Assembly: GCA_016181405.1 (NCBI GenBank)
Contig: JACOZJ010000002.1
Span: forward strand, 138,608-202,607
Length of the DNA stretch: 64,000 nucleotides
Direction of reading: 5' to 3'
Origin: Candidatus Wildermuthbacteria bacterium
Lineage (GTDB): Bacteria; Patescibacteriota; Minisyncoccia; Minisyncoccales; UBA10102
Positions 1 through 64,000 of the stretch are shown piece after piece. The first letter of the stretch is position 1, and each line of letters begins with the position of its first letter. Both the position numbers and the translations under genes were made by a program. Below the pieces are notes generated by a model, which saw only the letters and a list, made by a program, of their open reading frames with translations, was not told the DNA's origin and ran no database searches.

Positions 1-172
1 CTGGTGAGGCGCCGGATGGGTAGCAGAAAGAACAGAGGAACTTGAAAGAGTGAGCTGCACACCCCATCGCCCAAGGTACGCTAAGGCCTACGGTGCTGCC
101 TACGCCGAGGCCACCGTTGAGATCTACCTTCACGCTTGCGCGGGCCATCCGACTCTTCGTGGATACTATCAT
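1..172 (-). CDS. hypothetical protein, N-terminal fragment (gene runs off the left edge)
   Basis: ATG at 172-170 with AGGAG 6 nt upstream. The frame stays open to position 1 (MIVSTKSRMARASVKVDLNGG...). Too short for the ORF track and no family recognised. Confidence 0.25.
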   Translation of the reverse strand, partial: MIVSTKSRMARASVKVDLNGGLGVGSTVGLSVPWAMGCAAHSFKFLCSFCYPSGASP

Positions 173-223
173 CAGGAACTCCTACGCCACGAATAGTAAT
201 CTCATACTATATCAAAACCATTC

Positions 224-1192
224 ATGCAAGCAGGATATGCACCATGTGAATCTGCTATAATACGTAACGCAGTGGGCATAAAAAAATTCCAAAAGATTAT
301 TTTGAGCTGGTACGCCAAAAATAGGCGAGATTTGCCGTGGAGAAACACAAAAGATCCCTACAAGATTTTGGTTTCAGAAATAATGCTCCAGCAAACACAG
401 GTTTCGAGAGTTCTGCCGAAATACGAGGAATTCTTGAAAGCGTTTCCCACCCTTGAAGTTTTATCCAAAGCACCAGACAAAAAACTTCTCAAGGTGTGGC
501 AAGGCTTGGGCTACTGGAGAAGAGCGAAATATCTCAAAGAAACGGCGAAAACGCTTTGTGGAGCGAAAACTGCGGGTTTGACGAGACGCGAGGGTTCTGT
601 CCCGAAGGAATGGGTAAAGCGCGAGGAAAAGCCGCAGTTTGAGCGAAATTTTCCAAAGATACCCGAGCAGCTCGAAAAACTTCCCGGCATTGGCCACTAC
701 ACTGCCCGAGCCCTTGCCTGTTTCGCATTCGGCTCGCGAGAAGCGTTTCTCGACACCAACATCCGCCGCGTATATCTCCACTTTTTCTTTCCTAACCAGC
801 AAGATGTACCCGACGAGACAATTCTTCCCCTAGCTCAAAAAGCAATATACTACATTTCTCACGGCCGTGGAAATCGCACTATACCTCCGAGGGAATGGCA
901 CTACGCTTTGTTCGACTATGGCGCTCTTGTTCTCAAGGACAGAACAATAAACCAACGCAGTCGCCGCTACGCAAAGCAGAGCAAGTTCGATGGATCCTTC
1001 CGCTCGTTCCGAACACAAGCAGTAAAATTCCTCCTTTCTACCCCACAGAACGAAACGACTCATAATGCCCTGAAGAAATACATCCAAGAACTGCTCGATC
1101 AAAAGGAGGCTTCATATTCTTGTGCAAGCATCATTGATTCTCTCCTCAAAGACGGCTTGCTAAAAAAATCTCCAACTCATTATTTTCTCTAA
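224..1192 (+). CDS. HhH-GPD DNA glycosylase, MutY/EndoIII-like
   Basis: LPWRNTKDPYKILVSEIMLQQTQV and LPGIGHYTARA helix-hairpin-helix/GPD motifs. There is no Cys-X6-C-X2-C-X5-C cluster after the catalytic domain, and extra residues sit before the HhH. Confidence 0.8.
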   Translation: MQAGYAPCESAIIRNAVGIKKFQKIILSWYAKNRRDLPWRNTKDPYKILVSEIMLQQTQVSRVLPKYEEFLKAFPTLEVLSKAPDKKLLKVWQGLGYWRRAKYLKETAKTLCGAKTAGLTRREGSVPKEWVKREEKPQFERNFPKIPEQLEKLPGIGHYTARALACFAFGSREAFLDTNIRRVYLHFFFPNQQDVPDETILPLAQKAIYYISHGRGNRTIPPREWHYALFDYGALVLKDRTINQRSRRYAKQSKFDGSFRSFRTQAVKFLLSTPQNETTHNALKKYIQELLDQKEASYSCASIIDSLLKDGLLKKSPTHYFL

Positions 1193-1196
1193 TTTC

Positions 1197-1229
1197 CAAA
1201 AGGAAAGCCGAGGGCGCTACGCCTCGGCT
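1197..1229 (-). terminator. intrinsic terminator after the tandem-HTH LuxR gene
   Basis: Minus strand AGCCGAGG-cgtagcgc-CCTCGGCT followed by TTCCTTTTGG. It also closes the convergent glycosylase gene. Confidence 0.6.
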
Positions 1230-1249
1230 TCAGGATCTGAAATCCCCTC

Positions 1250-1690
1250 TTATGGAGTCCCGGACTCATCCAGGAATCTTGCTGCCAGCATGGCTGCCTG
1301 AGTGCGGTTGCTCACGTCCAGCTTTTTCATAATGCGCCCGACGTGAGTTTTGACCGTGTTCATCGAGATCACGAGTATCGCCGCGATCTCCTTGTTCTTC
1401 GCGCCCTGCTGCACCAGGCGCATAACCTCCAACTCTCGAAAAGAGAACGCCGGCGAACCATATGGAAGCCCACTCTCGCGCACAACCGGCAACTGCAGTA
1501 GCTTGCGCCCCAAGAGCGCAAGCGCCGTACGATTCTGTACACCTCCCATCTTCCACCTGATAGACCTTATATGGGCGCTAACCGTGGATTCAGAAATAAA
1601 GAGAGCTACTGCAATCTCTTTATCGCTCTTCCCCTGGCATACCAAGGCAAGGACTTCCAGCTCTCGCTTTCCCAATGCTTTCTTACTCAC
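1250..1690 (-). CDS. protein with two tandem LuxR/GerE-type HTH domains
   Basis: Two GerE-like units: RELEVLALVCQGKSDKEIAVALFISESTVSAHIRSI and RELEVMRLVQQGAKNKEIAAILVISMNTVKTHVGRI. I place the start at GTG 1690 (GAGGAGGG 6 nt upstream), because the ATG at 1717 lies inside the -10 box. Confidence 0.75.
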   Translation of the reverse strand: MSKKALGKRELEVLALVCQGKSDKEIAVALFISESTVSAHIRSIRWKMGGVQNRTALALLGRKLLQLPVVRESGLPYGSPAFSFRELEVMRLVQQGAKNKEIAAILVISMNTVKTHVGRIMKKLDVSNRTQAAMLAARFLDESGTP

Positions 1691-1715
1691 GACATACCCT
1701 CCTCGGAAATATGCC

Positions 1716-1744
1716 ATTGTAAGGGATATACTCTATTTATTCAA
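1716..1744 (-). promoter_or_regulatory. sigma70-type promoter
   Basis: Minus strand TTGAAT-N17-TACAAT. The -10 overlaps the first ATG of the ORF-track model. Confidence 0.55.
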
Positions 1745-1775
1745 GATTATCCTCAAAAACAAAGGGGGCGAGACC

Positions 1776-2288
1776 TTACGGCCCCAACCCCATTGCGTCT
1801 CCCACTAGAGACGCTTGGTAGCGGTTTTCTACTCCCATCTTTCGTATAAGTCCACTTACGTGGGCCTTGACGGTACTTTCTTCTATGCCCAAGCAGGAAG
1901 CAATTTCCTTGTTTCCTGCTCCCCTTCGGAGAAGCTTCAAAACTTCTACCTCGCGATCGAACAAAAGCCTCTTTGCCAATAGAGCTTTCTTAGAAAGTTC
2001 GTCAAGAACCTCTTTTACAAACTCTCTGGTAGAACGAGTCAGCTCATTCGCGAATCTTGGATCTAGCACAAGATTGCCATTTTCTCCTCGTTGGATTATA
2101 AGTCGTGCAAGTTCTCTTTTGGTGGCTAATCCCACTCCCGCAAGGACTCCGTCAACCCGGCCTTTTACTGTCTGTTCTGATCGCCCAAACATGTGGCCAA
2201 TGTCCGAATTAGACAATCCGACTGCGGCAAGGCATGCCATCTCCAGTTCCTCTGGCGCCCATTCTGTGCCGCTGTTTTCCGCAGACAT
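1776..2288 (-). CDS. protein with a degenerate plus a canonical LuxR/GerE HTH domain
   Basis: C-terminal REVEVLKLLRRGAGNKEIASCLGIEESTVKAHVSGLIRKM. The N-terminal ELEMACLAAVGLSNSDIGHMFGRSEQTVKGRV is a weaker second copy. Confidence 0.7.
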   Translation of the reverse strand: MSAENSGTEWAPEELEMACLAAVGLSNSDIGHMFGRSEQTVKGRVDGVLAGVGLATKRELARLIIQRGENGNLVLDPRFANELTRSTREFVKEVLDELSKKALLAKRLLFDREVEVLKLLRRGAGNKEIASCLGIEESTVKAHVSGLIRKMGVENRYQASLVGDAMGLGP

Positions 2289-2427
2289 GGCTTCCCCCCT
2301 CTTCAGATAAGGTGCTTGATATCTTCGTTAAAGATAACTCGTTCGAAAAAATAGGTAAACTCCTAAAATACTTTTCAAAAGAAAACAAAAAGCCGGAGTA
2401 CGCACTTGCGCTAACCCCCGACTTGCT

Positions 2428-3069
2428 TTAGTGGGCTACGGCCCCGATGCGTTGGATATGTTTCTCGGCGTACACAGCCAACTTGATACGTTTGTGCACG
2501 CCGATCTTTTGCATGAGGGCGCGCACGTGGGAATGTGCTGTGGCTTCCGAGATTCCCAATTCCTTCGCAATTTCTTTGTTGCTGCAGCCTCGCTGGACGA
2601 GGTATAACACCTCCGCCTCGCGGGGAGTCAACGTATTCCTGTTATGTGCAGGACTACCCCTCGCCAGCTCGTCAAAGAGTTGCTCAATCATCTCCTCTGG
2701 GAAAAAGGTGCCGCCAGAGGCAACATGCTTGACCACCTCAACCAGTAGTCCCACATCCGTATCCCGCCCGACATACCCGCAGACCCCGGCCTCTGCCATC
2801 TTCCGGGCAGACGCGAAACTACATTCCGAGAAAGGAGAGTACAAGACAACCCGTAGCTCGAGCATCTCGCGCTTGAGGTACTTCAGCGCATCCATGCCTG
2901 CCAGCTCGTTGCTCATGAGCATAACGTCTGGCTGGGCTTCCCTCACCCGAACACATGCTCCTAGGTACGATGCGGCTTCCACCGGTCGGACATTCGCTTT
3001 CGCCATGAGGTGCGCCAATCCCTCGCGCACCAGCGTACAACCTTCCGCGATCACAACTGTAATCGCCAT
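2428..3069 (-). CDS. NarL/FixJ-type response-regulator-like protein with a degenerate receiver domain
   Basis: C-terminal LuxR HTH (LTPREAEVLYLVQRGCSNKEIAKELGISEATAHSHVRAL). The receiver has EG where the acidic DD pair is expected and PDVMLMSNELAGMD where the phospho-Asp is expected. The start is taken at the ATG after GGAGGTGGGG. Confidence 0.75.
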   Translation of the reverse strand: MAITVVIAEGCTLVREGLAHLMAKANVRPVEAASYLGACVRVREAQPDVMLMSNELAGMDALKYLKREMLELRVVLYSPFSECSFASARKMAEAGVCGYVGRDTDVGLLVEVVKHVASGGTFFPEEMIEQLFDELARGSPAHNRNTLTPREAEVLYLVQRGCSNKEIAKELGISEATAHSHVRALMQKIGVHKRIKLAVYAEKHIQRIGAVAH

Positions 3070-3172
3070 ACCCCACCTCCAGCCAAAGTTCATGCTTCTC
3101 TATATCTATAAGACCAAAAATAAAGCTCTATGTCAAACTTCCATCGGTATGATATTGTGCTATACTGAATCC

Positions 3173-4102
3173 ATGAAACAGAGGTTTTATCTGGGCGTAG
3201 AGGGTGGAGCCACCAAAAGCACGGCCATTCTTGTAGACGAAACAAGTCACGTCCTAGGGGAACGCAAAGGCAAGGCACTCAATTACCAGTACCTTAGGGA
3301 GCGACGCGTCAAACAAAATCTCGCAGAGTTGCTTAATCCCTTATTGAGAAAAGTCCGCGGTGGCAATATCTCCGCGGTGTTTGGATTTGCAGGGCTCGAT
3401 ACCCCAAAAGACCAAACTGTATACACAAAGATAGCACATTCTGTATTGCCAAAAGGATCTTCTTTGCAGGCGGTAAACGATACAAAAATTGCCCTTGAAG
3501 TACGGTGCCCTAAAGAAAAAAATAGAATCCTTGTGATTTCCGGAACCGGCTCCAGCGTCTATGGAGAAAACGGAAAAACAAGCGCCAAAAGCGTGGGCTG
3601 GGGATTCCTTTTGGGAGACGAGGGAAGCGGGTATGAATTTGGGCTCAAAACCCTGAAGGCGGCTATGCGATCATTTGATAAGAGAGGAGAGAAAACAATT
3701 CTTGAAAAGCTTATTGTACAGAAGTTCGGCGGGAAAACAATGCTGGATGTTGTGCCCGCGATTTATGAGAAAGTAGGCAACGAAAAGCGCAATACGAAGC
3801 GTTATGTAGCCTCATTTGCGCCGCTTTTGGACGAGGCGATCCTCCAGAAAGACACCATGGCGCTCGCTATCCGAGAACAAGAAGTAGAAGAACTCTTTCA
3901 GGGCGTATCTGCTGTCGCAAAACAACTTGGTATTGCAAGCGCAGAATTTTGTCTTGGTACCACAGGATCTCTATGGAAAATGCCTGGATTTCAAGAACAA
4001 TTTAGAAAGAAGATAAAAAAACATTTTCCTAAGGTTTGCTTCTCTACAAACACTGACTCTAGTGTTTGGGGCGCTGTTTTGCTGGCAAAAAAATTGATCT
4101 AA
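3173..4102 (+). CDS. BadF/BadG/BcrA/BcrD-type ATPase, N-acetylglucosamine-kinase-like sugar kinase
   Basis: GVEGGATKS, ISGTGSSVYG and GWGFLLGDEGSGYEFG motifs. The ORF-track 5' extension (2447-3172) is antisense to the regulator gene, so I used ATG 3173, which sits 6 nt after an extended -10 (TGCTATACT). Confidence 0.8.
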   Translation: MKQRFYLGVEGGATKSTAILVDETSHVLGERKGKALNYQYLRERRVKQNLAELLNPLLRKVRGGNISAVFGFAGLDTPKDQTVYTKIAHSVLPKGSSLQAVNDTKIALEVRCPKEKNRILVISGTGSSVYGENGKTSAKSVGWGFLLGDEGSGYEFGLKTLKAAMRSFDKRGEKTILEKLIVQKFGGKTMLDVVPAIYEKVGNEKRNTKRYVASFAPLLDEAILQKDTMALAIREQEVEELFQGVSAVAKQLGIASAEFCLGTTGSLWKMPGFQEQFRKKIKKHFPKVCFSTNTDSSVWGAVLLAKKLI

Positions 4103-4165
4103 AGGAAAAGAAGAGCGGGCCACGATTTCTCGTGCCCGCTTTTGTTGTTGATGCGCAAACGCATC

Positions 4166-5398
4166 TTAAGGTGCAAAAAGGCGTTCAGCCTTCTTCCAGT
4201 CGATCAGTCCAGCTTGGTCGAGCTGGGTGACCGACGGGATAATCCGATCGTTGCGCACCTCTTCTGGAACAATGGGTTCCTCGGTGGATGGGATCCACCC
4301 CATGACGATTGGCCTCGCCATGAGTGTATTGTTGAGGCGAGTGATCGTCTCAACGGTCCACGTATCAAGCGCTGATGTTTCTTCGAAAGGGAGCATCAGC
4401 AAGAAGTTGGAGATCTGCTGCTGCATAATCGACTCTTTCCTGTCGTTGTTTGCAGCATCGAGCCGCGGGTTCGGGTTCCCCACCTGGACAACCGCATCAA
4501 CTCCTGGCGGCAAATGACACGCGCAGTAGTCCTCGGCGTACAAGGAGGTAACCGTCTCCTCCAGATAGCTCGTCGCAAATGGCCGGCGCATCGCAAGATC
4601 CCACCTAAGGACAAATTCTCCAGTGATCATCCACTTGTGCCCGCCAAGACGATAGCAGATTTCCTTTGCTCGCCTTCTTATTGCCGGGTCGATGCGCTCC
4701 GACCCAGCGACGCTATCAAGCATCCAGCGAGCGGTCATACATCGCTCGTTGGTACGACCAAACTTGGCCATTTTGATGTACTGGGCATCGGGCTTGGTTA
4801 CGATTCCGTACCCGAGGTATTCCCAGCACTGATAGCGGCGGAACTCTGCTATCTCTGCATCATTCTGGCCAATCCAAGCGGGTTTCCGGCCACCGCACTT
4901 CGCAGTAATATACCAATAGAGGTACCCTGCAAGAACTGCAACTCCCTTTCCTCGTGGTCGATCCCTCAAGTTAAGGATGGGGAGTAGCCTGTTCCAATCA
5001 AGGATATCAAGGATACCGTCGCTGCATGCAAGGCGCACACCCTTCTTGCCGTAGCGGCGCACTTCCTCGAGGGCATCTTCGTCGCTGCCGTTGTCCATGA
5101 CGAGAACGGATCCCGGCGTCACTCTATACTTCTTTACGAGTGTCGTGAGGAGCGGCCGAATGACCGGTCCATTCTCGCGCATTGGGACGACGAGCCCCAA
5201 GCTTCCATCGCGCAGAAGACGTCTGATCGCACTACTGCACTCTTGAAGATTTCCGTTCTTCGGCGTGAGGTAGCCACGGGCGAGCTCTACGCGCAGACGT
5301 TCCAAACTTCCATTGATGCTGGCGTTTTCATACGCCAGCGCGACGCGCTCTGCGTCTACTCCGTGCTGAAGCTTCAGATCATCATCCTTCATGGTCAC
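4166..5398 (-). CDS. GT-A retaining glycosyltransferase, mannosyl-/glucosyl-3-phosphoglycerate-synthase-like
   Basis: By eye it aligns to MPGS/GpgS blocks: VVPMRENGPVI, VLVMDNGSDED, RPRGKGVAVLAG, IGQNDAEI, ITGEFVLRWDLAMRRPFATSY. The gene is GC-richer than its neighbours. Confidence 0.5.
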   Translation of the reverse strand: MTMKDDDLKLQHGVDAERVALAYENASINGSLERLRVELARGYLTPKNGNLQECSSAIRRLLRDGSLGLVVPMRENGPVIRPLLTTLVKKYRVTPGSVLVMDNGSDEDALEEVRRYGKKGVRLACSDGILDILDWNRLLPILNLRDRPRGKGVAVLAGYLYWYITAKCGGRKPAWIGQNDAEIAEFRRYQCWEYLGYGIVTKPDAQYIKMAKFGRTNERCMTARWMLDSVAGSERIDPAIRRRAKEICYRLGGHKWMITGEFVLRWDLAMRRPFATSYLEETVTSLYAEDYCACHLPPGVDAVVQVGNPNPRLDAANNDRKESIMQQQISNFLLMLPFEETSALDTWTVETITRLNNTLMARPIVMGWIPSTEEPIVPEEVRNDRIIPSVTQLDQAGLIDWKKAERLFAP

Positions 5399-5445
5399 GT
5401 CTCTATCTCCTTCCGCAACGCTCTGCGCTGCTAAATTGTAGGGTG

Positions 5446-6597
5446 CTATGGAATCCGGAAAGGATTGTTTCCGGACTTTGCTTCAGATATCATTTGTCCC
5501 ACAAGCAGGTTCCAACTCACAAAGTTTGGAGCCGCCAACGGTTTTCCGGTGTCTGCGTTATAATTCTCGTGCATCCCACCGGACCTTTTGATATCTTCCA
5601 AGCAAAGCCTGGAAATAATCACTGCGAGGCGTTGCGCCTCTCGCTGAAATCCGTAATTCAAAAGCGCATGCATTGTCAAATAATTTACGATCGGCCACAC
5701 GGGTCCCTGCCAGTTTGAATAAGGTTTTATCGTATTCGCTTGGTTATAATCTGGATCGTCCTTCGACAAACATCGTACCCCATATCTTGCCCAAAGGTGT
5801 TTTGGATTCAAGATATATCGCTTTACCATCTGCCTTCCCCGTACTTGAGGAACTATGCCAGCCCATAAAGGTATGACGTTCGAGTAGGTAACACGTTTCA
5901 CGAATTCCCCTGTTTTTCGATCGCGATTATAGAAGATTTCGGCTTCTTTATCCCAAAGATGTTTAAGAATTGCTCTCTTCAGCATTTCTGCTTTTTCCCG
6001 ATATTTCTGGACATCTTTTCTCTTTTTTAAGCGCTTGGCAAGAAATGCAAGAGCAAGATATTCCCGATAAAGAAATATATTAAGATCTGCGGCTAAAATG
6101 CTTCCGTTTTCATAACCATGCACCGCAAGATTATTGTCAGCGCCAGATTCCATTGCGTCATACCAACACCCCAATCCAAACTCTTTATCGAAGTAAACTT
6201 TCTCGCGATATTCTACTGCCTTTTTAAGCTTCTCCCAATACGAAAGTACCCAAAAGAAATCTTCTAGATATTTCGATGCAAAATAGCATCCCTGCGCAAG
6301 AAACGGCTTTATATGCTTCAATCTTCGATCGACCCCATCAGGAGTCAGGAGACCCGGCGTAAACCCAGTCAGCTGAACTTTTTCCAAATAATTTAACGCC
6401 CAGTTCTTCAGATAAATTGCTTCGGAAGGGATTTGTGAAGCTAACGCCATTCCTACAAAGAAACCGTCCCAATCCCATTGCTCTGCATACGGCCCTCCTG
6501 GCACAAGATAGTCGTGTTTAAGGAAACCTTGCGCGCGCCGCTTCACAAGAGCTTTCCTGTAATCAAGCTCTTTTTGCAATTGTTGTTCAAAATTCAT
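5446..6597 (-). CDS. (alpha/alpha)6-barrel glycoside hydrolase, GH63/GH37-like
   Basis: WDWDGFFVGMAL, AMESGADNN, NWQGPVWPIVNY and GMHENYNADTGKPL motifs. The start is moved to ATG 6597 (MNFEQQ), giving an 11-nt overlap with the upstream gene. Confidence 0.65.
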   Translation of the reverse strand: MNFEQQLQKELDYRKALVKRRAQGFLKHDYLVPGGPYAEQWDWDGFFVGMALASQIPSEAIYLKNWALNYLEKVQLTGFTPGLLTPDGVDRRLKHIKPFLAQGCYFASKYLEDFFWVLSYWEKLKKAVEYREKVYFDKEFGLGCWYDAMESGADNNLAVHGYENGSILAADLNIFLYREYLALAFLAKRLKKRKDVQKYREKAEMLKRAILKHLWDKEAEIFYNRDRKTGEFVKRVTYSNVIPLWAGIVPQVRGRQMVKRYILNPKHLWARYGVRCLSKDDPDYNQANTIKPYSNWQGPVWPIVNYLTMHALLNYGFQREAQRLAVIISRLCLEDIKRSGGMHENYNADTGKPLAAPNFVSWNLLVGQMISEAKSGNNPFRIP

Positions 6598-7405
6598 GCT
6601 TTTTTGTCGTTTGTCTTCTTTCGGGGAAACAAATCTGATTACGCACATTGCACCACTTGCCTTCAAACATATACCCTGCAAGCTTACCTTCTTTTGCCAA
6701 CTTCGGGAATATATCTTTTTCAAGCGACGCAATTTTCTCTTTGGGAATGTAATCGAAAATTTCCGGACTAAAACAGAAAATACCCGCTGAAATCACCCGC
6801 GAAACCCCTTCCTTTTCTTTTGGCTTTTCTGCAAAGGCAACAATTTTCTCTCCCTTCATCTCCACCGCCCCGTATAAAGAGGGGTCCTCAATGGAAGTTA
6901 AGGCAACCGTAGCCGTCGCATCTGCTTGTGCGTGATAGGCGGCAAAATCCACAAGGTCGAGTTCCACCACTACGTGGGAATATAATACAAAGAATAAATC
7001 GCCCCCCACAAATTTCTTTGCCGACAATACGGCGCGCGCAGTCCCAATTTTCTCTTCCTCCTGCAGCTGGTATGTAATTTTTAAGCCATACTTTGAGCCA
7101 TCGCCTAAAGTTTTTTGTGCTTCTTTCTCACCCTTATGGAGCGAAAGGACAACTTCTTTTATGCCGTGCGTTCGCAAAAGCTCTAACCCATGCTCAATTA
7201 CCGGCTTGCCTTCGAAAGAAGTAGTACAAACAAAATCTTTATGCCCTGCGATAATAAGGGCTTTTTGTACATTGGCGCCAAGCGCTTGGTTCAAAAAATA
7301 CTCGATGGCGTGCGAACGGTTCCGAATAGTCTTCCCGTCTATCGCGCGGTCAAGTCTTTTTAAGATGTCGTTTTTGAGGGTTATGGCAATTTTACTGCGC
7401 TGCAT
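6587..7405 (-). CDS. ribbon-helix-helix (CopG/NikR-like) domain fused to a sugar-phosphate nucleotidyltransferase-like domain
   Basis: The N-terminus SKIAITLKNDILKRLDRAIDGKTIRNRSHAIEYFLNQAL has an RHH pattern. The remainder has an NTP_transferase-like layout (GTARAV, EKDIFPKLAKEGKLAGYMFEGKW), but the GxGTRL signature is degenerate (IIAGHKDF). ATG 7438 lies inside the -10 box, so I use 7405. Confidence 0.6.
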   Translation of the reverse strand: MQRSKIAITLKNDILKRLDRAIDGKTIRNRSHAIEYFLNQALGANVQKALIIAGHKDFVCTTSFEGKPVIEHGLELLRTHGIKEVVLSLHKGEKEAQKTLGDGSKYGLKITYQLQEEEKIGTARAVLSAKKFVGGDLFFVLYSHVVVELDLVDFAAYHAQADATATVALTSIEDPSLYGAVEMKGEKIVAFAEKPKEKEGVSRVISAGIFCFSPEIFDYIPKEKIASLEKDIFPKLAKEGKLAGYMFEGKWCNVRNQICFPERRQTTKKHEF

Positions 7406-7433
7406 AGGGGGAGCTCTCAAATTATCATACTTT

Positions 7434-7461
7434 ATCATACTTTTTCCAAAACTCTTGTCAA
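7434..7461 (-). promoter_or_regulatory. sigma70-type promoter
   Basis: Minus strand GGGGGTTGACA-N16-TATGAT. Confidence 0.6.
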
Positions 7462-7474
7462 CCCCCTTTTATTC

Positions 7475-7502
7475 TTGACTAGTTATCCACAGGTGATAGT
7501 AT
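7475..7502 (+). promoter_or_regulatory. sigma70-type promoter (divergent)
   Basis: TTGACT-N16-TAGTAT. The -10 overlaps ATG 7501. Confidence 0.5.
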
Positions 7503-9999
7503 GAAAAGCAATCTCCGGGAGCCTATCCCGGACTCTATGCAACAAACAAAATCTCCTTCTGAACCTCAAGACGACTTACGCAATAAGCATCTCCTTGTAG
7601 TAAACTCCGGATACCGAAGAAAAGAATTTATTCTCAAGCGTATCCAAGAACTTGGCTGCAATATTATCCTCTTGAACAAAGAGAGGAATTGGGCGCAAAA
7701 ATACGTAGATTCTTTTATTCTTGCGGACACAAACAATCACTCAGAAAGCCTCGAAGCTGTAAAAAAATACGCCGAGCATAGCCCTATTGATGGCGTTATT
7801 ACTTTTTGGGAAGACGACGTGCTGCTTTGCGCCAAAATCGTGGATATGCTTGGTCTCCCCGGTATCCCCTACCGAGTAGCGAGAGTGGCAAGAAATAAAT
7901 ATCTTTTCCGGGATTTCTGCAAAGAGGCCGGGCTCCCAACACCTCAACACCGTACTATTTCCTCGCAGGCCGATGTTGATTTCGTGATAGAACACTTTAA
8001 CTTTCCGGTTATAGCCAAACCAGTATACGGCTCAAGTTCGGCTTTAGTAGTGAAGATAGAGAAGAAACGAGATCTCCAAAAAATAATCCGGTATATTTCA
8101 GAGAACATTTCAGAAAAAATGGAATCTGCTTTGATGGCAGGATCTCAAATCTTTGTAGAAGAATATCTAGACGGACAAGAGGTGGATATTGATATGCTCG
8201 TCCAAAATGGAAAGGTAAAATTTCACTCCATCACCGATAACGAACCGACCGACGAGCCGTTCTTCATTGAAGTCGGAGACTCCATACCCTCAAGTCTCTT
8301 GGAAGATAGCCAGCAAAAGCTGTTCGAAATGGCATCGGAAACGCTTGAAAAACTGGGAATCCAGCAGGGATGTATACACTTTGAAGCAAAGTGGACCAAG
8401 AGAGGCCCTTTCCCCATTGAGGTAAACCTTCGCATGGGCGGAGACTATGTGCACTCTTTGGTGAAAGGATGTTGGGGTGTGGATCTTGTGGAATACGCGG
8501 CAAAAATCGCTTTGGGCTTATATATTAAGCCAGAAAAACCTACTCAACCCTTACAGTATCTTAGGGGACAGTGTTTTCTTTCCGATTATTCTGGCGTTCT
8601 TGTCGAATTAGACGTCGACGAAGAACTCTACAAAAAACAGTATTTCGAACAGTTCTACTTTCTGAAAGAAGTGGGAGACCCGGTACTTGTACCTCCCGAA
8701 GGCTATGAATACTTAGGATGGGTAGTCGTGAAAGGAGAAAGCCCTGTGGTCGCGCAAAATAATCTAGAGGAGGCGCTCGAATGTGTCCGCTATACCGTGG
8801 CGAAATATCATCCCACTTCCTCGGTAGGTAAAACTATCAGGAAAACCCCTCTCTCCTTAGCTTCCTTTGCACGAGAACAAATTAAAGCTTCCGCATCTGT
8901 AGAAAGAGTGAAAGCCTTCAAAAAAGAAGGGCTCCACGTGGGAGTACTCTGCAATATCTATACCAAGGAAACTTCGCAAAATCCTGTGGAGAAAGAAGCA
9001 GAAGAAGATATTACTACCTCCGCGATTCAAATAAAAAACGCTCTTGAAAAGAAAGGGCACACCGTGGAGCTCTTCAACATGAATCAGCTTCTCCCCACAA
9101 TAAACCGTCTCGCGAGAAGAGACGTGGATATTGTGTTTAATGCTTGCGAGCGAATCAACAACTCCAGTCTCCTCAAACCCCATGCTTCGGCAATATTGGA
9201 TATTTTAAATATTCCCTATACAGGATCCAACCCGGTCGCGAGAGCCATTAGCATTGATAAAATCATAACAAAGAAAATTCTTAAGTATCACGGCATCCCC
9301 ACTCCGGAATTCGACTATCTTTTTTCTGTTGACGACAAAATTAATCCCGAACTGGAATACCCCCTTATTGTAAAGCCCGCAAACACCGACGACAGCATCG
9401 GAATCACTCAAAAATCAGTAGTTACCAACGAACAAAAACTCTATGCGCAAGTAAAAGAAATCATCACGGTATACAAGAGGCCAGTGCTTGTGGAAGAGTT
9501 CATCCAGGGGTCAGAGCTCGACGTGGGAGTTATTGGAAACCGCGGCAACATCCGTGTACTCCCCATCGAACGCACTCTCTTCAATAAACTACCACGCGGA
9601 AAATGGGGAATTTATTCTTACGAAGACAAATGGGGAGAAGGAAATATTCATGATTACTTCACAGTTGAATCGCCTGCTAGGATCCCCAAAAAGCAAATGC
9701 AGCTTGTTTCGGAAATCGCCATAGACGTATTCAACGCGCTCGGCTGCCACGACTATGCAAGAGTCGAGATGCGCATGGACGAACAAGGCAATATCTATGT
9801 CATCGAGCTGAATGCCCACCCCACCCTGGAAGAAGGAAGCTATTTTGGAAGAGTCGGGAAAAAACTCGGGCTTTCATTCGGCGATATTCTGCAGGAAATT
9901 ATTGAAGCAGCCGCGGGACGCTACGAAAACAAACCTCCTTTTTATCATCTTCAAGGAGGTATCGAAATCCCTCTTGAGACTATTCCACCGACAAAGTAA
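7501..9999 (+). CDS. fusion of two ATP-grasp ligase modules (L-amino-acid-ligase-like N-half, D-Ala-D-Ala-ligase-like C-half)
   Basis: N-half: FPVIAKPVYGSSSALV, IFVEEYLDGQEVDIDMLV, IEVNLRMGGD. C-half: YPLIVKPANTDDSIGI, VLVEEFIQGSELDVGVIG, YARVEMRMDEQGNIYVIELNAHP. The start may be ATG 7537 if the promoter call is right. Confidence 0.75.
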   Translation: MKSNLREPIPDSMQQTKSPSEPQDDLRNKHLLVVNSGYRRKEFILKRIQELGCNIILLNKERNWAQKYVDSFILADTNNHSESLEAVKKYAEHSPIDGVITFWEDDVLLCAKIVDMLGLPGIPYRVARVARNKYLFRDFCKEAGLPTPQHRTISSQADVDFVIEHFNFPVIAKPVYGSSSALVVKIEKKRDLQKIIRYISENISEKMESALMAGSQIFVEEYLDGQEVDIDMLVQNGKVKFHSITDNEPTDEPFFIEVGDSIPSSLLEDSQQKLFEMASETLEKLGIQQGCIHFEAKWTKRGPFPIEVNLRMGGDYVHSLVKGCWGVDLVEYAAKIALGLYIKPEKPTQPLQYLRGQCFLSDYSGVLVELDVDEELYKKQYFEQFYFLKEVGDPVLVPPEGYEYLGWVVVKGESPVVAQNNLEEALECVRYTVAKYHPTSSVGKTIRKTPLSLASFAREQIKASASVERVKAFKKEGLHVGVLCNIYTKETSQNPVEKEAEEDITTSAIQIKNALEKKGHTVELFNMNQLLPTINRLARRDVDIVFNACERINNSSLLKPHASAILDILNIPYTGSNPVARAISIDKIITKKILKYHGIPTPEFDYLFSVDDKINPELEYPLIVKPANTDDSIGITQKSVVTNEQKLYAQVKEIITVYKRPVLVEEFIQGSELDVGVIGNRGNIRVLPIERTLFNKLPRGKWGIYSYEDKWGEGNIHDYFTVESPARIPKKQMQLVSEIAIDVFNALGCHDYARVEMRMDEQGNIYVIELNAHPTLEEGSYFGRVGKKLGLSFGDILQEIIEAAAGRYENKPPFYHLQGGIEIPLETIPPTK

Positions 10000-10864
10000 A
10001 AAGCACTCTCGCGTTCTCTGTGGTGGCGCGAGCCACGTCTTCAAAACTTACCTTTTTGATGCGCGCGATTTCTTCTGCCACATATCGTACGAACGAGGGT
10101 TCGTTTCTTTCTTGTCCCGCCGCAGGAGGAACAAGATAAGGAGAATCTGTCTCCAGAACAATGCGTTCAAGCGGGATAGATGCAATAACTTCTTTTGGAT
10201 CCGGCAAAGCCGGCACGTCTTTGAAAATCAACCCATTAAATCCTACATATAACCCGAGCTCAAGAAATTCCTGCGCCTGCTCTGCAGTACCTGTATAGCT
10301 ATGAACCACCCCCCGCAAGTGGTTAATAGTTAGCAGTTCAAGTAAGTCTTCGTGCGCTTTCCGGCAATGAAGAATAACAGGCAGGCCGAATTCACCTGCC
10401 AGATCCATCTGCTTTTGCAGGATTTCCTTCTGCTTTTGTTTGATTTCTTCCCGCCTTGTTTTGCTCTTCGGGAAATAATAATAGTCCAACCCAACCTCCC
10501 CTACCGCCACTACTTTCCCTTTTGAAGAACCAGAAATAAGTTCCTTATACGCCTCGTAATCGAATTCTTCCGCCCGGGTTTCAAACGTTTCCCACGGCTG
10601 CTTTGCACCAGCATCCTCTGATTGAGTTTCCAGCACCTCAACCTTTCTTTGTTCTCCTACATGAATCGGATGCAAACCAATCGCAGCATATACCCCGCGT
10701 TCGTAACCCTCCGCAATTTCCACGGCCCTCTTTGAAGTGGAATATTGGGATCCTGGCATAATAATCCAGGTGTTATCCCTAAGAGCGCGGAGAATTACCT
10801 CATCTCCATCCTCCTTAAAGGCACGAAAATTTACGTGCCCATGAGTATCTATAAGCATATACAT
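9980..10864 (-). CDS. tatD: TatD-family metal-dependent hydrolase
   Basis: MLIDTHGHVNF, HPIHV, EVGLDYYY, PVILHCRKAHEDLL, VVHSYTG, ETDSPYL. Confidence 0.85.
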   Translation of the reverse strand: MYMLIDTHGHVNFRAFKEDGDEVILRALRDNTWIIMPGSQYSTSKRAVEIAEGYERGVYAAIGLHPIHVGEQRKVEVLETQSEDAGAKQPWETFETRAEEFDYEAYKELISGSSKGKVVAVGEVGLDYYYFPKSKTRREEIKQKQKEILQKQMDLAGEFGLPVILHCRKAHEDLLELLTINHLRGVVHSYTGTAEQAQEFLELGLYVGFNGLIFKDVPALPDPKEVIASIPLERIVLETDSPYLVPPAAGQERNEPSFVRYVAEEIARIKKVSFEDVARATTENARVLFTLSVE

Positions 10865-10880
10865 ATTTTTAGCTTATTCG

Positions 10881-10920
10881 GGAAAAAAAGAAAGAGGGCT
10901 CGTGTTTGCTACACGAGCCC
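10881..10920 (-). terminator. intrinsic terminator
   Basis: Minus strand GGGCTCGTG-tagcaaa-CACGAGCCC followed by TCTTTCTTTTTTT. Confidence 0.7.
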
Positions 10921-11232
10921 TGAAGTTAGGGATGTCTGGATGAGACTTGCCAATTGCGCGAGCCCCTCCTTCATAGAGGAAGGATGCAACCGCACAATCG
11001 CGCAAGGCTTCGCACTGCGCGGAAACCAAGATGGAGATTCTCCCTCTGGAACATCTGGAATAATGGCGGCGAATTTCTCTTTCCACTCCGCAGGCAATGC
11101 TTCCTCGCCTCCCTTCTTAAGAACGATCCTCGGCACTCCCATTGTCATGGATTGGATTTCATGCAAGAGACGAACCCAAGCCTCCCCTCTATTTCTCCAG
11201 TCGTCTAAGGAGAAAACTATATGGGTTTCCAT
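10909..11232 (-). CDS. hypothetical protein (107 aa)
   Basis: METHIVFSLDDWRNRGEAW..., with ATG after a GGGGGGGG run. GC-rich; no family recognised. Confidence 0.5.
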   Translation of the reverse strand: METHIVFSLDDWRNRGEAWVRLLHEIQSMTMGVPRIVLKKGGEEALPAEWKEKFAAIIPDVPEGESPSWFPRSAKPCAIVRLHPSSMKEGLAQLASLIQTSLTSGLV

Positions 11233-11320
11233 AACCCCCCCCGAAATGTGCTTTAATCCTGCGACTCGCCTCAATCTCTGTTTCTTAATATAGGAAACTG
11301 GGGCCAATCCAGAATGCAAT

Positions 11321-11343
11321 AAAAAACTCCCGTGTGTCGGGAG
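11321..11343 (-). terminator. attenuator terminator, module A
   Basis: Minus strand CTCCCG-acaca-CGGGAG-TTTTTTATT. Confidence 0.7.
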
Positions 11344-11373
11344 GTGGTTTTTTGATACGTTTTACTGCTCTTA

Positions 11374-11478
11374 TTACATACGTTTATCTTTCAACCTCCC
11401 ACACACGAAAAAATAGCCCATTGAGGCATTATCAGCTTTGTATTGGTATGCTCTATGCGTGTTGGATAGTGTGTTCAT
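11374..11478 (-). CDS. candidate leader peptide A (34 aa)
   Basis: MNTLSNTHRAYQYKADNASMGYFFVCGRLKDKRM. The ATG is 13 nt after the -10 and has no SD. Codons 24-29 (11407-11394) pair with 11345-11331, which overlaps the terminator. Confidence 0.45.
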   Translation of the reverse strand: MNTLSNTHRAYQYKADNASMGYFFVCGRLKDKRM

Positions 11479-11491
11479 GCTCGAATTCGTT

Positions 11492-11521
11492 ACTATACTC
11501 CCCGACACTATGGCATGTCAA
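11492..11521 (-). promoter_or_regulatory. sigma70-type promoter, module A
   Basis: Minus strand TTGACA-N18-TATAGT. Confidence 0.6.
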
Positions 11522-11547
11522 GAAAGATTTCCACAAGGGATATACTA

Positions 11548-11578
11548 GGGCTCGCTCTCTACTGAAGAGAGCGAGCCC
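11548..11578 (-). terminator. 13-bp GC-rich hairpin after the 67-aa ORF (no clear U tract)
   Basis: GGGCTCGCTCTCT-loop-AGAGAGCGAGCCC. Confidence 0.4.
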
Positions 11579-11594
11579 TTGCTCACCGGCTTGT

Positions 11595-11798
11595 TCATCC
11601 GGCAACGGGGGTATTGGTCGCACCGCGCTTCAGCCCTTCTAAGTAATAGATATGCGTCTGAAGCTGAACAGCCAGACGAGATTGGCCGCAGGACTTTAAA
11701 ATCGCTATTGCTCTGGCAACTACTCCGTCTTCCGCTTCCTCCTCGTCTTCCATATCCAGGATGGCACGAAGGACGGTGATTTGGTCCGCGACCGGCAT
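11595..11798 (-). CDS. hypothetical small acidic protein (67 aa)
   Basis: MPVADQITVLRAILDMEDEEEAEDGVV.... GC-rich; no family recognised. Confidence 0.45.
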   Translation of the reverse strand: MPVADQITVLRAILDMEDEEEAEDGVVARAIAILKSCGQSRLAVQLQTHIYYLEGLKRGATNTPVAG

Positions 11799-11803
11799 TT
11801 TCT

Positions 11804-11947
11804 CTAACGCATCGACGCCGGATCTCCTCCGTACTTGTCAGAAATACGTTTCACCTCGTTGTAATCGGACCTTGCGAGCGCCTCCTCCTGCAAATGCGCG
11901 AGAAAACGTTTGAGTGCCAACGTAAGTTCCGAGGGCAACAATAACAC
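11804..11947 (-). CDS. hypothetical small protein (47 aa, GTG start)
   Basis: GGGGAGG then GTG 6 nt later gives (M)LLLPSELTLALKRFLAHLQEEALARSDYNEVKRISDKYGGDPASMR. The ORF-track 5' extension covers the conserved R1 element. Confidence 0.4.
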   Translation of the reverse strand: MLLLPSELTLALKRFLAHLQEEALARSDYNEVKRISDKYGGDPASMR

Positions 11948-11964
11948 AGATCGCCTCCCCGCTA

Positions 11965-12004
11965 TGTGTGCTCTGCGCTGACTATATTCAGCGCATCGAA
12001 TGAG
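11965..12004 (-). repeat. R1: conserved 5'-leader hairpin element (copy 1 of 2)
   Basis: Minus strand TCATTCGATGCGCTGAATATAGTCAGCGCAGAGCACACA. It shares the TCGATGCGCTGA...CAGCGCAGAGCACA core with 12358-12396 and sits about 20 nt before an SD and start codon. Confidence 0.6.
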
Positions 12005-12036
12005 TATCATTTACATGTTAGCCATTCGTTAGGCTC

Positions 12037-12082
12037 AATAAAAATTTGCTGGGGCTCGTTCTCTTGGTTGAAAACGAGCCCC
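12037..12082 (-). terminator. intrinsic terminator after the 79-aa ORF
   Basis: Minus strand GGGGCTCGTTTTC-aaccaa-GAGAACGAGCCCC followed by AGCAAATTTTTATT. Confidence 0.65.
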
Positions 12083-12103
12083 TTAATCGTGCTTGCTGCC
12101 AAA

Positions 12104-12343
12104 CTACGGAGCAACTAGGGCAGGGGATGTCCGAACAGCGGCAAGCCTGCCCTCCAGGCCAGAAATACTGATCCCGATCGCGTCGGCTCTGTCGGCGAGT
12201 CGCTTCTCCTCTTCGTAAGAAAGATTGTCTCTCTTCATTTCGGCGCACACCCGCTTGAGAGCACTCTTCTTCTTTCTAATCCTCCGCTCAATGGTACGTA
12301 TCCTTGCAATTTCCTCGGCAACTTCTTGATCGACGCATTCCAT
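12104..12343 (-). CDS. hypothetical coiled-coil-like small protein (79 aa)
   Basis: AGGAGG 7 nt before the ATG. MECVDQEVAEEIARIRTIERRIRKKKSALKRV... Confidence 0.5.
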   Translation of the reverse strand: MECVDQEVAEEIARIRTIERRIRKKKSALKRVCAEMKRDNLSYEEEKRLADRADAIGISISGLEGRLAAVRTSPALVAP

Positions 12344-12357
12344 GACCCGCCTCCTGA

Positions 12358-12396
12358 CATGTGCTCTGCGCTGCTGATGTTCAGCGCATCGAGTGA
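12358..12396 (-). repeat. R2: conserved 5'-leader hairpin element (copy 2 of 2)
   Basis: Minus strand TCACTCGATGCGCTGAACATCAGCAGCGCAGAGCACATG, directly followed by TCAGGAGGCGGGTC-ATG. Confidence 0.6.
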
Positions 12397-12427
12397 ATAA
12401 TACTTGTATTACCCTTTCGATGCACTT

Positions 12428-12456
12428 AACAAAAGCGGCCTCCTTTAGGAGGCCGC
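12428..12456 (-). terminator. attenuator terminator, module B
   Basis: Minus strand GCGGCCTCC-taaa-GGAGGCCGC-TTTTGTT. Confidence 0.75.
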
Positions 12457-12483
12457 CAGTTAAAGAATTTTAAATGTTTCTCT

Positions 12484-12561
12484 TTAGCAAAAGGCCTCCC
12501 GGTTCATGGGGCTAATAATGCTAATAATTTCATTTACCAAAGAGGTATTCTGCATACTCAT
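12484..12561 (-). CDS. candidate leader peptide B (25 aa, Ile/Ser repeat)
   Basis: MSMQNTSLVNEIISIISPMNREAFC, with ATT ATT AGC ATT ATT AGC. The ATG is 6 nt after the -10, so it is leaderless. GGAGGCC at 12499-12493 can pair with the terminator 5' arm. Confidence 0.45.
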   Translation of the reverse strand: MSMQNTSLVNEIISIISPMNREAFC

Positions 12562-12567
12562 AGAAAT

Positions 12568-12595
12568 ATACTATCAAGATAAAATATATTGTCAA
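12568..12595 (-). promoter_or_regulatory. sigma70-type promoter, module B
   Basis: Minus strand GGGGTTGACA-N16-TAGTAT. Confidence 0.65.
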
Positions 12596-12615
12596 CCCCA
12601 AAAAAAGAATGGGTG

Positions 12616-12692
12616 TGGTGAGGCGAGTTGGACTCGAACCAACACCCGTGCGACCCCTCAAGTCGCTGCTCACCTAGATGAGCTATCGCCTC
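12616..12692 (-). tRNA. atypical tRNA, anticodon GAG (Leu CUC/CUU by the standard code), short variable region, CCA encoded
   Basis: Hand-folded cloverleaf: GAGGCGA TA GCTC ATCTAGGT GAGC A GCGAC TTGAGGG GTCGC ACGGGT GTTGG TTCGAGT CCAAC TCGCCTC A CCA. Confidence 0.7.
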
Positions 12693-12706
12693 ACCGTTTA
12701 GCAAAG

Positions 12707-12958
12707 CTACCCCTGAACCTCAACGGGTAGCTTGTTGAGGGTTTGCACGAAGTCTTCGACAATTCGCCGCACGTACTCCCGGTACTGGAGTACTTCATCG
12801 GGGCTGATCACCTGTTGCCCCTGTGCCGTGAGCGTAATGCTAGATTGGAAATCTGTTGATGGATCTCCGGAGTCTCGTGTCAGGATAGCGGTCGCCGTCG
12901 GAACCTTGCCGATCTCTGCGGTTACCTTAAGCTGATCGACTCTCCACTGCTCGTGCAT
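12707..12958 (-). CDS. hypothetical protein (83 aa)
   Basis: GGGAGG 6 nt before the ATG. MHEQWRVDQLKVTAEIGKVPTATAILTRDSG.... The stop is 14 nt before the tRNA 5' end. Confidence 0.5.
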   Translation of the reverse strand: MHEQWRVDQLKVTAEIGKVPTATAILTRDSGDPSTDFQSSITLTAQGQQVISPDEVLQYREYVRRIVEDFVQTLNKLPVEVQG

Positions 12959-13049
12959 ATCAAACCTCCCTTGAATGTGCTTGCGCCTTGAGCGCACTGC
13001 GGATTCACAACTAGATTTGCGAACCCAATTATAGACTCAAGAAATGGCT

Positions 13050-13087
13050 GGCTCCCTTGCAATGCATTGCTGCAGAGCAAGGGAGCC
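13050..13087 (-). terminator. 11-bp hairpin between small ORFs (weak T tract)
   Basis: GGCTCCCTTGC-16 nt loop-GCAAGGGAGCC. Confidence 0.35.
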
Positions 13088-13122
13088 CTTGTATTCACCG
13101 AGGAGCTAGACGTCCCTCCAAG

Positions 13123-13308
13123 CTACTTGTCGTTCTCCTTGGAGGGAGGGGTAAGGGGCAGATTGGAATCCCCCAATTCCTCTTCTTCCGCCTCGGCTTC
13201 GCCAAAACGGTTGGTGAGCCACTCACGGGCAGCTTCTTCTTCGATAGGTCTACCGGTAGATGACTGTACCACGACGAATGCTCCTTGATTGAACTTTGGC
13301 CCGATCAC
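13123..13308 (-). CDS. hypothetical acidic small protein (61 aa)
   Basis: ATGA overlap with the upstream ORF. MIGPKFNQGAFVVVQSSTGRPIEEEAAREW... Confidence 0.45.
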   Translation of the reverse strand: MIGPKFNQGAFVVVQSSTGRPIEEEAAREWLTNRFGEAEAEEEELGDSNLPLTPPSKENDK

Positions 13309-13484
13309 AACGAGTCCAACGAGACCCCTTGCAACTTCAGTTCCTGCTCGATACGCTGGAGCCTCTTTTGCAAAGCCTCCTTCTGCGCAAGATCAGCAGC
13401 TTTGGGTATGCGTTGGTACTTCAGCTCCACTGCGTCTGCAATCAGTTTCACATGCGCGCCTACTTCTGGCGGTACATCTACCAT
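13305..13484 (-). CDS. hypothetical small protein (59 aa)
   Basis: GAGGAGGTGGG then ATG gives MVDVPPEVGAHVKLIADAVELKYQRIPKAADLAQKEALQKRLQRIEQELKLQG.... The longer ORF-track model has no SD. Confidence 0.45.
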   Translation of the reverse strand: MVDVPPEVGAHVKLIADAVELKYQRIPKAADLAQKEALQKRLQRIEQELKLQGVSLDSL

Positions 13485-13716
13485 TACCCACCTCCTCATG
13501 GAAATTCCGTGCCCGGCAAAGGGAAGAGAGGACGGAAGTATGGCATGGGTAACCAACGTTCCGCCCCTCTCTTTAGAGGATCTCTGCGTGAAGCTGTTCA
13601 CGACACGCAGATTTCCTTTTTTAGGCAACAGCACCCGCTGCTGCCGCATCAGGCCTCGGGGTGATTCCGAGCCTGAACATTATCCTAAAAAATTTTTGAA
13701 GAACAATGTTCAATCC

Positions 13717-13751
13717 GGAAAACAAAGAACCTCCCTTTGGCTGGGAGGTTC
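13717..13751 (-). terminator. attenuator terminator, module C
   Basis: Minus strand GAACCTCCC-agccaaa-GGGAGGTTC-TTTGTTTT. Confidence 0.75.
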
Positions 13752-13773
13752 GTTGAAATATCGAAGCTTTATT

Positions 13774-13875
13774 TTACAAATTTCTTCCAGCCAAATTAAG
13801 GGGTTTCGTAACACCCAACAAGACAACCAAGACAATCATGATATTCTGAATTTGGCTGAATAAATTCTGCCGCAT
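13774..13875 (-). CDS. candidate leader peptide C (33 aa, Ile/Leu/Val run)
   Basis: MRQNLFSQIQNIMIVLVVLLGVTKPLNLAGRNL. The ATG is 13 nt after the -10. TTTGGCTGG (13795-13787) is complementary to CCAGCCAAA (13744-13736) in the terminator. Confidence 0.5.
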   Translation of the reverse strand: MRQNLFSQIQNIMIVLVVLLGVTKPLNLAGRNL

Positions 13876-13888
13876 AAATCTTTGTTTG

Positions 13889-13917
13889 AATATACACGAC
13901 CCAAAGAATGCTGTCAA
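13889..13917 (-). promoter_or_regulatory. sigma70-type promoter, module C
   Basis: Minus strand GGGGTTGACA-N17-TATATT. Confidence 0.7.
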
Positions 13918-13924
13918 CCCCTCC

Positions 13925-13964
13925 ATTAAAATAAAGGGGCGAGGTTTCTTTCGAATCCTCACCC
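13925..13964 (-). terminator. intrinsic terminator after the Sm-like gene
   Basis: Minus strand GGGTGAGG-12 nt-CCTCGCCCC followed by TTTATTTTAAT. Confidence 0.55.
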
Positions 13965-13992
13965 TTCAAATGTGGCCTTCTCATGCCTCGGA

Positions 13993-14193
13993 TCATTGGG
14001 GTTTCTCCAGCGCAGTGGTACTCCTCACCAGAATAGGGTGTCGAATGGACTTGCCGTCAGTGCTGATTTGTTCAGCATCCACCACGACATAGGTACCGCG
14101 GTCTGCGGAAATAATTCCTCGGTAGAGTATCCCACTGATTTGGAACTCAACCATCTTGCCAACGAGCGATGATACTGGAATGGCAGTCGCCAT
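13993..14193 (-). CDS. Sm-like (LSm/SmAP-type) small protein (66 aa)
   Basis: AGAAGGAGGAG before the ATG. VSSLVGKMVEFQISGILYRGIISADRGTYVVVDAEQISTDGKSIRHPILVRS aligns by eye to the archaeal SmAP Sm1/Sm2 pattern (G..fRG.l..fD...n.vL.DAEE..dG.....vliRG). Confidence 0.5.
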   Translation of the reverse strand: MATAIPVSSLVGKMVEFQISGILYRGIISADRGTYVVVDAEQISTDGKSIRHPILVRSTTALEKPQ

Positions 14194-14278
14194 GATCTCC
14201 TCCTTCTGAGAGTTTGCTGGAGGGACGAGGCAAGTTGCTTTCGCAACCCCTCGCCCCTCCGCCTTTCCGGGAAGTTCG

Positions 14279-14593
14279 TTAAGGAACGAAGTAGGGCTTC
14301 TTGGGCCCCTCGGCCCCGATAAATGCCCGATGGCGAGCCCGTCGGTCACTCCTGGTCACCTGCCCCTTGCGCTGGAGTAGGGCAAACCCGACTCGGCAAG
14401 TCCGCACTTCCACGTCGCACGGGATCATGCCAATGAAAGCTTCTGGAAGCAACACATACTTGCACTGCCTCTTCTGAAGCTTTTCCACCGCCTCCCTGGC
14501 AGTGTTGCATGTAATACGCCTGCGTGGGGGCGTCTTGTAAAAAAACGCCTCCACAGGAGCTATCTCCACCGCAACGATAGAAAGAACTGCCAT
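14279..14593 (-). CDS. hypothetical basic protein (104 aa)
   Basis: GGGGAGGG 6 nt before the ATG. MAVLSIVAVEIAPVEAFFYKTPPRRRITCNTAREAVEKLQ... Confidence 0.5.
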   Translation of the reverse strand: MAVLSIVAVEIAPVEAFFYKTPPRRRITCNTAREAVEKLQKRQCKYVLLPEAFIGMIPCDVEVRTCRVGFALLQRKGQVTRSDRRARHRAFIGAEGPKKPYFVP

Positions 14594-14700
14594 GATACCC
14601 TCCCCTCAATCCGCTTGTGGGCGAACGCCAGGCCAGATTTGGTTTGTAGCCTGGTAAGAATCTCATCCGCCAGCTGGCGGGCAAACTCCTATCAAGCTGC

Positions 14701-14729
14701 AACAAAAAACCCTCCCGGCTGGGAGGATT
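14701..14729 (-). terminator. attenuator terminator, module D
   Basis: Minus strand AATCCTCCC-agcc-GGGAGGGTT-TTTTGTT. Confidence 0.75.
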
Positions 14730-14766
14730 TTTGTTTCGGATTTAAGCTTGTTCTCTTTTGCTTTTC

Positions 14767-14844
14767 CTACTGTAAATCTCCCAACCTTAGTAAGGGGGTA
14801 AAGAAAGCAAAAAAGAAAAAGTTTTTCGATGCGCTATACTGCAT
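14767..14844 (-). CDS. candidate leader peptide D (25 aa, Phe run)
   Basis: MQYSASKNFFFFAFFTPLLRLGDLQ (TTT TTC TTT TTT GCT TTC TTT). GGTTGGGAGATT (14786-14775) pairs with AATCCTCCCAGCC (14729-14717), the terminator 5' arm. Confidence 0.55.
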   Translation of the reverse strand: MQYSASKNFFFFAFFTPLLRLGDLQ

Positions 14845-14859
14845 ATTCTGTATACCGGC

Positions 14860-14888
14860 AGTATATACCAACAAGCGTTTCGTGTCAA
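14860..14888 (-). promoter_or_regulatory. sigma70-type promoter, module D
   Basis: Minus strand GGGGTTGACA-N17-TATACT. Confidence 0.7.
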
Positions 14889-14949
14889 CCCCATTAGAGG
14901 CAAAGGCGCGCTGCGAGCCCTCGCGGCCTCTAACGGGGAACCCCATCTC

Positions 14950-14990
14950 AAAAAATATGGGCAGAATCCTTTTACAAAAGGATTCTGCCC
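14950..14990 (-). terminator. intrinsic terminator after the Trp-rich ORF
   Basis: Minus strand GGGCAGAATCCTTTT-gt-AAAAGGATTCTGCCC followed by ATATTTTTTGAG. Confidence 0.8.
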
Positions 14991-15015
14991 CGAAAAGAGC
15001 TATGCGCTGGGGTCT

Positions 15016-15330
15016 CTACTCCCAAAGCGGAAAAAAACGGAAGCAAAGCGTACCATTGTCTGCAATCCAGAAGGGCAGGATACGCGACCAGAAAATCAGC
15101 TCCTCAAGAATCATATCTTCGGTTTCCAGAGAAAAAAGCTGCCGAAGGGCCTCCCGCACTTTCTGCTGAAAACCCCTCTGCCATATCTCTTCCAGCTCAT
15201 TCGGAAACTGCCGCGTAAAGTCCAAAACCTCCTGCGGAATCTCCATCCATCGCGGCGGCCACTCACAGTGCCGACCCCACGTTTCATCCCTTGTACCGGC
15301 GTTGCGATGCAACAGAAGCCCCGTTTCCAT
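15016..15330 (-). CDS. hypothetical Trp-rich protein (104 aa, 7 Trp)
   Basis: AAAGGAGCGGGGAG directly before the ATG. METGLLLHRNAGTRDETWGRHCEWPPRWMEIPQEV...IFWSRILPFWIADNGTLCFRFFPLWE. Confidence 0.5.
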   Translation of the reverse strand: METGLLLHRNAGTRDETWGRHCEWPPRWMEIPQEVLDFTRQFPNELEEIWQRGFQQKVREALRQLFSLETEDMILEELIFWSRILPFWIADNGTLCFRFFPLWE

Positions 15331-15390
15331 CTCCCCGCTCCTTTTGTGCTGTTCGCTGGGAAATTGCGAGAATCTCCCAACCTGCAACAC

Positions 15391-15421
15391 AAACAAAAAA
15401 CCTCTGGCAAAGTCCAGAGGG
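15391..15421 (-). terminator. attenuator terminator, module E
   Basis: Minus strand CCCTCTGG-actttg-CCAGAGG-TTTTTTGTTTG. Confidence 0.75.
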
Positions 15422-15450
15422 TAAAATGCAAGAAAAGAATTTAAGTATGT

Positions 15451-15540
15451 TTACGCGTCAAACTTGGACTTTGCTTTTAGATATTGCAAAGCCCACCACC
15501 ATACTCGCACGCTATTTTTTATTTGAGGCGCGCTCTTCAT
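15451..15540 (-). CDS. candidate leader peptide E (29 aa, WWW)
   Basis: MKSAPQIKNSVRVWWWALQYLKAKSKFDA (TGG TGG TGG at codons 14-16). The ATG is 6 nt after the -10, so it is leaderless. GCAAAGTCCA (15474-15465) is complementary to TGGACTTTGC (15416-15407) in the terminator. Confidence 0.55.
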   Translation of the reverse strand: MKSAPQIKNSVRVWWWALQYLKAKSKFDA

Positions 15541-15546
15541 ATGCTC

Positions 15547-15575
15547 TATATTACTTTTATACGTAGTGTTGTCAA
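15547..15575 (-). promoter_or_regulatory. sigma70-type promoter, module E
   Basis: Minus strand TTGACA-N17-AATATA. The -35 overlaps the pepP-like stop codon. Confidence 0.6.
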
Positions 15576-16690
15576 GCGATAATCCATTTATCTTTGGGGA
15601 AAGTCGTAAAATTTTCAAATCCATCTTTCTTGACGAGAATATCGTCTTCAATGCGGATGCCGCCAACTTCAGGATAGTACAATCCCGGCTCAATGGTAAT
15701 CACGTTTCCCGGCACAAGCTCATATTCTCCCCTTTCTCCTAGCCGCGGCTCTTCGTGCACCTCCAGCCCTACGCCGTGGCCGGTATTATGGATAAATCCC
15801 CTATCTCCTACGTCATATCCTGCGTCCAACAATATCTCTGCGCATATCTTATGGATATCGCTTGCTTTCTTGCCGGGAGCTATGGCGCGCATGCCTTCTT
15901 CCTGGGCCTTTCGCACCGCCTCATACATTTTTTGGAGTTCTTCTGCCGGAGTTCCTTTTACAAAGGTTCTTGTGACATCTGCGAAATACCTTGTGGCGCG
16001 GCTCTTAGGAAAAATGTCGCAAACAATTGGCTCATGCGGCTTAATTGCGCCTTCCCCGGGATGATGCGGAATCGCAGTCTGCAATCCAGAAGAAATAATT
16101 ATTCCTTCTTCGCTTATCATACCTTCTTCAAACAGCAACTTTTCAACTTCTTTCTTCAAAAACTCGCTTGTGAGAATCGCGCCGCTATAGAAAATATTGT
16201 CCTTTTTGATAACAGACTCTCGCAAAATCTTTTCAATGAGAGCGAATGCCTTTTCGGTTTTTTGGACACTCGAGCGAATCGCCTCCACCTCATCTGCCGT
16301 TTTGCTGGCCCGCTCCGGGTACAAATGAATCCGGGGAACAAGTTTCACTCCCTTGGAACGCAGAAAGTCAGCCAGCAAGAGCGGAAAATTATTGGGCACG
16401 GTGATTATCTCTCCTAAAAGCTCGTACTTTTGCAGCAAATACCATGCTAAATTTTGAAGGTTATCTTTGCTTATCTTTAGCTTTGCGGCCTCCTGCGCAA
16501 GAGGATTAAGAAGCTGGACTTCAATGCTTTGATTTTTATTCCTTTCCTGAAACAGACCGAACTCACGATGATCCAGAAAAACATATTTCTTCAGGCCCAA
16601 ATCAATCAGAAAGAATGGATCCGCAATATCCATTCTTACCGTATAAAATACATCCCGGTTTTTCGTGCTGTCGTAAATGAGTTTTGCCAT
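15572..16690 (-). CDS. Xaa-Pro aminopeptidase (M24B family)
   Basis: Creatinase-like N-domain plus a pita-bread fold. HNTGHGVGLEVHE, ITIEPGLY, GIRIEDD. Confidence 0.85.
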   Translation of the reverse strand: MAKLIYDSTKNRDVFYTVRMDIADPFFLIDLGLKKYVFLDHREFGLFQERNKNQSIEVQLLNPLAQEAAKLKISKDNLQNLAWYLLQKYELLGEIITVPNNFPLLLADFLRSKGVKLVPRIHLYPERASKTADEVEAIRSSVQKTEKAFALIEKILRESVIKKDNIFYSGAILTSEFLKKEVEKLLFEEGMISEEGIIISSGLQTAIPHHPGEGAIKPHEPIVCDIFPKSRATRYFADVTRTFVKGTPAEELQKMYEAVRKAQEEGMRAIAPGKKASDIHKICAEILLDAGYDVGDRGFIHNTGHGVGLEVHEEPRLGERGEYELVPGNVITIEPGLYYPEVGGIRIEDDILVKKDGFENFTTFPKDKWIIA

Positions 16691-18159
16691 TATGCAATCC
16701 GGGGAAAGAGAGCTTCGCTTTTGTGCTCCTGAATTTGTTTTTGGATCTTCGAGGCGGTCTCGGGCAAAAACGGCTTGATCAACTCGCCTATTTCCGTAAT
16801 CGCGAGCAATAAATCGCCGATTACTTCTTTTTGCTCTAGTGATTCAACCCAAGGCTTTTTATCGTCGATATATTTGTCACAAAAGTGAATAATCTCCCAG
16901 ATTGCAATCAAAGCATCGTTAAACCGAAACTCCTCGAACGCGTCATTCACTTTCTGCCTCGTTCCGTTTAGAATTTCCTGAAGTTTTTTATTTTGAATTT
17001 GTTTCGGATTTCGTGCTTCGAATTTCGGGTTTATCTTGTCTACAAGAGTCAGCACTCTCGCAACGAGATTCCCCAGCCCTCCTGCCAAATCCGCATTATA
17101 CCGCGTCTCAAACTTCTCATAGCTAAAATCGCCGTCTCCCGCAGATGGAATCTCGCGCAACAGAAAATAGCGCACGGCGTCAACGCCATATTTATCGACC
17201 AGCTCGAAAGGATCTACCACATTTCCTAAACTTTTCGACATTTTCTTGCCGTCTGCCGTAACATACCCATGCACAAAAAGGGTTTTTGGCAACGGCAAGC
17301 CTGCCGACAAAAGAAATGCAGGCCAATACACCGCGTGAAAGCGAATAATCCCCTTGCCGATTACATGCACGTCTGCCGGCCACCATTTCTTGTATTTTGC
17401 ATCACCTGCCTCGTCGGCAGACGGGTCTGAACCAAACCCTATGCCCGATTGATAGATATTGAGGGCATCGAACCACACGTACATTCGCTGGCTTTCGTCT
17501 CCCGGCACGGGCACACCCCAGTTTTTAGCGCGCTCGTTGGACCGTGAAATGCTGATATCTTCAAGTGGCTGTTTTAAAAAGGCGAACACTTCATTTTTCC
17601 TTTCAGCAGGAACAATTCGCAACTCGCCCTTTTCTATTAGCTCAACCAACTGGGATTGATAACGAGACAGCTTGAAAAAATAGTTTTCCTCCGACACCTT
17701 CTCCAGTTTCTTTCCGGGGTGCTCAAAACATTCTCCATTCTCATTGAGTTCGTCTGGAGTATAGAAGGTTTCACATCCCACGCAATACAATCCTTCATAT
17801 TCTTTTTTATAAATATCGCCCGCTTTTTCGCACAGATCCCACAGCTTCTGGCTTGAAATATGATGCGCCTTGCTGCTTCCTTTCTGAAATACATCAAGTT
17901 GCACGAAGAGAGCCCCTGCCAATTGCTGAAAAAGCTTGGCGTTCTCATCAATAAATTTTTGTACGGGCACCCCGGCTTTTTCTGCTGCCTGCACGTTTTT
18001 TAAAGCGTTTTCATCACTCCCGGACAAAAGCAAAACCTCCTCACCCTTGAGGCGGTGAAATCGAGCTATTACATCCGCCTGAACAAACTCTAAAGCATGC
18101 CCAATATGCGGACGCGCGTTTACGTATGGGATCGCTGTGGTAACGTAAAACTTTTTCAT
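16690..18159 (-). CDS. metG: methionine--tRNA ligase
   Basis: [18 protein letters not shown] (HIGH) and [10 protein letters not shown] (KMSKS), with a class Ia layout. Confidence 0.92.
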
Positions 18160-18160
18160 A

Positions 18161-20536
18161 TTATTCTTTCCACTTCCAGTTTTTCACTTCAGGCATATCC
18201 TCGCCATGTTCGACAACATACTTGTGATGTGCGTCGAGTTTCGTATCCATAAGCTTGAGCAATGCCTTTTCTCTCACTTTCTTCTTCGGCAGTGAATTGA
18301 CGACATACTGCACGAGATGGAAACGGTCAATGGAGTTCAAAACAGTCATGTCGAAGGGCGTCGTCGTCGTTCCTTCCTCCATGTAACCGTACACGTGCAT
18401 GTTTTCATGGTTCGGCCTCGCATAGGTGAGGCGGTGAATGAGGGATGAATAGCCATGAAAGACGAACGTGATGGGCTTATCTGCAGTAAACAGGCGCTCG
18501 AACTCACCATCGGTGAGACCGTGCGGATGATTTTTGTGCGGCCGGAGCGTCATGAGGTCCACGACATTAACAACACGCACTTTGAGCTCCGGCAGATGCT
18601 CGCGCAGTATCGAGACGGCCGCCAAAGCTTCAAGCGTTGGTACATCACCGGCGCATGCGAGGACCGCATCCGGTTTCCTGCCGCCGTCCGTGCTCGCCCA
18701 CCTGACAGCCCCTATTCCTTTGCTGCAAAGCTCCATTGCTTCGCTCATTGAGAACCATTCTGGCATCGGATGCTTCCCCGCGACGATGATGTTTATCTTG
18801 TGCATCGTCTGGAAACACACATGCATAACAGCGAGCAAGGTGTTGGAATCGGGCGGCAGGTAAGCCCGCACGATATCTGCTTTTTTCATGTAGATGTGAT
18901 CGAGAAAGCCGGGGTCCTGATGCGTAAATCCGTTGTGTCCCTGCCTCCACACGTGTGAAGAAATAAGATAATTCAAAGATGCCAGCGGCTTTCGCCATTT
19001 GAGATTGCTCGCGATGTCGAGCCATTTCGCGTGCTGATTAAACATCGAATTGACGATGTGGATGAACGCTTCGTAACACGTGAATAGGCCGTGCCGCCCC
19101 GTAAGGAGATACCCTTCAAGCCATCCCTCACACTGGTGTTCGCTTAAAACCTCCATCACCCGGCCCGAGCGCGCCGTAAAATCGTCCTCGCTTGAATATT
19201 CGCCCATCCACTGACGATTCGTCGCCTCAAAGACGGCACCGAGGCCGTTCGAGACCACTTCGTCAGGACCAAAGAGCCGAAAGTTGCTCGTGTTGGCTTT
19301 AATGACATCGCGCAAGTATCGTGCGAACACCCTCGTGGCGCCCTCACCCTCGGCCCCACGCGTCTCGACAGGGACAGCATATTTCTTGAAATCTGGCAAC
19401 GTAAGCTTCTTTAAGAGAAGCCCACCGTTCGCGTGGGGATTTGCCCCCATGCGCTGTTTCCCTTTCGGCGCAAGCTCCGCAAGCTCTGGCAAAAACATGC
19501 CCTTCTTATCAAAAAGCTCTTCTGACCGATAACTCCTCATCCACCTAACAAATTCATCAAAGTGCTCCTTGTTGGTCTTGAGATCCGGATAGATAACCTG
19601 ATGGGATCTGTGCGTGCCGGTATTGCGCCTACCATCTATTTCCTTTGGCCCTGTCCATCCTTTTGGCGTGATGAGTATGAGCATTGGCCAACGGGGTCGC
19701 TCGATGACACCCCTCTCGCGCGCGTCAGCTTGTATGCGTTTGATATCCTCTATGGCGTTGTCGAGCGTCGCGGCAAAAGTCTGATGCATCGTATACGGAT
19801 TTTCGCCTTCCACAACATACGGCACCCAACCGTAACCGCGAAAAAGTTCATTGAGCTCCTCTCGCGATATGCCGGCAAAAATAGTAGGATTAGCTATTTT
19901 ATGCCCATTGAGATGCAGTATGGGAAGCACCGCGCCATCGGTCATCGGATTAAGGAATTTATTTGAATGCCACGCGGTCGCAAGCGGACCCGTCTCAGCT
20001 TCGCCATCGCCCACCACACATGCGGCGACGAGATCGGGATTGTCAAACACCGCGCCAAAGGCATGCGAAAGTGAATAGCCGAGTTCGCCTCCTTCGTGGA
20101 TTGAACCAGGGCATTCGGGCGTAACATGACTCCCCACGCCGCCCGGAGACGAGAACTGCTTGAAGAGTTTCTTTAACCCTTTTTCATCCTGCGTAATACC
20201 CGGGTACACCTCGCTATACGTACCCTCAAGATACGTGTTTGCGATAAGAGCCGGTCCCCCATGCCCGGGACCGGAGATATAGATCATGTCCAGATCGTAC
20301 TTTTTGATTACCCTATTCAAATGAACATAGATAAAATTCTGGCCCGGCGACGTACCCCAATGCCCCATGAGGAGCGGCTTGATATCCCTCTGTGAAAGCG
20401 CTACGCGCATCAGAGGATTATCACGCAGGTAGATCTGCCCCACTGAGAGGTAGTTGGCCGCGCGCCAATACGCGTCCATCTTCTCGATAGTTTCCTTTGG
20501 CAAATAGTTTTCTCTTTTTATCTTACTGTTAGGCAT
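18161..20536 (-). CDS. xfp: xylulose-5-phosphate/fructose-6-phosphate phosphoketolase
   Basis: 791 aa. [33 protein letters not shown] and [15 protein letters not shown] are signature blocks. Confidence 0.93.
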
Positions 20537-20544
20537 AATGTAAT

Positions 20545-21492
20545 TTACGATTTCACTTGAGACGCAACAATAGCCACGGTGTGAGCAATCTCCTCGACCG
20601 TTGCGCCACGGGAGAGATCGCTGATTGGCTTCTTCAACCCTTGAACTATCGGACCGAGCGCTATCGCCCCCGGGACCAATCGTACAACAAGTTTGTAGGC
20701 AATATTTGCAGCGTCCAGCGAAGGGAAAATAAGTACATTTGCATGCCCACCGAGCACATTGCCCGGCGCTTTGCGAGCTGAGATACTTTCATCGAGCGCG
20801 GCGTCCACCTGCATCTCTCCATCCACGATAAGTTCAGGTCGCCGTTCTTTAACAAGCGCAAGCGCGTTCCGGACCACACCAACCGAGACACCGCTCCCTG
20901 AACCGTGCGTGCTGTATGAAAGGAGGGCCACGCGCGGCTCATCTCCGACGACATCAAACCTCGCATCAGCTGCGGCGACAGCGATATCTGCAAGCTGTTC
21001 GGCCGTGGGATCTGGAACTACGGCGCAGTCGGCGAATGTCAGGATTTCTTCGCCCTCCCCTCCGCGAAAGGGCGGCATAATCATGTACATCGAACTCGAA
21101 ACAGTTTGTATTCCCTCAGCTTTTCCTACAAGCCAGAGTCCCGCGCGAAGTACTTCCGCGGTCGTTCGCGAAACACCGGCGACCAGTCCGTCTGCTTCGC
21201 CAAGGCGCAAAAGATACGCCCCGTACCAAAGAGGATCATGCGCGAGTTTTCTTGCCGTTTCAACAGTAAGCTCATCCTTAGTGCCAACTTTGGACGAACG
21301 CACCTCAAGCAGAAGCTTCTCAAGCTCTGCCGCGCGAGCCCCATCTATCTCCACAGAGATTGGCTCTGCGAACTTCTTCTCTTTGATCTGCTCCATTGCC
21401 TGCTGAACGCGTTCATCGTCTGGCTCTGGCAGGAGAATCTTTGGCACGTGTCCTTCAGCAGGAGAGGTAAGTTTTGTTAGAAAAGTATTCAT
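20545..21492 (-). CDS. pta: phosphate acetyltransferase
   Basis: PTA_PTB domain. [36 protein letters not shown]. Adjacent to xfp. Confidence 0.88.
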
Positions 21493-21530
21493 GTTTCCCT
21501 TATATTATTTGAGGTTACCACATTGGGCAG

Positions 21531-21593
21531 CAAACAAAAAATACCCAGTTTGGGTACCGCGAAACAAAAGCAAAGACGCTACTTTTGTTTCGC
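21531..21593 (-). promoter_or_regulatory. tandem hairpins plus T run in the pta 5' region
   Basis: Minus strand GCGAAACAAAAG-11 nt-CTTTTGTTTCGC, then TACCCA-aac-TGGGTA-TTTTTTGTTTG, about 40 nt before the pta ATG. Confidence 0.45.
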
Positions 21594-21753
21594 TCAAAAC
21601 GTCATCTCCACAAGGTTTTTATGGACTATATTCTGCGTGTTCGCAACCCCCCTGCAGCAGCGAAAACTCCTTCCCCAGCGGGAAAAGGATTTTTGACTTC
21701 CCTTTTTTCCTCTCAATGATTGCCTCATGCGATATACACGTATTGTAGGAAAT

Positions 21754-22452
21754 TTATTCTCTTCCGTCAATGCGTACGATCACCACAAACTCGCCTTTTG
21801 GAACTTCCCGCTTGAGCTGTTTTGCAACTTCTGCGGTGGTGCCGCGATAGATGGTTTCGAACTTTTTCGTAAGTTCCCTTCCCACCACGATACTATAATT
21901 TTCAGCGGCCGGTGAGTCTCGTAGTATCCCCTGAAGCTCTTCTAAACTTTTTATAATACGGTAAGGGGATTCGTAGAAGATAACAGGATGGGACGATGTC
22001 GCTACTTCTTCGAAGAATTTTTTGCGCCCTTTTTTCACCGGAGGAAAACCGAGAAAGAAAAACCTATCCATGGGAAAACCGGCAACGCTGGCGATTGCAG
22101 TTAAGGCAGACGGGCCGGGAATCGGAATAATTTTTACTTCGGGCAGCTCCTTGGAAACTTCTTCGATGAGTTTGTTTCCTGGATCTGAAATTCCGGGGGT
22201 GCCTGCGTCTGAAACTAAGGCAAGATTTTTCCCCTCACGCAGATACTGAAGAATTTCTTGCACCCTTTGAAGGGCGCTGTGCTGATGATAACTTATCAAG
22301 GGCTTCTGTATGGAATGCCGTTTGAGCAGCACATTTGTTACGCGCGTATCCTCGCATAAGATATAATCAACCTCGCTCAACACGCGCAACGCCCGCAACG
22401 TAATATCTTCAAGGTTCCCGATTGGAGTAGCGACAATGTAAAGTGTTGACAT
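21754..22452 (-). CDS. rsmI: 16S rRNA (cytidine1402-2'-O)-methyltransferase
   Basis: LYIVATPIGNLEDITLRALRVL, EDTR, SDAGTPGISDPG. Confidence 0.88.
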   Translation of the reverse strand: MSTLYIVATPIGNLEDITLRALRVLSEVDYILCEDTRVTNVLLKRHSIQKPLISYHQHSALQRVQEILQYLREGKNLALVSDAGTPGISDPGNKLIEEVSKELPEVKIIPIPGPSALTAIASVAGFPMDRFFFLGFPPVKKGRKKFFEEVATSSHPVIFYESPYRIIKSLEELQGILRDSPAAENYSIVVGRELTKKFETIYRGTTAEVAKQLKREVPKGEFVVIVRIDGRE

Positions 22453-22453
22453 G

Positions 22454-23503
22454 CTAGACCCTCTCTCCTATGACTACCGTCTTCTCCTCTTTGCGCTTTT
22501 TGAGAAAATCCCGCAGGAATTCATAAAAAACTCCTGCTAAGGGAATAGCGAGGATAGCCCCCATAATTCCCCAGAACTGAGCCCCAATCGCAAGAGAAAT
22601 GAGCACAAGCACTGGCGGAAGACCAACAAAGCGCTTGGAAAGAAGTGGCTCCAAAACATTGTTTTCAATCTGCTGAAGAAGCGTATAGGCAAGCAGCACG
22701 AATAAAGCTTGCAGGGGCGACTCAAGCGCTACCAAGAGCGCGATGAGAAACCCTGCTATCAACGGCCCAACAATAGGAATAAAGTTCAACACTCCCGCCA
22801 TGGTACTCAAAGAAAGTCGGGAGGCCTCGACGCCAAATACCAAAAGCGTAACGTAGGTCCCGAAAAAAATAAACGAAGAGCTTATCACCCGTATAAGAAA
22901 CCAGGCCGAAACCTTCCGCTGGGAACGCGCCCAGATGTGCAGCGCCAGATTTTCATATTTTGGAGGAAACAGCAAACCGATTATCCGTTCCACCGGCCGA
23001 TTTTCAAGCGACAAAAATATTGCCACGCTTATAACGAAAATTGTTGAAAAAATGCCGCCGAAGATAGCAAAAAGCGCCTTAAAGATATTAGCCGTATTTT
23101 TTGAAGCATCTTCGGTGAAGGCATCCACAAAACTTTGAAAGTCTTGGAAGGTTGCTACCCCTAGCCCCTCAAGGGAAGGAGAAATTCGCTCTTCAAAGTA
23201 TTGCGGAAACTGCTTGGAGAACTCCTGGATTTCGTGAATAAATATAGGCGCCGTGGCGAATATCACATACGCGAGAAATCCAAATAAAGATAGATACATA
23301 ACGAGCGCTGCTAAAACGCGGGGGATGTGCCATTTCTGCAAAGATGCGATGACTGGCTCAAACAATACCGAAATAATCAAACCGAACAGCACCCACACCA
23401 AAATTTCGCGAATCAAAAAAACCACGTACACTAGGAAACCCGTAAGCGCGAGCTTCACAATCGTACTCCAAGAAATATCCAAAAGTTGATGAGACCCGTT
23501 CAT
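22454..23503 (-). CDS. AI-2E (PerM) family transporter
   Basis: Multi-pass membrane protein with the typical AI-2E C-terminal block (LNFIPIVGPLIAG, AQFWGIMGAILAIPLAG). Confidence 0.75.
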   Translation of the reverse strand: MNGSHQLLDISWSTIVKLALTGFLVYVVFLIREILVWVLFGLIISVLFEPVIASLQKWHIPRVLAALVMYLSLFGFLAYVIFATAPIFIHEIQEFSKQFPQYFEERISPSLEGLGVATFQDFQSFVDAFTEDASKNTANIFKALFAIFGGIFSTIFVISVAIFLSLENRPVERIIGLLFPPKYENLALHIWARSQRKVSAWFLIRVISSSFIFFGTYVTLLVFGVEASRLSLSTMAGVLNFIPIVGPLIAGFLIALLVALESPLQALFVLLAYTLLQQIENNVLEPLLSKRFVGLPPVLVLISLAIGAQFWGIMGAILAIPLAGVFYEFLRDFLKKRKEEKTVVIGERV

Positions 23504-24765
23504 ATTTTCAAAAGGGGAGAAAATATCGCCTCCTGGCGATACGGCCCAAGTACCACCAAGTTAAGCTTCTCTGGCACAAATAGATCGTGCGCCACCGCCT
23601 TAATGTCTTCTGGCGTTACTTGACTTATCTTATCATACAACTGTTCTGGAGTTAACATAAAACCTTCCAAAAGTTCCTGCGCGCCGTAAAAGCTTGCCTT
23701 GGCGTTAGAAGACTCAAGCTCAAGCGCAAGTTTCCCTTTTTCGTATTCTTTTGCCTTTGTCAGTTCCGTCTTCGATATACTCATGGTTTTGAGCCTTTTG
23801 TACTCCTTAAGGATAGCTCGGATCGCCTGTTCTGCAGATCCGTTTTTCACGCCCGCCGTGGTTACGAGATAACCGGTATCGGGATTGTTTTCGCTTGCCG
23901 TGGAAATATCGTACGCCAAACCGAGTTTTTCCCTCACCTCCACAAATAAACGAGAACTCATCATCCCCCCCAAGGTTACGGCGGCCAGCAGCTGGGCAAA
24001 ACGCCGAGGGTCAGAAAGATCATATGCCCGCACGCCAAGCGCAATGTTTGTTTGGTTTGTTTTCCGCCACTCTACCAAAAGCCCGGGAGATTGCTGCGTT
24101 TCTTTTACCGGAACTTTAGGTGCGCTCGCCGTGGTGCCAATGCGCGCAAACGCCTGCCGCGCTTTTTCGATTGCCGGTCTCTGTTTTATATTCCCTGCGA
24201 CGCACACGAGCGTATTAGAAGCCGTATATTGGCGCTTCATATATTCCCGCAGATCACTCTGTGAAAGTCCACCGATACTCTCCGGCGTACCTACAATATC
24301 CCAGCCCGCGGGTTGGTCGCCGTACAAAAGCCGCATCCACAAATTATCAACGTGCCGGGCAGGATTATCGCGATACATATGCAGCTCCTCCATCACCACT
24401 CCTTTTTCTTTTTCTATTTCTTTTGCCGAAAGAGTTGAATGCAGAAAAATGTCTGCCACCCACTCCAATGCCAAATCGAAATGGGCGCTGTCCACCTTCG
24501 CATAATAGCCGGTGTAGTCCTCTCCGGTAAAAGCATTGTACTGACCACCAACCTGATCGAGCGCTTCCGCAACCAGCAGAGGCGCGGGGCGCTTTATCGT
24601 GCCCTTGAAGAACATATGCTCTAAAAAGTGAGAGATGCCGCTTTTGTCTTTTGTTTCGTATTTTGAGCCGGTTCCCACCAAGACTAAAACGGTCACCGTC
24701 TTGGTGCCCCGTTGCGGAATCGTAAGAATCCGTAATCCGCTTTTCAGCGTTGTCTTCTTAGGCAT
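23500..24765 (-). CDS. M16 family zinc peptidase (insulinase-like)
   Basis: The HFLEHMFFKGT (HxxEH) motif, and the size fits the M16B two-domain layout. Confidence 0.85.
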   Translation of the reverse strand: MPKKTTLKSGLRILTIPQRGTKTVTVLVLVGTGSKYETKDKSGISHFLEHMFFKGTIKRPAPLLVAEALDQVGGQYNAFTGEDYTGYYAKVDSAHFDLALEWVADIFLHSTLSAKEIEKEKGVVMEELHMYRDNPARHVDNLWMRLLYGDQPAGWDIVGTPESIGGLSQSDLREYMKRQYTASNTLVCVAGNIKQRPAIEKARQAFARIGTTASAPKVPVKETQQSPGLLVEWRKTNQTNIALGVRAYDLSDPRRFAQLLAAVTLGGMMSSRLFVEVREKLGLAYDISTASENNPDTGYLVTTAGVKNGSAEQAIRAILKEYKRLKTMSISKTELTKAKEYEKGKLALELESSNAKASFYGAQELLEGFMLTPEQLYDKISQVTPEDIKAVAHDLFVPEKLNLVVLGPYRQEAIFSPLLKI

Positions 24766-26143
24766 TGAAGTCTATGCGTACTGTTTCTACTAACTCTTTA
24801 ATCGATATTCGTTTTTGTTCCATGGTGTCGCGGTCGCGGAGAGTAACATCGTTATGTTCGAGCGAGTCGAAGTCTATGGTTACGCAAAATGGCGTGCCAA
24901 TTTCATCTTGCCTGCGATAGCGCCGGCCAATGGCGCCGACCTCGTCGTACTGGCAGAAAAAATGCTCTTTAAGCATGTTGTAAACCTCTTTTGCCCTTGC
25001 TACGACCTCCGGTTTGTTTTTCACAAGAGGAAACACCGCAACCTGCACCGGTGCCACCTTCTTTGAAAGCTTCAATACTACTTCTGATTCCTTTGCCGCC
25101 TCCGTGGTGGTGGTGCGGGCTCCTTTTACCTCTTCATAGGCGTCTATGAGAAGGGCGAGCATGGCGCGCTCGATTCCCATGGTGGGCTCAATCACATACG
25201 GAAGGTATTTTTCAGCTTGCCCTGAGCCGCGTCGAAGGGTTTCGTCGTCCCGATACGAAAGGTCTTTCCCCGATGCTTTTATGTGCTGCCCCAAATCAAA
25301 ATCGGTACGGTTGGCAACTCCTGCAAGCTCACCCCATCCAAACGGAAACTTATATTCAATATCTACGGTGCGCTTGGAATAATGCGCCAAACTTTCTTTG
25401 GGGTGCTCGTATCTGCGCAAATTCTCTTTCTTCAATCCCAAATCAAGATAAAACTGCTCCCACGCGTTCAGCCAGAAATCAAACCACTTTTCATCTTCTC
25501 CGGGTTTGCAGAAAAATTCAATCTCCGCTATTTCAAACTCGCGCGAGCGAAAGAAAAAGTTTCCGGTGGTAATTTCGTTGCGAAATGATTTTCCCGCCTG
25601 GGCTATCCCAAAGGGCAGTTTCAGCCGCATGCTTTCTTGCACCAGCTTGAAATCCACAAACATTCCCTGCGCTGTTTCAGGGCGCAGGTACGTAACGTTC
25701 GAATCGTCTTCCACCGGCCCAAGAAACGTCTTGAACATGAGATTAAAATGCTTTGCCGGCGTAAAATCGCGGTCGCCGCATTCAGGACACTGATTTGGTT
25801 CTTTTGCCTCCCCCTGCCCTACAAAACGGCCGTCTATCATGTGGTCTGCCCGGAAACGGCTGTTGCATGATTTGCATTCAATAAGAGGATCGGTGAAATT
25901 TTCCACGTGGCCGGACGCCTTCCACACGTCAGGATGCATTAAAATGGTGCTGTCGAGCGCAACTACGTTATCCATCTGCTGGACAAATCGGGAGAACCAC
26001 TCTCGCTTGATATTTTGCTTCATTTGGGCACCCAGAGGCCCGAAATCCCACAAGGCCTCCACGCCTCCATATATCTCGCTTGAGGGAAACACAAACCCTC
26101 GTCTTTTCGCCAGCGACATGATTTTTTTCATTGTCTCATCCAT
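24758..26143 (-). CDS. glyQS: glycine--tRNA ligase (dimeric class II type)
   Basis: FVFPSSEIYGG, FRNEITTGNFFFRSREFEIAEIEFF, GIERAMLALL, and a C-terminal anticodon-binding domain. Confidence 0.92.
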   Translation of the reverse strand: MDETMKKIMSLAKRRGFVFPSSEIYGGVEALWDFGPLGAQMKQNIKREWFSRFVQQMDNVVALDSTILMHPDVWKASGHVENFTDPLIECKSCNSRFRADHMIDGRFVGQGEAKEPNQCPECGDRDFTPAKHFNLMFKTFLGPVEDDSNVTYLRPETAQGMFVDFKLVQESMRLKLPFGIAQAGKSFRNEITTGNFFFRSREFEIAEIEFFCKPGEDEKWFDFWLNAWEQFYLDLGLKKENLRRYEHPKESLAHYSKRTVDIEYKFPFGWGELAGVANRTDFDLGQHIKASGKDLSYRDDETLRRGSGQAEKYLPYVIEPTMGIERAMLALLIDAYEEVKGARTTTTEAAKESEVVLKLSKKVAPVQVAVFPLVKNKPEVVARAKEVYNMLKEHFFCQYDEVGAIGRRYRRQDEIGTPFCVTIDFDSLEHNDVTLRDRDTMEQKRISIKELVETVRIDFNA

Positions 26144-26168
26144 GCTGCTATTCTAACCACATTTCACT

Positions 26169-27836
26169 TTAGCGCACAACACCCATACTTTCTGAAATCG
26201 AAGGATCATCGGGCAGTGTAGTGTCTATGGGGCCGTCTGCAGAAGAAACTAACTGGTCAACAAACAAATCTTCTCCCGTAATACGGGCTTCGCCTATCAA
26301 CTCCGCGGCCTTCCCCCGGTGAGTAGAAGAGGGAGTAAACGCTATCTGGAATGCCACAGAAGAATCTTGAACTTCCGGATATATTCCGGCGCCCGCGGGG
26401 AGATCTCCAATCTCCCAAACAATTTCTCTGGATGCAGAGTCAAAAGTAAGAGCGCTGCTTTCTGGGAAAATACTTCCAGTCAACTCTACCCCTGGAGGAA
26501 GCACTGCTTTTACCCTCGCCGAGCGCACATCGGAGTATCGATTTTTAGCCTGCCAGATAATCGTGTACGTATTGCGCTGGCCTACCTGCAAAGGGTGCAC
26601 TCCCTCGTTTCCAAACACATCGTCGGAGAAAAATCCTTTTTGGTCGATAGCCAAATCGGCGAGAAGTTTTATTTCAAACTCCGCGCTTACTTCAGAAAGC
26701 AGCACTCGGTTTTTCATAACAAGATCCTTGTCTTGAGGGCTAAAAGTTTCTACTTCGTCTTTCACGTTCACCCAGAATTCCACTTTGCCTTCTTCGCCTT
26801 TCCCTAAAAAGCGCAGCCGCGGAACATCTCTTGGTTCCCAGGTAATGGAGTTGTCCCCCTTCTGGAATCTTCCTCCAACTACCTTTACATTTTCCAGATC
26901 AAACCCGCGGCCATCGAGCGTAACAACTAAAAAGAGGTTTTCCAAAATTCGGTCGGTAGGATTCCGGAAAGAAATCTCGTAATGCAACACGTCGCCCGCG
27001 GAAGCCACATAGTTTGGCGAAGAGTTCACCGTCTGCGTGAGAAGCAGCTGTGGCCGAGTAATCTGCACCCCTTTGGTAATCTCGCGCATAACAGTAAACC
27101 TTCCATCTTTCCAGCTTCCGATCACCGCCCGAAACATCTTTGTTTCCTGCACATTTCCGTCTAAAACGCCCTGTATGGCGATGCGTCCGCCTTCTGTGCG
27201 ATTGAGCAGCCCTATATCCCACTCATTGTCTCCCAGAGAAGGAGGGTTAGCGCTCTTAAAGGAAAACCCCTGCGGGTAGTCTATCTGAATGCGGAGATCT
27301 GACAACGGATATTCCAAGTTTGAAAAATAGTTCACTGTAATCCCGAACTGCTGGCCAGCCTCCGTGCGCGAAGGGATGTCAAACTCAAAGTTCAGGGGGA
27401 CAAACGAAATCACCGAAGTAAAAGTTGTTTCGGAACGAAAAGAAGCATTGAGGTTACGGGGAGTATAGCTTAAGGAAGCCTTTGCCTCCTTTACTTCCTT
27501 CTCTCGCCCGAACAGCCGCGCTGAAAACCGCAAGGAAACTTCCTCACCCGGGTTGATATCATCAACAGGTTTGGTGACGCGTATGTCTCCGCCCTCGGAT
27601 GGAATGGAGCCTTCGGGATATTCAAAAATCAAGGTTGCGTTTACCAACTGGCTTTCTCCGCCATTTTTCCACCGCACTACATAGGTAACTTCTTCTCCCA
27701 TCTGCACTTCTTCCGGCGCTAAAATTTCAAGCCGTATGTCAGCGGTAGAAAAAACATTTTTCTGCCAAACCCAAAATCCAGCAACCGAAACGGCTGCTGC
27801 GGCAAAAAGAATGGCATAAACAATTTTCAAACGCAT
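26169..27836 (-). CDS. membrane-anchored protein with repeated beta-sandwich (DUF11/CARDB-like) modules
   Basis: N-terminal hydrophobic anchor MRLKIVYAILFAAAAVSVAGFWVW, followed by repeated segments of about 110 aa. The function is not recognisable. Confidence 0.45.
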   Translation of the reverse strand: MRLKIVYAILFAAAAVSVAGFWVWQKNVFSTADIRLEILAPEEVQMGEEVTYVVRWKNGGESQLVNATLIFEYPEGSIPSEGGDIRVTKPVDDINPGEEVSLRFSARLFGREKEVKEAKASLSYTPRNLNASFRSETTFTSVISFVPLNFEFDIPSRTEAGQQFGITVNYFSNLEYPLSDLRIQIDYPQGFSFKSANPPSLGDNEWDIGLLNRTEGGRIAIQGVLDGNVQETKMFRAVIGSWKDGRFTVMREITKGVQITRPQLLLTQTVNSSPNYVASAGDVLHYEISFRNPTDRILENLFLVVTLDGRGFDLENVKVVGGRFQKGDNSITWEPRDVPRLRFLGKGEEGKVEFWVNVKDEVETFSPQDKDLVMKNRVLLSEVSAEFEIKLLADLAIDQKGFFSDDVFGNEGVHPLQVGQRNTYTIIWQAKNRYSDVRSARVKAVLPPGVELTGSIFPESSALTFDSASREIVWEIGDLPAGAGIYPEVQDSSVAFQIAFTPSSTHRGKAAELIGEARITGEDLFVDQLVSSADGPIDTTLPDDPSISESMGVVR

Positions 27837-27848
27837 GGATATATTGTA

Positions 27849-28478
27849 TCAATTTTGCAATATCTGCGAAAGGTGCTCTTGCGATATTTCGCGCAAACGA
27901 GTTTCATTTATACCCCGAAAATCAATATCCTGCAAGGTTTCGCTGTCGCTCTTCAAAAGAACTCCGATAAACTCGGCAATACTCGGATCTTTTACGACGA
28001 TTTGAGCGAGGGAAGGCGAATACCCTGCGGAAGCAAGAAGATTCCAAAGAAAATAATAAGCTAAAATTTTTAACTCGCGCCCTTTCAGCGCAGGCCGGTT
28101 CAAAACCGAAAGCGTTTCTTGCAGCAAATTCCAAATCTCCTCATCCTGTTCCTGTCCATGCAGCAGTTCATCGGCAACCTGCGCGAATCTCTCCATGACA
28201 CGCAATCTCTCCAAATTTTTGCGAATACCAGAGTAGAAGCAAACACAAACGGCGTCGGTAATAGTTTTATACACTTTCCCTTGGATAAACTCGATTTCCG
28301 CCAGATAAAAAAGTTCCAGCCCTCCCCGGAGCTTGGAAGTAATCTTGCGTTCGGAAACCGCCCGCAAGCGCAGCTTGCCAAAATCTTTGGTAAACACCGT
28401 AAACACGCGATCTGCCTCGCCTATATCCTGCTTTCGCAAAATAATCCCTTGAGTGCGATAGTGTGTAGCCATAGACAA
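27849..28478 (-). CDS. recO: DNA repair protein RecO
   Basis: TQGIILRKQDIGEADRVFTVFTKDFGKLRLRA (OB-fold N-terminus). The size and gene context fit. Confidence 0.8.
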   Translation of the reverse strand: MSMATHYRTQGIILRKQDIGEADRVFTVFTKDFGKLRLRAVSERKITSKLRGGLELFYLAEIEFIQGKVYKTITDAVCVCFYSGIRKNLERLRVMERFAQVADELLHGQEQDEEIWNLLQETLSVLNRPALKGRELKILAYYFLWNLLASAGYSPSLAQIVVKDPSIAEFIGVLLKSDSETLQDIDFRGINETRLREISQEHLSQILQN

Positions 28479-28481
28479 GCC

Positions 28482-31400
28482 TTACTTCGCGCTTCCCGCT
28501 TTCCGGATGCCGAGCCGAAGCGTTCTGCCTTCGGCAGAAAACTCCTGTTCAATATCGAACTCCTCCTTCGAATCATCGCTCTCTTGCATCTCTTTTACAC
28601 CCACGGCAGGCATAATCATTTTCTGATTCTCCCGCAGAATTTTTCTCAACTCTTCTGCCCCTTGGTAGCGCAAGTAAATCCTGTCTTGCGGCTTGTATCC
28701 CGCTTTCTTTCGCATTTCCTGAATATTGCGCAGGATCTCGCGCAGCAATCCTTCTTTTTGCAACTCGGGCGTAATTGTCGTATCCAGCTCCACTTCTCCC
28801 TTTAGATTTTTATCAAACGTTACCTCCTTTACATTCAGTTCGTCTTTTATCAAGCCCATAAACTCTCCCTTCAGTTTGCTCTTATCACTTTTAACTTTTA
28901 ACTTCTGCAGCGGCTGGCGTACCTTTATCCCCGCCTTAGCCCGCTCTGCCAATCCCTTTACCACAAACTCCCGAGCTTGCTCCATTTCTTTCTCAAGCCT
29001 TGCACTAATCTTTTTTGAATCTGTTTTGGGCCAGTCTTCCCAATGCACACTCCCCTTACCTCCAACCTCGCCATAAATATGTTCGCTCAAAAACGGAATA
29101 AAAGGCGCAGTTAGCTTGCTTGTTTCCAAAAGTACCGATCCCAATACAAAGTATGCATCTTGAAACTCTTTCGCGTTGCGGGGATTTTGAAAGCGCTGTC
29201 GAGACCGCCGAATATACCAGAGAGATAAATCGTCAATCACAAAACTTTCTATTGCGCGCGCAGCTCCGGTAATATCGTATTCATCAAACCGTTTTGTCGC
29301 TTCTCTAATAGTGCTGTGCAACCTTGAAATCACCCACCGATCTAAGATATTTTTCGTTTTGAAGTTTTTGGCCTTAGGACTTGCTTGAGCATTGAACCTT
29401 GGGGTTTGGGATTTTCTGTACGTTTCGTAAAACACAAAGGAATTCCACAGAGTCAAAATAAACTTGCGCATCGTCTGCTGCAAATCTTTTTCCGCGAATA
29501 ATTTAGGATCCCATGGATGGTTTAACGTGAAAAAATACCAGCGTAAGGTATCCACGCCGTACTTTTCAATCATATCCCATGGCCTAACCACATTCCCTTT
29601 GGATTTGGACATTTTCTCTCCTTTCTCGTCTAAAATATGCCCAAGTGAAATGACATTCTTATACGGCGCTTTCTGCCCCAAAAGAGTGGCTACGGCAAGC
29701 AACGTATAAAACCACCCTCGCGTCTGATCAATACCTTCCGTAATGTAATCTGCAGGATATGGTTTAGGCGCCTTGATACGCCCTTGTTTATCCGCCTTAG
29801 CTTTGTCAGCCGCAGAGGCAAACGGCATAGACCCTGAATCAAACCATACATCCACCACGTCTTTTACGCGCTTCATTCGTCCTTTCTCGCACTTTACGCA
29901 GTCAAATTCGATCGCATCGATATATGGCCGGTGCAAATCAATTTCCATTTCCTCGTTGTACGGAAAGCGGTGAAATTCAATGGAGCGCGCTTCTCCTGTT
30001 TCAATCGCTTTTTTCATACGAAACCGTATCGTTTCCTCCCGCGAATACCCTCGCATTAACCCTTCCAACATCGTTAAGGGCAACTCATGACTTACCAGCA
30101 AGATCGTCTTGCCGCTATACTTCTTCTCCATATTTCCCATGAACTTATATACGCGCTTCTGCACCTGGAGATACGTCTCTCCTTCAGGAGGCCCTTCTTG
30201 AAATCTTCGCAGGTAATGCTGGAGAGGCGTTTCGCCCTCTCTCCGGAAATACGCCCCAAATTCATCTATATGCTTCCCGTTAAATATACCCATGTCGCTC
30301 TCTCGGAGTCCTTGGTCGTATTCCACCTTCAAACCAAGTTCGCCCGCCACAATTTCTGCTGTCTCTTTGGTACGCAGCAAATCAGAAGAAACAATCGCAT
30401 CTATCTTTTTCTTTTTCAAAAGATTGGCAAGTCCCTGTATTTGTTTCCTCCCTTTGGGCGTCAATGGAGAAGGATTTTTTTCCGGCCAAGACGCGCTTAC
30501 ATTTGTAAGCTGCCGCTCTGAATGCCCATGCCGAAGAATATAATAGGTGTTGTTCGGCTTTTGCAGTTGCTCCAAGTCCTGCACAGAACCAACTACCTCT
30601 CGATGGGCGCATATGCCGCATTCCCATACGGGCAAAGGAGTGCCCCAATAGCGCTCGCGGGAAAACGCCCAATCTTTTACCTCTGCTAACCATTCACCCA
30701 TTCTGCCTGTTTTAATATGCGGCGGAACCCAGTTGATGCTTTTATTGTTGGCAATCAACTGTTTTTTCACCTTCTGCATGTTCACGAACCAGCTGTCCTT
30801 AGCATAATACAGCAAAGGAGTAGAGCATCGCCAACAAAACGGATATTCGTGCTCGTACAGTTCTTCTTTGTACAAAAGATTTCTTTTCTGGAGATCTTCG
30901 ATAATCAAGGGTTCAGCTTCCTTCACAAATACGCCCTTCCATTGAGGAACCAGCTCATTGAATTTTCCTTCTTCGTCTACCGTATGCCTTTTGGGAAGGT
31001 TCACTTGCTGGCCCAGCTTATAGTCGTCTTCCCCATACATAACCGCTGTGTGCACGACTCCTGTTCCTTCTCCCTCCTGCACAAAATCAGCGGCATATAC
31101 TTTGTGAGAAACAGGGGACTTAAGCGGAAAAATATCAAAAACTTGTTTGTACGGAATCCCTATCATTTCTGCGCCTTTAAAAACATCCTGTTCGTTTTTC
31201 GGGGTCTCGGCTAAAATTCCTTTTTCCACAAGCAATTTATAGCTTGCAAGACCAAGAACAAGCCAACGCTTTTCTCTCTCAGGGTCAGGAATACAAACAT
31301 AATCGAGCTTCGGATTTACCGCAAGCGCAACATTACCCGGTAATGTCCAAGGCGTAGTTGTCCAAGAAAGTATAGAAGTGTTTTCCCATTCTTTATCTGG

Positions 31401-32060
31401 AGGGATAACTTCGAATCGTACGTAAACAGATTTTTCTTTGACGGTTTTGTAACCTTGGGCAAGTTCATGGGAAGATTCTGGCGTGCCACACCGCGGACAA
31501 TACGGCACCACTTTGTAATCTGTGTATAGCAAACCCTTCCCCCAAAACTGCTTGATAATCCACCACAGGCTTTCCATATATTCTTTGCTGTAGGTAATGT
31601 ATGGATTATCGGTGTCCAGCCAAAAGGCGATGCGCCGCGTTAAATCATCCCATTCCTTTTTGTATTCCCAGACCGATTGCTTGCATGCCTTGTTGAATTT
31701 CGCAATGCCGTATTGTTCAATTTCTTTCTTGGAGCTAAGCCCGAGCTTTTTCTCGATCTGCAACTCCACGGGGAGACCGTGCGTATCCCAACCGGCCTTT
31801 CTTCCAACATAAAATCCGCGCATTGTTTTGTAGCGGCATATAACATCTTTAAACGCGCGGGAAAGCACATGGTGAATGCCCGGACTTCCATTCGCCGTAG
31901 GAGGCCCCTCATAAAACACGAAGCGCTTCCCCTTTTGGCGCTTTTGCAACGATTTCTCAAACGCCTTTTGCTCTTTCCAGCGCTTGAGTATTTGCTCTTC
32001 CAATTTCGGAAAATCCGCTTCCATACGCCTTACGGTATCATCTTTGAAGCGAATTTTCAA
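28482..32060 (-). CDS. ileS: isoleucine--tRNA ligase with an inserted histidine-phosphatase (PGAM-like) domain
   Basis: PPTANGSPGIHH (HIGH), KMSKSKGNVV (KMSKS) and the WTTTPWTLPGN editing domain. Residues about 503-705 (YYILRHGHSERQ...LLVSHELPL) interrupt the WECGIC...FDCVKC zinc-knuckle region. Confidence 0.9.
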   Translation of the reverse strand: MKIRFKDDTVRRMEADFPKLEEQILKRWKEQKAFEKSLQKRQKGKRFVFYEGPPTANGSPGIHHVLSRAFKDVICRYKTMRGFYVGRKAGWDTHGLPVELQIEKKLGLSSKKEIEQYGIAKFNKACKQSVWEYKKEWDDLTRRIAFWLDTDNPYITYSKEYMESLWWIIKQFWGKGLLYTDYKVVPYCPRCGTPESSHELAQGYKTVKEKSVYVRFEVIPPDKEWENTSILSWTTTPWTLPGNVALAVNPKLDYVCIPDPEREKRWLVLGLASYKLLVEKGILAETPKNEQDVFKGAEMIGIPYKQVFDIFPLKSPVSHKVYAADFVQEGEGTGVVHTAVMYGEDDYKLGQQVNLPKRHTVDEEGKFNELVPQWKGVFVKEAEPLIIEDLQKRNLLYKEELYEHEYPFCWRCSTPLLYYAKDSWFVNMQKVKKQLIANNKSINWVPPHIKTGRMGEWLAEVKDWAFSRERYWGTPLPVWECGICAHREVVGSVQDLEQLQKPNNTYYILRHGHSERQLTNVSASWPEKNPSPLTPKGRKQIQGLANLLKKKKIDAIVSSDLLRTKETAEIVAGELGLKVEYDQGLRESDMGIFNGKHIDEFGAYFRREGETPLQHYLRRFQEGPPEGETYLQVQKRVYKFMGNMEKKYSGKTILLVSHELPLTMLEGLMRGYSREETIRFRMKKAIETGEARSIEFHRFPYNEEMEIDLHRPYIDAIEFDCVKCEKGRMKRVKDVVDVWFDSGSMPFASAADKAKADKQGRIKAPKPYPADYITEGIDQTRGWFYTLLAVATLLGQKAPYKNVISLGHILDEKGEKMSKSKGNVVRPWDMIEKYGVDTLRWYFFTLNHPWDPKLFAEKDLQQTMRKFILTLWNSFVFYETYRKSQTPRFNAQASPKAKNFKTKNILDRWVISRLHSTIREATKRFDEYDITGAARAIESFVIDDLSLWYIRRSRQRFQNPRNAKEFQDAYFVLGSVLLETSKLTAPFIPFLSEHIYGEVGGKGSVHWEDWPKTDSKKISARLEKEMEQAREFVVKGLAERAKAGIKVRQPLQKLKVKSDKSKLKGEFMGLIKDELNVKEVTFDKNLKGEVELDTTITPELQKEGLLREILRNIQEMRKKAGYKPQDRIYLRYQGAEELRKILRENQKMIMPAVGVKEMQESDDSKEEFDIEQEFSAEGRTLRLGIRKAGSAK

Positions 32061-32063
32061 TTT

Positions 32064-33809
32064 TTACATTTTCTCTGGAGCTTTAATACCAAGAAGGTTA
32101 AGAGAGTTTTTGATAACTTGTGCTGTGGCAGAAGTGAGTAAAAGACGGAATTGCTTTTGCTCATCACTCTCTGCCTGCAATACAGAATAGGTATTGTAAA
32201 AATGATTATAGCGCTGGGCTAACTCAAAAACAAAATTGCAAATCAAATTCGGAGAGAATTTTTCCCCTGCTTCCTCCACTACTTCAAGAAATCTATATAT
32301 CCATCTTAAGATATCCAACTCTTCTTTCGCTAGCTCCGCTGAATTTCGAATTTCGAATTTCGAATTTCGAATTTTCTGCGCTTTGCGCAGAATACTCTTG
32401 CATCGTGCGTACGTATATTGAAGGTAAGGGCCAGAATCTCCCTCCAGACTCAACGATTTTTCGAAGTCAAAGATTAGATCTTTGCCAATGCCCACCCGCA
32501 AGAATGCGTACTTTATCGCTCCTACCGTTACCATTTCCAGAATTTTTTCTTTTTCTTTGTCCGTTATCTCACTGCCAGAACTTTCAGCGATTACCCGAGC
32601 TCTCTTTTTTACTTCTTCCAGCAATTCTTCTGCCGTAATTACATTTCCAGTCCTGCTCGACATTTTTCCTTCTGGAAGACGCACCATGCCGTGCCCGATA
32701 TGTTTTGTTTTTCCTGCTAATTCGGGATTTATTTGCTTTAAAGCGGCAAGAAGAACCTTGAAATAATCGCTTACTTCGTTTCCGGTGATAACAATAGAGA
32801 AATCGTAGCGAAAATCTTTATATTTTGTGGGGGCCAAACCCAATTCTTTTGCTTCATACGTGGGAAGTCCTTGCGAATTGATGAAGACACGATTGTGCAG
32901 CCCATATTTTTCTCCTGGGAAAATAATCGCTCCTTCGCTTTCTTCAAATACTCCTTTTTTGAGGTTTTCTTGCACCAGCTTTGCACCAACTTTTCCAACC
33001 TCGCTTTCAAAATAGTAAAAATCAAATTTCGTGCCAAGACGTTTGTAAAGAGTTTCAAAATACTCGAGGCTCCATTTCCTTCCTATCTTATACAACTTAT
33101 TTATTCCTTTGTCTGAACTCTCATATACAGCCCTATTGATTCGCTGCAACTCTTCTTTTTCTTCGTCCTCTGCCAAAACTCCAGCCGCATAACACATTCC
33201 TAACCAACGAGCTTTAGCCGACAAAGAATCACTCTCCTTTGGCATCTCGTGGCTCAACTGCTTCATTCCCCAAATTGCTTTTGCCACATGCATGCCGACA
33301 TCTCCCTGATAGTTTGCTCTTTTTGCGTTTGCTCCATTTGCTTCCAAAATTCTTGAGAGCGACTCTCCAACGGTATTTGTATAGAGATGCCCAATATGAA
33401 ATTCTTTAAAGGGATTTGGATCGGTAAACTCAATCATTACTTTCTTCCCTTTCAGTGATGGGCTTTTGCCAAAATCATCTCCCTCTTTAAAAACTCGAGC
33501 CAATTCTGAAAACAGGTAGCTTTTCGATATATAGAGATTAATAAAACCGGGGCCGGCAACCTCGACCTTGTCGAACAATTTTGAATGTTGAACTTCTAAC
33601 TTTGAGACGATAAGGTCAGCGATTTCGCGGGGATTTTTGGCAAGCTGTTTTACCAATTGCAAAGCAACAGGCGTCGCATAATCCCCACGACCTTCCTCCT
33701 CTGGATGCTCTAAAGGAATCTGCTCAATGTGAGCAGATCCGATCTTGCCCTCTTCTTGGAGCTCTTGGATAGCCTTCCCTATTAATTGCTTAATTGTCTC
33801 TTGTATCAT
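32064..33809 (-). CDS. argS: arginine--tRNA ligase
   Basis: FTDPNPFKEFHIGHL (HIGH-like), GKMSSRTGNVI, and a DALR anticodon-binding C-terminus ending in M. Confidence 0.92.
   Translation of the reverse strand: MIQETIKQLIGKAIQELQEEGKIGSAHIEQIPLEHPEEEGRGDYATPVALQLVKQLAKNPREIADLIVSKLEVQHSKLFDKVEVAGPGFINLYISKSYLFSELARVFKEGDDFGKSPSLKGKKVMIEFTDPNPFKEFHIGHLYTNTVGESLSRILEANGANAKRANYQGDVGMHVAKAIWGMKQLSHEMPKESDSLSAKARWLGMCYAAGVLAEDEEKEELQRINRAVYESSDKGINKLYKIGRKWSLEYFETLYKRLGTKFDFYYFESEVGKVGAKLVQENLKKGVFEESEGAIIFPGEKYGLHNRVFINSQGLPTYEAKELGLAPTKYKDFRYDFSIVITGNEVSDYFKVLLAALKQINPELAGKTKHIGHGMVRLPEGKMSSRTGNVITAEELLEEVKKRARVIAESSGSEITDKEKEKILEMVTVGAIKYAFLRVGIGKDLIFDFEKSLSLEGDSGPYLQYTYARCKSILRKAQKIRNSKFEIRNSAELAKEELDILRWIYRFLEVVEEAGEKFSPNLICNFVFELAQRYNHFYNTYSVLQAESDEQKQFRLLLTSATAQVIKNSLNLLGIKAPEKM
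32341..32375. repeat. heptanucleotide microsatellite (GAATTTC)x4 plus 1 imperfect copy, inside argS
   Basis: gaatttc gaatttc gaatttc gaatttc gaatttt. It encodes QKIRNSKFEIRNS in a linker. Confidence 0.95.
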
Positions 33810-33893
33810 TTATTACAGTCTATCCTGTAGCACATTTTTTGTCTAAAATAAACATTGCCCAAAAGCTTAACCCAATGCTACAGTAAACTCATA

Positions 33894-34340
33894 ATGGCGA
33901 ACTATGCGGAAAACAGGAAAGCGCATTTTAACTACGAAATCTTGGAAACATTCAAGGCAGGGTTAGTATTGCAGGGACAAGAGGTAAAATCGGTAAAATT
34001 GGGGAGAATTCAGATTGCAGGATCGTATGTGGTTACCCGCGGGGAAGAGCTATTTTTGCGCGGAGCAACCATTTCTCCCTATCAGCCCGCGAACGCGCCC
34101 GCTGGCTACAATCCAGAGCGCGATAGAAAACTCCTGTTACGAAAAGAGGAAATCCGATATATTCTTGGAAAATCAAAGGAAAGAGGCTTGACTTTAGTAC
34201 CCTTAAAGGTGTATAATAACAAACGCAATCTCAAGCTTGAGTTTGGCTTAGCTCGAGGGAAAAAGACGAGAGACAAAAGAGAAGATATCAGAAAACGGGA
34301 AGCCAAGCTGCAGATTGAACGCGCCTTAAAATACGAGTGA
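33894..34340 (+). CDS. smpB: SsrA-binding protein
   Basis: NRKAHFNYEILETFKAGLVLQGQEVKS, and the tmRNA follows immediately. ATG 33894 is preferred over the TTG extension. Confidence 0.92.
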   Translation: MANYAENRKAHFNYEILETFKAGLVLQGQEVKSVKLGRIQIAGSYVVTRGEELFLRGATISPYQPANAPAGYNPERDRKLLLRKEEIRYILGKSKERGLTLVPLKVYNNKRNLKLEFGLARGKKTRDKREDIRKREAKLQIERALKYE

Positions 34341-34343
34341 ATA

Positions 34344-34708
34344 TGGGGATGTCCAGCTTTGACAGCGAGCCAAAGCAATTCTCGCGATGGGAGTACGGCC
34401 TCCTTAAAACCGAGGCAATACAACTGCCAACATTTTTAAGCCGGCACAACCGGCTCTTGCCTACGCATAACGCCAACAGGCGAATTTGCAGGCCATTCGC
34501 TCTTTGACTCTCGATAAAAGAAGCGGGTGTCAACCATCGAGATAGATAGCTTTTTCGAAGGTCCGGGAGCTATTGATCTTTAAGGACCATCAAAGAGAAA
34601 GTGGGTTCGTCCAGTTCTTGCACTCTCTCTTTCAAAAAACTGGACTATCATCGTAGATAGAATTTCCTCGTCTCGCTGGACGCGGGTTCGACCCCGCCAT
34701 CTCCACCA
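34344..34708 (+). ncRNA. ssrA: tmRNA (ssrA)
   Basis: 5' GGGGATGTCCAGCTTTGACAGCGAG and a 3' tRNA-like end GGACGCGGGTTCGACCCCGCCATCTCCACCA. The candidate tag ORF at 34426-34470 is GCC AAC ATT TTT AAG CCG GCA CAA CCG GCT CTT GCC TAC GCA TAA (ANIFKPAQPALAYA). Confidence 0.9.
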
Positions 34709-34725
34709 AACAATCAACAATCACT

Positions 34726-35235
34726 TTGCAGAAACGCATTTACATAAACAACCAGATACGGGCTACCGAAGTAAGGCTCATTGATGAAACCGGAAAGCAA
34801 CTAGGAGTCTTGCCTCTTGCAGAGGCCCTCAACCTTGCCAAAGAACGAGGTTTTGACTTAATCCAGGTAACCGAACGTCTGGAACCTCCAGTGTGCAAAC
34901 TCGGTGATTATGGAAAATATCTTTATCAGCAAGAGAAGAAAGCAAAAGAAACAAAAAAGCAGGATAGTGGTGAGCTAAAGGAGGTCCGACTCACCTTTAC
35001 CATCTCAAGCCACGACTTGGAAACGAGAGTAAGGCAGGCAGAAAAGTTTTTGCAAAAAGGAAACCGTGTTCGCATTACGCTTCGCCTCCGAGGCCGCCAA
35101 AACGCCCTTGAAGGATACGCGAAAGAAAAGATAGAAAAGTTTATGGAAGCGCTCACTGCTCGAATTTCCGTCAAGAAAGAAAGAGAGCTAAAAAAAGAAC
35201 CGCGCGGGCTATCCATTATTGTAGTTAAAAGTTGA
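34726..35235 (+). CDS. infC: translation initiation factor IF-3
   Basis: INNQIRATEVRLIDETGKQLGVL and the C-domain KEVRLTFTISSHDLETRVRQAEKFL. It has a non-ATG (TTG) start, which is common for infC. Confidence 0.9.
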   Translation: MQKRIYINNQIRATEVRLIDETGKQLGVLPLAEALNLAKERGFDLIQVTERLEPPVCKLGDYGKYLYQQEKKAKETKKQDSGELKEVRLTFTISSHDLETRVRQAEKFLQKGNRVRITLRLRGRQNALEGYAKEKIEKFMEALTARISVKKERELKKEPRGLSIIVVKS

Positions 35236-35246
35236 GGATAGAAAAT

Positions 35247-35441
35247 ATGGCAAAGCAAAAAACAAGAAAGGCAATCACGAAACGCTTTAAGATAACCCGC
35301 ACTGGGAAGATTTTACGCAGACCAACCGGACAAGACCATTATCTTGCCAAACGTTCGTCCAAAAAACGAAGGCAACTAAGAAAGTGGATTGAGTTATCAA
35401 AGCCGGAAGCTAAAGCAATAAAACGGCTGTTAAACAGTTAG
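35247..35441 (+). CDS. rpmI: 50S ribosomal protein L35
   Basis: MAKQKTRKAITKRFKITRTGKILRR, with GAGGA upstream. Confidence 0.92.
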   Translation: MAKQKTRKAITKRFKITRTGKILRRPTGQDHYLAKRSSKKRRQLRKWIELSKPEAKAIKRLLNS

Positions 35442-35453
35442 CATTTCATTACT

Positions 35454-35798
35454 ATGGCTCGAGTCAAACGAGGGACTATTTCTCATAAGCGTAGAAAAAA
35501 TGTCTTGGCAAAAGCCAAAGGCTTTCGCTGGGGAAGAAAATCAAAATACCGCCTTGCGAAAGATGCCCTGCGCCACGCTGGAGAATATGCGTACCGCGAC
35601 CGCAAAACAAAAAAGCGGATATTTCGACAAGATTGGCAAAGAACATTGAGCGGCGCCCTGGAATCTCAAGACCTCAATTACAGCAGATTTATTTCTCTGC
35701 TCAAAAAAAATAACATATCGCTCGACCGCAAAATTTTGGCTCAGCTTGTCAAAGATTATCCTCAAACATTCCAGCAACTCGTGGAAAAAATTAAATAG
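35454..35798 (+). CDS. rplT: 50S ribosomal protein L20
   Basis: MARVKRGTISHKRRKNVLAKAKGFRW. Confidence 0.93.
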   Translation: MARVKRGTISHKRRKNVLAKAKGFRWGRKSKYRLAKDALRHAGEYAYRDRKTKKRIFRQDWQRTLSGALESQDLNYSRFISLLKKNNISLDRKILAQLVKDYPQTFQQLVEKIK

Positions 35799-36072
35799 CG
35801 CCTTCTTTCTTAAGGAGTCTTCTCTTCTTTTGTATCCCGAAGCGATATCCTCCAATCTTGCCGTCGGCCCTCACGACACGATGGCAGGGAATTGTTTTCA
35901 AATCGGGATTTTTATTAAGCGCATTGCCCACTGCGCGGAACGCTTTTGGGTGCCCAATTATCTCTGCAATTTCTTTATAGGTCCGGATATCGCCTCTTGG
36001 AATTTGCCTTACAGCATCATACACCCTTTGCTGAAAGGAAGTGATGCGCCTTTTCGAGGACTTGTTTTGCAT
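35791..36072 (-). CDS. ogt: methylated-DNA--protein-cysteine methyltransferase (DNA-binding/active-site domain only)
   Basis: IPCHRVVRADGKIGGY (PCHR active site), FQQRVYDAVRQIPRGDIRTYKEIA. The start is uncertain (36072 or 36135). Confidence 0.8.
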   Translation of the reverse strand: MQNKSSKRRITSFQQRVYDAVRQIPRGDIRTYKEIAEIIGHPKAFRAVGNALNKNPDLKTIPCHRVVRADGKIGGYRFGIQKKRRLLKKEGAI

Positions 36073-36457
36073 TTTGGTAAGTAAGTTTCTCTTTGGCCTG
36101 CTCATAGGGAAGCCACTGGAAACCCACATGCTCATGGGAAATTATTACTTTTTTCTGTTTTGTCTGCGCCAGATAAAAAGCAACGGTTTTTGAAATTTTC
36201 TGCCCTCCAAATTGAAACCAATAGCGGATTTCTTCCCGAAAACCATCAAACAGTTTGATATCTTTCAGTCCGGTTTCTTCTTGTACTTCGCGGAGAACCG
36301 TATCTTTTTCTTCTTCTCCTTTTTCAATATGCCCCTTTGCCAAATCCCAATATTCCCCCTTTGCTTTTTTGGAAGAGGGATAATGAAGAAGGAGATACAT
36401 TGATTCCCCTTTTTCGATACGGAATATAATAGCTCCGGCTGATTTTTCTTTAGGCAT
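36017..36457 (-). CDS. NUDIX hydrolase
   Basis: Nudix box GHIEKGEEEKDTVLREVQEETGL. Confidence 0.85.
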   Translation of the reverse strand: MPKEKSAGAIIFRIEKGESMYLLLHYPSSKKAKGEYWDLAKGHIEKGEEEKDTVLREVQEETGLKDIKLFDGFREEIRYWFQFGGQKISKTVAFYLAQTKQKKVIISHEHVGFQWLPYEQAKEKLTYQNAKQVLEKAHHFLSAKGV

Positions 36458-36458
36458 A

Positions 36459-38210
36459 CTACTTAAGCAAAGAAAGCATTTCTTCTAAGGGATAGCTGTT
36501 AATAATATCTTGCTGCTCTGCCCAGCCCCGACGCGCCTGCGCAATTCCGTATCTCAAGTACCCAAGGTGCGATATAGAGTGCGCGTCAGAATCGATGGCC
36601 ATTTTGCAGCCGGCTTCCGCGGCTTTCTTTATGTTGCTGTCTGCGAGATCCAAGCGTTCTGGAAACGCGTTAATCTCCAGGATAGTCCCTGTTTCCTTTG
36701 CCGTCGCAATAACCTCGTCCATATCCACTTGATATGCTTCTCTCTTGGCGATAAGCCGCCCCGTTGGGTGAAACAAAATGTCGGCATGAGGATTACCCAT
36801 CGCTTTTACGATTCTTGCGGTCATATCTTTCTTGGTCATTTTGAAATTTGAGTGCACGGAAATTCCCACCACATCAAGTTTTGCAAGAACTTCATCTGCA
36901 ATATCGAGCGTACCGTCTTTTCTGATATTTACCTCCGCCCCTTTCAAAACTCGAAACTTTTCTCCTTGCGTTTTGAGCTTTTCATTTATCTTATCGATTT
37001 CGCGCATTTGTGAAAGCAGTTTCTTCTCGTCCATCCCGCCGGTCATTGCGAGGTCTCGCGTATGGTCTGTTATAGCTATATACTCTAACCCCTGCTTTTT
37101 CGCTTCTCTTGCCATTGCTTCAATAGAATCTTTTCCATCAGTCCAATCGGTTTGGACCTGCAAGTCCCCTTTCAAAGAACCGTAAGGTATGACTTTGGGA
37201 AGCCCGGGGAGTTTACCCTGAACTTGTCGAAGGGCAGCGTCGATCTCCCCGCGATCCTCACGGAGTTCAGGTTCAATATAGTTCATGCCCAAAGCCTTGT
37301 ACACGTCTTCTTCCGTATTGCAGGCAATGCGCTTTTTCCCCCGGAACAGCCCGTATTCTGAAAGCTTATACCCCTTGCTTGCCGCATACGTCCGGAGCCG
37401 CACATTATGCTCTTTGGAACCCGTAAAATATTGCAGCCCTGCTCCGAATACTTCTTCTGGGAGAACACGCATATCGATATCGAACCCTTCTCGTGTGCGC
37501 ACGGAAACTTTCGTTGCCCCCTTTCCCCAAATTTTTTCATACGAAACTACGGAAAGAAAATGTCCTATAGCTTTCTCCGGCTTTTTGCTCGTTATCAAGA
37601 TATCCACGTCTCCGATAGTCTCTTTCATACGCCTTATCGATCCTGCCGCAACCGCGCGCGTAACAAATGGCGAACCCTCGAGCTTGCCCAGCAAAACCTC
37701 CACGTACGGGAAAATAGTGCCGAGCAGCCATCGACCCTTAGAGCGTTTTACAAACTCAATTCCCTGGAGAATGTTTTGCTCCGTTCTCTCGCCAAAATTG
37801 GGAAGCTTTCTCACCTTGCCGGCTTTGGCAGCCTTTTCTAGATCGGCTATCGTTTTTATTTTCAGGTGCTTGTACAGGTCACGCACCATTTTAGGGCCCA
37901 CCCCCTCAATACGCGTGAGCTCTTTAATATCGACTGGGATTTTCTTTCGCAATTTTTCGTATTCTCCTATAGCTCCTGTTTTGATATATTCCTCAATTTT
38001 CTCCGCCATTCCCTTCCCCACCCCAGGAATCTTGTCTAACCCCTTGATGCCTTCTCTTTTGTAAATATCCTCAACTCTTTCTTGAAGCGTTTCCAGCACG
38101 CCTGCGGCCCGCTCGTATGCTTGCGGCTTAAAGGACACATCCTCAATTTCCAGATACAAAGCAATAGTTGAAAATAGTGATGCCAGTTCTTTATTGTCCA
38201 TAGCATTCAT
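36459..38210 (-). CDS. polX: family X DNA polymerase with a C-terminal PHP domain
   Basis: HhH motifs (IPGVGKGMAEKI, IEGVGPKMV), the GSIRRMKETIGDVDIL nucleotidyltransferase motif, and PHP histidines (ITDHT, SVHSN, DSDAH). Confidence 0.9.
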   Translation of the reverse strand: MNAMDNKELASLFSTIALYLEIEDVSFKPQAYERAAGVLETLQERVEDIYKREGIKGLDKIPGVGKGMAEKIEEYIKTGAIGEYEKLRKKIPVDIKELTRIEGVGPKMVRDLYKHLKIKTIADLEKAAKAGKVRKLPNFGERTEQNILQGIEFVKRSKGRWLLGTIFPYVEVLLGKLEGSPFVTRAVAAGSIRRMKETIGDVDILITSKKPEKAIGHFLSVVSYEKIWGKGATKVSVRTREGFDIDMRVLPEEVFGAGLQYFTGSKEHNVRLRTYAASKGYKLSEYGLFRGKKRIACNTEEDVYKALGMNYIEPELREDRGEIDAALRQVQGKLPGLPKVIPYGSLKGDLQVQTDWTDGKDSIEAMAREAKKQGLEYIAITDHTRDLAMTGGMDEKKLLSQMREIDKINEKLKTQGEKFRVLKGAEVNIRKDGTLDIADEVLAKLDVVGISVHSNFKMTKKDMTARIVKAMGNPHADILFHPTGRLIAKREAYQVDMDEVIATAKETGTILEINAFPERLDLADSNIKKAAEAGCKMAIDSDAHSISHLGYLRYGIAQARRGWAEQQDIINSYPLEEMLSLLK

Positions 38211-38289
38211 CCTACAACTCCCGTTTCAACAAATAAAGGTTTTCTTATTTGGCGTTTTGTTGTATATTCCCTAAATAAAAGCGCAAAAG

Positions 38290-38907
38290 ATGATATCGCA
38301 TATTCTCAAGAAAATCGCAAAGCTCTCGCCCATTCGCTCAATGCTTTTCTTTTTTTATGGCCGGGCTGCTTCCAAAATGAGTAAAGAGCTTGCCGCCTAT
38401 ATTGCGCCTGGGGATCGTGTCTTGGATCTCGGCTGCGGCACTGGTATCATTGCGAGTACCGTAGCCAAAACGCTCAACGTATCTTTAGTGGGCACAGATG
38501 TGATAGATATTCGCCAGGTAGATATTCCCTTCGTTCTTTACGATGGGGAGAAACTTCCATTCCCCGATAAAAGCTTCGACATAGTGTTAATTTCGTACGT
38601 TCTCCACCACGTTGAAAAGGTAGAAATTCTTCTGCAAGAGGCACGCAGGGTTTGCCGAGGAAGAATTATCATATATGAAGACACTCCTCAAAATCTCTTC
38701 CATCGGGCTTCCTGTTTTTTCCATGGCTTTTCTTATGGCTCTCTCTTCGGCATTAAAAAGAAATGCGCGTTCCACACAAGAAAAGAATGGCTCTCGCTAT
38801 TTCAAAAGCTCCAACTCTCACTCGTGCATACACAAAAAATAAAATTCTTTAACCCTGTTCATATAACTGCGCGAAATCTCTTCGTTCTTTCTCCTGATGC
38901 TTCATAA
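38290..38907 (+). CDS. class I SAM-dependent methyltransferase
   Basis: VLDLGCGTGIIA motif I and FDIVLISYVLHHV. Confidence 0.8.
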   Translation: MISHILKKIAKLSPIRSMLFFFYGRAASKMSKELAAYIAPGDRVLDLGCGTGIIASTVAKTLNVSLVGTDVIDIRQVDIPFVLYDGEKLPFPDKSFDIVLISYVLHHVEKVEILLQEARRVCRGRIIIYEDTPQNLFHRASCFFHGFSYGSLFGIKKKCAFHTRKEWLSLFQKLQLSLVHTQKIKFFNPVHITARNLFVLSPDAS

Positions 38908-39906
38908 CTCGTGCCCAAGCGCCTTGATTGCCTTATTCCCCTTCTGAAACATCAACTTTCCCAAAAGGCGTACGCCGAAGTGGAAAAGCAGTGCCAAACC
39001 CGCAACCGCAAACAACATTTCAACGGCGCGCACTACGAGCGCGAACGCTGCCCCCGTGCCAACTCCCAAGCCGAAAGCCCCAAATGCAATTGCCTGCAAG
39101 ATATCGTGAGCGCCTAGGGCCGCGGGAATAGGCACGAGAATCGCAAGGTAGTAAAACGCGTGTATCGTAATAGCGGGGAGAATGGCAAAACCTTTTTCGA
39201 AGAAAAAAATTATGGCCCATGCCCTTGCTATTCCCGCAATGCTCTTTCCCAGAGACAGGTAAATTCCCTGCCAGAACGCGGGATTTCGTAGCTGGAAAAA
39301 CTGAAATATCTCTTCCTCCACCTCCTGCGCTCCTCCAGTACCCTTCCAAAAAAATCGCACGATACTCTTTTTTTGAAACAAACGGATGTAAAGAAAAGCG
39401 AGGAGAAAAAGCCACCCTCCAATAAAACCAATCGCAGCAATCATTTTTGCGGAGTAGGAAATATGATCTCCCATAACCAAAAATATAACGCCTCCCGCCA
39501 GCACTACGAAAAGATTCGAAGTGATCTCAAGGATACGGTCAATAAGCACGGAGGCCATTCCTTTTGCTAGATCAATACACTGCTGCTCTTTGAGCGACGA
39601 GGCCCGGAACAATTCATTCCCAAAGAGAAATACGGGCGCAAAAAACCAAAGCGCAAAGCCGGCAAGATACATCTTTACCGTCTCGAACAATGGGATATTA
39701 CATCCCTGTCCCTTGAGAATAACGTGCCATCGTAAAGCACCCGTGAGGATAAATACGCCAGTCAGAAGAAAAATAATGAGGGCGTTGAGAAAAGAGAGAG
39801 CCCGAAGCGGCTCCCAAACCTCATTCCAGCCCACGCCGCCAATTAAGAAACCAAAAAGCAAAACCCCTGCCGCTAAAGTACCTAAAACGAGAACCAACCG
39901 TTTCAT
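38902..39906 (-). CDS. flippase-like/lysyl-PG-synthase-TM-like integral membrane protein (UPF0104-like)
   Basis: About 8 predicted TM helices. The family call is by overall pattern only. Confidence 0.5.
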   Translation of the reverse strand: MKRLVLVLGTLAAGVLLFGFLIGGVGWNEVWEPLRALSFLNALIIFLLTGVFILTGALRWHVILKGQGCNIPLFETVKMYLAGFALWFFAPVFLFGNELFRASSLKEQQCIDLAKGMASVLIDRILEITSNLFVVLAGGVIFLVMGDHISYSAKMIAAIGFIGGWLFLLAFLYIRLFQKKSIVRFFWKGTGGAQEVEEEIFQFFQLRNPAFWQGIYLSLGKSIAGIARAWAIIFFFEKGFAILPAITIHAFYYLAILVPIPAALGAHDILQAIAFGAFGLGVGTGAAFALVVRAVEMLFAVAGLALLFHFGVRLLGKLMFQKGNKAIKALGHEL

Positions 39907-39978
39907 ATCAGATGATGTATTATAGCAAAAGAAGGGGGCGGGCGCATCAGTGATGCAACCCGCCCTTCGAGCACTTTG

Positions 39979-41226
39979 TCAGGCGCTCCTTGTGAATCTC
40001 TCTAATCTGGGAGTAAACAGTCTAGGGATATTTGGCTGCTCTCCCGCTCTTACTATCATCTGGGCGAGAGCGCGGGCTGCCCCAGGAATCCCTGGGAACC
40101 CATGGCCCCCGAATCCGCAGATCACATACTGGTCGTGTGCACCTGGAAGGCGTCCGACCACAGGGAGACCATCTGGAGACTCCCACATGATGCCCGTCCA
40201 TTCATTGGTTACCCGGGCATTTTCTGGAAGTCCGAGGTCTCGTATTGCGTAGCTACGCAACGCTCTCCCTATGACAGGATTCACCCGTGAATCATCTGTT
40301 TCCCCTTCTTCACGAGAAGGAGAAATATGCCTCATCCCCCCCAAGAGAAGGCCTTTCCCCCGCCAAAGGCCATACACGAGGCCATCGGCAGTCCCAAAAC
40401 CTATCTCGCGGTGAGGAACAGGATAAAATCTTGTCAGCTGCCCCCGGATGGGCAGAAAACCGGGAGCGAGGGCAGTAGCCGCTTCTCCGAGAAACGGTCT
40501 GTTTGTTGCATGGACAACGATTTCTGCCCTCACATTGCCTTTAGAGGTTGTAAGGATGAACCCACCACCCTCCTGAGGGGTGATGTCATACACCTCCGTC
40601 ATCACTCGGATTTGGACGCCTCGCTGACGGGCTGCATCCGCAAGTCCTAAGATGAGCTGAACAGGATGCACCTGGGCAGCCTGTGGCTTGAACAGACCGC
40701 CGGCGAACCCCGGAAATCCAGCCTCTGTACATTGCTGAGCATCCCATAATTCTGGCGGGTGGTCGAGCAATTCGAGTAAGGCTCGGCGCTCTTGAAGTTC
40801 GAGGAGCTCTCCTTCTTCTTTCGCGAGAAAAACGTATCCTGAGTTGCGAAGGCCGCAGCGGATATGAAACCTCTCGATAAACTCCTCAAGTAGTCGAGCG
40901 GACGTGATTTCGAAGTCTAGCCATGCCTTTGCAGCCTCGCGCCCATGGAGCCGGCTTATGGTTTCCACGGGGATGTTTCCGGGATTGACGTGTCCGCCAT
41001 TGCGACCGCTTGCTCCTCCTGCAAGTCCATCCTGTTCAAGGATTAGGACTTCGTCCTCCATGCCAAGAAGAACCAACCACAGAGCGGTCAGCACGCCTGC
41101 CAGCCCGCCCCCCACGATCGCAACCTTCGCCACCTCTCCCTCAATGGCGCCGGAGGGAAAGCCGTCGCGGCGGCGATCCCACCAAATAGAGATCTGCTGC
41201 GCTATGCCGAATTTCTCCCGTACCAT
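39979..41226 (-). CDS. FAD-dependent oxidoreductase (DAO/glycine-oxidase-like)
   Basis: KVAIVGGGLAGVLTALWL dinucleotide-binding motif and the C-terminal GFGGHGF. The gene is GC-rich. Confidence 0.8.
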   Translation of the reverse strand: MVREKFGIAQQISIWWDRRRDGFPSGAIEGEVAKVAIVGGGLAGVLTALWLVLLGMEDEVLILEQDGLAGGASGRNGGHVNPGNIPVETISRLHGREAAKAWLDFEITSARLLEEFIERFHIRCGLRNSGYVFLAKEEGELLELQERRALLELLDHPPELWDAQQCTEAGFPGFAGGLFKPQAAQVHPVQLILGLADAARQRGVQIRVMTEVYDITPQEGGGFILTTSKGNVRAEIVVHATNRPFLGEAATALAPGFLPIRGQLTRFYPVPHREIGFGTADGLVYGLWRGKGLLLGGMRHISPSREEGETDDSRVNPVIGRALRSYAIRDLGLPENARVTNEWTGIMWESPDGLPVVGRLPGAHDQYVICGFGGHGFPGIPGAARALAQMIVRAGEQPNIPRLFTPRLERFTRSA

Positions 41227-41356
41227 TGTCGTTCTCCCCCCTCACCCATAGTGCTTGGGTGAATAGCTTTTAGATACCCAAAAGAACTGTGAAACTTATA
41301 TACTCCAAAATCTCCCAAAAATCAAGGATTTAGACTCGGACACATATCAAAACTCT

Positions 41357-42727
41357 CTACCCACCTATTTGTGGAAGAGCCTGAAAATGCGGATGAAACT
41401 TCGAGAAAATACCTTCCGTATTTAAGCATTCAAAAAATCCTTTTATTTCTTCCCGGGTTCCTAAGGCAAGGTAATATTCAAACGTACGCACGAGACGATC
41501 TGTACACAACAAAGCTTTTTGCAGATTCAGGTGGAGCCCCCCTTCTGTCTCCTCGAGACCTCCGCCCCCCAGAAGCGCATCGAGAAAGGCGGCGTATCCA
41601 TACAGCAAATTTTCAAAACGTCGGCGTTTGTCAAACGCAGCAAGATAGTATAATGCCTGACATATTTCGGCAAGCACCATTGCTTCGAGATCTTTTTCTG
41701 TAATAGCATTTTTTAAATAGAGGAAGCCCGCTGATTTTATCGTGAGGATATCTCCGTATACTTCGTCGATATACGCAAAGTATTCCTGAAGGCGAGTCAC
41801 CGCGTCATCATAACGCACGAGAGAACGGCGCATTTCATCAATAACAGAAATCCGTACCAACGCGTCCTGCATCTGAGAGACACTGCGGCCTTCCTGAGTT
41901 TTTTTGTCAAAAGCGCGCTGGAAAATTGGCTGCATCCACTTTTCCACGCGCAATTTTGCCATTGAGAGAAAGACCGTTGACATTGTCCCGTGCTTTTTTA
42001 TCAGCTTAATGTCCGCGGAAGAAGGCAGGTTATTGGACATAAATAGATAGTCGGCATCAAGACCGGCGAGCAACAGAGTGTCTTCCGCACGCACGCGGAT
42101 CTGCGACACCGTAGTCTTTTTTGCTCCGGGCAAGAACGTAGGAATACTGGTTAGGATAAGAGTTCTCATCCGAGAAACCTCTGCCATACGATCTTCATTT
42201 AACACTCCTATCCATGCAGTATACGCGCGTTTTTGATGAAAATGCCGGTCAAGAAAACGATCAAAGGGACCTAGAACGCAACCAATTTTTGAAGTGTTTG
42301 TTTTGAGCCACAAAATATTGCTTTTATCAAAGTTATCTTTCAGCAGATCCTGCGCACGGGCTACAAGATATGCCTTAAACGCTTTGTCGTCGCTCAAGGC
42401 GGCCGCCTCTTTGAGAAGTTTCGCAACGTGTGTGAGTTCTTTCCTAAACCTCTTGCTATAAGGGACTGCCACAAGTTTCCCCGCCTTGTTTCTCTCCACA
42501 AATGTATACGGGCTCAAAATCGAGGGGTTTTTCTTCGCTGCTTTTTGGATTTCCTCCCGGGTGGCGTCGGACGGATAAAAATTCGCTCCCGGATACTTAG
42601 AGTTTTTTTGCGCCTCGTATAGGGGGACAATAAGCTTTGCTGCGGCGGTCAGCTTTTCAACAACTTTCTTTTCTCTCGCGGATAATCCTGAAGGGCCTGG
42701 TTTAAATATTTGAAGGGAAGAAGACAT
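41357..42727 (-). CDS. hypothetical protein (456 aa)
   Basis: A long ORF with host-like composition. It has a vague resemblance to M49/DPP3-like helical proteins, but I found no HExxH-type motif. Confidence 0.5.
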   Translation of the reverse strand: MSSSLQIFKPGPSGLSAREKKVVEKLTAAAKLIVPLYEAQKNSKYPGANFYPSDATREEIQKAAKKNPSILSPYTFVERNKAGKLVAVPYSKRFRKELTHVAKLLKEAAALSDDKAFKAYLVARAQDLLKDNFDKSNILWLKTNTSKIGCVLGPFDRFLDRHFHQKRAYTAWIGVLNEDRMAEVSRMRTLILTSIPTFLPGAKKTTVSQIRVRAEDTLLLAGLDADYLFMSNNLPSSADIKLIKKHGTMSTVFLSMAKLRVEKWMQPIFQRAFDKKTQEGRSVSQMQDALVRISVIDEMRRSLVRYDDAVTRLQEYFAYIDEVYGDILTIKSAGFLYLKNAITEKDLEAMVLAEICQALYYLAAFDKRRRFENLLYGYAAFLDALLGGGGLEETEGGLHLNLQKALLCTDRLVRTFEYYLALGTREEIKGFFECLNTEGIFSKFHPHFQALPQIGG

Positions 42728-42737
42728 GAAAAATGCG

Positions 42738-43217
42738 TTACTCGTATTGAACTTTTAGCACTTTGCATACATGATTCACCAACTCGGTTTTCACCTCTAC
42801 AACATCTCCCACTATTGCACCCAGCAGCCTCGCTCCGAGAGGAGACTCGTTGGAAATTTTCTTTTGTACGGGGTCTGCTTCAAGTGTACCCACAATAGTG
42901 AATTCATCTATTTCCCCTCCGAGATCAACCGTAACGGTTGCTCCAAGCCACACTCTCTGTTTTTCCTTCCCTTTTGGCGCACTAATAAGTTCTGCATTCT
43001 GCAGGACGTTTTCGTGTTCTGCGATTTTCGCTTCAAGCAAACTCATATCCTCCTGAAAGGCAAGATATTCAGGGTTTGCTTCTTCTGAATGCAGCAGGTT
43101 AGGTGTTTCTCCCATTGTTTTTTGGCGCTTAAAATCCCGCAGCCTTTCATATTCTGCTTTCACTTTTTCTAATCCCTCTTTGGTTACGTAGAATTTGTCG
43201 AGCATCATGGTTGTCAT
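42738..43217 (-). CDS. greA: transcription elongation factor GreA
   Basis: YVTKEGLEKVKAEYERL coiled-coil N-terminus and the C-terminal ISNESPLGARLLGAIVGDVVEV. Confidence 0.9.
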   Translation of the reverse strand: MTTMMLDKFYVTKEGLEKVKAEYERLRDFKRQKTMGETPNLLHSEEANPEYLAFQEDMSLLEAKIAEHENVLQNAELISAPKGKEKQRVWLGATVTVDLGGEIDEFTIVGTLEADPVQKKISNESPLGARLLGAIVGDVVEVKTELVNHVCKVLKVQYE

Positions 43218-43230
43218 AGGAGTTTTTGAT

Positions 43231-43258
43231 GAAAAAATCTGGCTTTTGGCTGCCAGAT
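43231..43258 (-). terminator. intrinsic terminator inside the greA leader
   Basis: Minus strand ATCTGGC-agccaaaa-GCCAGAT-TTTTTCATC, ending about 14 nt before the greA ATG. Confidence 0.6.
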
Positions 43259-43309
43259 TTATTGATTCGTATTGATATGCTGATGTGCTACCGAGTCAAT
43301 AAATCTGGC
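43252..43309 (-). promoter_or_regulatory. alternative (antiterminator) hairpin of the greA leader
   Basis: GCCAGATTTATTGACTCG (43309-43292) pairs with CGAATCAATAAATCTGGC (43269-43252). This 18-bp stem with one mismatch sequesters the terminator 5' arm. Confidence 0.55.
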
Positions 43310-43391
43310 CACTAGTTTGAAAAATGGCTTTTACCAAGGGGATATATGAAAATTGAAACCTTGTATCAATACTGTTCATAGGGACATTTCT

Positions 43392-43419
43392 ATTGTATAA
43401 GACCAAACAAGTTTGTCAA
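43392..43419 (-). promoter_or_regulatory. sigma70-type promoter for greA
   Basis: Minus strand TTGACA-N16-TACAAT. A second TTGACA-N16-TACAAT lies at about 43509-43540. Confidence 0.6.
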
Positions 43420-43565
43420 GATTTGTTTAGTTTTTTAAGTTTTTTGCTGAATATACTTTAAAGTATGCAAGGAAATTCACTATAGCGCAAAGTTATTCAC
43501 AGTATCTTCATATTGTACTCTTTGAAGAAATGCTGTCAAGGTTTGATGGGTTTTTGAAAAATAGG

Positions 43566-44579
43566 TCAAAATTTTGGGGGAATGGTTTTGGGCAAAATGG
43601 GAACTTCTCCCGTAGAAACGACTGCTTGCCTTACTCCGGGCAAAGCCCGTATTTCATCCTCCACAAATGCCTCTATGTTTTCCAGGTTTCGCGCGAGCAA
43701 CCCCACGGTAAGATTGTATGCTCCCGTAATCTTTGCCAAATGGTACACTTCCTGACACTTCTCAAGCTTTTCAATTAGTTGTTCGAGGGTTTTCCTATCT
43801 GCCTCAACATTGATTTGGGCCGCTATAGTATAAAATTGATCGGCCTGCAAAGAAGCATATACCCGTATAAGTTTTTCTTTCAGAAGTTTGTCGACTCTAT
43901 TCTTCACTGCCACAGAGCTCAAGCGCAGCTTCTTGGCAACTTCAGTAAAAGATTCCCTGCCGTTTTGCGCCAAGTACTGAATAAGCTTCAAGTCTATGGC
44001 ATCGAGCTCTTCTAACCCCCAAATCGCCTCTGCGGAATATTGCGCTACGGCAAAATCAGCCATTCCTGTCCGGTCAAAAAAGCAAGCGAACTTAATATCT
44101 TTGATATTCCACTCCTTCTTTTTCATTCGGACAGCCTCCATGGAACGTTTGTATGCCTTTCCTGTTACGATATCGTTGTTCACGATGAGTACTTTTCTTC
44201 CGCGCACCAATTTTTCGTCGAGATCTGCCCCGTCATCATCCATTGTGGCAAGAACCATATTGGTCTTTTTCCTTTTCTTTAACCATGCAACGAGCGCCTC
44301 GCCATAAAATATGCCCTCGGGCCGCAAACAAAGAATGCAAACATCATCCTTCCATAAATAGGCCTCGATGTCCTTCCCGACCGTATCAACAAACTTTTTG
44401 AGCGTTTCGAATTCTAAAAGATTGACCATGCGAAAATGTGGCAGAGTTTCTTTACGTAAATTATACACGATTCCTGGCAAAAGGAAAGCATTGACAAGAA
44501 TAGACAAACGGTGTTCGCTTAAGTCAGTACGTACCTCGAGGAGCGTTGCTATGGTAATCCTGTCAGCCGATCCGTCCAT
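43566..44579 (-). CDS. phosphoribosyltransferase-like domain fused to an Lrp/AsnC-type regulator (HTH + RAM)
   Basis: C-half: LDAIDLKLIQYLAQNGRESFTEVAKKLRLSSVAVKNRVDKL plus a RAM-like domain. N-half: a type I PRT pattern with GRKVLIVNNDIVTGKA (NN in place of the acidic pair). Confidence 0.7.
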   Translation of the reverse strand: MDGSADRITIATLLEVRTDLSEHRLSILVNAFLLPGIVYNLRKETLPHFRMVNLLEFETLKKFVDTVGKDIEAYLWKDDVCILCLRPEGIFYGEALVAWLKKRKKTNMVLATMDDDGADLDEKLVRGRKVLIVNNDIVTGKAYKRSMEAVRMKKKEWNIKDIKFACFFDRTGMADFAVAQYSAEAIWGLEELDAIDLKLIQYLAQNGRESFTEVAKKLRLSSVAVKNRVDKLLKEKLIRVYASLQADQFYTIAAQINVEADRKTLEQLIEKLEKCQEVYHLAKITGAYNLTVGLLARNLENIEAFVEDEIRALPGVRQAVVSTGEVPILPKTIPPKF

Positions 44580-45345
44580 TCGTTACATCCTCGTGGACTT
44601 AGACGGTACCACCTTCCCAACCGAGGGCCCTCTGCCGGAAGATTTCTACGAGCACCTTAGCATCTTCTCGCAGCTCATCGAGAGAGCGAATAGGGGAGAA
44701 TTTCCGAAGATCGGCTTCTGTACGGGCCGAGAGCTGAATTACGTCGAGGGTGCAACAAGAACTCTAACCCTACCGGATGGCTGGTCAGTACTGGAGAATG
44801 GGCTGTTTATTTACAACCTAGCAACAGGAGCACGAGTAAATCACCCACTCTTGACCCCAGAAGTTAGGGCTGTATTCCAAAAAATCCGGGAGAGAATGTG
44901 GATCATTGCCTACCGCTTTCCCGATCTAGAGGCATACCTCAAAAAAGAGGTGCACGTAGCGCTGGAGCGGCGCAATCGTTGGATTAACCTCGCAGAGTAT
45001 GTCGCTCCGATCGAAGAAATACTCATAGAATTCAAGGAACAGATGGACGTGGTTTGCTCGGGCCACGCCATCGACTTGCTCGTCAAGGGCATCAACAAGG
45101 GCTCTGGGCTACAGGAGCTGTGCGATTGGAGCGGCATATCTCCTGAAGAGGTTCTTATCATTGGAGATTCTCCCAACGACTTTCCCGCGATGGAGCTTGC
45201 AGGATCTATAGGATGCCCCTCCAACGCCGACAAAGGATGCAAGGAGTTTGTACGCAACAAGGGCGGACATGTTTCACTCCTCCCTTATGTGGTGGGAGTA
45301 GTGGATATCATCAGGCACTACCTCCCAAACGCTCGACAAGCCTGA
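44551..45345 (+). CDS. HAD-IIB (Cof/sugar-phosphatase-like) hydrolase
   Basis: ILVDLDGTT motif I, IIGDSPNDFPAMELAG motif IV, and a cap between them. The start at ATG 44551 gives a divergent 29-nt overlap with the neighbour's 5' end. Confidence 0.75.
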   Translation: MVILSADPSIRYILVDLDGTTFPTEGPLPEDFYEHLSIFSQLIERANRGEFPKIGFCTGRELNYVEGATRTLTLPDGWSVLENGLFIYNLATGARVNHPLLTPEVRAVFQKIRERMWIIAYRFPDLEAYLKKEVHVALERRNRWINLAEYVAPIEEILIEFKEQMDVVCSGHAIDLLVKGINKGSGLQELCDWSGISPEEVLIIGDSPNDFPAMELAGSIGCPSNADKGCKEFVRNKGGHVSLLPYVVGVVDIIRHYLPNARQA

Positions 45346-45474
45346 CCAAAGAGTCGGATAACCTCCGGCTCTTTCTATTGCAAAGTTATTCTTTTTGTGT
45401 TAATGCTTCAAGCAAGAGAGCCACCTGCCCTTCCAAGGACAGGCAGAGCCTCCAGGCAAGTTTGGGAGGGTAAG

Positions 45475-46095
45475 ATGGCGCAACGGAGGGGTAAGTCAGA
45501 GCGCAAAACGGAAGAGGTGGAAATCAAAGTTCAAACCAACCTGGACGAACCGCGCGGACGAAGGCGAAAAGCTGAAATCACGCTCTCTGCAGGGTGGCAG
45601 GAACCAGGCATCGAGGTACGCCTGATCGAACACTTCTTTGCCCAAGTCTACCGATTCAGTAATTTCGGGGGGGGAATGGTCGGAAAAGGCGACTCCACCC
45701 ATCACCTGACCGAAGACTTGGGCATCTGCTGGGGCCAAGCATTCAAAGAGGCCTTGGGAGACAAGGCGGGCATCATGCGTACCGCATCCCACATCATGCC
45801 CATGCAAGGCACGGTTGTAACCGTGTCGGTAGACCTTAGTGGCCGACCGTGGGCTAACCTAGCCCTTAACATGGCGACCACCCCAATGCGGGAGATGCTC
45901 CGACATATCCTTACCGACATGGCTATACACAGTGCTTTCGACCTCTTTGTGAAGGTCGAGTATCTGGGCGACAACGCGATACAGGACGAGCACCACGCCA
46001 TCGAAACGGTGGGAAAGGCACTTGGTAAGGTGCTCAAAGAGGCTACACGAATCGAGGGCACGGAGATCTTAAGCACCAAGGGAACGCTAGAGTAA
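45475..46095 (+). CDS. hisB: imidazoleglycerol-phosphate dehydratase-like protein
   Basis: RKTEEVEIKVQTNLD, DSTHHLTEDLGI, VDLSGRP, DEHHAIETVGKALG, STKGTL. GGGAGGG lies before the ATG. No other his genes are in the window. Confidence 0.75.
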   Translation: MAQRRGKSERKTEEVEIKVQTNLDEPRGRRRKAEITLSAGWQEPGIEVRLIEHFFAQVYRFSNFGGGMVGKGDSTHHLTEDLGICWGQAFKEALGDKAGIMRTASHIMPMQGTVVTVSVDLSGRPWANLALNMATTPMREMLRHILTDMAIHSAFDLFVKVEYLGDNAIQDEHHAIETVGKALGKVLKEATRIEGTEILSTKGTLE

Positions 46096-46130
46096 CCAGG
46101 GTCAGGAGAAACACTTCTCTTGACCCTTTT

Positions 46131-47117
46131 CTATTTACTCATTAAGGAACGCAGATATAGGGCACCTTCAACGCCCCTCTTAATATAGATCTGAAAGTAT
46201 GCGCGCTCTTTTCTTGGAACGCTGGAATATCGCAAAACACCCCACCAGATTCCTACCAACAAAGCCGCGATAACCGCCCAATAAATCTGTGTGCGATCAA
46301 GTTTCTTTTTGTACGCCGTGTCTGCTTCAGCCAAAAAGTGTTCAAATATTTCTTGACTCATCCGAGGAGGATTAAAAAAACTGTCGCGGAACACATACCC
46401 AAGATCATAATAAATCCCTCCTTTTTTATTTAAACCGGCATACTCAAAATCCAAAAGGCGCAGAGTACCATTCTTTGGAACAAGGATATTCTGGAAAATA
46501 ATGTCGTTGTGAGAAGAAACTCCCTTAGGAATTTCTTGGAGGCGCTGCTCTGCCTCTTTTTCAATAGCAAGAAGCTCTACCAGCACCCCTTTGGAGAAAA
46601 ATTTGCTCAACGAATGGCGCATTGCCTTAAGACGATACTTTCTTATTTCATCTTGAAATACATTGTACGGATTTACAAACCTCACTCCGCTCCCGTGGAA
46701 AGCGGCAAGTGTTTTTGCCAAAGCTCTCTGGTAGCGCCTCTGCCTGAAATGTCGCATAGTCAACATGCTCCCCTCCAAAAACTCGCTCACCATAGTCCCA
46801 TCTGGCACGGCGAAGCGTTTTTTGCTTGCGGGAGCTAAGATATTTTTTCTCTTGAGAATGTAGAGCCGATATTCAGGCAAAATGCGCCGCAGTTTTTTAT
46901 TGCGCGCCATGACGAGAATATTTTTACCCTCGCTAACTCTATCTACGATATCCTCATGTTCCCAAGGCAAGCGCACAAAATATTTTTCCTTCCGGTACGC
47001 TACAACAAAATTTCTATTCGTCTGTCCGCCTAGTTGCTTTACTTGGATAACCTCTGGCTTCCATCTCCGATCCAAACGACATATAAGTTCCAAATCCTCC
47101 TTGCCTATCTTTTGCAT
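46131..47117 (-). CDS. APH/choline-kinase-family phosphotransferase
   Basis: Brenner motif SSHNDIIFQNILV and LLDFEYAG. Confidence 0.75.
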   Translation of the reverse strand: MQKIGKEDLELICRLDRRWKPEVIQVKQLGGQTNRNFVVAYRKEKYFVRLPWEHEDIVDRVSEGKNILVMARNKKLRRILPEYRLYILKRKNILAPASKKRFAVPDGTMVSEFLEGSMLTMRHFRQRRYQRALAKTLAAFHGSGVRFVNPYNVFQDEIRKYRLKAMRHSLSKFFSKGVLVELLAIEKEAEQRLQEIPKGVSSHNDIIFQNILVPKNGTLRLLDFEYAGLNKKGGIYYDLGYVFRDSFFNPPRMSQEIFEHFLAEADTAYKKKLDRTQIYWAVIAALLVGIWWGVLRYSSVPRKERAYFQIYIKRGVEGALYLRSLMSK

Positions 47118-47120
47118 AGC

Positions 47121-48368
47121 TCAAAAAAGGGATTTCTGCGGGGTAATGGCTTGCTGTTCTCCCTGTTCAAATATTTTAATCTTTCCATACTCTCCGTCGT
47201 ATCCTGGCTCAATTTGCACCCTTCCCTCCCTAACCCTCGTGATTCCTTCCGCAATTTCTGGCAAGGTTGCACTCCGCAAAGTGGACTGATCCGCATCCAG
47301 CAGAACTTGAAACTCGCTTCCCAATGCATGAATAAGCTTTTCATATTCCTCTCTTACCCTCCTGGAAATAACCCCTATGCCCAAAGCATCTGCAATAATT
47401 TCTTCCAACGGTATTAAGCTCTTGAATGGGATTGTTCCTTGGGGCGTCGTACCCTCGGGCCTATCTGCCAATTCTGCTACACGGTTGAGGACCCCTATGG
47501 TCAACGGCCTGCCGCATTTTGGGCATACATTATTGTGCTCTTTTGATTCTTCGGGCTTCATGCTCACTTGGCACAGCCGGTGGCCGTCATAGTGGTACTT
47601 TCCCTCCTCTGGGAAAAACTCTACCGTGAACAAAAATTTGGAAGGATCTTTTTTCTTAATTGCTTCTGTAATACCCTCGTAGCTCACCTCCGTATCGAAT
47701 ACGTTAGCTTCTCTCCCAATTTTTGCGAGCGAGTGGGAATCAGAATTGCTGATGAGCGTAATATTATCCAGCTTCGACAACCTCCAGTTCATCGCCGGAT
47801 CAGATGACAATCCGGTTTCAATGGCGTAAATATATTTTGCATATTCATCAAAACATTCCTCGATTGAGTTAAACCCCGATTTGGAACCAAACACACTGAA
47901 CCACGGAGTCCACGCGTGCGCCGGAATCACTATACAATCCTCGTGTGCATCGAGAACGATTTTGAGCACTTCCTTTGAATCAATCCCAATAATAGGCCTT
48001 CCATCGGCTTTCAAATTCCCCCTCCAGCCTAATTGCGTGTTAATTTTCTCTACGGCCTGAAACGATGGGGCGAAAATCAAAAGATGCACCCTCCTCCCTC
48101 GCCCACCTTTCGAGTAAATGCAGCTGATTTCCGTGGTGAGCAGGAAACGTGTTCCCGTAGCGCTTCCCTTCAACTTATACAGCCCCGATTCTGTAGGCTC
48201 TAATTTTTCTTGCAATTCCTTGAACCAAACGGGATGCGTGAAATCGCCTGGACTAATAACGCTAATTCCCTTGATCTTTGCCCATGTATCCAGATTCTCC
48301 ACATTCATATCTTTCGATGTTGCCCTCGCGTATTTGGAGTGGATATGGAAATCACCAACAAATTTCAT
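47121..48368 (-). CDS. endonuclease Q-like PHP-domain nuclease
   Basis: GDFHIHSKYARATS N-terminus, IVIPAHAWTPWFS, and the zinc-ribbon CPKCGRPL. The ATG at 48368 forms an ATGA overlap with the upstream stop. Confidence 0.6.
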   Translation of the reverse strand: MKFVGDFHIHSKYARATSKDMNVENLDTWAKIKGISVISPGDFTHPVWFKELQEKLEPTESGLYKLKGSATGTRFLLTTEISCIYSKGGRGRRVHLLIFAPSFQAVEKINTQLGWRGNLKADGRPIIGIDSKEVLKIVLDAHEDCIVIPAHAWTPWFSVFGSKSGFNSIEECFDEYAKYIYAIETGLSSDPAMNWRLSKLDNITLISNSDSHSLAKIGREANVFDTEVSYEGITEAIKKKDPSKFLFTVEFFPEEGKYHYDGHRLCQVSMKPEESKEHNNVCPKCGRPLTIGVLNRVAELADRPEGTTPQGTIPFKSLIPLEEIIADALGIGVISRRVREEYEKLIHALGSEFQVLLDADQSTLRSATLPEIAEGITRVREGRVQIEPGYDGEYGKIKIFEQGEQQAITPQKSLF

Positions 48369-49138
48369 AGAAGTGCGGGGTGGCAAATATTTTTTTCGTA
48401 GTTTGGGATTCTAGAAAGCCATTCTCTATTTGTCCATTCCCAACGTTCTTTCAAATCGAAAAATCGTTCCAAGTCGTGTTCATATCCCTTAAGCTCTTGA
48501 AACTCTATTTCTCCCTTTACGCCGCTCCATTGATGATTGCACAGTCCGTTTCCGCCGGTTACCCGCGCCGTTTCATACTTCTCGCGCATTTTCGCAAAAC
48601 ATCCCAAACATTCTGCGTACTGATCGACTCGCAAAATCCAGCGCTTCTTGCACATCCGCCAACTCTCGGATTCCATTGCGTTGTAAGCATTCATGTACGC
48701 AGCCGTTTGCAAGCCATATTCTTTCGCCACGCTCGTGCTTGTTTTCAAATCAATAATACTCAACACTCCCTCGACCTCAGCCACGATATCAATGGTTCCC
48801 GCATATCCCCGCTCCAAATCCAGAACCCTTCTCTCAATATCGGCCGCGGGATTCCTGATGGCAAAAGGATATTGGGCCCTCCACTGCCGAAAGGTTTCAA
48901 TGCTTACCATAATACGCGCGTCAAACTGTTCCTCCTCGCCCTTCAGAATTTTCCCTACGGCTTCGTGCATCATTGTCCCCCAGAGCGCTGCTTGTTGGAA
49001 TCCAAAACGCCTCCCAAAAATATCTCCTTTTTTTAAAAAATAAAATCCGCTCGCCAAAGCGGTGATGGACGTTACGCGCGGAAACCAAACCCCATCGATT
49101 TCGTATCCGAATTTTTCTTTAAACAAATCAACGGTCAT
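48365..49138 (-). CDS. PD-(D/E)XK superfamily nuclease with a Cys-rich insert
   Basis: GTIDIVAEVEGVLSIIDLKTS core and CKKRW...ECLGC...CNHQW cysteines. The TAATG junction with the upstream VIT gene favours a start at 49138. Confidence 0.6.
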   Translation of the reverse strand: MTVDLFKEKFGYEIDGVWFPRVTSITALASGFYFLKKGDIFGRRFGFQQAALWGTMMHEAVGKILKGEEEQFDARIMVSIETFRQWRAQYPFAIRNPAADIERRVLDLERGYAGTIDIVAEVEGVLSIIDLKTSTSVAKEYGLQTAAYMNAYNAMESESWRMCKKRWILRVDQYAECLGCFAKMREKYETARVTGGNGLCNHQWSGVKGEIEFQELKGYEHDLERFFDLKERWEWTNREWLSRIPNYEKNICHPALL

Positions 49139-49665
49139 TATATTGCTATCCCAAACATTGTTTTCATAACCCAACCCATTCCGTATGCCACCGAGGAAGC
49201 GACCACTCCTATAGCCAGCATCTCAAGTCCGGCTTTCAGGAAGCTTCCCTTTGTAATATACGTACGGGCGGCGCCTACAGAGAAAAACATCGCCGCCGCC
49301 AGAGCGCTTGAAAAGATGAACTGTTGTGTCCCTGGAAAACGAAAAAGGTAGGGGATAATCGGTACAATCCCGGCAATTACAAACGCTCCAAAAGTTACCA
49401 GCCCGTGCTGAAAAGGTGTTGCGAGTCCTCTCGGCTGTTTTGCCATCTCTCGTTCGGCACGGATGGCGAGGAAATTCGAAGCACCCATGGAAAATCCATC
49501 CGCGATCAAATTTACAAATCCCAAAATCACAATCACTCCTGGAGACAACAGTGCCCCGGCAGCCCCTGCCACCACCGCAAACGTGGTTACGATGCCGTCG
49601 TTCGCACCGTACACAAGAGCTCCAATGTACATACCATCGCGGAACTTTTTCCAAAATGCTCTCAT
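49138..49665 (-). CDS. VIT1/CCC1 family iron/manganese transporter
   Basis: VYGANDGIVTTFAVVAGAAGA and TM-rich. Confidence 0.8.
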   Translation of the reverse strand: MRAFWKKFRDGMYIGALVYGANDGIVTTFAVVAGAAGALLSPGVIVILGFVNLIADGFSMGASNFLAIRAEREMAKQPRGLATPFQHGLVTFGAFVIAGIVPIIPYLFRFPGTQQFIFSSALAAAMFFSVGAARTYITKGSFLKAGLEMLAIGVVASSVAYGMGWVMKTMFGIAI

Positions 49666-49709
49666 AAGATTCTCTATTCTAGCAAAAACCGCAGCTTAAA
49701 ACAACCGTG

Positions 49710-49997
49710 TTAAAACCCAAACTCGCGTATGGCAAATTCTGTAAATTCGCCCGTGGGCTCTTCTTCTGCAACATCACACCGCTCCACTCTTGCTAAGAGC
49801 GTACCCTTTTTGCACCACTCGATAAACTGTTCCACATGCTCTTTTTCTCCTTCTACTATCAATTCTACTCGTCCGTCTACAAGATTATGCACCCAGCCAG
49901 CAAGCATTAGCTCACGAGCTCTTTTTTGCGCCCTCGCCCGGAAAAATACTCCCTGCACCCGACCAGAAACAAATATGTGCACTCTTCTCTTATCCAT
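49710..49997 (-). CDS. acyP: acylphosphatase
   Basis: VHIFVSGRVQGVFFRARAQKRARELMLAGWVHNLVDGRVE. The start at ATG 49997 is just after the upstream stop. Confidence 0.88.
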   Translation of the reverse strand: MDKRRVHIFVSGRVQGVFFRARAQKRARELMLAGWVHNLVDGRVELIVEGEKEHVEQFIEWCKKGTLLARVERCDVAEEEPTGEFTEFAIREFGF

Positions 49998-50001
49998 TGC
50001 G

Positions 50002-51165
50002 TTATAGGTTAAGAAATGGAAAGGCGAAAAACTTGAGGAGAGCGCCAAGAACCAACAAAACAGCTGCGCCAAAAAGGATAGGCCGAGGAATTCTTATGCT
50101 GTATTCTGGCTCCCGATCTCCTTTTTCTTTTATGGTTCGATAAATCAAAGCTATTACCGAACCCTCTAGGGCTGCCACAAGGGCGCCTACCACGCCGATC
50201 ACAAAAATGAATTCCCGTAGCCCCAACAGGAAAAGCAAAATCGGCGAAAAGATCGCCACCGCGACAGAAATGCCATATGGTACTTTGTAATCATATCGAA
50301 GCGAGTTTTTCAGATAGTTTCCCAGCACCAAAAAGGAACCTGCTATGGCAACCAGTCCAAACACAGCGCCAAGCACCACCACTTTTTCTCCCAGAAGAGG
50401 AATAAGTCCACTCAAAGCATCCTGCGAAGTTGCGGCCCCAGAAACTCCAACGACAAATAGGGTAAATGCAAAAAATAATCCCCCACAAATTACCGACGAC
50501 CATACAATGAGATTGTCTAAACTTCGCTTTTCGGATGTATGCTTAAAAAGCTCTGCAATTTCAGGAATGGCGGATAACCCTAAAAATGAAAACAGCACAA
50601 CACCATAGGGTAAAAACACAAATGAGGAATTAAAAAGCATAAAATTTTGCAGTTGGAAGTGGGGCAGCGTAAAGACGAAAATAACTCCCACTACGATGAA
50701 CAAAATAATATCCATAAGAAGCTCTGTCTTCGCTATTGCCTGAATGCCGCGCAGAATAAACAATGAGAGCACAAACCACAAAACAACAGCAAAAGCAAAG
50801 CTTGAAAGAGGAATAAAAGAACCCAATGCGATATACAAAAAATCCCCGCCAATAATAATGTATGCAAGCAGAGCGCCTACACTTCCCACGATCGTGGAAA
50901 CCGTTACAAGTTTTTTTGCCCAGCCTCCAAGATAAAGAGAAGCATACCCTATAAGACGGTGTTTTTCTTTAGTGCGCAGGGCTATCTCGCCAAACATCAA
51001 ATGCAGTATCATCACCACTCCCCCAAGGAGCACGAAATAAAAAACGCCTGCAATTATTCCACTTTTTGCGACCACGTACGGCAACCCAAAGATCCCCGCT
51101 CCCACAATAGTTCCCACTAACGTGGAAAGCGCAAGCAAAAAAGGATTGCTCAATATCCGCTTCAT
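50002..51165 (-). CDS. amino acid permease (Trp/Tyr-permease-like)
   Basis: 11-12 TM helices. The N-terminal LVGTIVGAGIFGLPYVVAKSG is typical of this transporter class. Confidence 0.7.
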   Translation of the reverse strand: MKRILSNPFLLALSTLVGTIVGAGIFGLPYVVAKSGIIAGVFYFVLLGGVVMILHLMFGEIALRTKEKHRLIGYASLYLGGWAKKLVTVSTIVGSVGALLAYIIIGGDFLYIALGSFIPLSSFAFAVVLWFVLSLFILRGIQAIAKTELLMDIILFIVVGVIFVFTLPHFQLQNFMLFNSSFVFLPYGVVLFSFLGLSAIPEIAELFKHTSEKRSLDNLIVWSSVICGGLFFAFTLFVVGVSGAATSQDALSGLIPLLGEKVVVLGAVFGLVAIAGSFLVLGNYLKNSLRYDYKVPYGISVAVAIFSPILLFLLGLREFIFVIGVVGALVAALEGSVIALIYRTIKEKGDREPEYSIRIPRPILFGAAVLLVLGALLKFFAFPFLNL

Positions 51166-51242
51166 TTCCTTGAGTATAACAAAAAACCGCCTATTGGGCG
51201 ATCATTCTATAAACTCACCTTGTTTCCATGGTGAACCTTTTG

Positions 51243-51314
51243 TGCTCCCAGGGGGATTCGAACCTCCATCTCAGCCTCCGGAGGGCTACACTCTATCCAT
51301 TGAGCTATGGGAGC
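51243..51314 (-). tRNA. tRNA-Arg (anticodon CCG), CCA not encoded
   Basis: GCTCCCA TA GCTC AATGGATA GAGT G TAGCC CTCCGGA GGCTG AGAT GGAGG TTCGAAT CCCCC TGGGAGC A. Confidence 0.85.
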
Positions 51315-51326
51315 GATGTCCTTCAA

Positions 51327-52283
51327 TCATAACATCTGCATGGCGTTGCGTGAAACACGAATAAGCCCGGAACAGGGGACAATTTCAACCCCCTGCTTTT
51401 CAAATTCGTCTAAAATAAGATTCATCCCAAGCGAGTCAGAAGACATGTGGCCCGTAACAATGATATTCATATTTGCAGCTTCAGCCTCTTTTTTGCTCTC
51501 TTCTGCCAAATGCATATCTACGATAGTGCCGATACCTGCCTGCGCTATCTTTTCATAGAGCTTGGGCGCAGGTTCAGTGCCCCCGGTCATGCCTACATAA
51601 ATGGTGCCGCATCGATTCTCCGGCCTCCCGGAAAAAATCTTTGGTCCCATGCCCATCTCTGCTGCTTTTTTATATTCTTCAATGGTGTGGAGGAATTTCA
51701 TTAAATCTTCGACGCGCTCTGGACTCTCTGCCTCGAGCTTTTCTCGCAGGAACCTTGCCACCTGGTTATCTGCGGCAGTATGAACACACATAAAATTCAC
51801 TCCGAGCAACCGCGCAGCATCTACTGCTCTCCAGTTATTCCGCGGATTCCACATACGAGAAACCTCAGAACTCCGCTCCCTCGTAAAACTCTCTGCGATA
51901 TTGATAGGAACCCCATACGAATACAAAATATCCGCCTGCATTTCCATTACCTCATGCATATCTTGGCTCGCTCTGCCTGAAGGATGATGGGAGATTACTA
52001 AATCGATGTCGCCCAGCTCTTTTGCAAGTAAAATCTCCGCAGCATCAATATCGATGCCCACAAGCGCCTTTTTAATTTCCCGATCATCTGCCACGTGGAG
52101 AACGCGCGTGTCAGAATAAGGATTTTTAAGTGATTCGCTGTCGGCTTCCTCTTTTTCGTACCCTGCAAGCCTTTCAAACTTTTCCCGCCTTCGTTCCAGC
52201 AATTTTCCCACACGCTCCCTGCCGCGAGGATCAGCGTCAATGCCTTTTTCTATAGATAGTTCGTATATGTCATCAATCTTCAT
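51327..52283 (-). CDS. NIF3 (DUF34) family metal-binding protein
   Basis: GDIDLVISHHPSG, the C-terminal IVTGHMSSD and GVEIVPCSGL. Confidence 0.6.
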   Translation of the reverse strand: MKIDDIYELSIEKGIDADPRGRERVGKLLERRREKFERLAGYEKEEADSESLKNPYSDTRVLHVADDREIKKALVGIDIDAAEILLAKELGDIDLVISHHPSGRASQDMHEVMEMQADILYSYGVPINIAESFTRERSSEVSRMWNPRNNWRAVDAARLLGVNFMCVHTAADNQVARFLREKLEAESPERVEDLMKFLHTIEEYKKAAEMGMGPKIFSGRPENRCGTIYVGMTGGTEPAPKLYEKIAQAGIGTIVDMHLAEESKKEAEAANMNIIVTGHMSSDSLGMNLILDEFEKQGVEIVPCSGLIRVSRNAMQML

Positions 52284-52428
52284 GCTGTTTTAAGAAACCG
52301 AGGTTTTGGTAGAGCTCCTCTATTTGTTTAGTTGCTGCTGCGGTATCTGCCCCGGTTTTCCGGATTCTTACCTTTTCTCTTCGAATATACGTTTTTATGC
52401 TTTTTGGGATTCTCATTTTTTTCTTCAT
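52273..52428 (-). CDS. hypothetical small basic protein (51 aa)
   Basis: MKKKMRIPKSIKTYIRREKVRIRKTGADTAAATKQIEELYQNLGFLKQHED. Its stop overlaps the NIF3 start. Below the ORF-track cut-off and no SD seen. Confidence 0.3.
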   Translation of the reverse strand: MKKKMRIPKSIKTYIRREKVRIRKTGADTAAATKQIEELYQNLGFLKQHED

Positions 52429-52483
52429 ATGCAATAAAAATCAGCTTTACAGCCGTCGCTTTTAAAGCATAACACTTCTGCGC

Positions 52484-53779
52484 TTATTTGTCCAGCTTCG
52501 CGAATTCCTCTTCGATTACGCGGCGCTCGTCCCAGGGAATTTTTTTGCCCCCAGCCACGGCAATAACGTCCTCGCTTCCCTTCCCGCTCACTACCACTGC
52601 ATCGTCCTCTTGGGCCATCGTGAGCGCCTTTCGTATAGCTTCACGCCTGTCCATCACTTTCTGTACGCTTTTTTGTGCACCCTCTTCGATTTGGCTAAGA
52701 ATTTCAGCCGGGTCTTCGTCGTAGGGATCTTCGTTCGTCAAAATAATTTCATCGCAATATGCACCAGCAATCTTACCCAGTACAGGGCGCTTCCATTTGT
52801 CGCGGCCTCCACCGCACGCCCCAAACACGCAAATCATTCGTCGAGGATGAAATAAGCTTCGCACACCACTATACAAATTTTCTAGTGCTTTCGGGGTAAC
52901 AGCGTAATCAATCAACACGCAAAATGGTTTCGTGAATACGGGATCGGTTCTCCCCGGCATCCGCGGCATTTTTGCCAAAGCATCCCGGCATGTTTCTGTG
53001 GAAACACCATGCGCCAATCCTACACAGATTGCGGCCAGGGCGTTATACGCGTTGAACTGACCTATGAGATTTAGATGAATCAATGTATCCCCTATAGAGA
53101 AATCTGTCCCCTCCTTTGTTTCTTGCACATCATTAGCAAGAATTGTTTGTGGTTTAGAGCTTGAGGTTTGTTTGAGACTTGATTCTTGAGGCTTGGAGCT
53201 TACGCCATACACGTATATTGCTTTCGAGGGAATCTGAAGAAAATAGATCGCGTTTTCATCATCACCATTTATCACGTGCACGCGCTTAGCAGTAAAAAAC
53301 AATTTCTGTTTCTCTGCCCGGTAGTTTTCAAAAGAGCCATGGCGTTCAATATGCTCTGGTGACAAATTGGTAATGACGGCGGTATGCATGTTCAAAAAAC
53401 GATGACGGTGCTGCAAAATTCCTTCAGAACTCACTTCAATAACCGCGTGCGTACATCCCTCTGCGACAGCCCGCGCCAAGAACTTTTGCAGGAACATTCT
53501 GCCCGGCATACTCATTTTGCGATGATTCTTTTGCTTCTCCTCACCTATCGCAACCCAAACAGAAGAAGTGGCAGCGGTTTTATAACCAGCTTCCTGCAGA
53601 ATTCTTCTAATCATCTCAACTGTGGTGGATTTGCCATCGGTCCCAGTAACCCCAATCACCGTGAGACGCCGAGCTGGAAATCCATAAAGGATCGCACCCA
53701 ACAGTGCCCACAAAAAATGATACCAACTCAACGCGAATGGAGGGATAATGCTCCGCAAAAATTCCTTGAGCTCTTTCAT
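52484..53779 (-). CDS. murE: Mur ligase, UDP-MurNAc-tripeptide synthetase (MurE-like)
   Basis: VIGVTGTDGKSTT P-loop and the Mur ligase middle and C-terminal domains. The start at ATG 53779 (MKELKEF) follows the island terminator. There is a low-complexity insert, SSKPQESSLKQTSSSKPQ. Confidence 0.75.
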   Translation of the reverse strand: MKELKEFLRSIIPPFALSWYHFLWALLGAILYGFPARRLTVIGVTGTDGKSTTVEMIRRILQEAGYKTAATSSVWVAIGEEKQKNHRKMSMPGRMFLQKFLARAVAEGCTHAVIEVSSEGILQHRHRFLNMHTAVITNLSPEHIERHGSFENYRAEKQKLFFTAKRVHVINGDDENAIYFLQIPSKAIYVYGVSSKPQESSLKQTSSSKPQTILANDVQETKEGTDFSIGDTLIHLNLIGQFNAYNALAAICVGLAHGVSTETCRDALAKMPRMPGRTDPVFTKPFCVLIDYAVTPKALENLYSGVRSLFHPRRMICVFGACGGGRDKWKRPVLGKIAGAYCDEIILTNEDPYDEDPAEILSQIEEGAQKSVQKVMDRREAIRKALTMAQEDDAVVVSGKGSEDVIAVAGGKKIPWDERRVIEEEFAKLDK

Positions 53780-53802
53780 ATTCTCCCAATATATCTGCTT
53801 TC

Positions 53803-53837
53803 TCCCAAAAAAGAAAGGAGCGCTTTGTATCGCTCCT
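53803..53837 (-). terminator. intrinsic terminator closing island 2
   Basis: Minus strand AGGAGCG-atacaaag-CGCTCCT-TTCTTTTTTGGG. Confidence 0.7.
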
Positions 53838-53847
53838 GGAACTCTTT

Positions 53848-54219
53848 CTACGATGCCCGCGCCTTGAAAGGATTGGGCAGGCCCTTGCGCGAAATCACTT
53901 CTTCGGTCTGGGCATCCCTTGACGGAGGAAGGATCTCCCCGCAAAGAAGCCGCCGCTCTGCTTCCTCCACAATCTGTTGCCTCGTTTTCTGGATGTCATA
54001 TGCCATCTGGAGAAAACGAAAACGGGCAGGCGGAGGCAGTCTCTTGAAATCCGGACCTCTGTTCTCGGGGAATCTCCCGCGCTCAATCTCGTAGTCTGCC
54101 TCGAGCTCCTCCACATATTTGTGCGCCAGTTCCATCGTAGGCGGACGCTTTTGTTCCGGCGGGAACTTCGGCTTCCAGCCCGGATCCGGAGCCCATGCAT
54201 ACGCCTCGCCGGATTCCAA
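53848..54219 (-). CDS. hypothetical protein with a C-terminal LPPxAR...GEILPP motif (start uncertain: TTG 54219 or ATG 54135)
   Basis: ...FKRLPPPARFRFLQMAYDIQKTRQQIVEEAERRLLCGEILPPSRD. It is paralogous to the C-terminus of 54382-54876. Confidence 0.45.
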   Translation of the reverse strand: MESGEAYAWAPDPGWKPKFPPEQKRPPTMELAHKYVEELEADYEIERGRFPENRGPDFKRLPPPARFRFLQMAYDIQKTRQQIVEEAERRLLCGEILPPSRDAQTEEVISRKGLPNPFKARAS

Positions 54220-54231
54220 CGCGCGGAATAC

Positions 54232-54372
54232 TTACCCGTGGAGTTCGTGAACATCGTAAATGTTCACCGCCTCCACCCAGGCACATGCCCGATCCAATGG
54301 CGTCTTGCCCCCATCCCAACCGGAAAGACAAGATCGATACAGTTCGTGCGGAGTCACCTCATAGTAAGGCAT
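54232..54372 (-). CDS. hypothetical small protein (46 aa)
   Basis: GGAGG 5 nt before the ATG. MPYYEVTPHELYRSCLSGWDGGKTPLDRACAWVEAVNIYDVHELHG. Not in the ORF track (<60 aa). Confidence 0.4.
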   Translation of the reverse strand: MPYYEVTPHELYRSCLSGWDGGKTPLDRACAWVEAVNIYDVHELHG

Positions 54373-54381
54373 TTCGACCTC

Positions 54382-54876
54382 CTATCGCGCGTCAAGAACC
54401 GCTTGGGGAGGCAGGATCTCTCCTGTTTTCACCCTTTTCGTTGCTTCCTCTAGGATCTCTTGCTCCGATCGCAACAAACCGTAGGCAGCCTGGGCGAACG
54501 CAAGCCTTGCAGCGGGAGGCAATTCCCTCAACAGAGGGAGGTTCTCGCTTCCCGTGAAAGCCTGCCCTTCTCGGAATGCGGCTATGGTCTCGTCAATGAG
54601 CTTGTCAGCAAGCTCTGGGGTGAGCGCTTTCTTCCCAGGTTGGGAAAAGCTCCCCATTGGATCCGCCTGATAGTGCTCAGCCATTCCACTTATGACCAAG
54701 CCAATGAACTCTTGAACCAAGGTATCAAACCTTACGGAGGCCAACGCCTCCAGATAAGCATATGCCCTGGTCAGGGAGTGTGTCGTCGGCAGATGGGTGA
54801 TTTGCACGGCATTGGTGAGTCCATCGTTGAAATTCCTTCTCACCGCTCGAAGGAACTTCGGATCTTTCATATCCAT
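54382..54876 (-). CDS. hypothetical protein (164 aa) with a C-terminal LPPxAR...GEILPP motif
   Basis: MDMKDPKFLRAVRRNF...LRELPPAARLAFAQAAYGLLRSEQEILEEATKRVKTGEILPPQAV. Confidence 0.5.
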   Translation of the reverse strand: MDMKDPKFLRAVRRNFNDGLTNAVQITHLPTTHSLTRAYAYLEALASVRFDTLVQEFIGLVISGMAEHYQADPMGSFSQPGKKALTPELADKLIDETIAAFREGQAFTGSENLPLLRELPPAARLAFAQAAYGLLRSEQEILEEATKRVKTGEILPPQAVLDAR

Positions 54877-54993
54877 AAAACACCTCGCAAGCACAGAATG
54901 GTTTGTTCTGTACGCTCTGTACCTTATATTTTTTCAGATGTAAAGAAATACGCCACTCCGCGAGAAGTGACGTTTGGTTTCCGCGCCATGAAT

Positions 54994-55146
54994 CTATGGG
55001 TCAAAGACGCGGCGGACCCGTCGGGTCGTCCGAACACGTTGGTCCGGGCAGTGATCCGGATCGGGCTCATATCGCCGTTCCGGATCGGGGCGGGGTGCGG
55101 TCTCCGGTGCAACCACTGGAGACCGCGTAGGCGTAGTTGTTACCAT
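54994..55146 (-). CDS. hypothetical Pro/Arg-rich small protein (50 aa)
   Basis: ACAGGAGGGG before the ATG. MVTTTPTRSPVVAPETAPRPDPERRYEPDPDHCPDQRVRTTRRVRRVFDP. The ORF-track extension starts inside the -35 box. Confidence 0.35.
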   Translation of the reverse strand: MVTTTPTRSPVVAPETAPRPDPERRYEPDPDHCPDQRVRTTRRVRRVFDP

Positions 55147-55187
55147 GCTACCCCTCCTGTTCGTACCCATTAAACGAGCATTGCTAT

Positions 55188-55215
55188 ATCTTAGCATTGC
55201 AAAAAGACTCGTCAA
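55188..55215 (-). promoter_or_regulatory. sigma70-type promoter (island 2, internal)
   Basis: Minus strand TTGACG-N16-TAAGAT. Confidence 0.5.
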
Positions 55216-55230
55216 TCACGCGTTTTCCTC

Positions 55231-55276
55231 AATCAAAATAACAAGCCCCGCGCTGCATAGAAAATGCAGACGGGGC
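55231..55276 (-). terminator. intrinsic terminator (island 2, internal)
   Basis: Minus strand GCCCCG-t-CTGCAT-tttct-ATGCAG-cg-CGGGGC followed by TTGTTATTTTGATT. Confidence 0.65.
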
Positions 55277-55289
55277 ATCGAAGCGTCTC

Positions 55290-55472
55290 CTACGACACTA
55301 TCTCCGCTATAGTGGGCTCGGACCCTTCATGGCGCGAAGAGACGCTTTTGAAGGAAGAGTACCCCTTCGGGATAGAGTCCTTTGGTGTGGGACCGTTGTC
55401 CTCCGAGATCGTCTCCCAGCCGATGGTTCTACCATCGGCATCTTTCTTGGGTTTCTGCTTAAGGGTCTTCAC
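55290..55472 (-). CDS. hypothetical basic small protein (60 aa, GTG start)
   Basis: GGAACGGAGGG then GTG. (M)KTLKQKPKKDADGRTIGWETISEDNGPTPKDSIPKGY.... It overlaps the upstream ORF by 14 nt. Confidence 0.4.
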   Translation of the reverse strand: MKTLKQKPKKDADGRTIGWETISEDNGPTPKDSIPKGYSSFKSVSSRHEGSEPTIAEIVS

Positions 55473-55638
55473 AGAACCCTCCGTTCCTGAAGTGCGCAGC
55501 AACCTCTTCGTTGACGCACTTCACATGCTTGAGCTCGGTACCAGAATCTCGTCTTATCTCGACATACGCATCTCCCTCGAATACCGGCCTTGGGCATCGG
55601 GAACACAACCCAAGGACCATGGGCTTTTTCACTTCCAT
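55459..55638 (-). CDS. hypothetical Cys/His-containing small protein (59 aa)
   Basis: GAGGTGAG before the ATG. MEVKKPMVLGLCSRCPRPVFEGDAYVEIRRDSGTELKHVKCVNEEVAAHF... (possible small zinc ribbon). Confidence 0.45.
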   Translation of the reverse strand: MEVKKPMVLGLCSRCPRPVFEGDAYVEIRRDSGTELKHVKCVNEEVAAHFRNGGFCEDP

Positions 55639-55726
55639 AATCTCACCTCGCGTTTCTCGAGCGCCGCCGGATAAAATGTACACCGCACCCCCTCTCCCCC
55701 CTCCCTGCTAGGGAAGAAATTGGAGT

Positions 55727-55757
55727 ATTATAAACCATTCCCCATGGGGGTTGTCAA
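55727..55757 (-). promoter_or_regulatory. sigma70-type promoter opening island 2
   Basis: Minus strand TTGACA, then a 17-19 nt spacer, then TTTATAAT, immediately downstream of the ruvA stop. Confidence 0.55.
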
Positions 55758-55784
55758 ATGGTGGTCTTTGTGGAAAAACAAATA

Positions 55785-56357
55785 CTACTGCCGACCGAAG
55801 AGTTTGAGAGCTTCTTTAATTTTTTGTTCTGGATCTGCAATTTCTGCTGGGAGGCGCGAGAGAGCGTCTTTGGCTTCTGCTCTGGAAAATCCAAGAGAAA
55901 CAAGCGAATCCACGGTTTCGTCGCCCGAAGAAACACGTTTCTCTCCAGTAAAATTCCCCAGCTTCCCCGTAAGTTCCAAAATGATCTTCTGGATTTTCTT
56001 TTCGCCAATACCCTTAATGCCCTGGAAGTACGCAGTGTTGCGCTGCTCAATGGCTTTTGTTGTGTCTGCTGGTTTGCCAAGCGATGCCAACACCATAGCA
56101 GCTTTGGGCCCAATGCCAGAAACATCGCGAAATACCTCAAAAAGTTTCAGCGCCTCAAACGAGGGCAAGCCATACAGCTCTATTGTTTCTTCTTTTCGCA
56201 CCTGAAGCGCGCAGAACATTTCAACCTGCTCCTGACCTTCTTTGAGCTGCATATACAACGCTTCCGGCACAAACACCTTATACCCTACTCCGTTGGTTTC
56301 AAGTATGATATAATCAGAATCCTTCAGAAGAATTTTCCCTTTTAAGTAAGAAATCAT
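55785..56357 (-). CDS. ruvA: Holliday junction DNA helicase subunit RuvA
   Basis: MISYLKGKILLKDSDYIILETNGVGYKVFVP, HhH pairs (VSGIGPKAA, IKGIGEKKIQKI). The ORF-track 5' extension is rejected. Confidence 0.88.
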   Translation of the reverse strand: MISYLKGKILLKDSDYIILETNGVGYKVFVPEALYMQLKEGQEQVEMFCALQVRKEETIELYGLPSFEALKLFEVFRDVSGIGPKAAMVLASLGKPADTTKAIEQRNTAYFQGIKGIGEKKIQKIILELTGKLGNFTGEKRVSSGDETVDSLVSLGFSRAEAKDALSRLPAEIADPEQKIKEALKLFGRQ

Positions 56358-56467
56358 AATGGGCGCAAAAGCGAGCATCACAGCTTTTTCGCAGACGCGA
56401 GGGTCCACTCCGCAGGAGGGGTAAAGCGCAAGAAAAAGCTGTGATGCGAGCGTTTTCTTCACTATAC

Positions 56468-58498
56468 ATGCAATTTAAGCTGGTTTCAAAATTCAATCCA
56501 ACGGGCGACCAACCGCAAGCAATAGAAAAACTTGTAGCCGGCATTGAGTCTGGCGTCAAACACCAGGTGCTTTTGGGCGTAACCGGATCTGGGAAAACCT
56601 TCACTATGGCGAATGTGATTGAAAAAACCCAGAGGCCGACGCTTGTGATTTCACCAAACAAAACTTTGGCCGCGCAACTCTATCAAGAATTCAGAGAATT
56701 CTTCCCGAGAAACGGAGTGCACTATTTCGTCTCCTACTACGACTACTATCAGCCCGAAGCATACATTCCCCAATCTGACACCTATATTGAGAAGGATGCG
56801 AAAATCAACGACACCCTAGACCGCCTGCGACATGAGGCGGTACAAGACGTGCTTTCAAGAAAAGACGCCATTGTGGTAGCCTCTGTTTCCTGTATTTACA
56901 ACATTGGATCTCCTGAAGACTACCAGAACATTGCCTTAGACATCAAGGCAGGCCAAACAATCGAACGGAAAAACTTCCTTGGCCATTTGACATCCCTCCA
57001 ATACCAACGGAATGATATCGAATTTAAACCCGGCACCTTTCGTATCAGGGGAGAAATAATGGAAGTTTTTACCGTAACCGGAAAAGAACTTGTGCGCATC
57101 GAAATAACTGCCGATCGCGTCGAAACGCTCGCAGTTTCCAGAGATACCACAAATCCTACATGGGAAGCCAGAGAAACCTATCGTTTCTTCCCTGCGAAAT
57201 TTTGGGTCACGCCTCAAGACAAACTCAACATAGTAATGGAAAACATTCGCTTGGAACTCCAAGAGCGCCTTCAGGTATTAAGAGCGCAGAATAAACTTGT
57301 GGAAGCCCAGCGATTGGAACAGCGCACTAATTATGATTTAGAGTTAATACAGGAGTCGGGGTATTGCCACGGAATCGAAAATTATTCCCGCCATATGGAA
57401 TTTCGTTCGGCCGGAGACCCTCCGCACACGCTTCTGGAATATTTTGGGAAAGAATTTCTTGTGATTGTCGACGAAAGCCATCTTACCCTTCCCCAAATTC
57501 GCGCCATGGCCGCGCAAGACAGAGCACGAAAAGCAGCGCTCATCGAACACGGATTCCGGCTGCCCTCCGCGGTTGATAATCGTCCTCTTACTTTCCAAGA
57601 AACATTTGCCAGCATTCCTCAATCCATCTATGTTTCTGCCACACCTAGTGAGTTTGAACTCGCCAAATCAAAAAACAATATCGTCGAGCAACTTCTTCGT
57701 CCTACTGGTTTGCTGGAACCCGCTATAGAGATCCGGCCAACCGCAAACCAAATCCAAGACGCCATAGAAGAGATTGAAAAACGCAAAGCGAAGAACCAAC
57801 GAGTACTCGTACTCACCTTGACCAAACGTTTAGCAGAGGACATTGCAGATTATTTGGCGCAAAGGGGTGTCGCCGTCCAATGGCTGCACTCTGAAGTAAA
57901 GACACTCGAACGCCCAGGCATTTTGGAGGATTTTCGAAAAGGCAAATACGACGTGATCGTTGGCATAAACCTTTTGCGAGAGGGCCTTGATTTGCCAGAG
58001 GTCGCTTTAGTTGCAATTCTCGACGCAGACAAAGAAGGTTTCTTGCGCAATGAAACCACACTTATCCAGACTATGGGGAGGGCCGCCCGCCATCCTGAAG
58101 GTATGGCTATTTTATACGCAGATACCATAACCTTTTCCATGAAAAATGCCATTACGGAGATCGAGCGCAGAAAACGCATCCAGCAAGAATACAATGAAAA
58201 ACATCACATTACCCCCCAGCCCATTGTCAAAGATATCAGAACATGGGGGTTTGCCGATGCAAAAGAAATAACAGCAGCAGAGTTCGGCCCAATTCAAGAC
58301 GTTAAGCTTCTTGAGAAAGAGATGAAGGAGGCGGCCAAAAATCTCGACTTTGAGCGTGCAGCCCAAATTCGAGACTTGATAAAAAAGTTAAGGCGTGCTA
58401 CACTCTCTTCATATGCCAATTACGAAGTCAGCAAGAAAGGCTCTCCGACAGAGCATAAAAAGAAAAGCCCGAAATCTCAAAAGAAAAGCGGTCTTTAA
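56468..58498 (+). CDS. uvrB: excinuclease ABC subunit B
   Basis: FKLVSKFNPTGDQPQAIEKL, GVTGSGKTFTMA (Walker A), DESH, and a UVR domain (FERAAQIRDLI). A 30-aa tail overlaps rpsT. Confidence 0.92.
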   Translation: MQFKLVSKFNPTGDQPQAIEKLVAGIESGVKHQVLLGVTGSGKTFTMANVIEKTQRPTLVISPNKTLAAQLYQEFREFFPRNGVHYFVSYYDYYQPEAYIPQSDTYIEKDAKINDTLDRLRHEAVQDVLSRKDAIVVASVSCIYNIGSPEDYQNIALDIKAGQTIERKNFLGHLTSLQYQRNDIEFKPGTFRIRGEIMEVFTVTGKELVRIEITADRVETLAVSRDTTNPTWEARETYRFFPAKFWVTPQDKLNIVMENIRLELQERLQVLRAQNKLVEAQRLEQRTNYDLELIQESGYCHGIENYSRHMEFRSAGDPPHTLLEYFGKEFLVIVDESHLTLPQIRAMAAQDRARKAALIEHGFRLPSAVDNRPLTFQETFASIPQSIYVSATPSEFELAKSKNNIVEQLLRPTGLLEPAIEIRPTANQIQDAIEEIEKRKAKNQRVLVLTLTKRLAEDIADYLAQRGVAVQWLHSEVKTLERPGILEDFRKGKYDVIVGINLLREGLDLPEVALVAILDADKEGFLRNETTLIQTMGRAARHPEGMAILYADTITFSMKNAITEIERRKRIQQEYNEKHHITPQPIVKDIRTWGFADAKEITAAEFGPIQDVKLLEKEMKEAAKNLDFERAAQIRDLIKKLRRATLSSYANYEVSKKGSPTEHKKKSPKSQKKSGL

Positions 58499-58688
58499 GG
58501 CTTTGGTCAAGCAGGAGAAGAAACTTCTTGAGCAAAAGAATGTACAGGAAGCTCAAAAGCTTTTGCCTCAACTCTATAAGGCTTTAGATAAAGCAGCGCT
58601 CAAAGGAGTCTTGAAACCGAATGCCGCAGCCAGAAAGAAATCGCGGCTTACCAAACTCTTCCAGAAAACGGCAAATCCTACAAAGTAG
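58413..58688 (+). CDS. rpsT: 30S ribosomal protein S20
   Basis: MPITKSARKALRQSIKRKARNLKRK.... Confidence 0.88.
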   Translation: MPITKSARKALRQSIKRKARNLKRKAVFKALVKQEKKLLEQKNVQEAQKLLPQLYKALDKAALKGVLKPNAAARKKSRLTKLFQKTANPTK

Positions 58689-59655
58689 CAAAAAGAAGGT
58701 CGAACACACCACTGGGCTCTCCCTTTCCCGTCTTGAGCTGCTTTTCAAGGATAAACAATTTTTCGTAGATACTCTTAAGTTCTGACAAAGAGAAGTTCTG
58801 CGCAATCTGCATCCCCTTTTTTAGTACATAGGGGTGCAGTTTTGTTTTCTGCAGCATTGCGCCGTATGAAAGTTTCCGTTCTGCCATATCGCGAATCTGC
58901 AAGAGCGTTCTGAATTGGTATTGCAGCATACTAGACAGATAGGAAGGAGGGTCGCCTTTTTGCAAATGGCGATAGAGAAGGTTAAGCGCCCGCTTTCTAT
59001 CTTTCTGGGCAGCAGCCTCAACCATCGCGAACACATCAGTCTCCTCTTGCGAGTTCACGAGCAGCGCCACGTCAGACTCCCGTACCTGCCTCGAGGAGTC
59101 AAGGCGGGCGGATGTGTTTTGGGTTGATCTTTTCCACGCCGCAATTTTTCTAATTTCATTGGAAAGCCGCCAAAGATCGCTACCCGCCGCCCGAGCCAGC
59201 GCCTCCTGAGCCTGCGGAGCAGCTTTGAAGCCGTAGCGTTCAAACTCCTGGGAAATCCACAGCTTTAATTTTGCAGGCGAAAGCAGCAGAAATTCCTGCT
59301 GCTTTGCATTCTTCTTGAGCCAACTGAAAAATTTACTTGAGTTTTTTGTTTTGTTCTCGGCTACTTCAAAGAGAATGATGATATGCTGCGTACTCTCTGC
59401 TAATCGCTTTCTTCGTTCAAACAGAAATTCTTCAAGCGCGCTGTTGGCGAATACGTTTTGGAAAATGAGCAGTTTCTTTTGCTCAAACATCGAAATACTC
59501 TCCAGGGCATTTTTTGCGTCTTGGAGCTCGGTGTGAGCACAATCAAAATACTGCACGTGGACCGCGTGCAGGTATGTTTTTTGATACTTCTCTTGGATCT
59601 CTTTGAATTTCTGCCGGGCCCGATAGGTGTCCGGCCCGTAAAGAAAGAAAATCAT
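58678..59655 (-). CDS. holA: DNA polymerase III delta subunit
   Basis: MIFFLYGPDTYRARQKFKEI N-terminus, plus a size and helical C-terminal pattern typical of HolA. Confidence 0.75.
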   Translation of the reverse strand: MIFFLYGPDTYRARQKFKEIQEKYQKTYLHAVHVQYFDCAHTELQDAKNALESISMFEQKKLLIFQNVFANSALEEFLFERRKRLAESTQHIIILFEVAENKTKNSSKFFSWLKKNAKQQEFLLLSPAKLKLWISQEFERYGFKAAPQAQEALARAAGSDLWRLSNEIRKIAAWKRSTQNTSARLDSSRQVRESDVALLVNSQEETDVFAMVEAAAQKDRKRALNLLYRHLQKGDPPSYLSSMLQYQFRTLLQIRDMAERKLSYGAMLQKTKLHPYVLKKGMQIAQNFSLSELKSIYEKLFILEKQLKTGKGEPSGVFDLLFATL

Positions 59656-60038
59656 TGCCCTTGCTCTTTTGGCTCCTGAAGGGTACCTCTAATCTTTTCC
59701 ACGATCTCCCCTGGCGTGAAATGCGCTTTGATAAGATAGTCTTTCGCGCCCAAAGCGATTCCCTTTTGCATGTCATCCCTCTGTCCGAGATTCGAGAGAA
59801 TAATGACAGGGATTGAAGCCAAGCTTGGATCTTTCTTCATGCGGCTCAATACCTCGAACCCATCAATGCCGGGAAGAATAAGATCAAGGAGCACAAGATC
59901 GGGCTTATCTTTCTGCATCTTGGAAAGCCCTGCCTCTCCTTCCGGAGCCTCTGCCACATCATATCCTTCTTTCCCAAGCTTTTGGATAATAAGCTCGCGC
60001 AGGAATTTGTCGTCTTCAATAAGTAAAATTTTAGCCAT
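59652..60038 (-). CDS. single-domain (CheY-like) response regulator
   Basis: ILLIEDD, DLVLLDLILPGIDG, ILSN, DYLIK. All receiver residues are present. Confidence 0.88.
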   Translation of the reverse strand: MAKILLIEDDKFLRELIIQKLGKEGYDVAEAPEGEAGLSKMQKDKPDLVLLDLILPGIDGFEVLSRMKKDPSLASIPVIILSNLGQRDDMQKGIALGAKDYLIKAHFTPGEIVEKIRGTLQEPKEQGQ

Positions 60039-60052
60039 ATGGGTGAAATATA

Positions 60053-60424
60053 CTATGCTGGACCAATTTGCTTCTGCACTTTTTCCAGTACTTCCTTCGG
60101 GTCGAATTCGGTTTTCACCAGCCAGTCCCGAACCCCTACCTCTTTTGCTTTTTCAATTTCTGCTTGCTGGCCCGAGTTTGAAATTATGATTACGGGGATC
60201 TTTTGCAATTCTTCATCTTTCTGCATTTCTGCCAATACCTCAAAGCCATTCAGGCGCGGAAGCACAATGTCCAAAAGCACAATGTCGGGACGCTCATCTC
60301 TAATTTGCTGTAATGCGACTTCGCCGTCACCTGCCACGAATGCATAATACCCTGCTCCCCTTAATTTTCTTTGCAATAGATCCGCAATCAGCTGCTCGTC
60401 TTCCACCACAAGGACTTTCTTCAT
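60053..60424 (-). CDS. single-domain (CheY-like) response regulator
   Basis: VLVVEDE, DIVLLDIVLPRLNG, IISN, DWLVK. Confidence 0.88.
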   Translation of the reverse strand: MKKVLVVEDEQLIADLLQRKLRGAGYYAFVAGDGEVALQQIRDERPDIVLLDIVLPRLNGFEVLAEMQKDEELQKIPVIIISNSGQQAEIEKAKEVGVRDWLVKTEFDPKEVLEKVQKQIGPA

Positions 60425-60432
60425 CTTCTATT

Positions 60433-62691
60433 CTATCTTACCTTTCTTTTTCCGACAAGTGAAGACTGTAGAGGAACTTTTTCCACAGGGAGAACAAAAA
60501 AGAACGTAGCGCCCTTGCCTTCCTTGGACTGAAAAGAAATCTTTCCTTTATGCGCCGCGATAATATTTTTCACGAGGTACAACCCCAATCCAGATCCTTC
60601 CGTATCCACAAGCTTCGCATTGTTAGCCCGAAAGAACTTTGTGAAAACGCGCTCGTGCTGGTCTGATGGGATCCCGATGCCTTCATTTGCAACCGTAACC
60701 TGCACCTCTTTGGATTTTTGAAGATAGGAAACGGCTACCATAACTCTGCCGCCTTTCTTGTTGTACCGGAGAGCGTTGTCAATGAGATTCTGGACTGCGA
60801 GCCGGACCTTTTCAACATCAATAAGCACCGTGGGAAGCTTGCACTTGGGCTTGTGCCACTCAAGCTTAACGCTTCGTCGTTTCGCCTCTTCTGTATACAG
60901 CCGCACCACTCCTTCCGCAAGTTCTTCCATCTGGGAAGACACGGGTTTATACACATACCTTCCTTCCTCAATGCGCGTGACGTCCAAGAGACCGTTGACG
61001 AGATTAATCATGCGCTCATTTGACTGATACGTTTTCCCCAAGAAATTTCGCTGCTCTTGCGTCATCTTCCCCATACTCCCGTCCAGCAGCATGTGGAGAG
61101 CCCATTTAATGGCAGAGAGGGGGGTTCTCAGCTGATGGGCGGCGAGTGAAACAAATTCTATCTTGAGCCGCTCCATTTCCTTCTCTCGCGTAATGTCGTG
61201 CAAAGACACAATGTTTCCTCGCAACTCCCCTCCTGTCCTTATGGGAATGCGAGCAACCTCAAGCACCCGACGATTCCCTATTTCCACCTCTTCCATCCCC
61301 GCGCCCTCCTGCTTCCGGCGCTGCTCTACTAGGCCCACGATACGTTTGAATGAAGGGAGGATTTTTAACTCTTCCGGGCGCTTGCCGAAGATATCACTGC
61401 CCGCGACCCCAAGAAGTTTCTCGGCCCTGGGATTCACCACCTCCAGAACTCCTTCTTCATTGAATAGCAGCAGTCCGTCGGTAAAATTTGTAATAATGGC
61501 TGCGGTGCGGTTCCGCTCTTGTTCGGCAGTCCGCCTTGCCTTTTCTGTTTCCTCCAGCATATCCATTAAGGCCGACCGGCTATCCTTAAGCTCGTCGCGG
61601 TATAGAATATTGCCCACCGCGATCGCGACCATATTGCCAACCGATTCGAAAATATGCCGTTCGCCCGGAGAATACGCGTGGGATTCCGCAAAATAAAAAT
61701 TGAGTATGCCAAACAATTCCCCCCGCACCATCAAGGGAAGGCTCGCGATAGAAAGAACTTTCTCTTTGATGGCTAAATCGATAAGTGTTTCGGAAAGTCC
61801 AGATTCAATTCCTGGAAAATCATACGTATGGACGTCCGAAAGAAATACGGGTTTTTTTGTAGAAGCTGCCCTTCCCACAATGTTGCCTCTGTTGATTGGA
61901 AGGGGATTTCGATTAAAACTTTCTACGTATCTCTCCGCGAGCCCCTTGTGGGTATAAATAAACAAATGCTTTCCGCCTTTCGTTGGGCGCCAGATCGCAA
62001 GTGCGCTTGTGTTGAGCGCCCCGCCGATGCTCTGGGAGAGTTCGTCTAAAAGCTCACGAAGGGATTTCTCCCCTGTGATGCTCAAAAGCTGGGTGGTTCG
62101 CTGAAGTCCCGCAAGCTGGCTCCGGCTCACCTCCAACTCTTGCCTGCTCCTCTTGAGCTTATCATAGACATCCTGGTTCTCGATTTTACCTCCTAAAAGG
62201 GAGGCAACAATGCGTATTGCCCGAAGTTCTTCTTTGCTTAGCTCCCGCCGTTCGCCGAAATAGAGATTCAGCACTCCAACCAAACGCTTGCCTTCAGACA
62301 ATAAAGGATGGGCCGCCAACGTGCGGAATGAAAGCGCCCCGGAGAGTATGAGTTTTTTCCAGTGCTCGGGCACATCGGAACGCTGAAGAATGTTGTGCTC
62401 CACAACCGTATCCCTATTCGCAAACACCTTTCCTACCACCCCTTCTCCCACGCGGGGCCGATGTTCTTCTTTTAAGAAAAATTCAGAAAAAGCCGGCGGG
62501 AGATTGGAGTGCGCCTCAAGGCGAAGGCGTTTTCCATCCTCTTCCAACAGCCATACCGCAGCGCCTTTCGCGCCTAAAGCCTCTTGCAACAAAGGAAGGG
62601 CTTGCGCGAAAAATCGTTCTAAATCTTTGGAAAGAGGCCAGTGAGCGGAAATGCGTTCTAAAAGCTCGAGCACCCAAGAAGGATTCTCCAT
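60433..62691 (-). CDS. GAF-GAF-PAS sensor histidine kinase
   Basis: H-box AAHQLRTPLSAIKW and N/G boxes (DNALRYN, GSGLGLYLVKNI). The N-terminal two-thirds has GAF/PAS-like repeats. Confidence 0.88.
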   Translation of the reverse strand: MENPSWVLELLERISAHWPLSKDLERFFAQALPLLQEALGAKGAAVWLLEEDGKRLRLEAHSNLPPAFSEFFLKEEHRPRVGEGVVGKVFANRDTVVEHNILQRSDVPEHWKKLILSGALSFRTLAAHPLLSEGKRLVGVLNLYFGERRELSKEELRAIRIVASLLGGKIENQDVYDKLKRSRQELEVSRSQLAGLQRTTQLLSITGEKSLRELLDELSQSIGGALNTSALAIWRPTKGGKHLFIYTHKGLAERYVESFNRNPLPINRGNIVGRAASTKKPVFLSDVHTYDFPGIESGLSETLIDLAIKEKVLSIASLPLMVRGELFGILNFYFAESHAYSPGERHIFESVGNMVAIAVGNILYRDELKDSRSALMDMLEETEKARRTAEQERNRTAAIITNFTDGLLLFNEEGVLEVVNPRAEKLLGVAGSDIFGKRPEELKILPSFKRIVGLVEQRRKQEGAGMEEVEIGNRRVLEVARIPIRTGGELRGNIVSLHDITREKEMERLKIEFVSLAAHQLRTPLSAIKWALHMLLDGSMGKMTQEQRNFLGKTYQSNERMINLVNGLLDVTRIEEGRYVYKPVSSQMEELAEGVVRLYTEEAKRRSVKLEWHKPKCKLPTVLIDVEKVRLAVQNLIDNALRYNKKGGRVMVAVSYLQKSKEVQVTVANEGIGIPSDQHERVFTKFFRANNAKLVDTEGSGLGLYLVKNIIAAHKGKISFQSKEGKGATFFFVLPVEKVPLQSSLVGKRKVR

Positions 62692-62724
62692 AACAAGAAG
62701 AGGTATTGGAGGGAAGCGCCTCTT

Positions 62725-63126
62725 TTAAAGAGCTTTTCTTCCTGCCTGTGCCACCTCTTGGTCTTGGTCTGCCATTCCTCCAGCTACCCCTACGGCGCCG
62801 ATCGTTTTATCGCCGGACTTGAGCGTAAGCCCTCCGGGGAATACGACAAGACGTCCGCGGTCCATGCCGGCCAACCCATAAGCGATTTTCCCCGGCTGAA
62901 CCAAGGGGGCGATTTGGTGAGTGTCAAAGCCGGTGGCTGCCGCCGTATAGGCTTTATCTTGAGCAAGGGTGATCCCCGCAATCATGGCCCCGTCCATCCG
63001 CTCTTGCAGCACGAGGTTTGCTCCCTCGTCCACTACGGAAATGACCATGGGAATGCCAATTTCATGCGCCTTTACCTCGCACGCCGCTACGATTTTTTTT
63101 GCGTGATCAAGAGTCATCGTATGCAT
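62725..63126 (-). CDS. GlcG/HbpS-like (DUF336) haem-degrading-family protein
   Basis: LDHAKKIVAACEVKAHEIGIPMVISVVDEGANLVLQERMDGA, AYTAA, GGLTLKSGDKTIGAVGVAGG. Confidence 0.75.
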   Translation of the reverse strand: MHTMTLDHAKKIVAACEVKAHEIGIPMVISVVDEGANLVLQERMDGAMIAGITLAQDKAYTAAATGFDTHQIAPLVQPGKIAYGLAGMDRGRLVVFPGGLTLKSGDKTIGAVGVAGGMADQDQEVAQAGRKAL

Positions 63127-63175
63127 CGGTAGAAATAATTATTAATAAGACCTTTCGTGTATCCTACGCTCCACT

Positions 63176-64000
63176 TCACAGCGCAAGTGTTTCCAGTTCG
63201 CCCCAGTTGCGTCCCATGTTCACATCTACCCGCAAGGGCACCTCAAACCGCCAAATGTTTTCTAGGAGCTCTTTCACAGAACGACTTGTTTTTTCCACTA
63301 TACCATCGGCAATCTCAAACAACAACTCATCGTGAATCTGCAAAAGCATGCGAGCTTCCTGTTCCGGAAGCGCAAGATCTTCTTGAATCCTCACCATTGC
63401 CATCTTTACGATGTCGGCCAAACTTCCTTGAATAGGATGATTTTGCGCCATACGTTCTGCCGCGGCTCGTAGTTGGGGGGTGCTCGAGTTTACCTCAGGA
63501 AGATATCTCCGCCTTCCAAACATAGTTTCCACGTATCCATGACTTCTCGCGAATTCCTTGGTTTCCTCCATATACTCATATACCCTCGGGAAGCGTACAA
63601 AATATTGGTCAATAAAATCACGGGCTTCTTCAAAAGGAATGCCGGCAGATTTGGCAAACCCTTGAGCGCCCATGCCATAGAGCACGCCAAAATTCAGGGC
63701 CTTTGCGCGAAATCGCATTTCTGGAGTCACCTCTCCTTCCGGGACTCCGAATACCGAGGAGGCGGTCATAGCGTGAATATCAGCCTTTGCGCGAAAAAAT
63801 GAACGCATCTGTTCGTCGCCCGATAGATGAGCCGCAATGCGCAGCTCCATCTGAGAATAATCAAACGAAACCAACGAAAACCCTTCTTCTGCAATGAACC
63901 CCCGGCGAATGCGCTTTCCCCACTCCCCTTGCTTGGGAATATTCTGCAGATTGGGTTCTGCGGAGGATATACGGCCTGTCGCGGCGCCCAACTGGTCAAA
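63176..64000 (-). CDS. polA: DNA polymerase I, C-terminal polymerase domain (partial; continues past the right edge)
   Basis: RISSAEPNLQNIP, DYSQMELRIAAHLSGD, RFRAKALNFGVLYGMG, QIHDELLFE. Confidence 0.92.
   Translation of the reverse strand, partial: FDQLGAATGRISSAEPNLQNIPKQGEWGKRIRRGFIAEEGFSLVSFDYSQMELRIAAHLSGDEQMRSFFRAKADIHAMTASSVFGVPEGEVTPEMRFRAKALNFGVLYGMGAQGFAKSAGIPFEEARDFIDQYFVRFPRVYEYMEETKEFARSHGYVETMFGRRRYLPEVNSSTPQLRAAAERMAQNHPIQGSLADIVKMAMVRIQEDLALPEQEARMLLQIHDELLFEIADGIVEKTSRSVKELLENIWRFEVPLRVDVNMGRNWGELETLAL

What the first reader, a model, noticed from the sequence alone, without database searches (positions are those of the whole stretch)
29946..30554. Histidine-phosphatase (PGAM-like) domain inserted into the zinc-knuckle region of IleRS
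The 1192-aa IleRS is intact, with HIGH, KMSKS, the editing domain and the anticodon-binding domain all present. Between WECGICAHREVVGSVQDLEQL and DLHRPYIDAIEFDCVKCEKG, which are the two CXXC halves, it carries about 200 extra residues. These begin YYILRHGHSERQ (the RHG catalytic motif of the histidine phosphatase superfamily) and include LTPKGRKQ, SSDLLRTKETA and LLVSHELPL (the second catalytic His). In other IleRS sequences I know, these two segments are separated by only a few tens of residues.

The catalytic residues appear retained, so the insert may be an active phosphatase or phosphomutase module fused into an essential synthetase. Possible roles include acting on a nucleotide by-product or on tRNA ends, or a regulatory function. 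I am not aware of a described aaRS with this insertion.
Basis: partly seen in the sequence, partly recalled or inferred. Interest (0 to 1): 0.72.

Follow-up and report, generated by a model that had tools for sequence, protein, structure and literature searches.

The report
Histidine phosphatase nested inside isoleucyl-tRNA synthetase
The enzyme that loads isoleucine onto tRNA in this Parcubacteria genome carries a complete, apparently active phosphatase inside it, and related bacteria make the same phosphatase from the gene next door, so the two enzymes probably work together in a way not yet described.

Summary
The ORF at 28482-32060 (-) is a type-2 IleRS. It carries a 208-residue insert (aa 499-706, nt 29943-30566) between the two Cys pairs of the CP3 zinc knuckle. 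The insert is a branch-1 histidine phosphatase (HP): Pfam PF00300 E=2.8e-36, AF2 pLDDT 95, Foldseek TM about 0.74 to CobC, PspA and PhoE.

It is not a chimera. All 120 nearest full-length homologues have it, as do 133 of the best 150 clusters at 50% identity and 58 of 80 species-level genomes. R510, H511, R563 and H658 are essentially invariant, and dN/dS is 0.085 against about 0.15 for the synthetase body.

New here: in the other 22 of 80 genomes the orthologous phosphatase is a free-standing 190-235 aa gene just upstream of an insert-less ileS (argS-hp-ileS-recO). The two layouts have interchanged at least 6 times. Other IleRSs carry extra HP domains at two further sites.

This favours a working partnership, but the substrate is unknown and no curated subfamily fits. 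Two of five unfused relatives sampled blind have no phosphatase nearby. No paper describing it was found.

The parts
28482..32060 (-). ileS: type-2 isoleucyl-tRNA synthetase with nested phosphatase (maximal ORF 1192 aa; probable start Met13 at nt 32024, giving 1180 aa)
   Evidence: ORF. TIGR00392 871.6 bits. PDB IleRS hits 8c8w and 1ile at E about 1e-245, and the editing domain 1wk8 matches aa 203-407. P0085 is 100% identical and 1180 aa long.
29943..30566 (-). The whole insert, aa 499-706 (208 aa): linker, histidine-phosphatase domain, linker
   Evidence: Borders from the alignment to 1ile and 8c8u. Present in 171 of 171 full-length homologues. dN/dS 0.085 against L009.
30009..30542 (-). His_Phos_1 core, aa 507-684
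   Evidence: Pfam PF00300, E=2.8e-36. AF2 domain model pLDDT 95, pTM 0.91. Foldseek to CobC, PspA, Rv2419c and PhoE at TM about 0.74.
30528..30533 (-). Arg510-His511 of the RHG motif (His511 is the predicted phospho-acceptor nucleophile)
   Evidence: 171 of 171 conserved. Invariant in alignments A1, A2 and A3.
30372..30374 (-). Arg563 (phosphate pocket, SSDLLRTKETA motif)
   Evidence: 170 of 171 conserved.
30300..30302 (-). Glu587 (predicted general acid, LRE motif)
   Evidence: At least 90% conserved in A2 and invariant in A3.
30087..30089 (-). His658 (second catalytic His, VSHELPL motif)
   Evidence: 171 of 171 conserved.
30567..30629 (-). CP3 zinc knuckle, first half (aa 478-498; Cys481, Cys484)
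   Evidence: Aligns to Tth Cys461/464. Cys conserved in 157-161 of 171. CP3 of TtIleRS carries the zinc motif (PMC7191050).
29868..29942 (-). CP3 zinc knuckle, second half (aa 707-731; Cys721, Cys724)
   Evidence: Aligns to Tth Cys502/504. Cys conserved in 160-161 of 171.
30549..30566 (-). N-linker, aa 499-504 (LQKPNN). It corresponds to the N-terminal residues (MK[FL]NN) of the free-standing orthologues.
29943..29972 (-). C-linker, aa 697-706 (HRFPYNEEME). It contains the (L/F)P(Y/H/R)(N/D) motif, which is shared by all fused proteins and absent from unfused partners.
   Evidence: Pro700 is at least 90% conserved.
31869..31880 (-). Class I signature motif in its swapped form, GIHH (aa 61-64)
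   Evidence: GXHH occurs in about 137 of 171 homologues. The motif is described in PMC10485003.
29601..29615 (-). KMSKS loop (aa 816-820)
   Evidence: Present in 146 of 171 as KMSKS.
32064..33809 (-). argS, directly upstream. In unfused lineages the phosphatase gene lies between argS and ileS.
   Evidence: Pfam tRNA-synt_1d, DALR_1 and Arg_tRNA_synt_N. Synteny.
27849..28478 (-). recO, directly downstream (conserved synteny marker)
   Evidence: Pfam RecO_N and RecO_C. Synteny.

Best explanation
WHAT IT IS (shown). The insert is a complete PhoE/CobC-like branch-1 histidine phosphatase. It is grafted through two short linkers onto the tip of the CP3 zinc knuckle of the housekeeping type-2 IleRS of a Candidatus Wildermuthbacteria (Parcubacteria) genome. 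It is the orthologue of a free-standing protein of about 195 aa that sister lineages encode immediately upstream of an insert-less ileS (argS-hp-ileS-recO).

HOW IT MOST LIKELY WORKS (inferred). It is a second, independent hydrolytic active site carried on IleRS. His511 attacks a phosphomonoester held by Arg510, Arg563 and His658. Glu587 protonates the leaving group. The phospho-histidine intermediate is then hydrolysed.

The domain keeps the small two-helix cap seen in small-substrate phosphatases and lacks the dPGM signature. I therefore think it removes a phosphate from a small, nucleotide-like group connected with the aminoacylation cycle. Candidates are AMP, another adenosine phosphate, or a 3'(2')-phosphorylated adenosine end. 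I do not think it changes the synthetase chemistry itself.

In unfused lineages the same job would be done by the separate protein, co-expressed with IleRS and probably bound to it.

My confidence by step: domain identity 0.95; catalytically active 0.8; functionally coupled to IleRS rather than merely co-located 0.55; nucleotide-like small substrate 0.35.
For: Identity and fold.

Activity under selection: R510, H511 and H658 are conserved in 171 of 171, R563 in 170 of 171, and E587 in at least 90%. dN/dS for the insert is 0.085, against 0.146-0.156 for the IleRS body.

Breadth: all 120 best full-length homologues, down to 52% identity, carry PF00300. Of the best 150 representatives at 50% identity, 133 are fused. 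Of 80 GTDB species loci, 58 are fused at the identical site.

Partnership:
- The other 22 of 80 loci have the orthologue as a separate ORF upstream of ileS, and 19 of those are within 60 nt or overlap it. Three independent metagenomic examples give the same layout.
- The free-standing protein matches the insert end to end.
- At least 6 fused/unfused switches are needed on the IleRS tree in 100 of 100 bootstraps. Sister pairs stay sisters across all gene segments.
- Additional HP domains have been captured by IleRS at other sites: the loop after WFDSG...HYPFE in L025, the loop opening the anticodon-binding domain in P0248, tandem copies in P0309 and P0347, and four copies in P0243.
- No protein other than IleRS carries this HP clade among the top 150 clusters.

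Phosphatase rather than mutase: the nearest sequence and structure neighbours are CobC, PspA, PhoE, Rv2419c and HFP, and the dPGM models score far below their cutoffs.
Against: - No biochemical data exist, and the substrate is a guess.
- No curated subfamily model reaches its cutoff.
- The whole neighbourhood is syntenic in these genomes. recO is as faithfully adjacent to ileS as the phosphatase is, so adjacency alone is weak evidence of coupling.
- When sampled from the IleRS side, 2 of 5 unfused relatives (L095, L096) have no phosphatase within 3 kb. IleRS can therefore do without a linked copy.
- Type-2 IleRSs elsewhere (Thermus, Priestia, eukaryotes) work without it.
- CP3 is structurally variable among IleRSs (PMC7191050), so it may simply be a permissive insertion site.
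- I could not obtain model coordinates, so I do not know whether the phosphatase pocket faces the synthetic site, the editing site or the tRNA path.
Confidence: 0.5

Rival explanations
1. Hitch-hiker. The phosphatase is an ordinary housekeeping metabolic enzyme, such as a phosphoserine-, sugar-phosphate- or cofactor-phosphate phosphatase. Its gene happened to lie next to ileS in a very stable operon and was embedded in a permissive surface loop. Activity is retained for its own sake, and there is no mechanistic link to IleRS.
For: The nearest characterised relatives all act on small metabolites. The whole argS-ileS-recO-DUF11-class II aaRS-M16 block is syntenic, so adjacency is not specific to the phosphatase. 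Two of five unfused IleRS relatives have no phosphatase nearby. CP3 topology varies between IleRSs. A 31%-identical relative sits beside SHMT, as a phosphoserine phosphatase might.
Against: An internal in-frame insertion is not what simple loss of an intergenic spacer produces. HP domains have been captured by IleRS repeatedly, at three or more sites and from different HP lineages. This HP clade is found fused to nothing else. Purifying selection on the insert is at least as strong as on the synthetase body.
Confidence: 0.3
2. tRNA end-healing. The domain removes a 3'- or 2'-phosphate (or pyrophosphate) from the A76 end of tRNA-Ile, so that damaged or toxin-modified tRNA can be recharged on the same enzyme.
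For: It is tethered to the enzyme that must receive a free 2'/3'-OH. The nearest relatives accept ribosyl-phosphate substrates such as CobC's. From my own knowledge, untested here: the E. coli CCA-adding enzyme has an HD-domain phosphatase proposed to heal tRNA 3' ends, and toxSAS toxins pyrophosphorylate the CCA end.
Against: No histidine phosphatase is known to act on RNA ends. Such damage is not specific to tRNA-Ile, yet only IleRS carries the domain. Up to four copies per protein are hard to explain as end repair. The domain is no more basic than the rest of the proteome. The geometry relative to the tRNA path is unknown.
Confidence: 0.12
3. Protein phosphatase. The domain reverses inhibitory phosphorylation of IleRS itself, for example on the KMSKS loop by a HipA-like toxin kinase, or of a nearby translation factor.
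For: From my own knowledge, untested here: branch-1 members include the protein phosphatases SixA, PGAM5 and Sts-1, and HipA/HipT kinases inactivate GltX and TrpS by phosphorylating the ATP-site loop. Having several HP domains at different positions around the catalytic core would suit cis-acting surveillance. The GXHH motif hints that this IleRS is under attack from inhibitors.
Against: The domain retains a cap like those of small-substrate phosphatases rather than an open SixA-like site (secondary structure; best fold matches). SixA scores only 28-38 bits against a cutoff of 74.5. No kinase was seen in the neighbourhoods I examined.
Confidence: 0.06
4. Non-catalytic module. The fold is kept only as a structural, tRNA-binding or phosphate-sensing domain.
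For: A degenerate IleRS paralogue in L057 keeps the domain with RHG changed to RPG, which shows the fold can persist without the nucleophile.
Against: In the functional enzymes the nucleophile His and both pocket Arg residues are invariant in 171 sequences, and the acid Glu is at least 90% conserved.
Confidence: 0.03
5. Artefact. The insert is an assembly chimera or a mis-joined contig.
For: None found.
Against: The same in-frame architecture occurs in more than 170 full-length proteins from NCBI, JGI, ENA and Logan assemblies, and in 58 species-level genomes. There is no composition break. The full-length AF2 model is confident (pLDDT 88.6, pTM 0.82).
Confidence: 0.005

Closest known systems
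Type-2 (eukaryote-like) bacterial IleRS, e.g. Thermus thermophilus IleRS (1ILE) and Priestia megaterium IleRS2 (8C8W)
   Same: All synthetase parts are present: the Rossmann halves, the CP1 editing domain, CP2, CP3 with a 4-Cys zinc knuckle, KMSKS, the anticodon-binding domain and the DUF5915 C-terminus. The swapped GXHH signature occurs in part of IleRS2.
   Different: Those enzymes have a loop of 7-9 residues where this one has a 208-residue phosphatase.
Small branch-1 histidine phosphatases: PhoE (1H2E), CobC alpha-ribazole phosphatase (6E4B/6NRU), PspA phosphoserine phosphatase (4IJ5), Rv2419c, riboflavin-pathway HFP (9MMH)
   Same: The fold (TM about 0.74), the size (about 200 aa) and the RHG / R / E / H catalytic set are the same.
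   Different: Sequence identity is only 20-27%. No curated equivalog cutoff is reached. The domain is nested in, or operon-linked to, an aminoacyl-tRNA synthetase, and it carries a clade-specific SxWPEK motif.
Bifunctional RNase H / acid phosphatase (Rv2228c type; NCBIfam PRK07238)
   Same: It is a CobC-like histidine phosphatase fused to an enzyme that acts on nucleic acids. It is also the best-scoring NCBIfam phosphatase model for the insert (95.1 bits).
   Different: It is an end-to-end fusion, not a nested domain, and the partner enzyme is different. The score is far below the 326-bit cutoff, so the insert is not a member.
IleRS with an N-acetyltransferase domain (NCBIfam NF040702, ileS_w_GNAT)
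   Same: It is precedent for an IleRS that carries an extra enzymatic domain. P0262 combines HP and GNAT in one IleRS.
   Different: The domain family is different. The window protein scores 317 bits against a cutoff of 1999.
Hydrolytic domains built into synthetases (CP1 editing domain of IleRS/ValRS/LeuRS; INS of ProRS) and their free-standing counterparts (YbaK, AlaX); from my own knowledge
   Same: The logic is the same: a second hydrolytic site exists in some lineages as an inserted domain and in others as a separate protein.
   Different: Those domains hydrolyse aminoacyl esters. This one is predicted to hydrolyse phosphate monoesters, and no role in fidelity is known for it.

Membership tests
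Histidine phosphatase superfamily, branch 1 (Pfam PF00300) | Profile match above the curated threshold | tested here: met
   125.5 bits against 21.7, aa 507-684 covering profile positions 2-173 of 194.
Histidine phosphatase superfamily, branch 1 (Pfam PF00300) | RHG motif with the nucleophilic His at the end of strand 1 | tested here: met
   R510-H511-G512. R and H are conserved in 171 of 171, G in 165 of 171.
Histidine phosphatase superfamily, branch 1 (Pfam PF00300) | Second Arg, second His and an acidic proton donor completing the phosphate pocket | tested here: met
   R563 in 170 of 171, H658 in 171 of 171, E587 at least 90% conserved.
Histidine phosphatase superfamily, branch 1 (Pfam PF00300) | Alpha/beta fold of the superfamily | tested here: met
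   AF2 model pLDDT 95. There are 315 PDB matches at E<=0.001, and the top 50 are all histidine phosphatases or mutases.
Histidine phosphatase superfamily, branch 1 (Pfam PF00300) | Phosphoryl transfer through a phospho-histidine intermediate | not testable with these tools
   Needs an enzyme assay and the H511A mutant.
Cofactor-dependent phosphoglycerate mutase (dPGM) | Curated equivalog or subfamily score (TIGR01258, NF038349 and the PRK models) | tested here: not met
   dPGM_arch scores 71.6 against 225, and GpmB 71.1 against 261. For the free-standing orthologues, pgm_1 scores 27-35 against 81.7.
CobC alpha-ribazole phosphatase | TIGR03162 equivalog score | tested here: not met
   83.1 bits for the insert and 94-99 bits for free-standing orthologues, against a cutoff of 162.9.
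PspA-type phosphoserine phosphatase / SixA phosphohistidine phosphatase | Equivalog scores (NF045917, TIGR00249) | tested here: not met
   PspA scores 68-89 against 350, and SixA 28-38 against 74.5.
Isoleucyl-tRNA synthetase (TIGR00392), type 2 | Equivalog score, with best relatives among IleRS2, archaeal and eukaryotic enzymes | tested here: met
   871.6 bits against 621.4. 8c8w and 1ile match at E about 1e-245, against about 1e-95 for type-1 enzymes.
Isoleucyl-tRNA synthetase (TIGR00392), type 2 | Class I signature motifs (HXGH or its IleRS2 variant GXHH; KMSKS) | tested here: met
   GIHH at aa 61-64 and KMSKS at aa 816-820. The GXHH variant is documented as functional in IleRS2 (PMC10485003).
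Isoleucyl-tRNA synthetase (TIGR00392), type 2 | CP1 editing domain and anticodon-binding domain present | tested here: met
   The IleRS editing-domain structures 1wk8, 1wny and 1udz match aa 203-407. Anticodon_1 covers aa 907-1053 and DUF5915 covers 1090-1187.
Isoleucyl-tRNA synthetase (TIGR00392), type 2 | Isoleucine-specific aminoacylation activity | not testable with these tools
   Inferred only. No other ileS is present in the 64-kb window.
Acquired mupirocin-resistance IleRS (MupA / MupB) | NCBIfam exception-model score | tested here: not met
   820-828 bits against a cutoff of 1900.

The most novel reading that the evidence does not exclude
IleRS in a large part of the Parcubacteria depends on a dedicated phosphatase step that is not part of the textbook aminoacylation cycle. 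It could heal phosphorylated tRNA-Ile ends, clear an inhibitory phosphorylated nucleotide at the active site, or reverse phospho-inactivation of the synthetase. On this reading, evolution has hard-wired the step repeatedly by capturing histidine-phosphatase modules at several points of the enzyme. That would be a new class of synthetase-embedded accessory activity, comparable in status to editing domains.
Probability: 0.25. Interest if true: 0.85.

Novelty: new variant of a known kind. Interest (0 to 1): 0.68.

Why it matters
Aminoacyl-tRNA synthetases are among the best-studied enzymes. Their extra domains have repeatedly revealed new biology, such as editing, trans-editing factors and signalling functions.

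Here an essential synthetase carries a catalytically intact phosphatase in hundreds of uncultivated species. The same phosphatase is the neighbouring gene in sister lineages, the two layouts have interconverted several times, and further phosphatase copies have been captured at other sites. That is a classic fused-versus-separate gene pair, which predicts a physical and functional partnership nobody has examined.

The prediction can be tested directly with recombinant protein. The result could expose a phosphate-removal step linked to tRNA charging, or at least a clean natural example of how an operon neighbour becomes an internal domain.

There is also a practical side. NCBI labels many of these proteins only 'class I tRNA ligase family protein', so the architecture is currently invisible in annotation.

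Tried and rejected
1. Chimera or artefact. Rejected on recurrence in independent assemblies and the absence of a composition break.

2. Assignment to a known phosphatase subfamily. No curated model passes for either the insert or the free-standing orthologues. The fold search gives only generic small phosphatases.

3. Geometry of the phosphatase pocket relative to the IleRS sites. The full-length model is confident, but its coordinates are not exposed to scripts and the afdb50 library was unavailable. This remains unresolved.

4. Charge as a proxy for tRNA binding. The HP pI (8.5) is about equal to the IleRS body pI (8.35) and the proteome median (8.4), so it is uninformative.

5. Docking surface from positions that differ between fused and unfused enzymes. 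14 of the top 60 fall in aa 745-806, including a loop that is longer in fused enzymes and that hosts L025's second HP. Most unfused sequences come from two or three clades, however, so phylogeny confounds the result.

6. Direction of evolution.
   - The body tree needs 6-8 switches and the HP tree 3-8.
   - All fused proteins share linker length and motifs, which argues for one origin of the fused state.
   - The CP3 flank of L057 resembles a different clade from the rest of its body, which hints at spread of a cassette by recombination.
   - I could not decide between repeated fission, recombinational spread, or an ancestor with both copies. No genome with both an upstream copy and a canonical internal copy was seen.

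7. A naturally split IleRS as an intermediate (P0058/L097). It turned out to have an in-frame stop and a frameshift, so it is a degraded gene or a poor assembly.

8. Literature. Seven completed searches found no paper linking IleRS with a histidine phosphatase. The library holds open-access papers and bioRxiv only.

9. Extension of the linkage to more distant phosphatase relatives at about 31% identity. They are not next to ileS.
Full report
THE OBSERVATION

The window contains one uninterrupted ORF at 28482..32060 on the minus strand, 1192 aa.

Pfam finds tRNA-synt_1 in two pieces, with His_Phos_1 (PF00300) nested between them at aa 507-684 (E=2.8e-36). It also finds Anticodon_1 and the C-terminal DUF5915. 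NCBIfam identifies the protein as ileS (TIGR00392, 871.6 bits against a cutoff of 621.4). The best relatives are type-2 enzymes. PDB sequence matches agree: 8c8w and 1ile at E about 1e-245, and the isolated IleRS editing domains cover aa 203-407.

Aligned with T. thermophilus IleRS, aa 498 pairs with Tth 478 and aa 707 with Tth 488. Residues 499-706 (nt 29943-30566) therefore replace a nine-residue loop. Cys481/484 and Cys721/724 correspond to the Tth zinc ligands Cys461/464 and Cys502/504. In current IleRS nomenclature this element is the CP3 subdomain, which carries a zinc motif in the Thermus enzyme and differs in topology between IleRSs (PMC7191050).

Two details need correcting:
- The class I signature is not HIGH but GIHH (aa 61-64). 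This is the swapped GXHH form, which Brkic et al. showed to be functional in IleRS2 and to confer mupirocin hyper-resistance.
- The real start is probably Met13. The NCBI protein is 1180 aa, homologues begin there, and residues 1-12 have pLDDT below 50.

IT IS REAL AND WIDESPREAD

Base composition is even across both junctions.

- A search with the full protein returned 120 listed homologues from 100% down to 52% identity. Every one carries PF00300 together with the IleRS domains. The named sources are Candidatus Wildermuthbacteria (the 100% hit, on a 239.5-kb contig), Nealsonbacteria, Yanofskybacteria, Pacebacteria and other Parcubacteria.
- An exhaustive HMMER search of 1.84 billion cluster representatives, using the insert plus short flanks, gave 143 hits below 1e-30. 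Of the best 150, 133 have the phosphatase flanked in order by IleRS sequence and 15 are free-standing proteins.
In the best 80 loci, 58 have the phosphatase in frame inside ileS at the same position.

The chimera hypothesis is excluded.

THE DOMAIN LOOKS ACTIVE

In a MAFFT alignment of 171 full-length fused proteins, Arg510, His511 and His658 are invariant and Arg563 is present in 170. Glu587 is at least 90% conserved. The four zinc cysteines are kept in about 160 sequences.

The insert is more variable overall than the synthetase body (46% mean identity to the window, against 54-59%). Between the window and its nearest relative with DNA (L009), however, dN/dS is 0.085 for the insert and 0.146-0.156 for the body.

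AlphaFold2 models are confident. The full-length model has pLDDT 88.6 and pTM 0.82, with the insert at 91-98. The domain alone has pLDDT 95 and pTM 0.91.

Foldseek against the PDB puts the small phosphatase members first: CobC, PspA, Rv2419c, PhoE and the riboflavin-pathway HFP, at TM about 0.74 and 20-27% identity. Mutases align less completely.

No curated NCBIfam model for CobC, dPGM, GpmB, PspA or SixA reaches its cutoff. This holds both for the insert and for three free-standing orthologues. The domain is therefore an uncharacterised clade of branch-1 histidine phosphatases, and a phosphatase rather than a dPGM-type mutase.

THE KEY NEW FACT: THE SAME PROTEIN IS THE NEIGHBOURING GENE ELSEWHERE

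The closest free-standing homologues (45-53% identity, 189-204 aa) align with the insert from end to end. Their N-terminus, MK(F/L)NNxYYILRHG, corresponds to the fused N-linker. Their C-terminus, TGELRKL, corresponds to the last strand before the fused C-linker.

In three unrelated metagenomic contigs, the gene lies between argS and an insert-less ileS of 931-964 aa. The gaps to ileS are 1, 4 and 38 nt. Downstream come recO, a DUF11/CLIPPER protein, a class II synthetase and an M16 peptidase. The window has the same block, smpB/tmRNA/IF3 - argS - ileS - recO - DUF11 - class II aaRS - M16, with the phosphatase inside ileS instead.

In the species-level scan, all 22 non-fused loci have the phosphatase ORF upstream of an insert-less ileS. 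19 are within 60 nt or overlapping, and three have 0.9-1.4 kb in between. The unfused enzymes keep a short loop at exactly the site of insertion.

HOW THE TWO LAYOUTS RELATE

A neighbour-joining tree of the IleRS body (917 columns, insert removed) needs 7 fused/unfused changes, and 6-8 in all 100 bootstrap replicates. When the states are shuffled, at least 13 changes are needed.

Several unfused enzymes are sisters of fused ones across every segment of the gene: L082 with L037, L004 with L066, and L001 with L056/L041. The change of state is therefore local and not a whole-gene replacement.

All fused proteins nevertheless share linkers of the same length. They also share a C-linker motif, (L/F)P(Y/H/R)(N/D)....(D/N)(L/F)HRPY, that neither unfused partner has. 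This argues that the fused state arose once.

The phosphatase tree is less discordant with state (3-8 changes), and free-standing phosphatases resemble each other more than they resemble the inserts of their IleRS neighbours.

These facts fit three scenarios: repeated fission, spread of a CP3-plus-phosphatase cassette by homologous recombination (L057's CP3 flank resembles another clade), or sorting from an ancestor that had both copies. I could not decide between them.

RECURRENT CAPTURE

- L025 carries a second intact phosphatase domain in a different loop, after WFDSGSMPFAQQHYPFEN, equivalent to window aa about 750-768.
- P0248 (1419 aa) has a second copy in the loop that opens the anticodon-binding domain.
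- P0309 and P0347 have two copies in tandem.
- P0243 has four copies.
- P0262 combines the phosphatase with a GNAT domain.

The extra copies keep the RHG, Arg and His motifs. They are only 27-40% identical to the primary inserts and to each other, so they are old or independent acquisitions.

Among the best 150 clusters, no protein other than IleRS carries this phosphatase clade.

LIMITS OF THE LINKAGE

More distant phosphatases at about 31% identity are not near ileS.

I also sampled from the IleRS side: five relatives of an unfused IleRS, chosen only for contig length. All 120 listed relatives of that query lack the insert. Of the five, three have the phosphatase upstream: one directly, one with a NUDIX gene in between, and one 1.6 kb away. 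Two have none within 3 kb.

The partnership is therefore common but not obligatory. Because the whole operon is syntenic, adjacency alone is weak evidence of a functional link.

INTERPRETATION

Shown:
- A complete histidine-phosphatase domain with an intact catalytic core, under purifying selection, is nested in CP3 of an otherwise normal type-2 IleRS.
- It is orthologous to an operon neighbour in sister lineages.
- The fused and separate forms interconvert.
- IleRS has captured such domains more than once.

Inferred: the phosphatase works as an independent hydrolytic site that travels with IleRS. The best guess for its substrate is a small nucleotide-like phosphomonoester tied to the charging cycle. 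I put 0.55 on genuine functional coupling and 0.35 on that substrate class.

The main rival (0.3) is a housekeeping phosphatase that was embedded because its gene was next door and CP3 tolerates insertions. tRNA end-healing (0.12), a protein phosphatase acting on IleRS (0.06) and a non-catalytic role (0.03) are not excluded.

NOVELTY

Seven completed full-text searches found no paper connecting IleRS with a histidine phosphatase. The sequences are public but are labelled only 'isoleucine--tRNA ligase' or 'class I tRNA ligase family protein'.

Synthetases with built-in or trans-acting hydrolytic modules are a known theme, and NCBIfam already recognises an IleRS with a GNAT domain. I therefore rate this as a new variant of a known kind and not as categorically new. 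It is a well-supported and directly testable one.

Noticed in passing
window 31869-31880 (-), aa 61-64: The class I signature motif is GIHH, the swapped GXHH form linked to mupirocin hyper-resistance in IleRS2 (PMC10485003). About 137 of 171 fused homologues have GXHH and about 22 have HXGH. Both forms occur in fused and unfused enzymes.
   Followed up: partly
window 32024-32060 (-): The 1192-aa ORF starts at a TTG. The likely real start is Met13 (ATG at 32024), giving 1180 aa as in the NCBI protein. Residues 1-12 have pLDDT below 50, and homologues begin at MExxFPKLE.
   Followed up: partly
L025 nt 2145-6248 (CAZQSQ010000020.1): An IleRS of 1368 aa has two intact phosphatase domains. One is at the usual CP3 site (nt 3642-4187). 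The second is in a different loop about 45 residues downstream (nt 4413-4934), after WFDSGSMPFAQQHYPFEN.
   Followed up: partly
L057 nt 8065-11109 (CAYUUM010000002.1): A second IleRS-like gene of 1015 aa lies directly after the normal fused ileS. Most of its editing domain is deleted, its signature motifs are degenerate, and its phosphatase domain has RHG changed to RPG. It looks like a pseudo-enzyme paralogue.
   Followed up: no
proteins P0248, P0309, P0347, P0243, P0262: These are further IleRS architectures. P0248 has a second phosphatase between the KMSKS region and the anticodon-binding domain. P0309 and P0347 have tandem pairs. P0243 has four phosphatase domains after an IleRS N-half. 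P0262 has an IS200-like Y1 transposase domain, a phosphatase and a GNAT domain in one IleRS ORF.
   Followed up: partly
L089 nt 1233-4082: A leucyl-tRNA synthetase (949 aa) has a NUDIX hydrolase domain at aa 383-504, directly after the editing domain. This is a possible parallel case of a nucleotide hydrolase nested in a class Ia synthetase.
   Followed up: partly
L093 nt 1927-5883: In one Staskawiczbacteria genome, a 148-aa NUDIX gene sits between the free-standing phosphatase and ileS (argS - hp - nudix - ileS). L094 and L095 instead have an unannotated 278-aa gene directly upstream of ileS.
   Followed up: no
L097 nt 3705-7242 (JAXOUH010050088.1): A fused ileS is broken by an in-frame stop and a frameshift, so it is a degraded gene or an assembly error. 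It is followed by HAD phosphatase, HD-domain and metallo-beta-lactamase-fold hydrolase genes before recO.
   Followed up: partly
window aa about 880-905 of IleRS (nt about 29346-29423): A Lys-rich loop at the start of the anticodon-binding domain has low model confidence (pLDDT 61-72). It is the position where P0248 carries its second phosphatase domain.
   Followed up: no
window 33855-35235 (+): smpB (33855-34340), a tmRNA gene (34345-34708, tag ANIFKPAQPALAYA) and infC lie divergently upstream of argS. This is ordinary, but the same genes flank the unfused loci, which shows how stable this neighbourhood is.
   Followed up: partly
L069 (QYPD01000003.1): A contig labelled 'Spirochaetia bacterium' carries a typical fused Parcubacteria-type IleRS and is probably mis-binned. 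Many other loci labelled 'uncultured Candidatus Saccharibacteria' also look like Parcubacteria by gene content.
   Followed up: no
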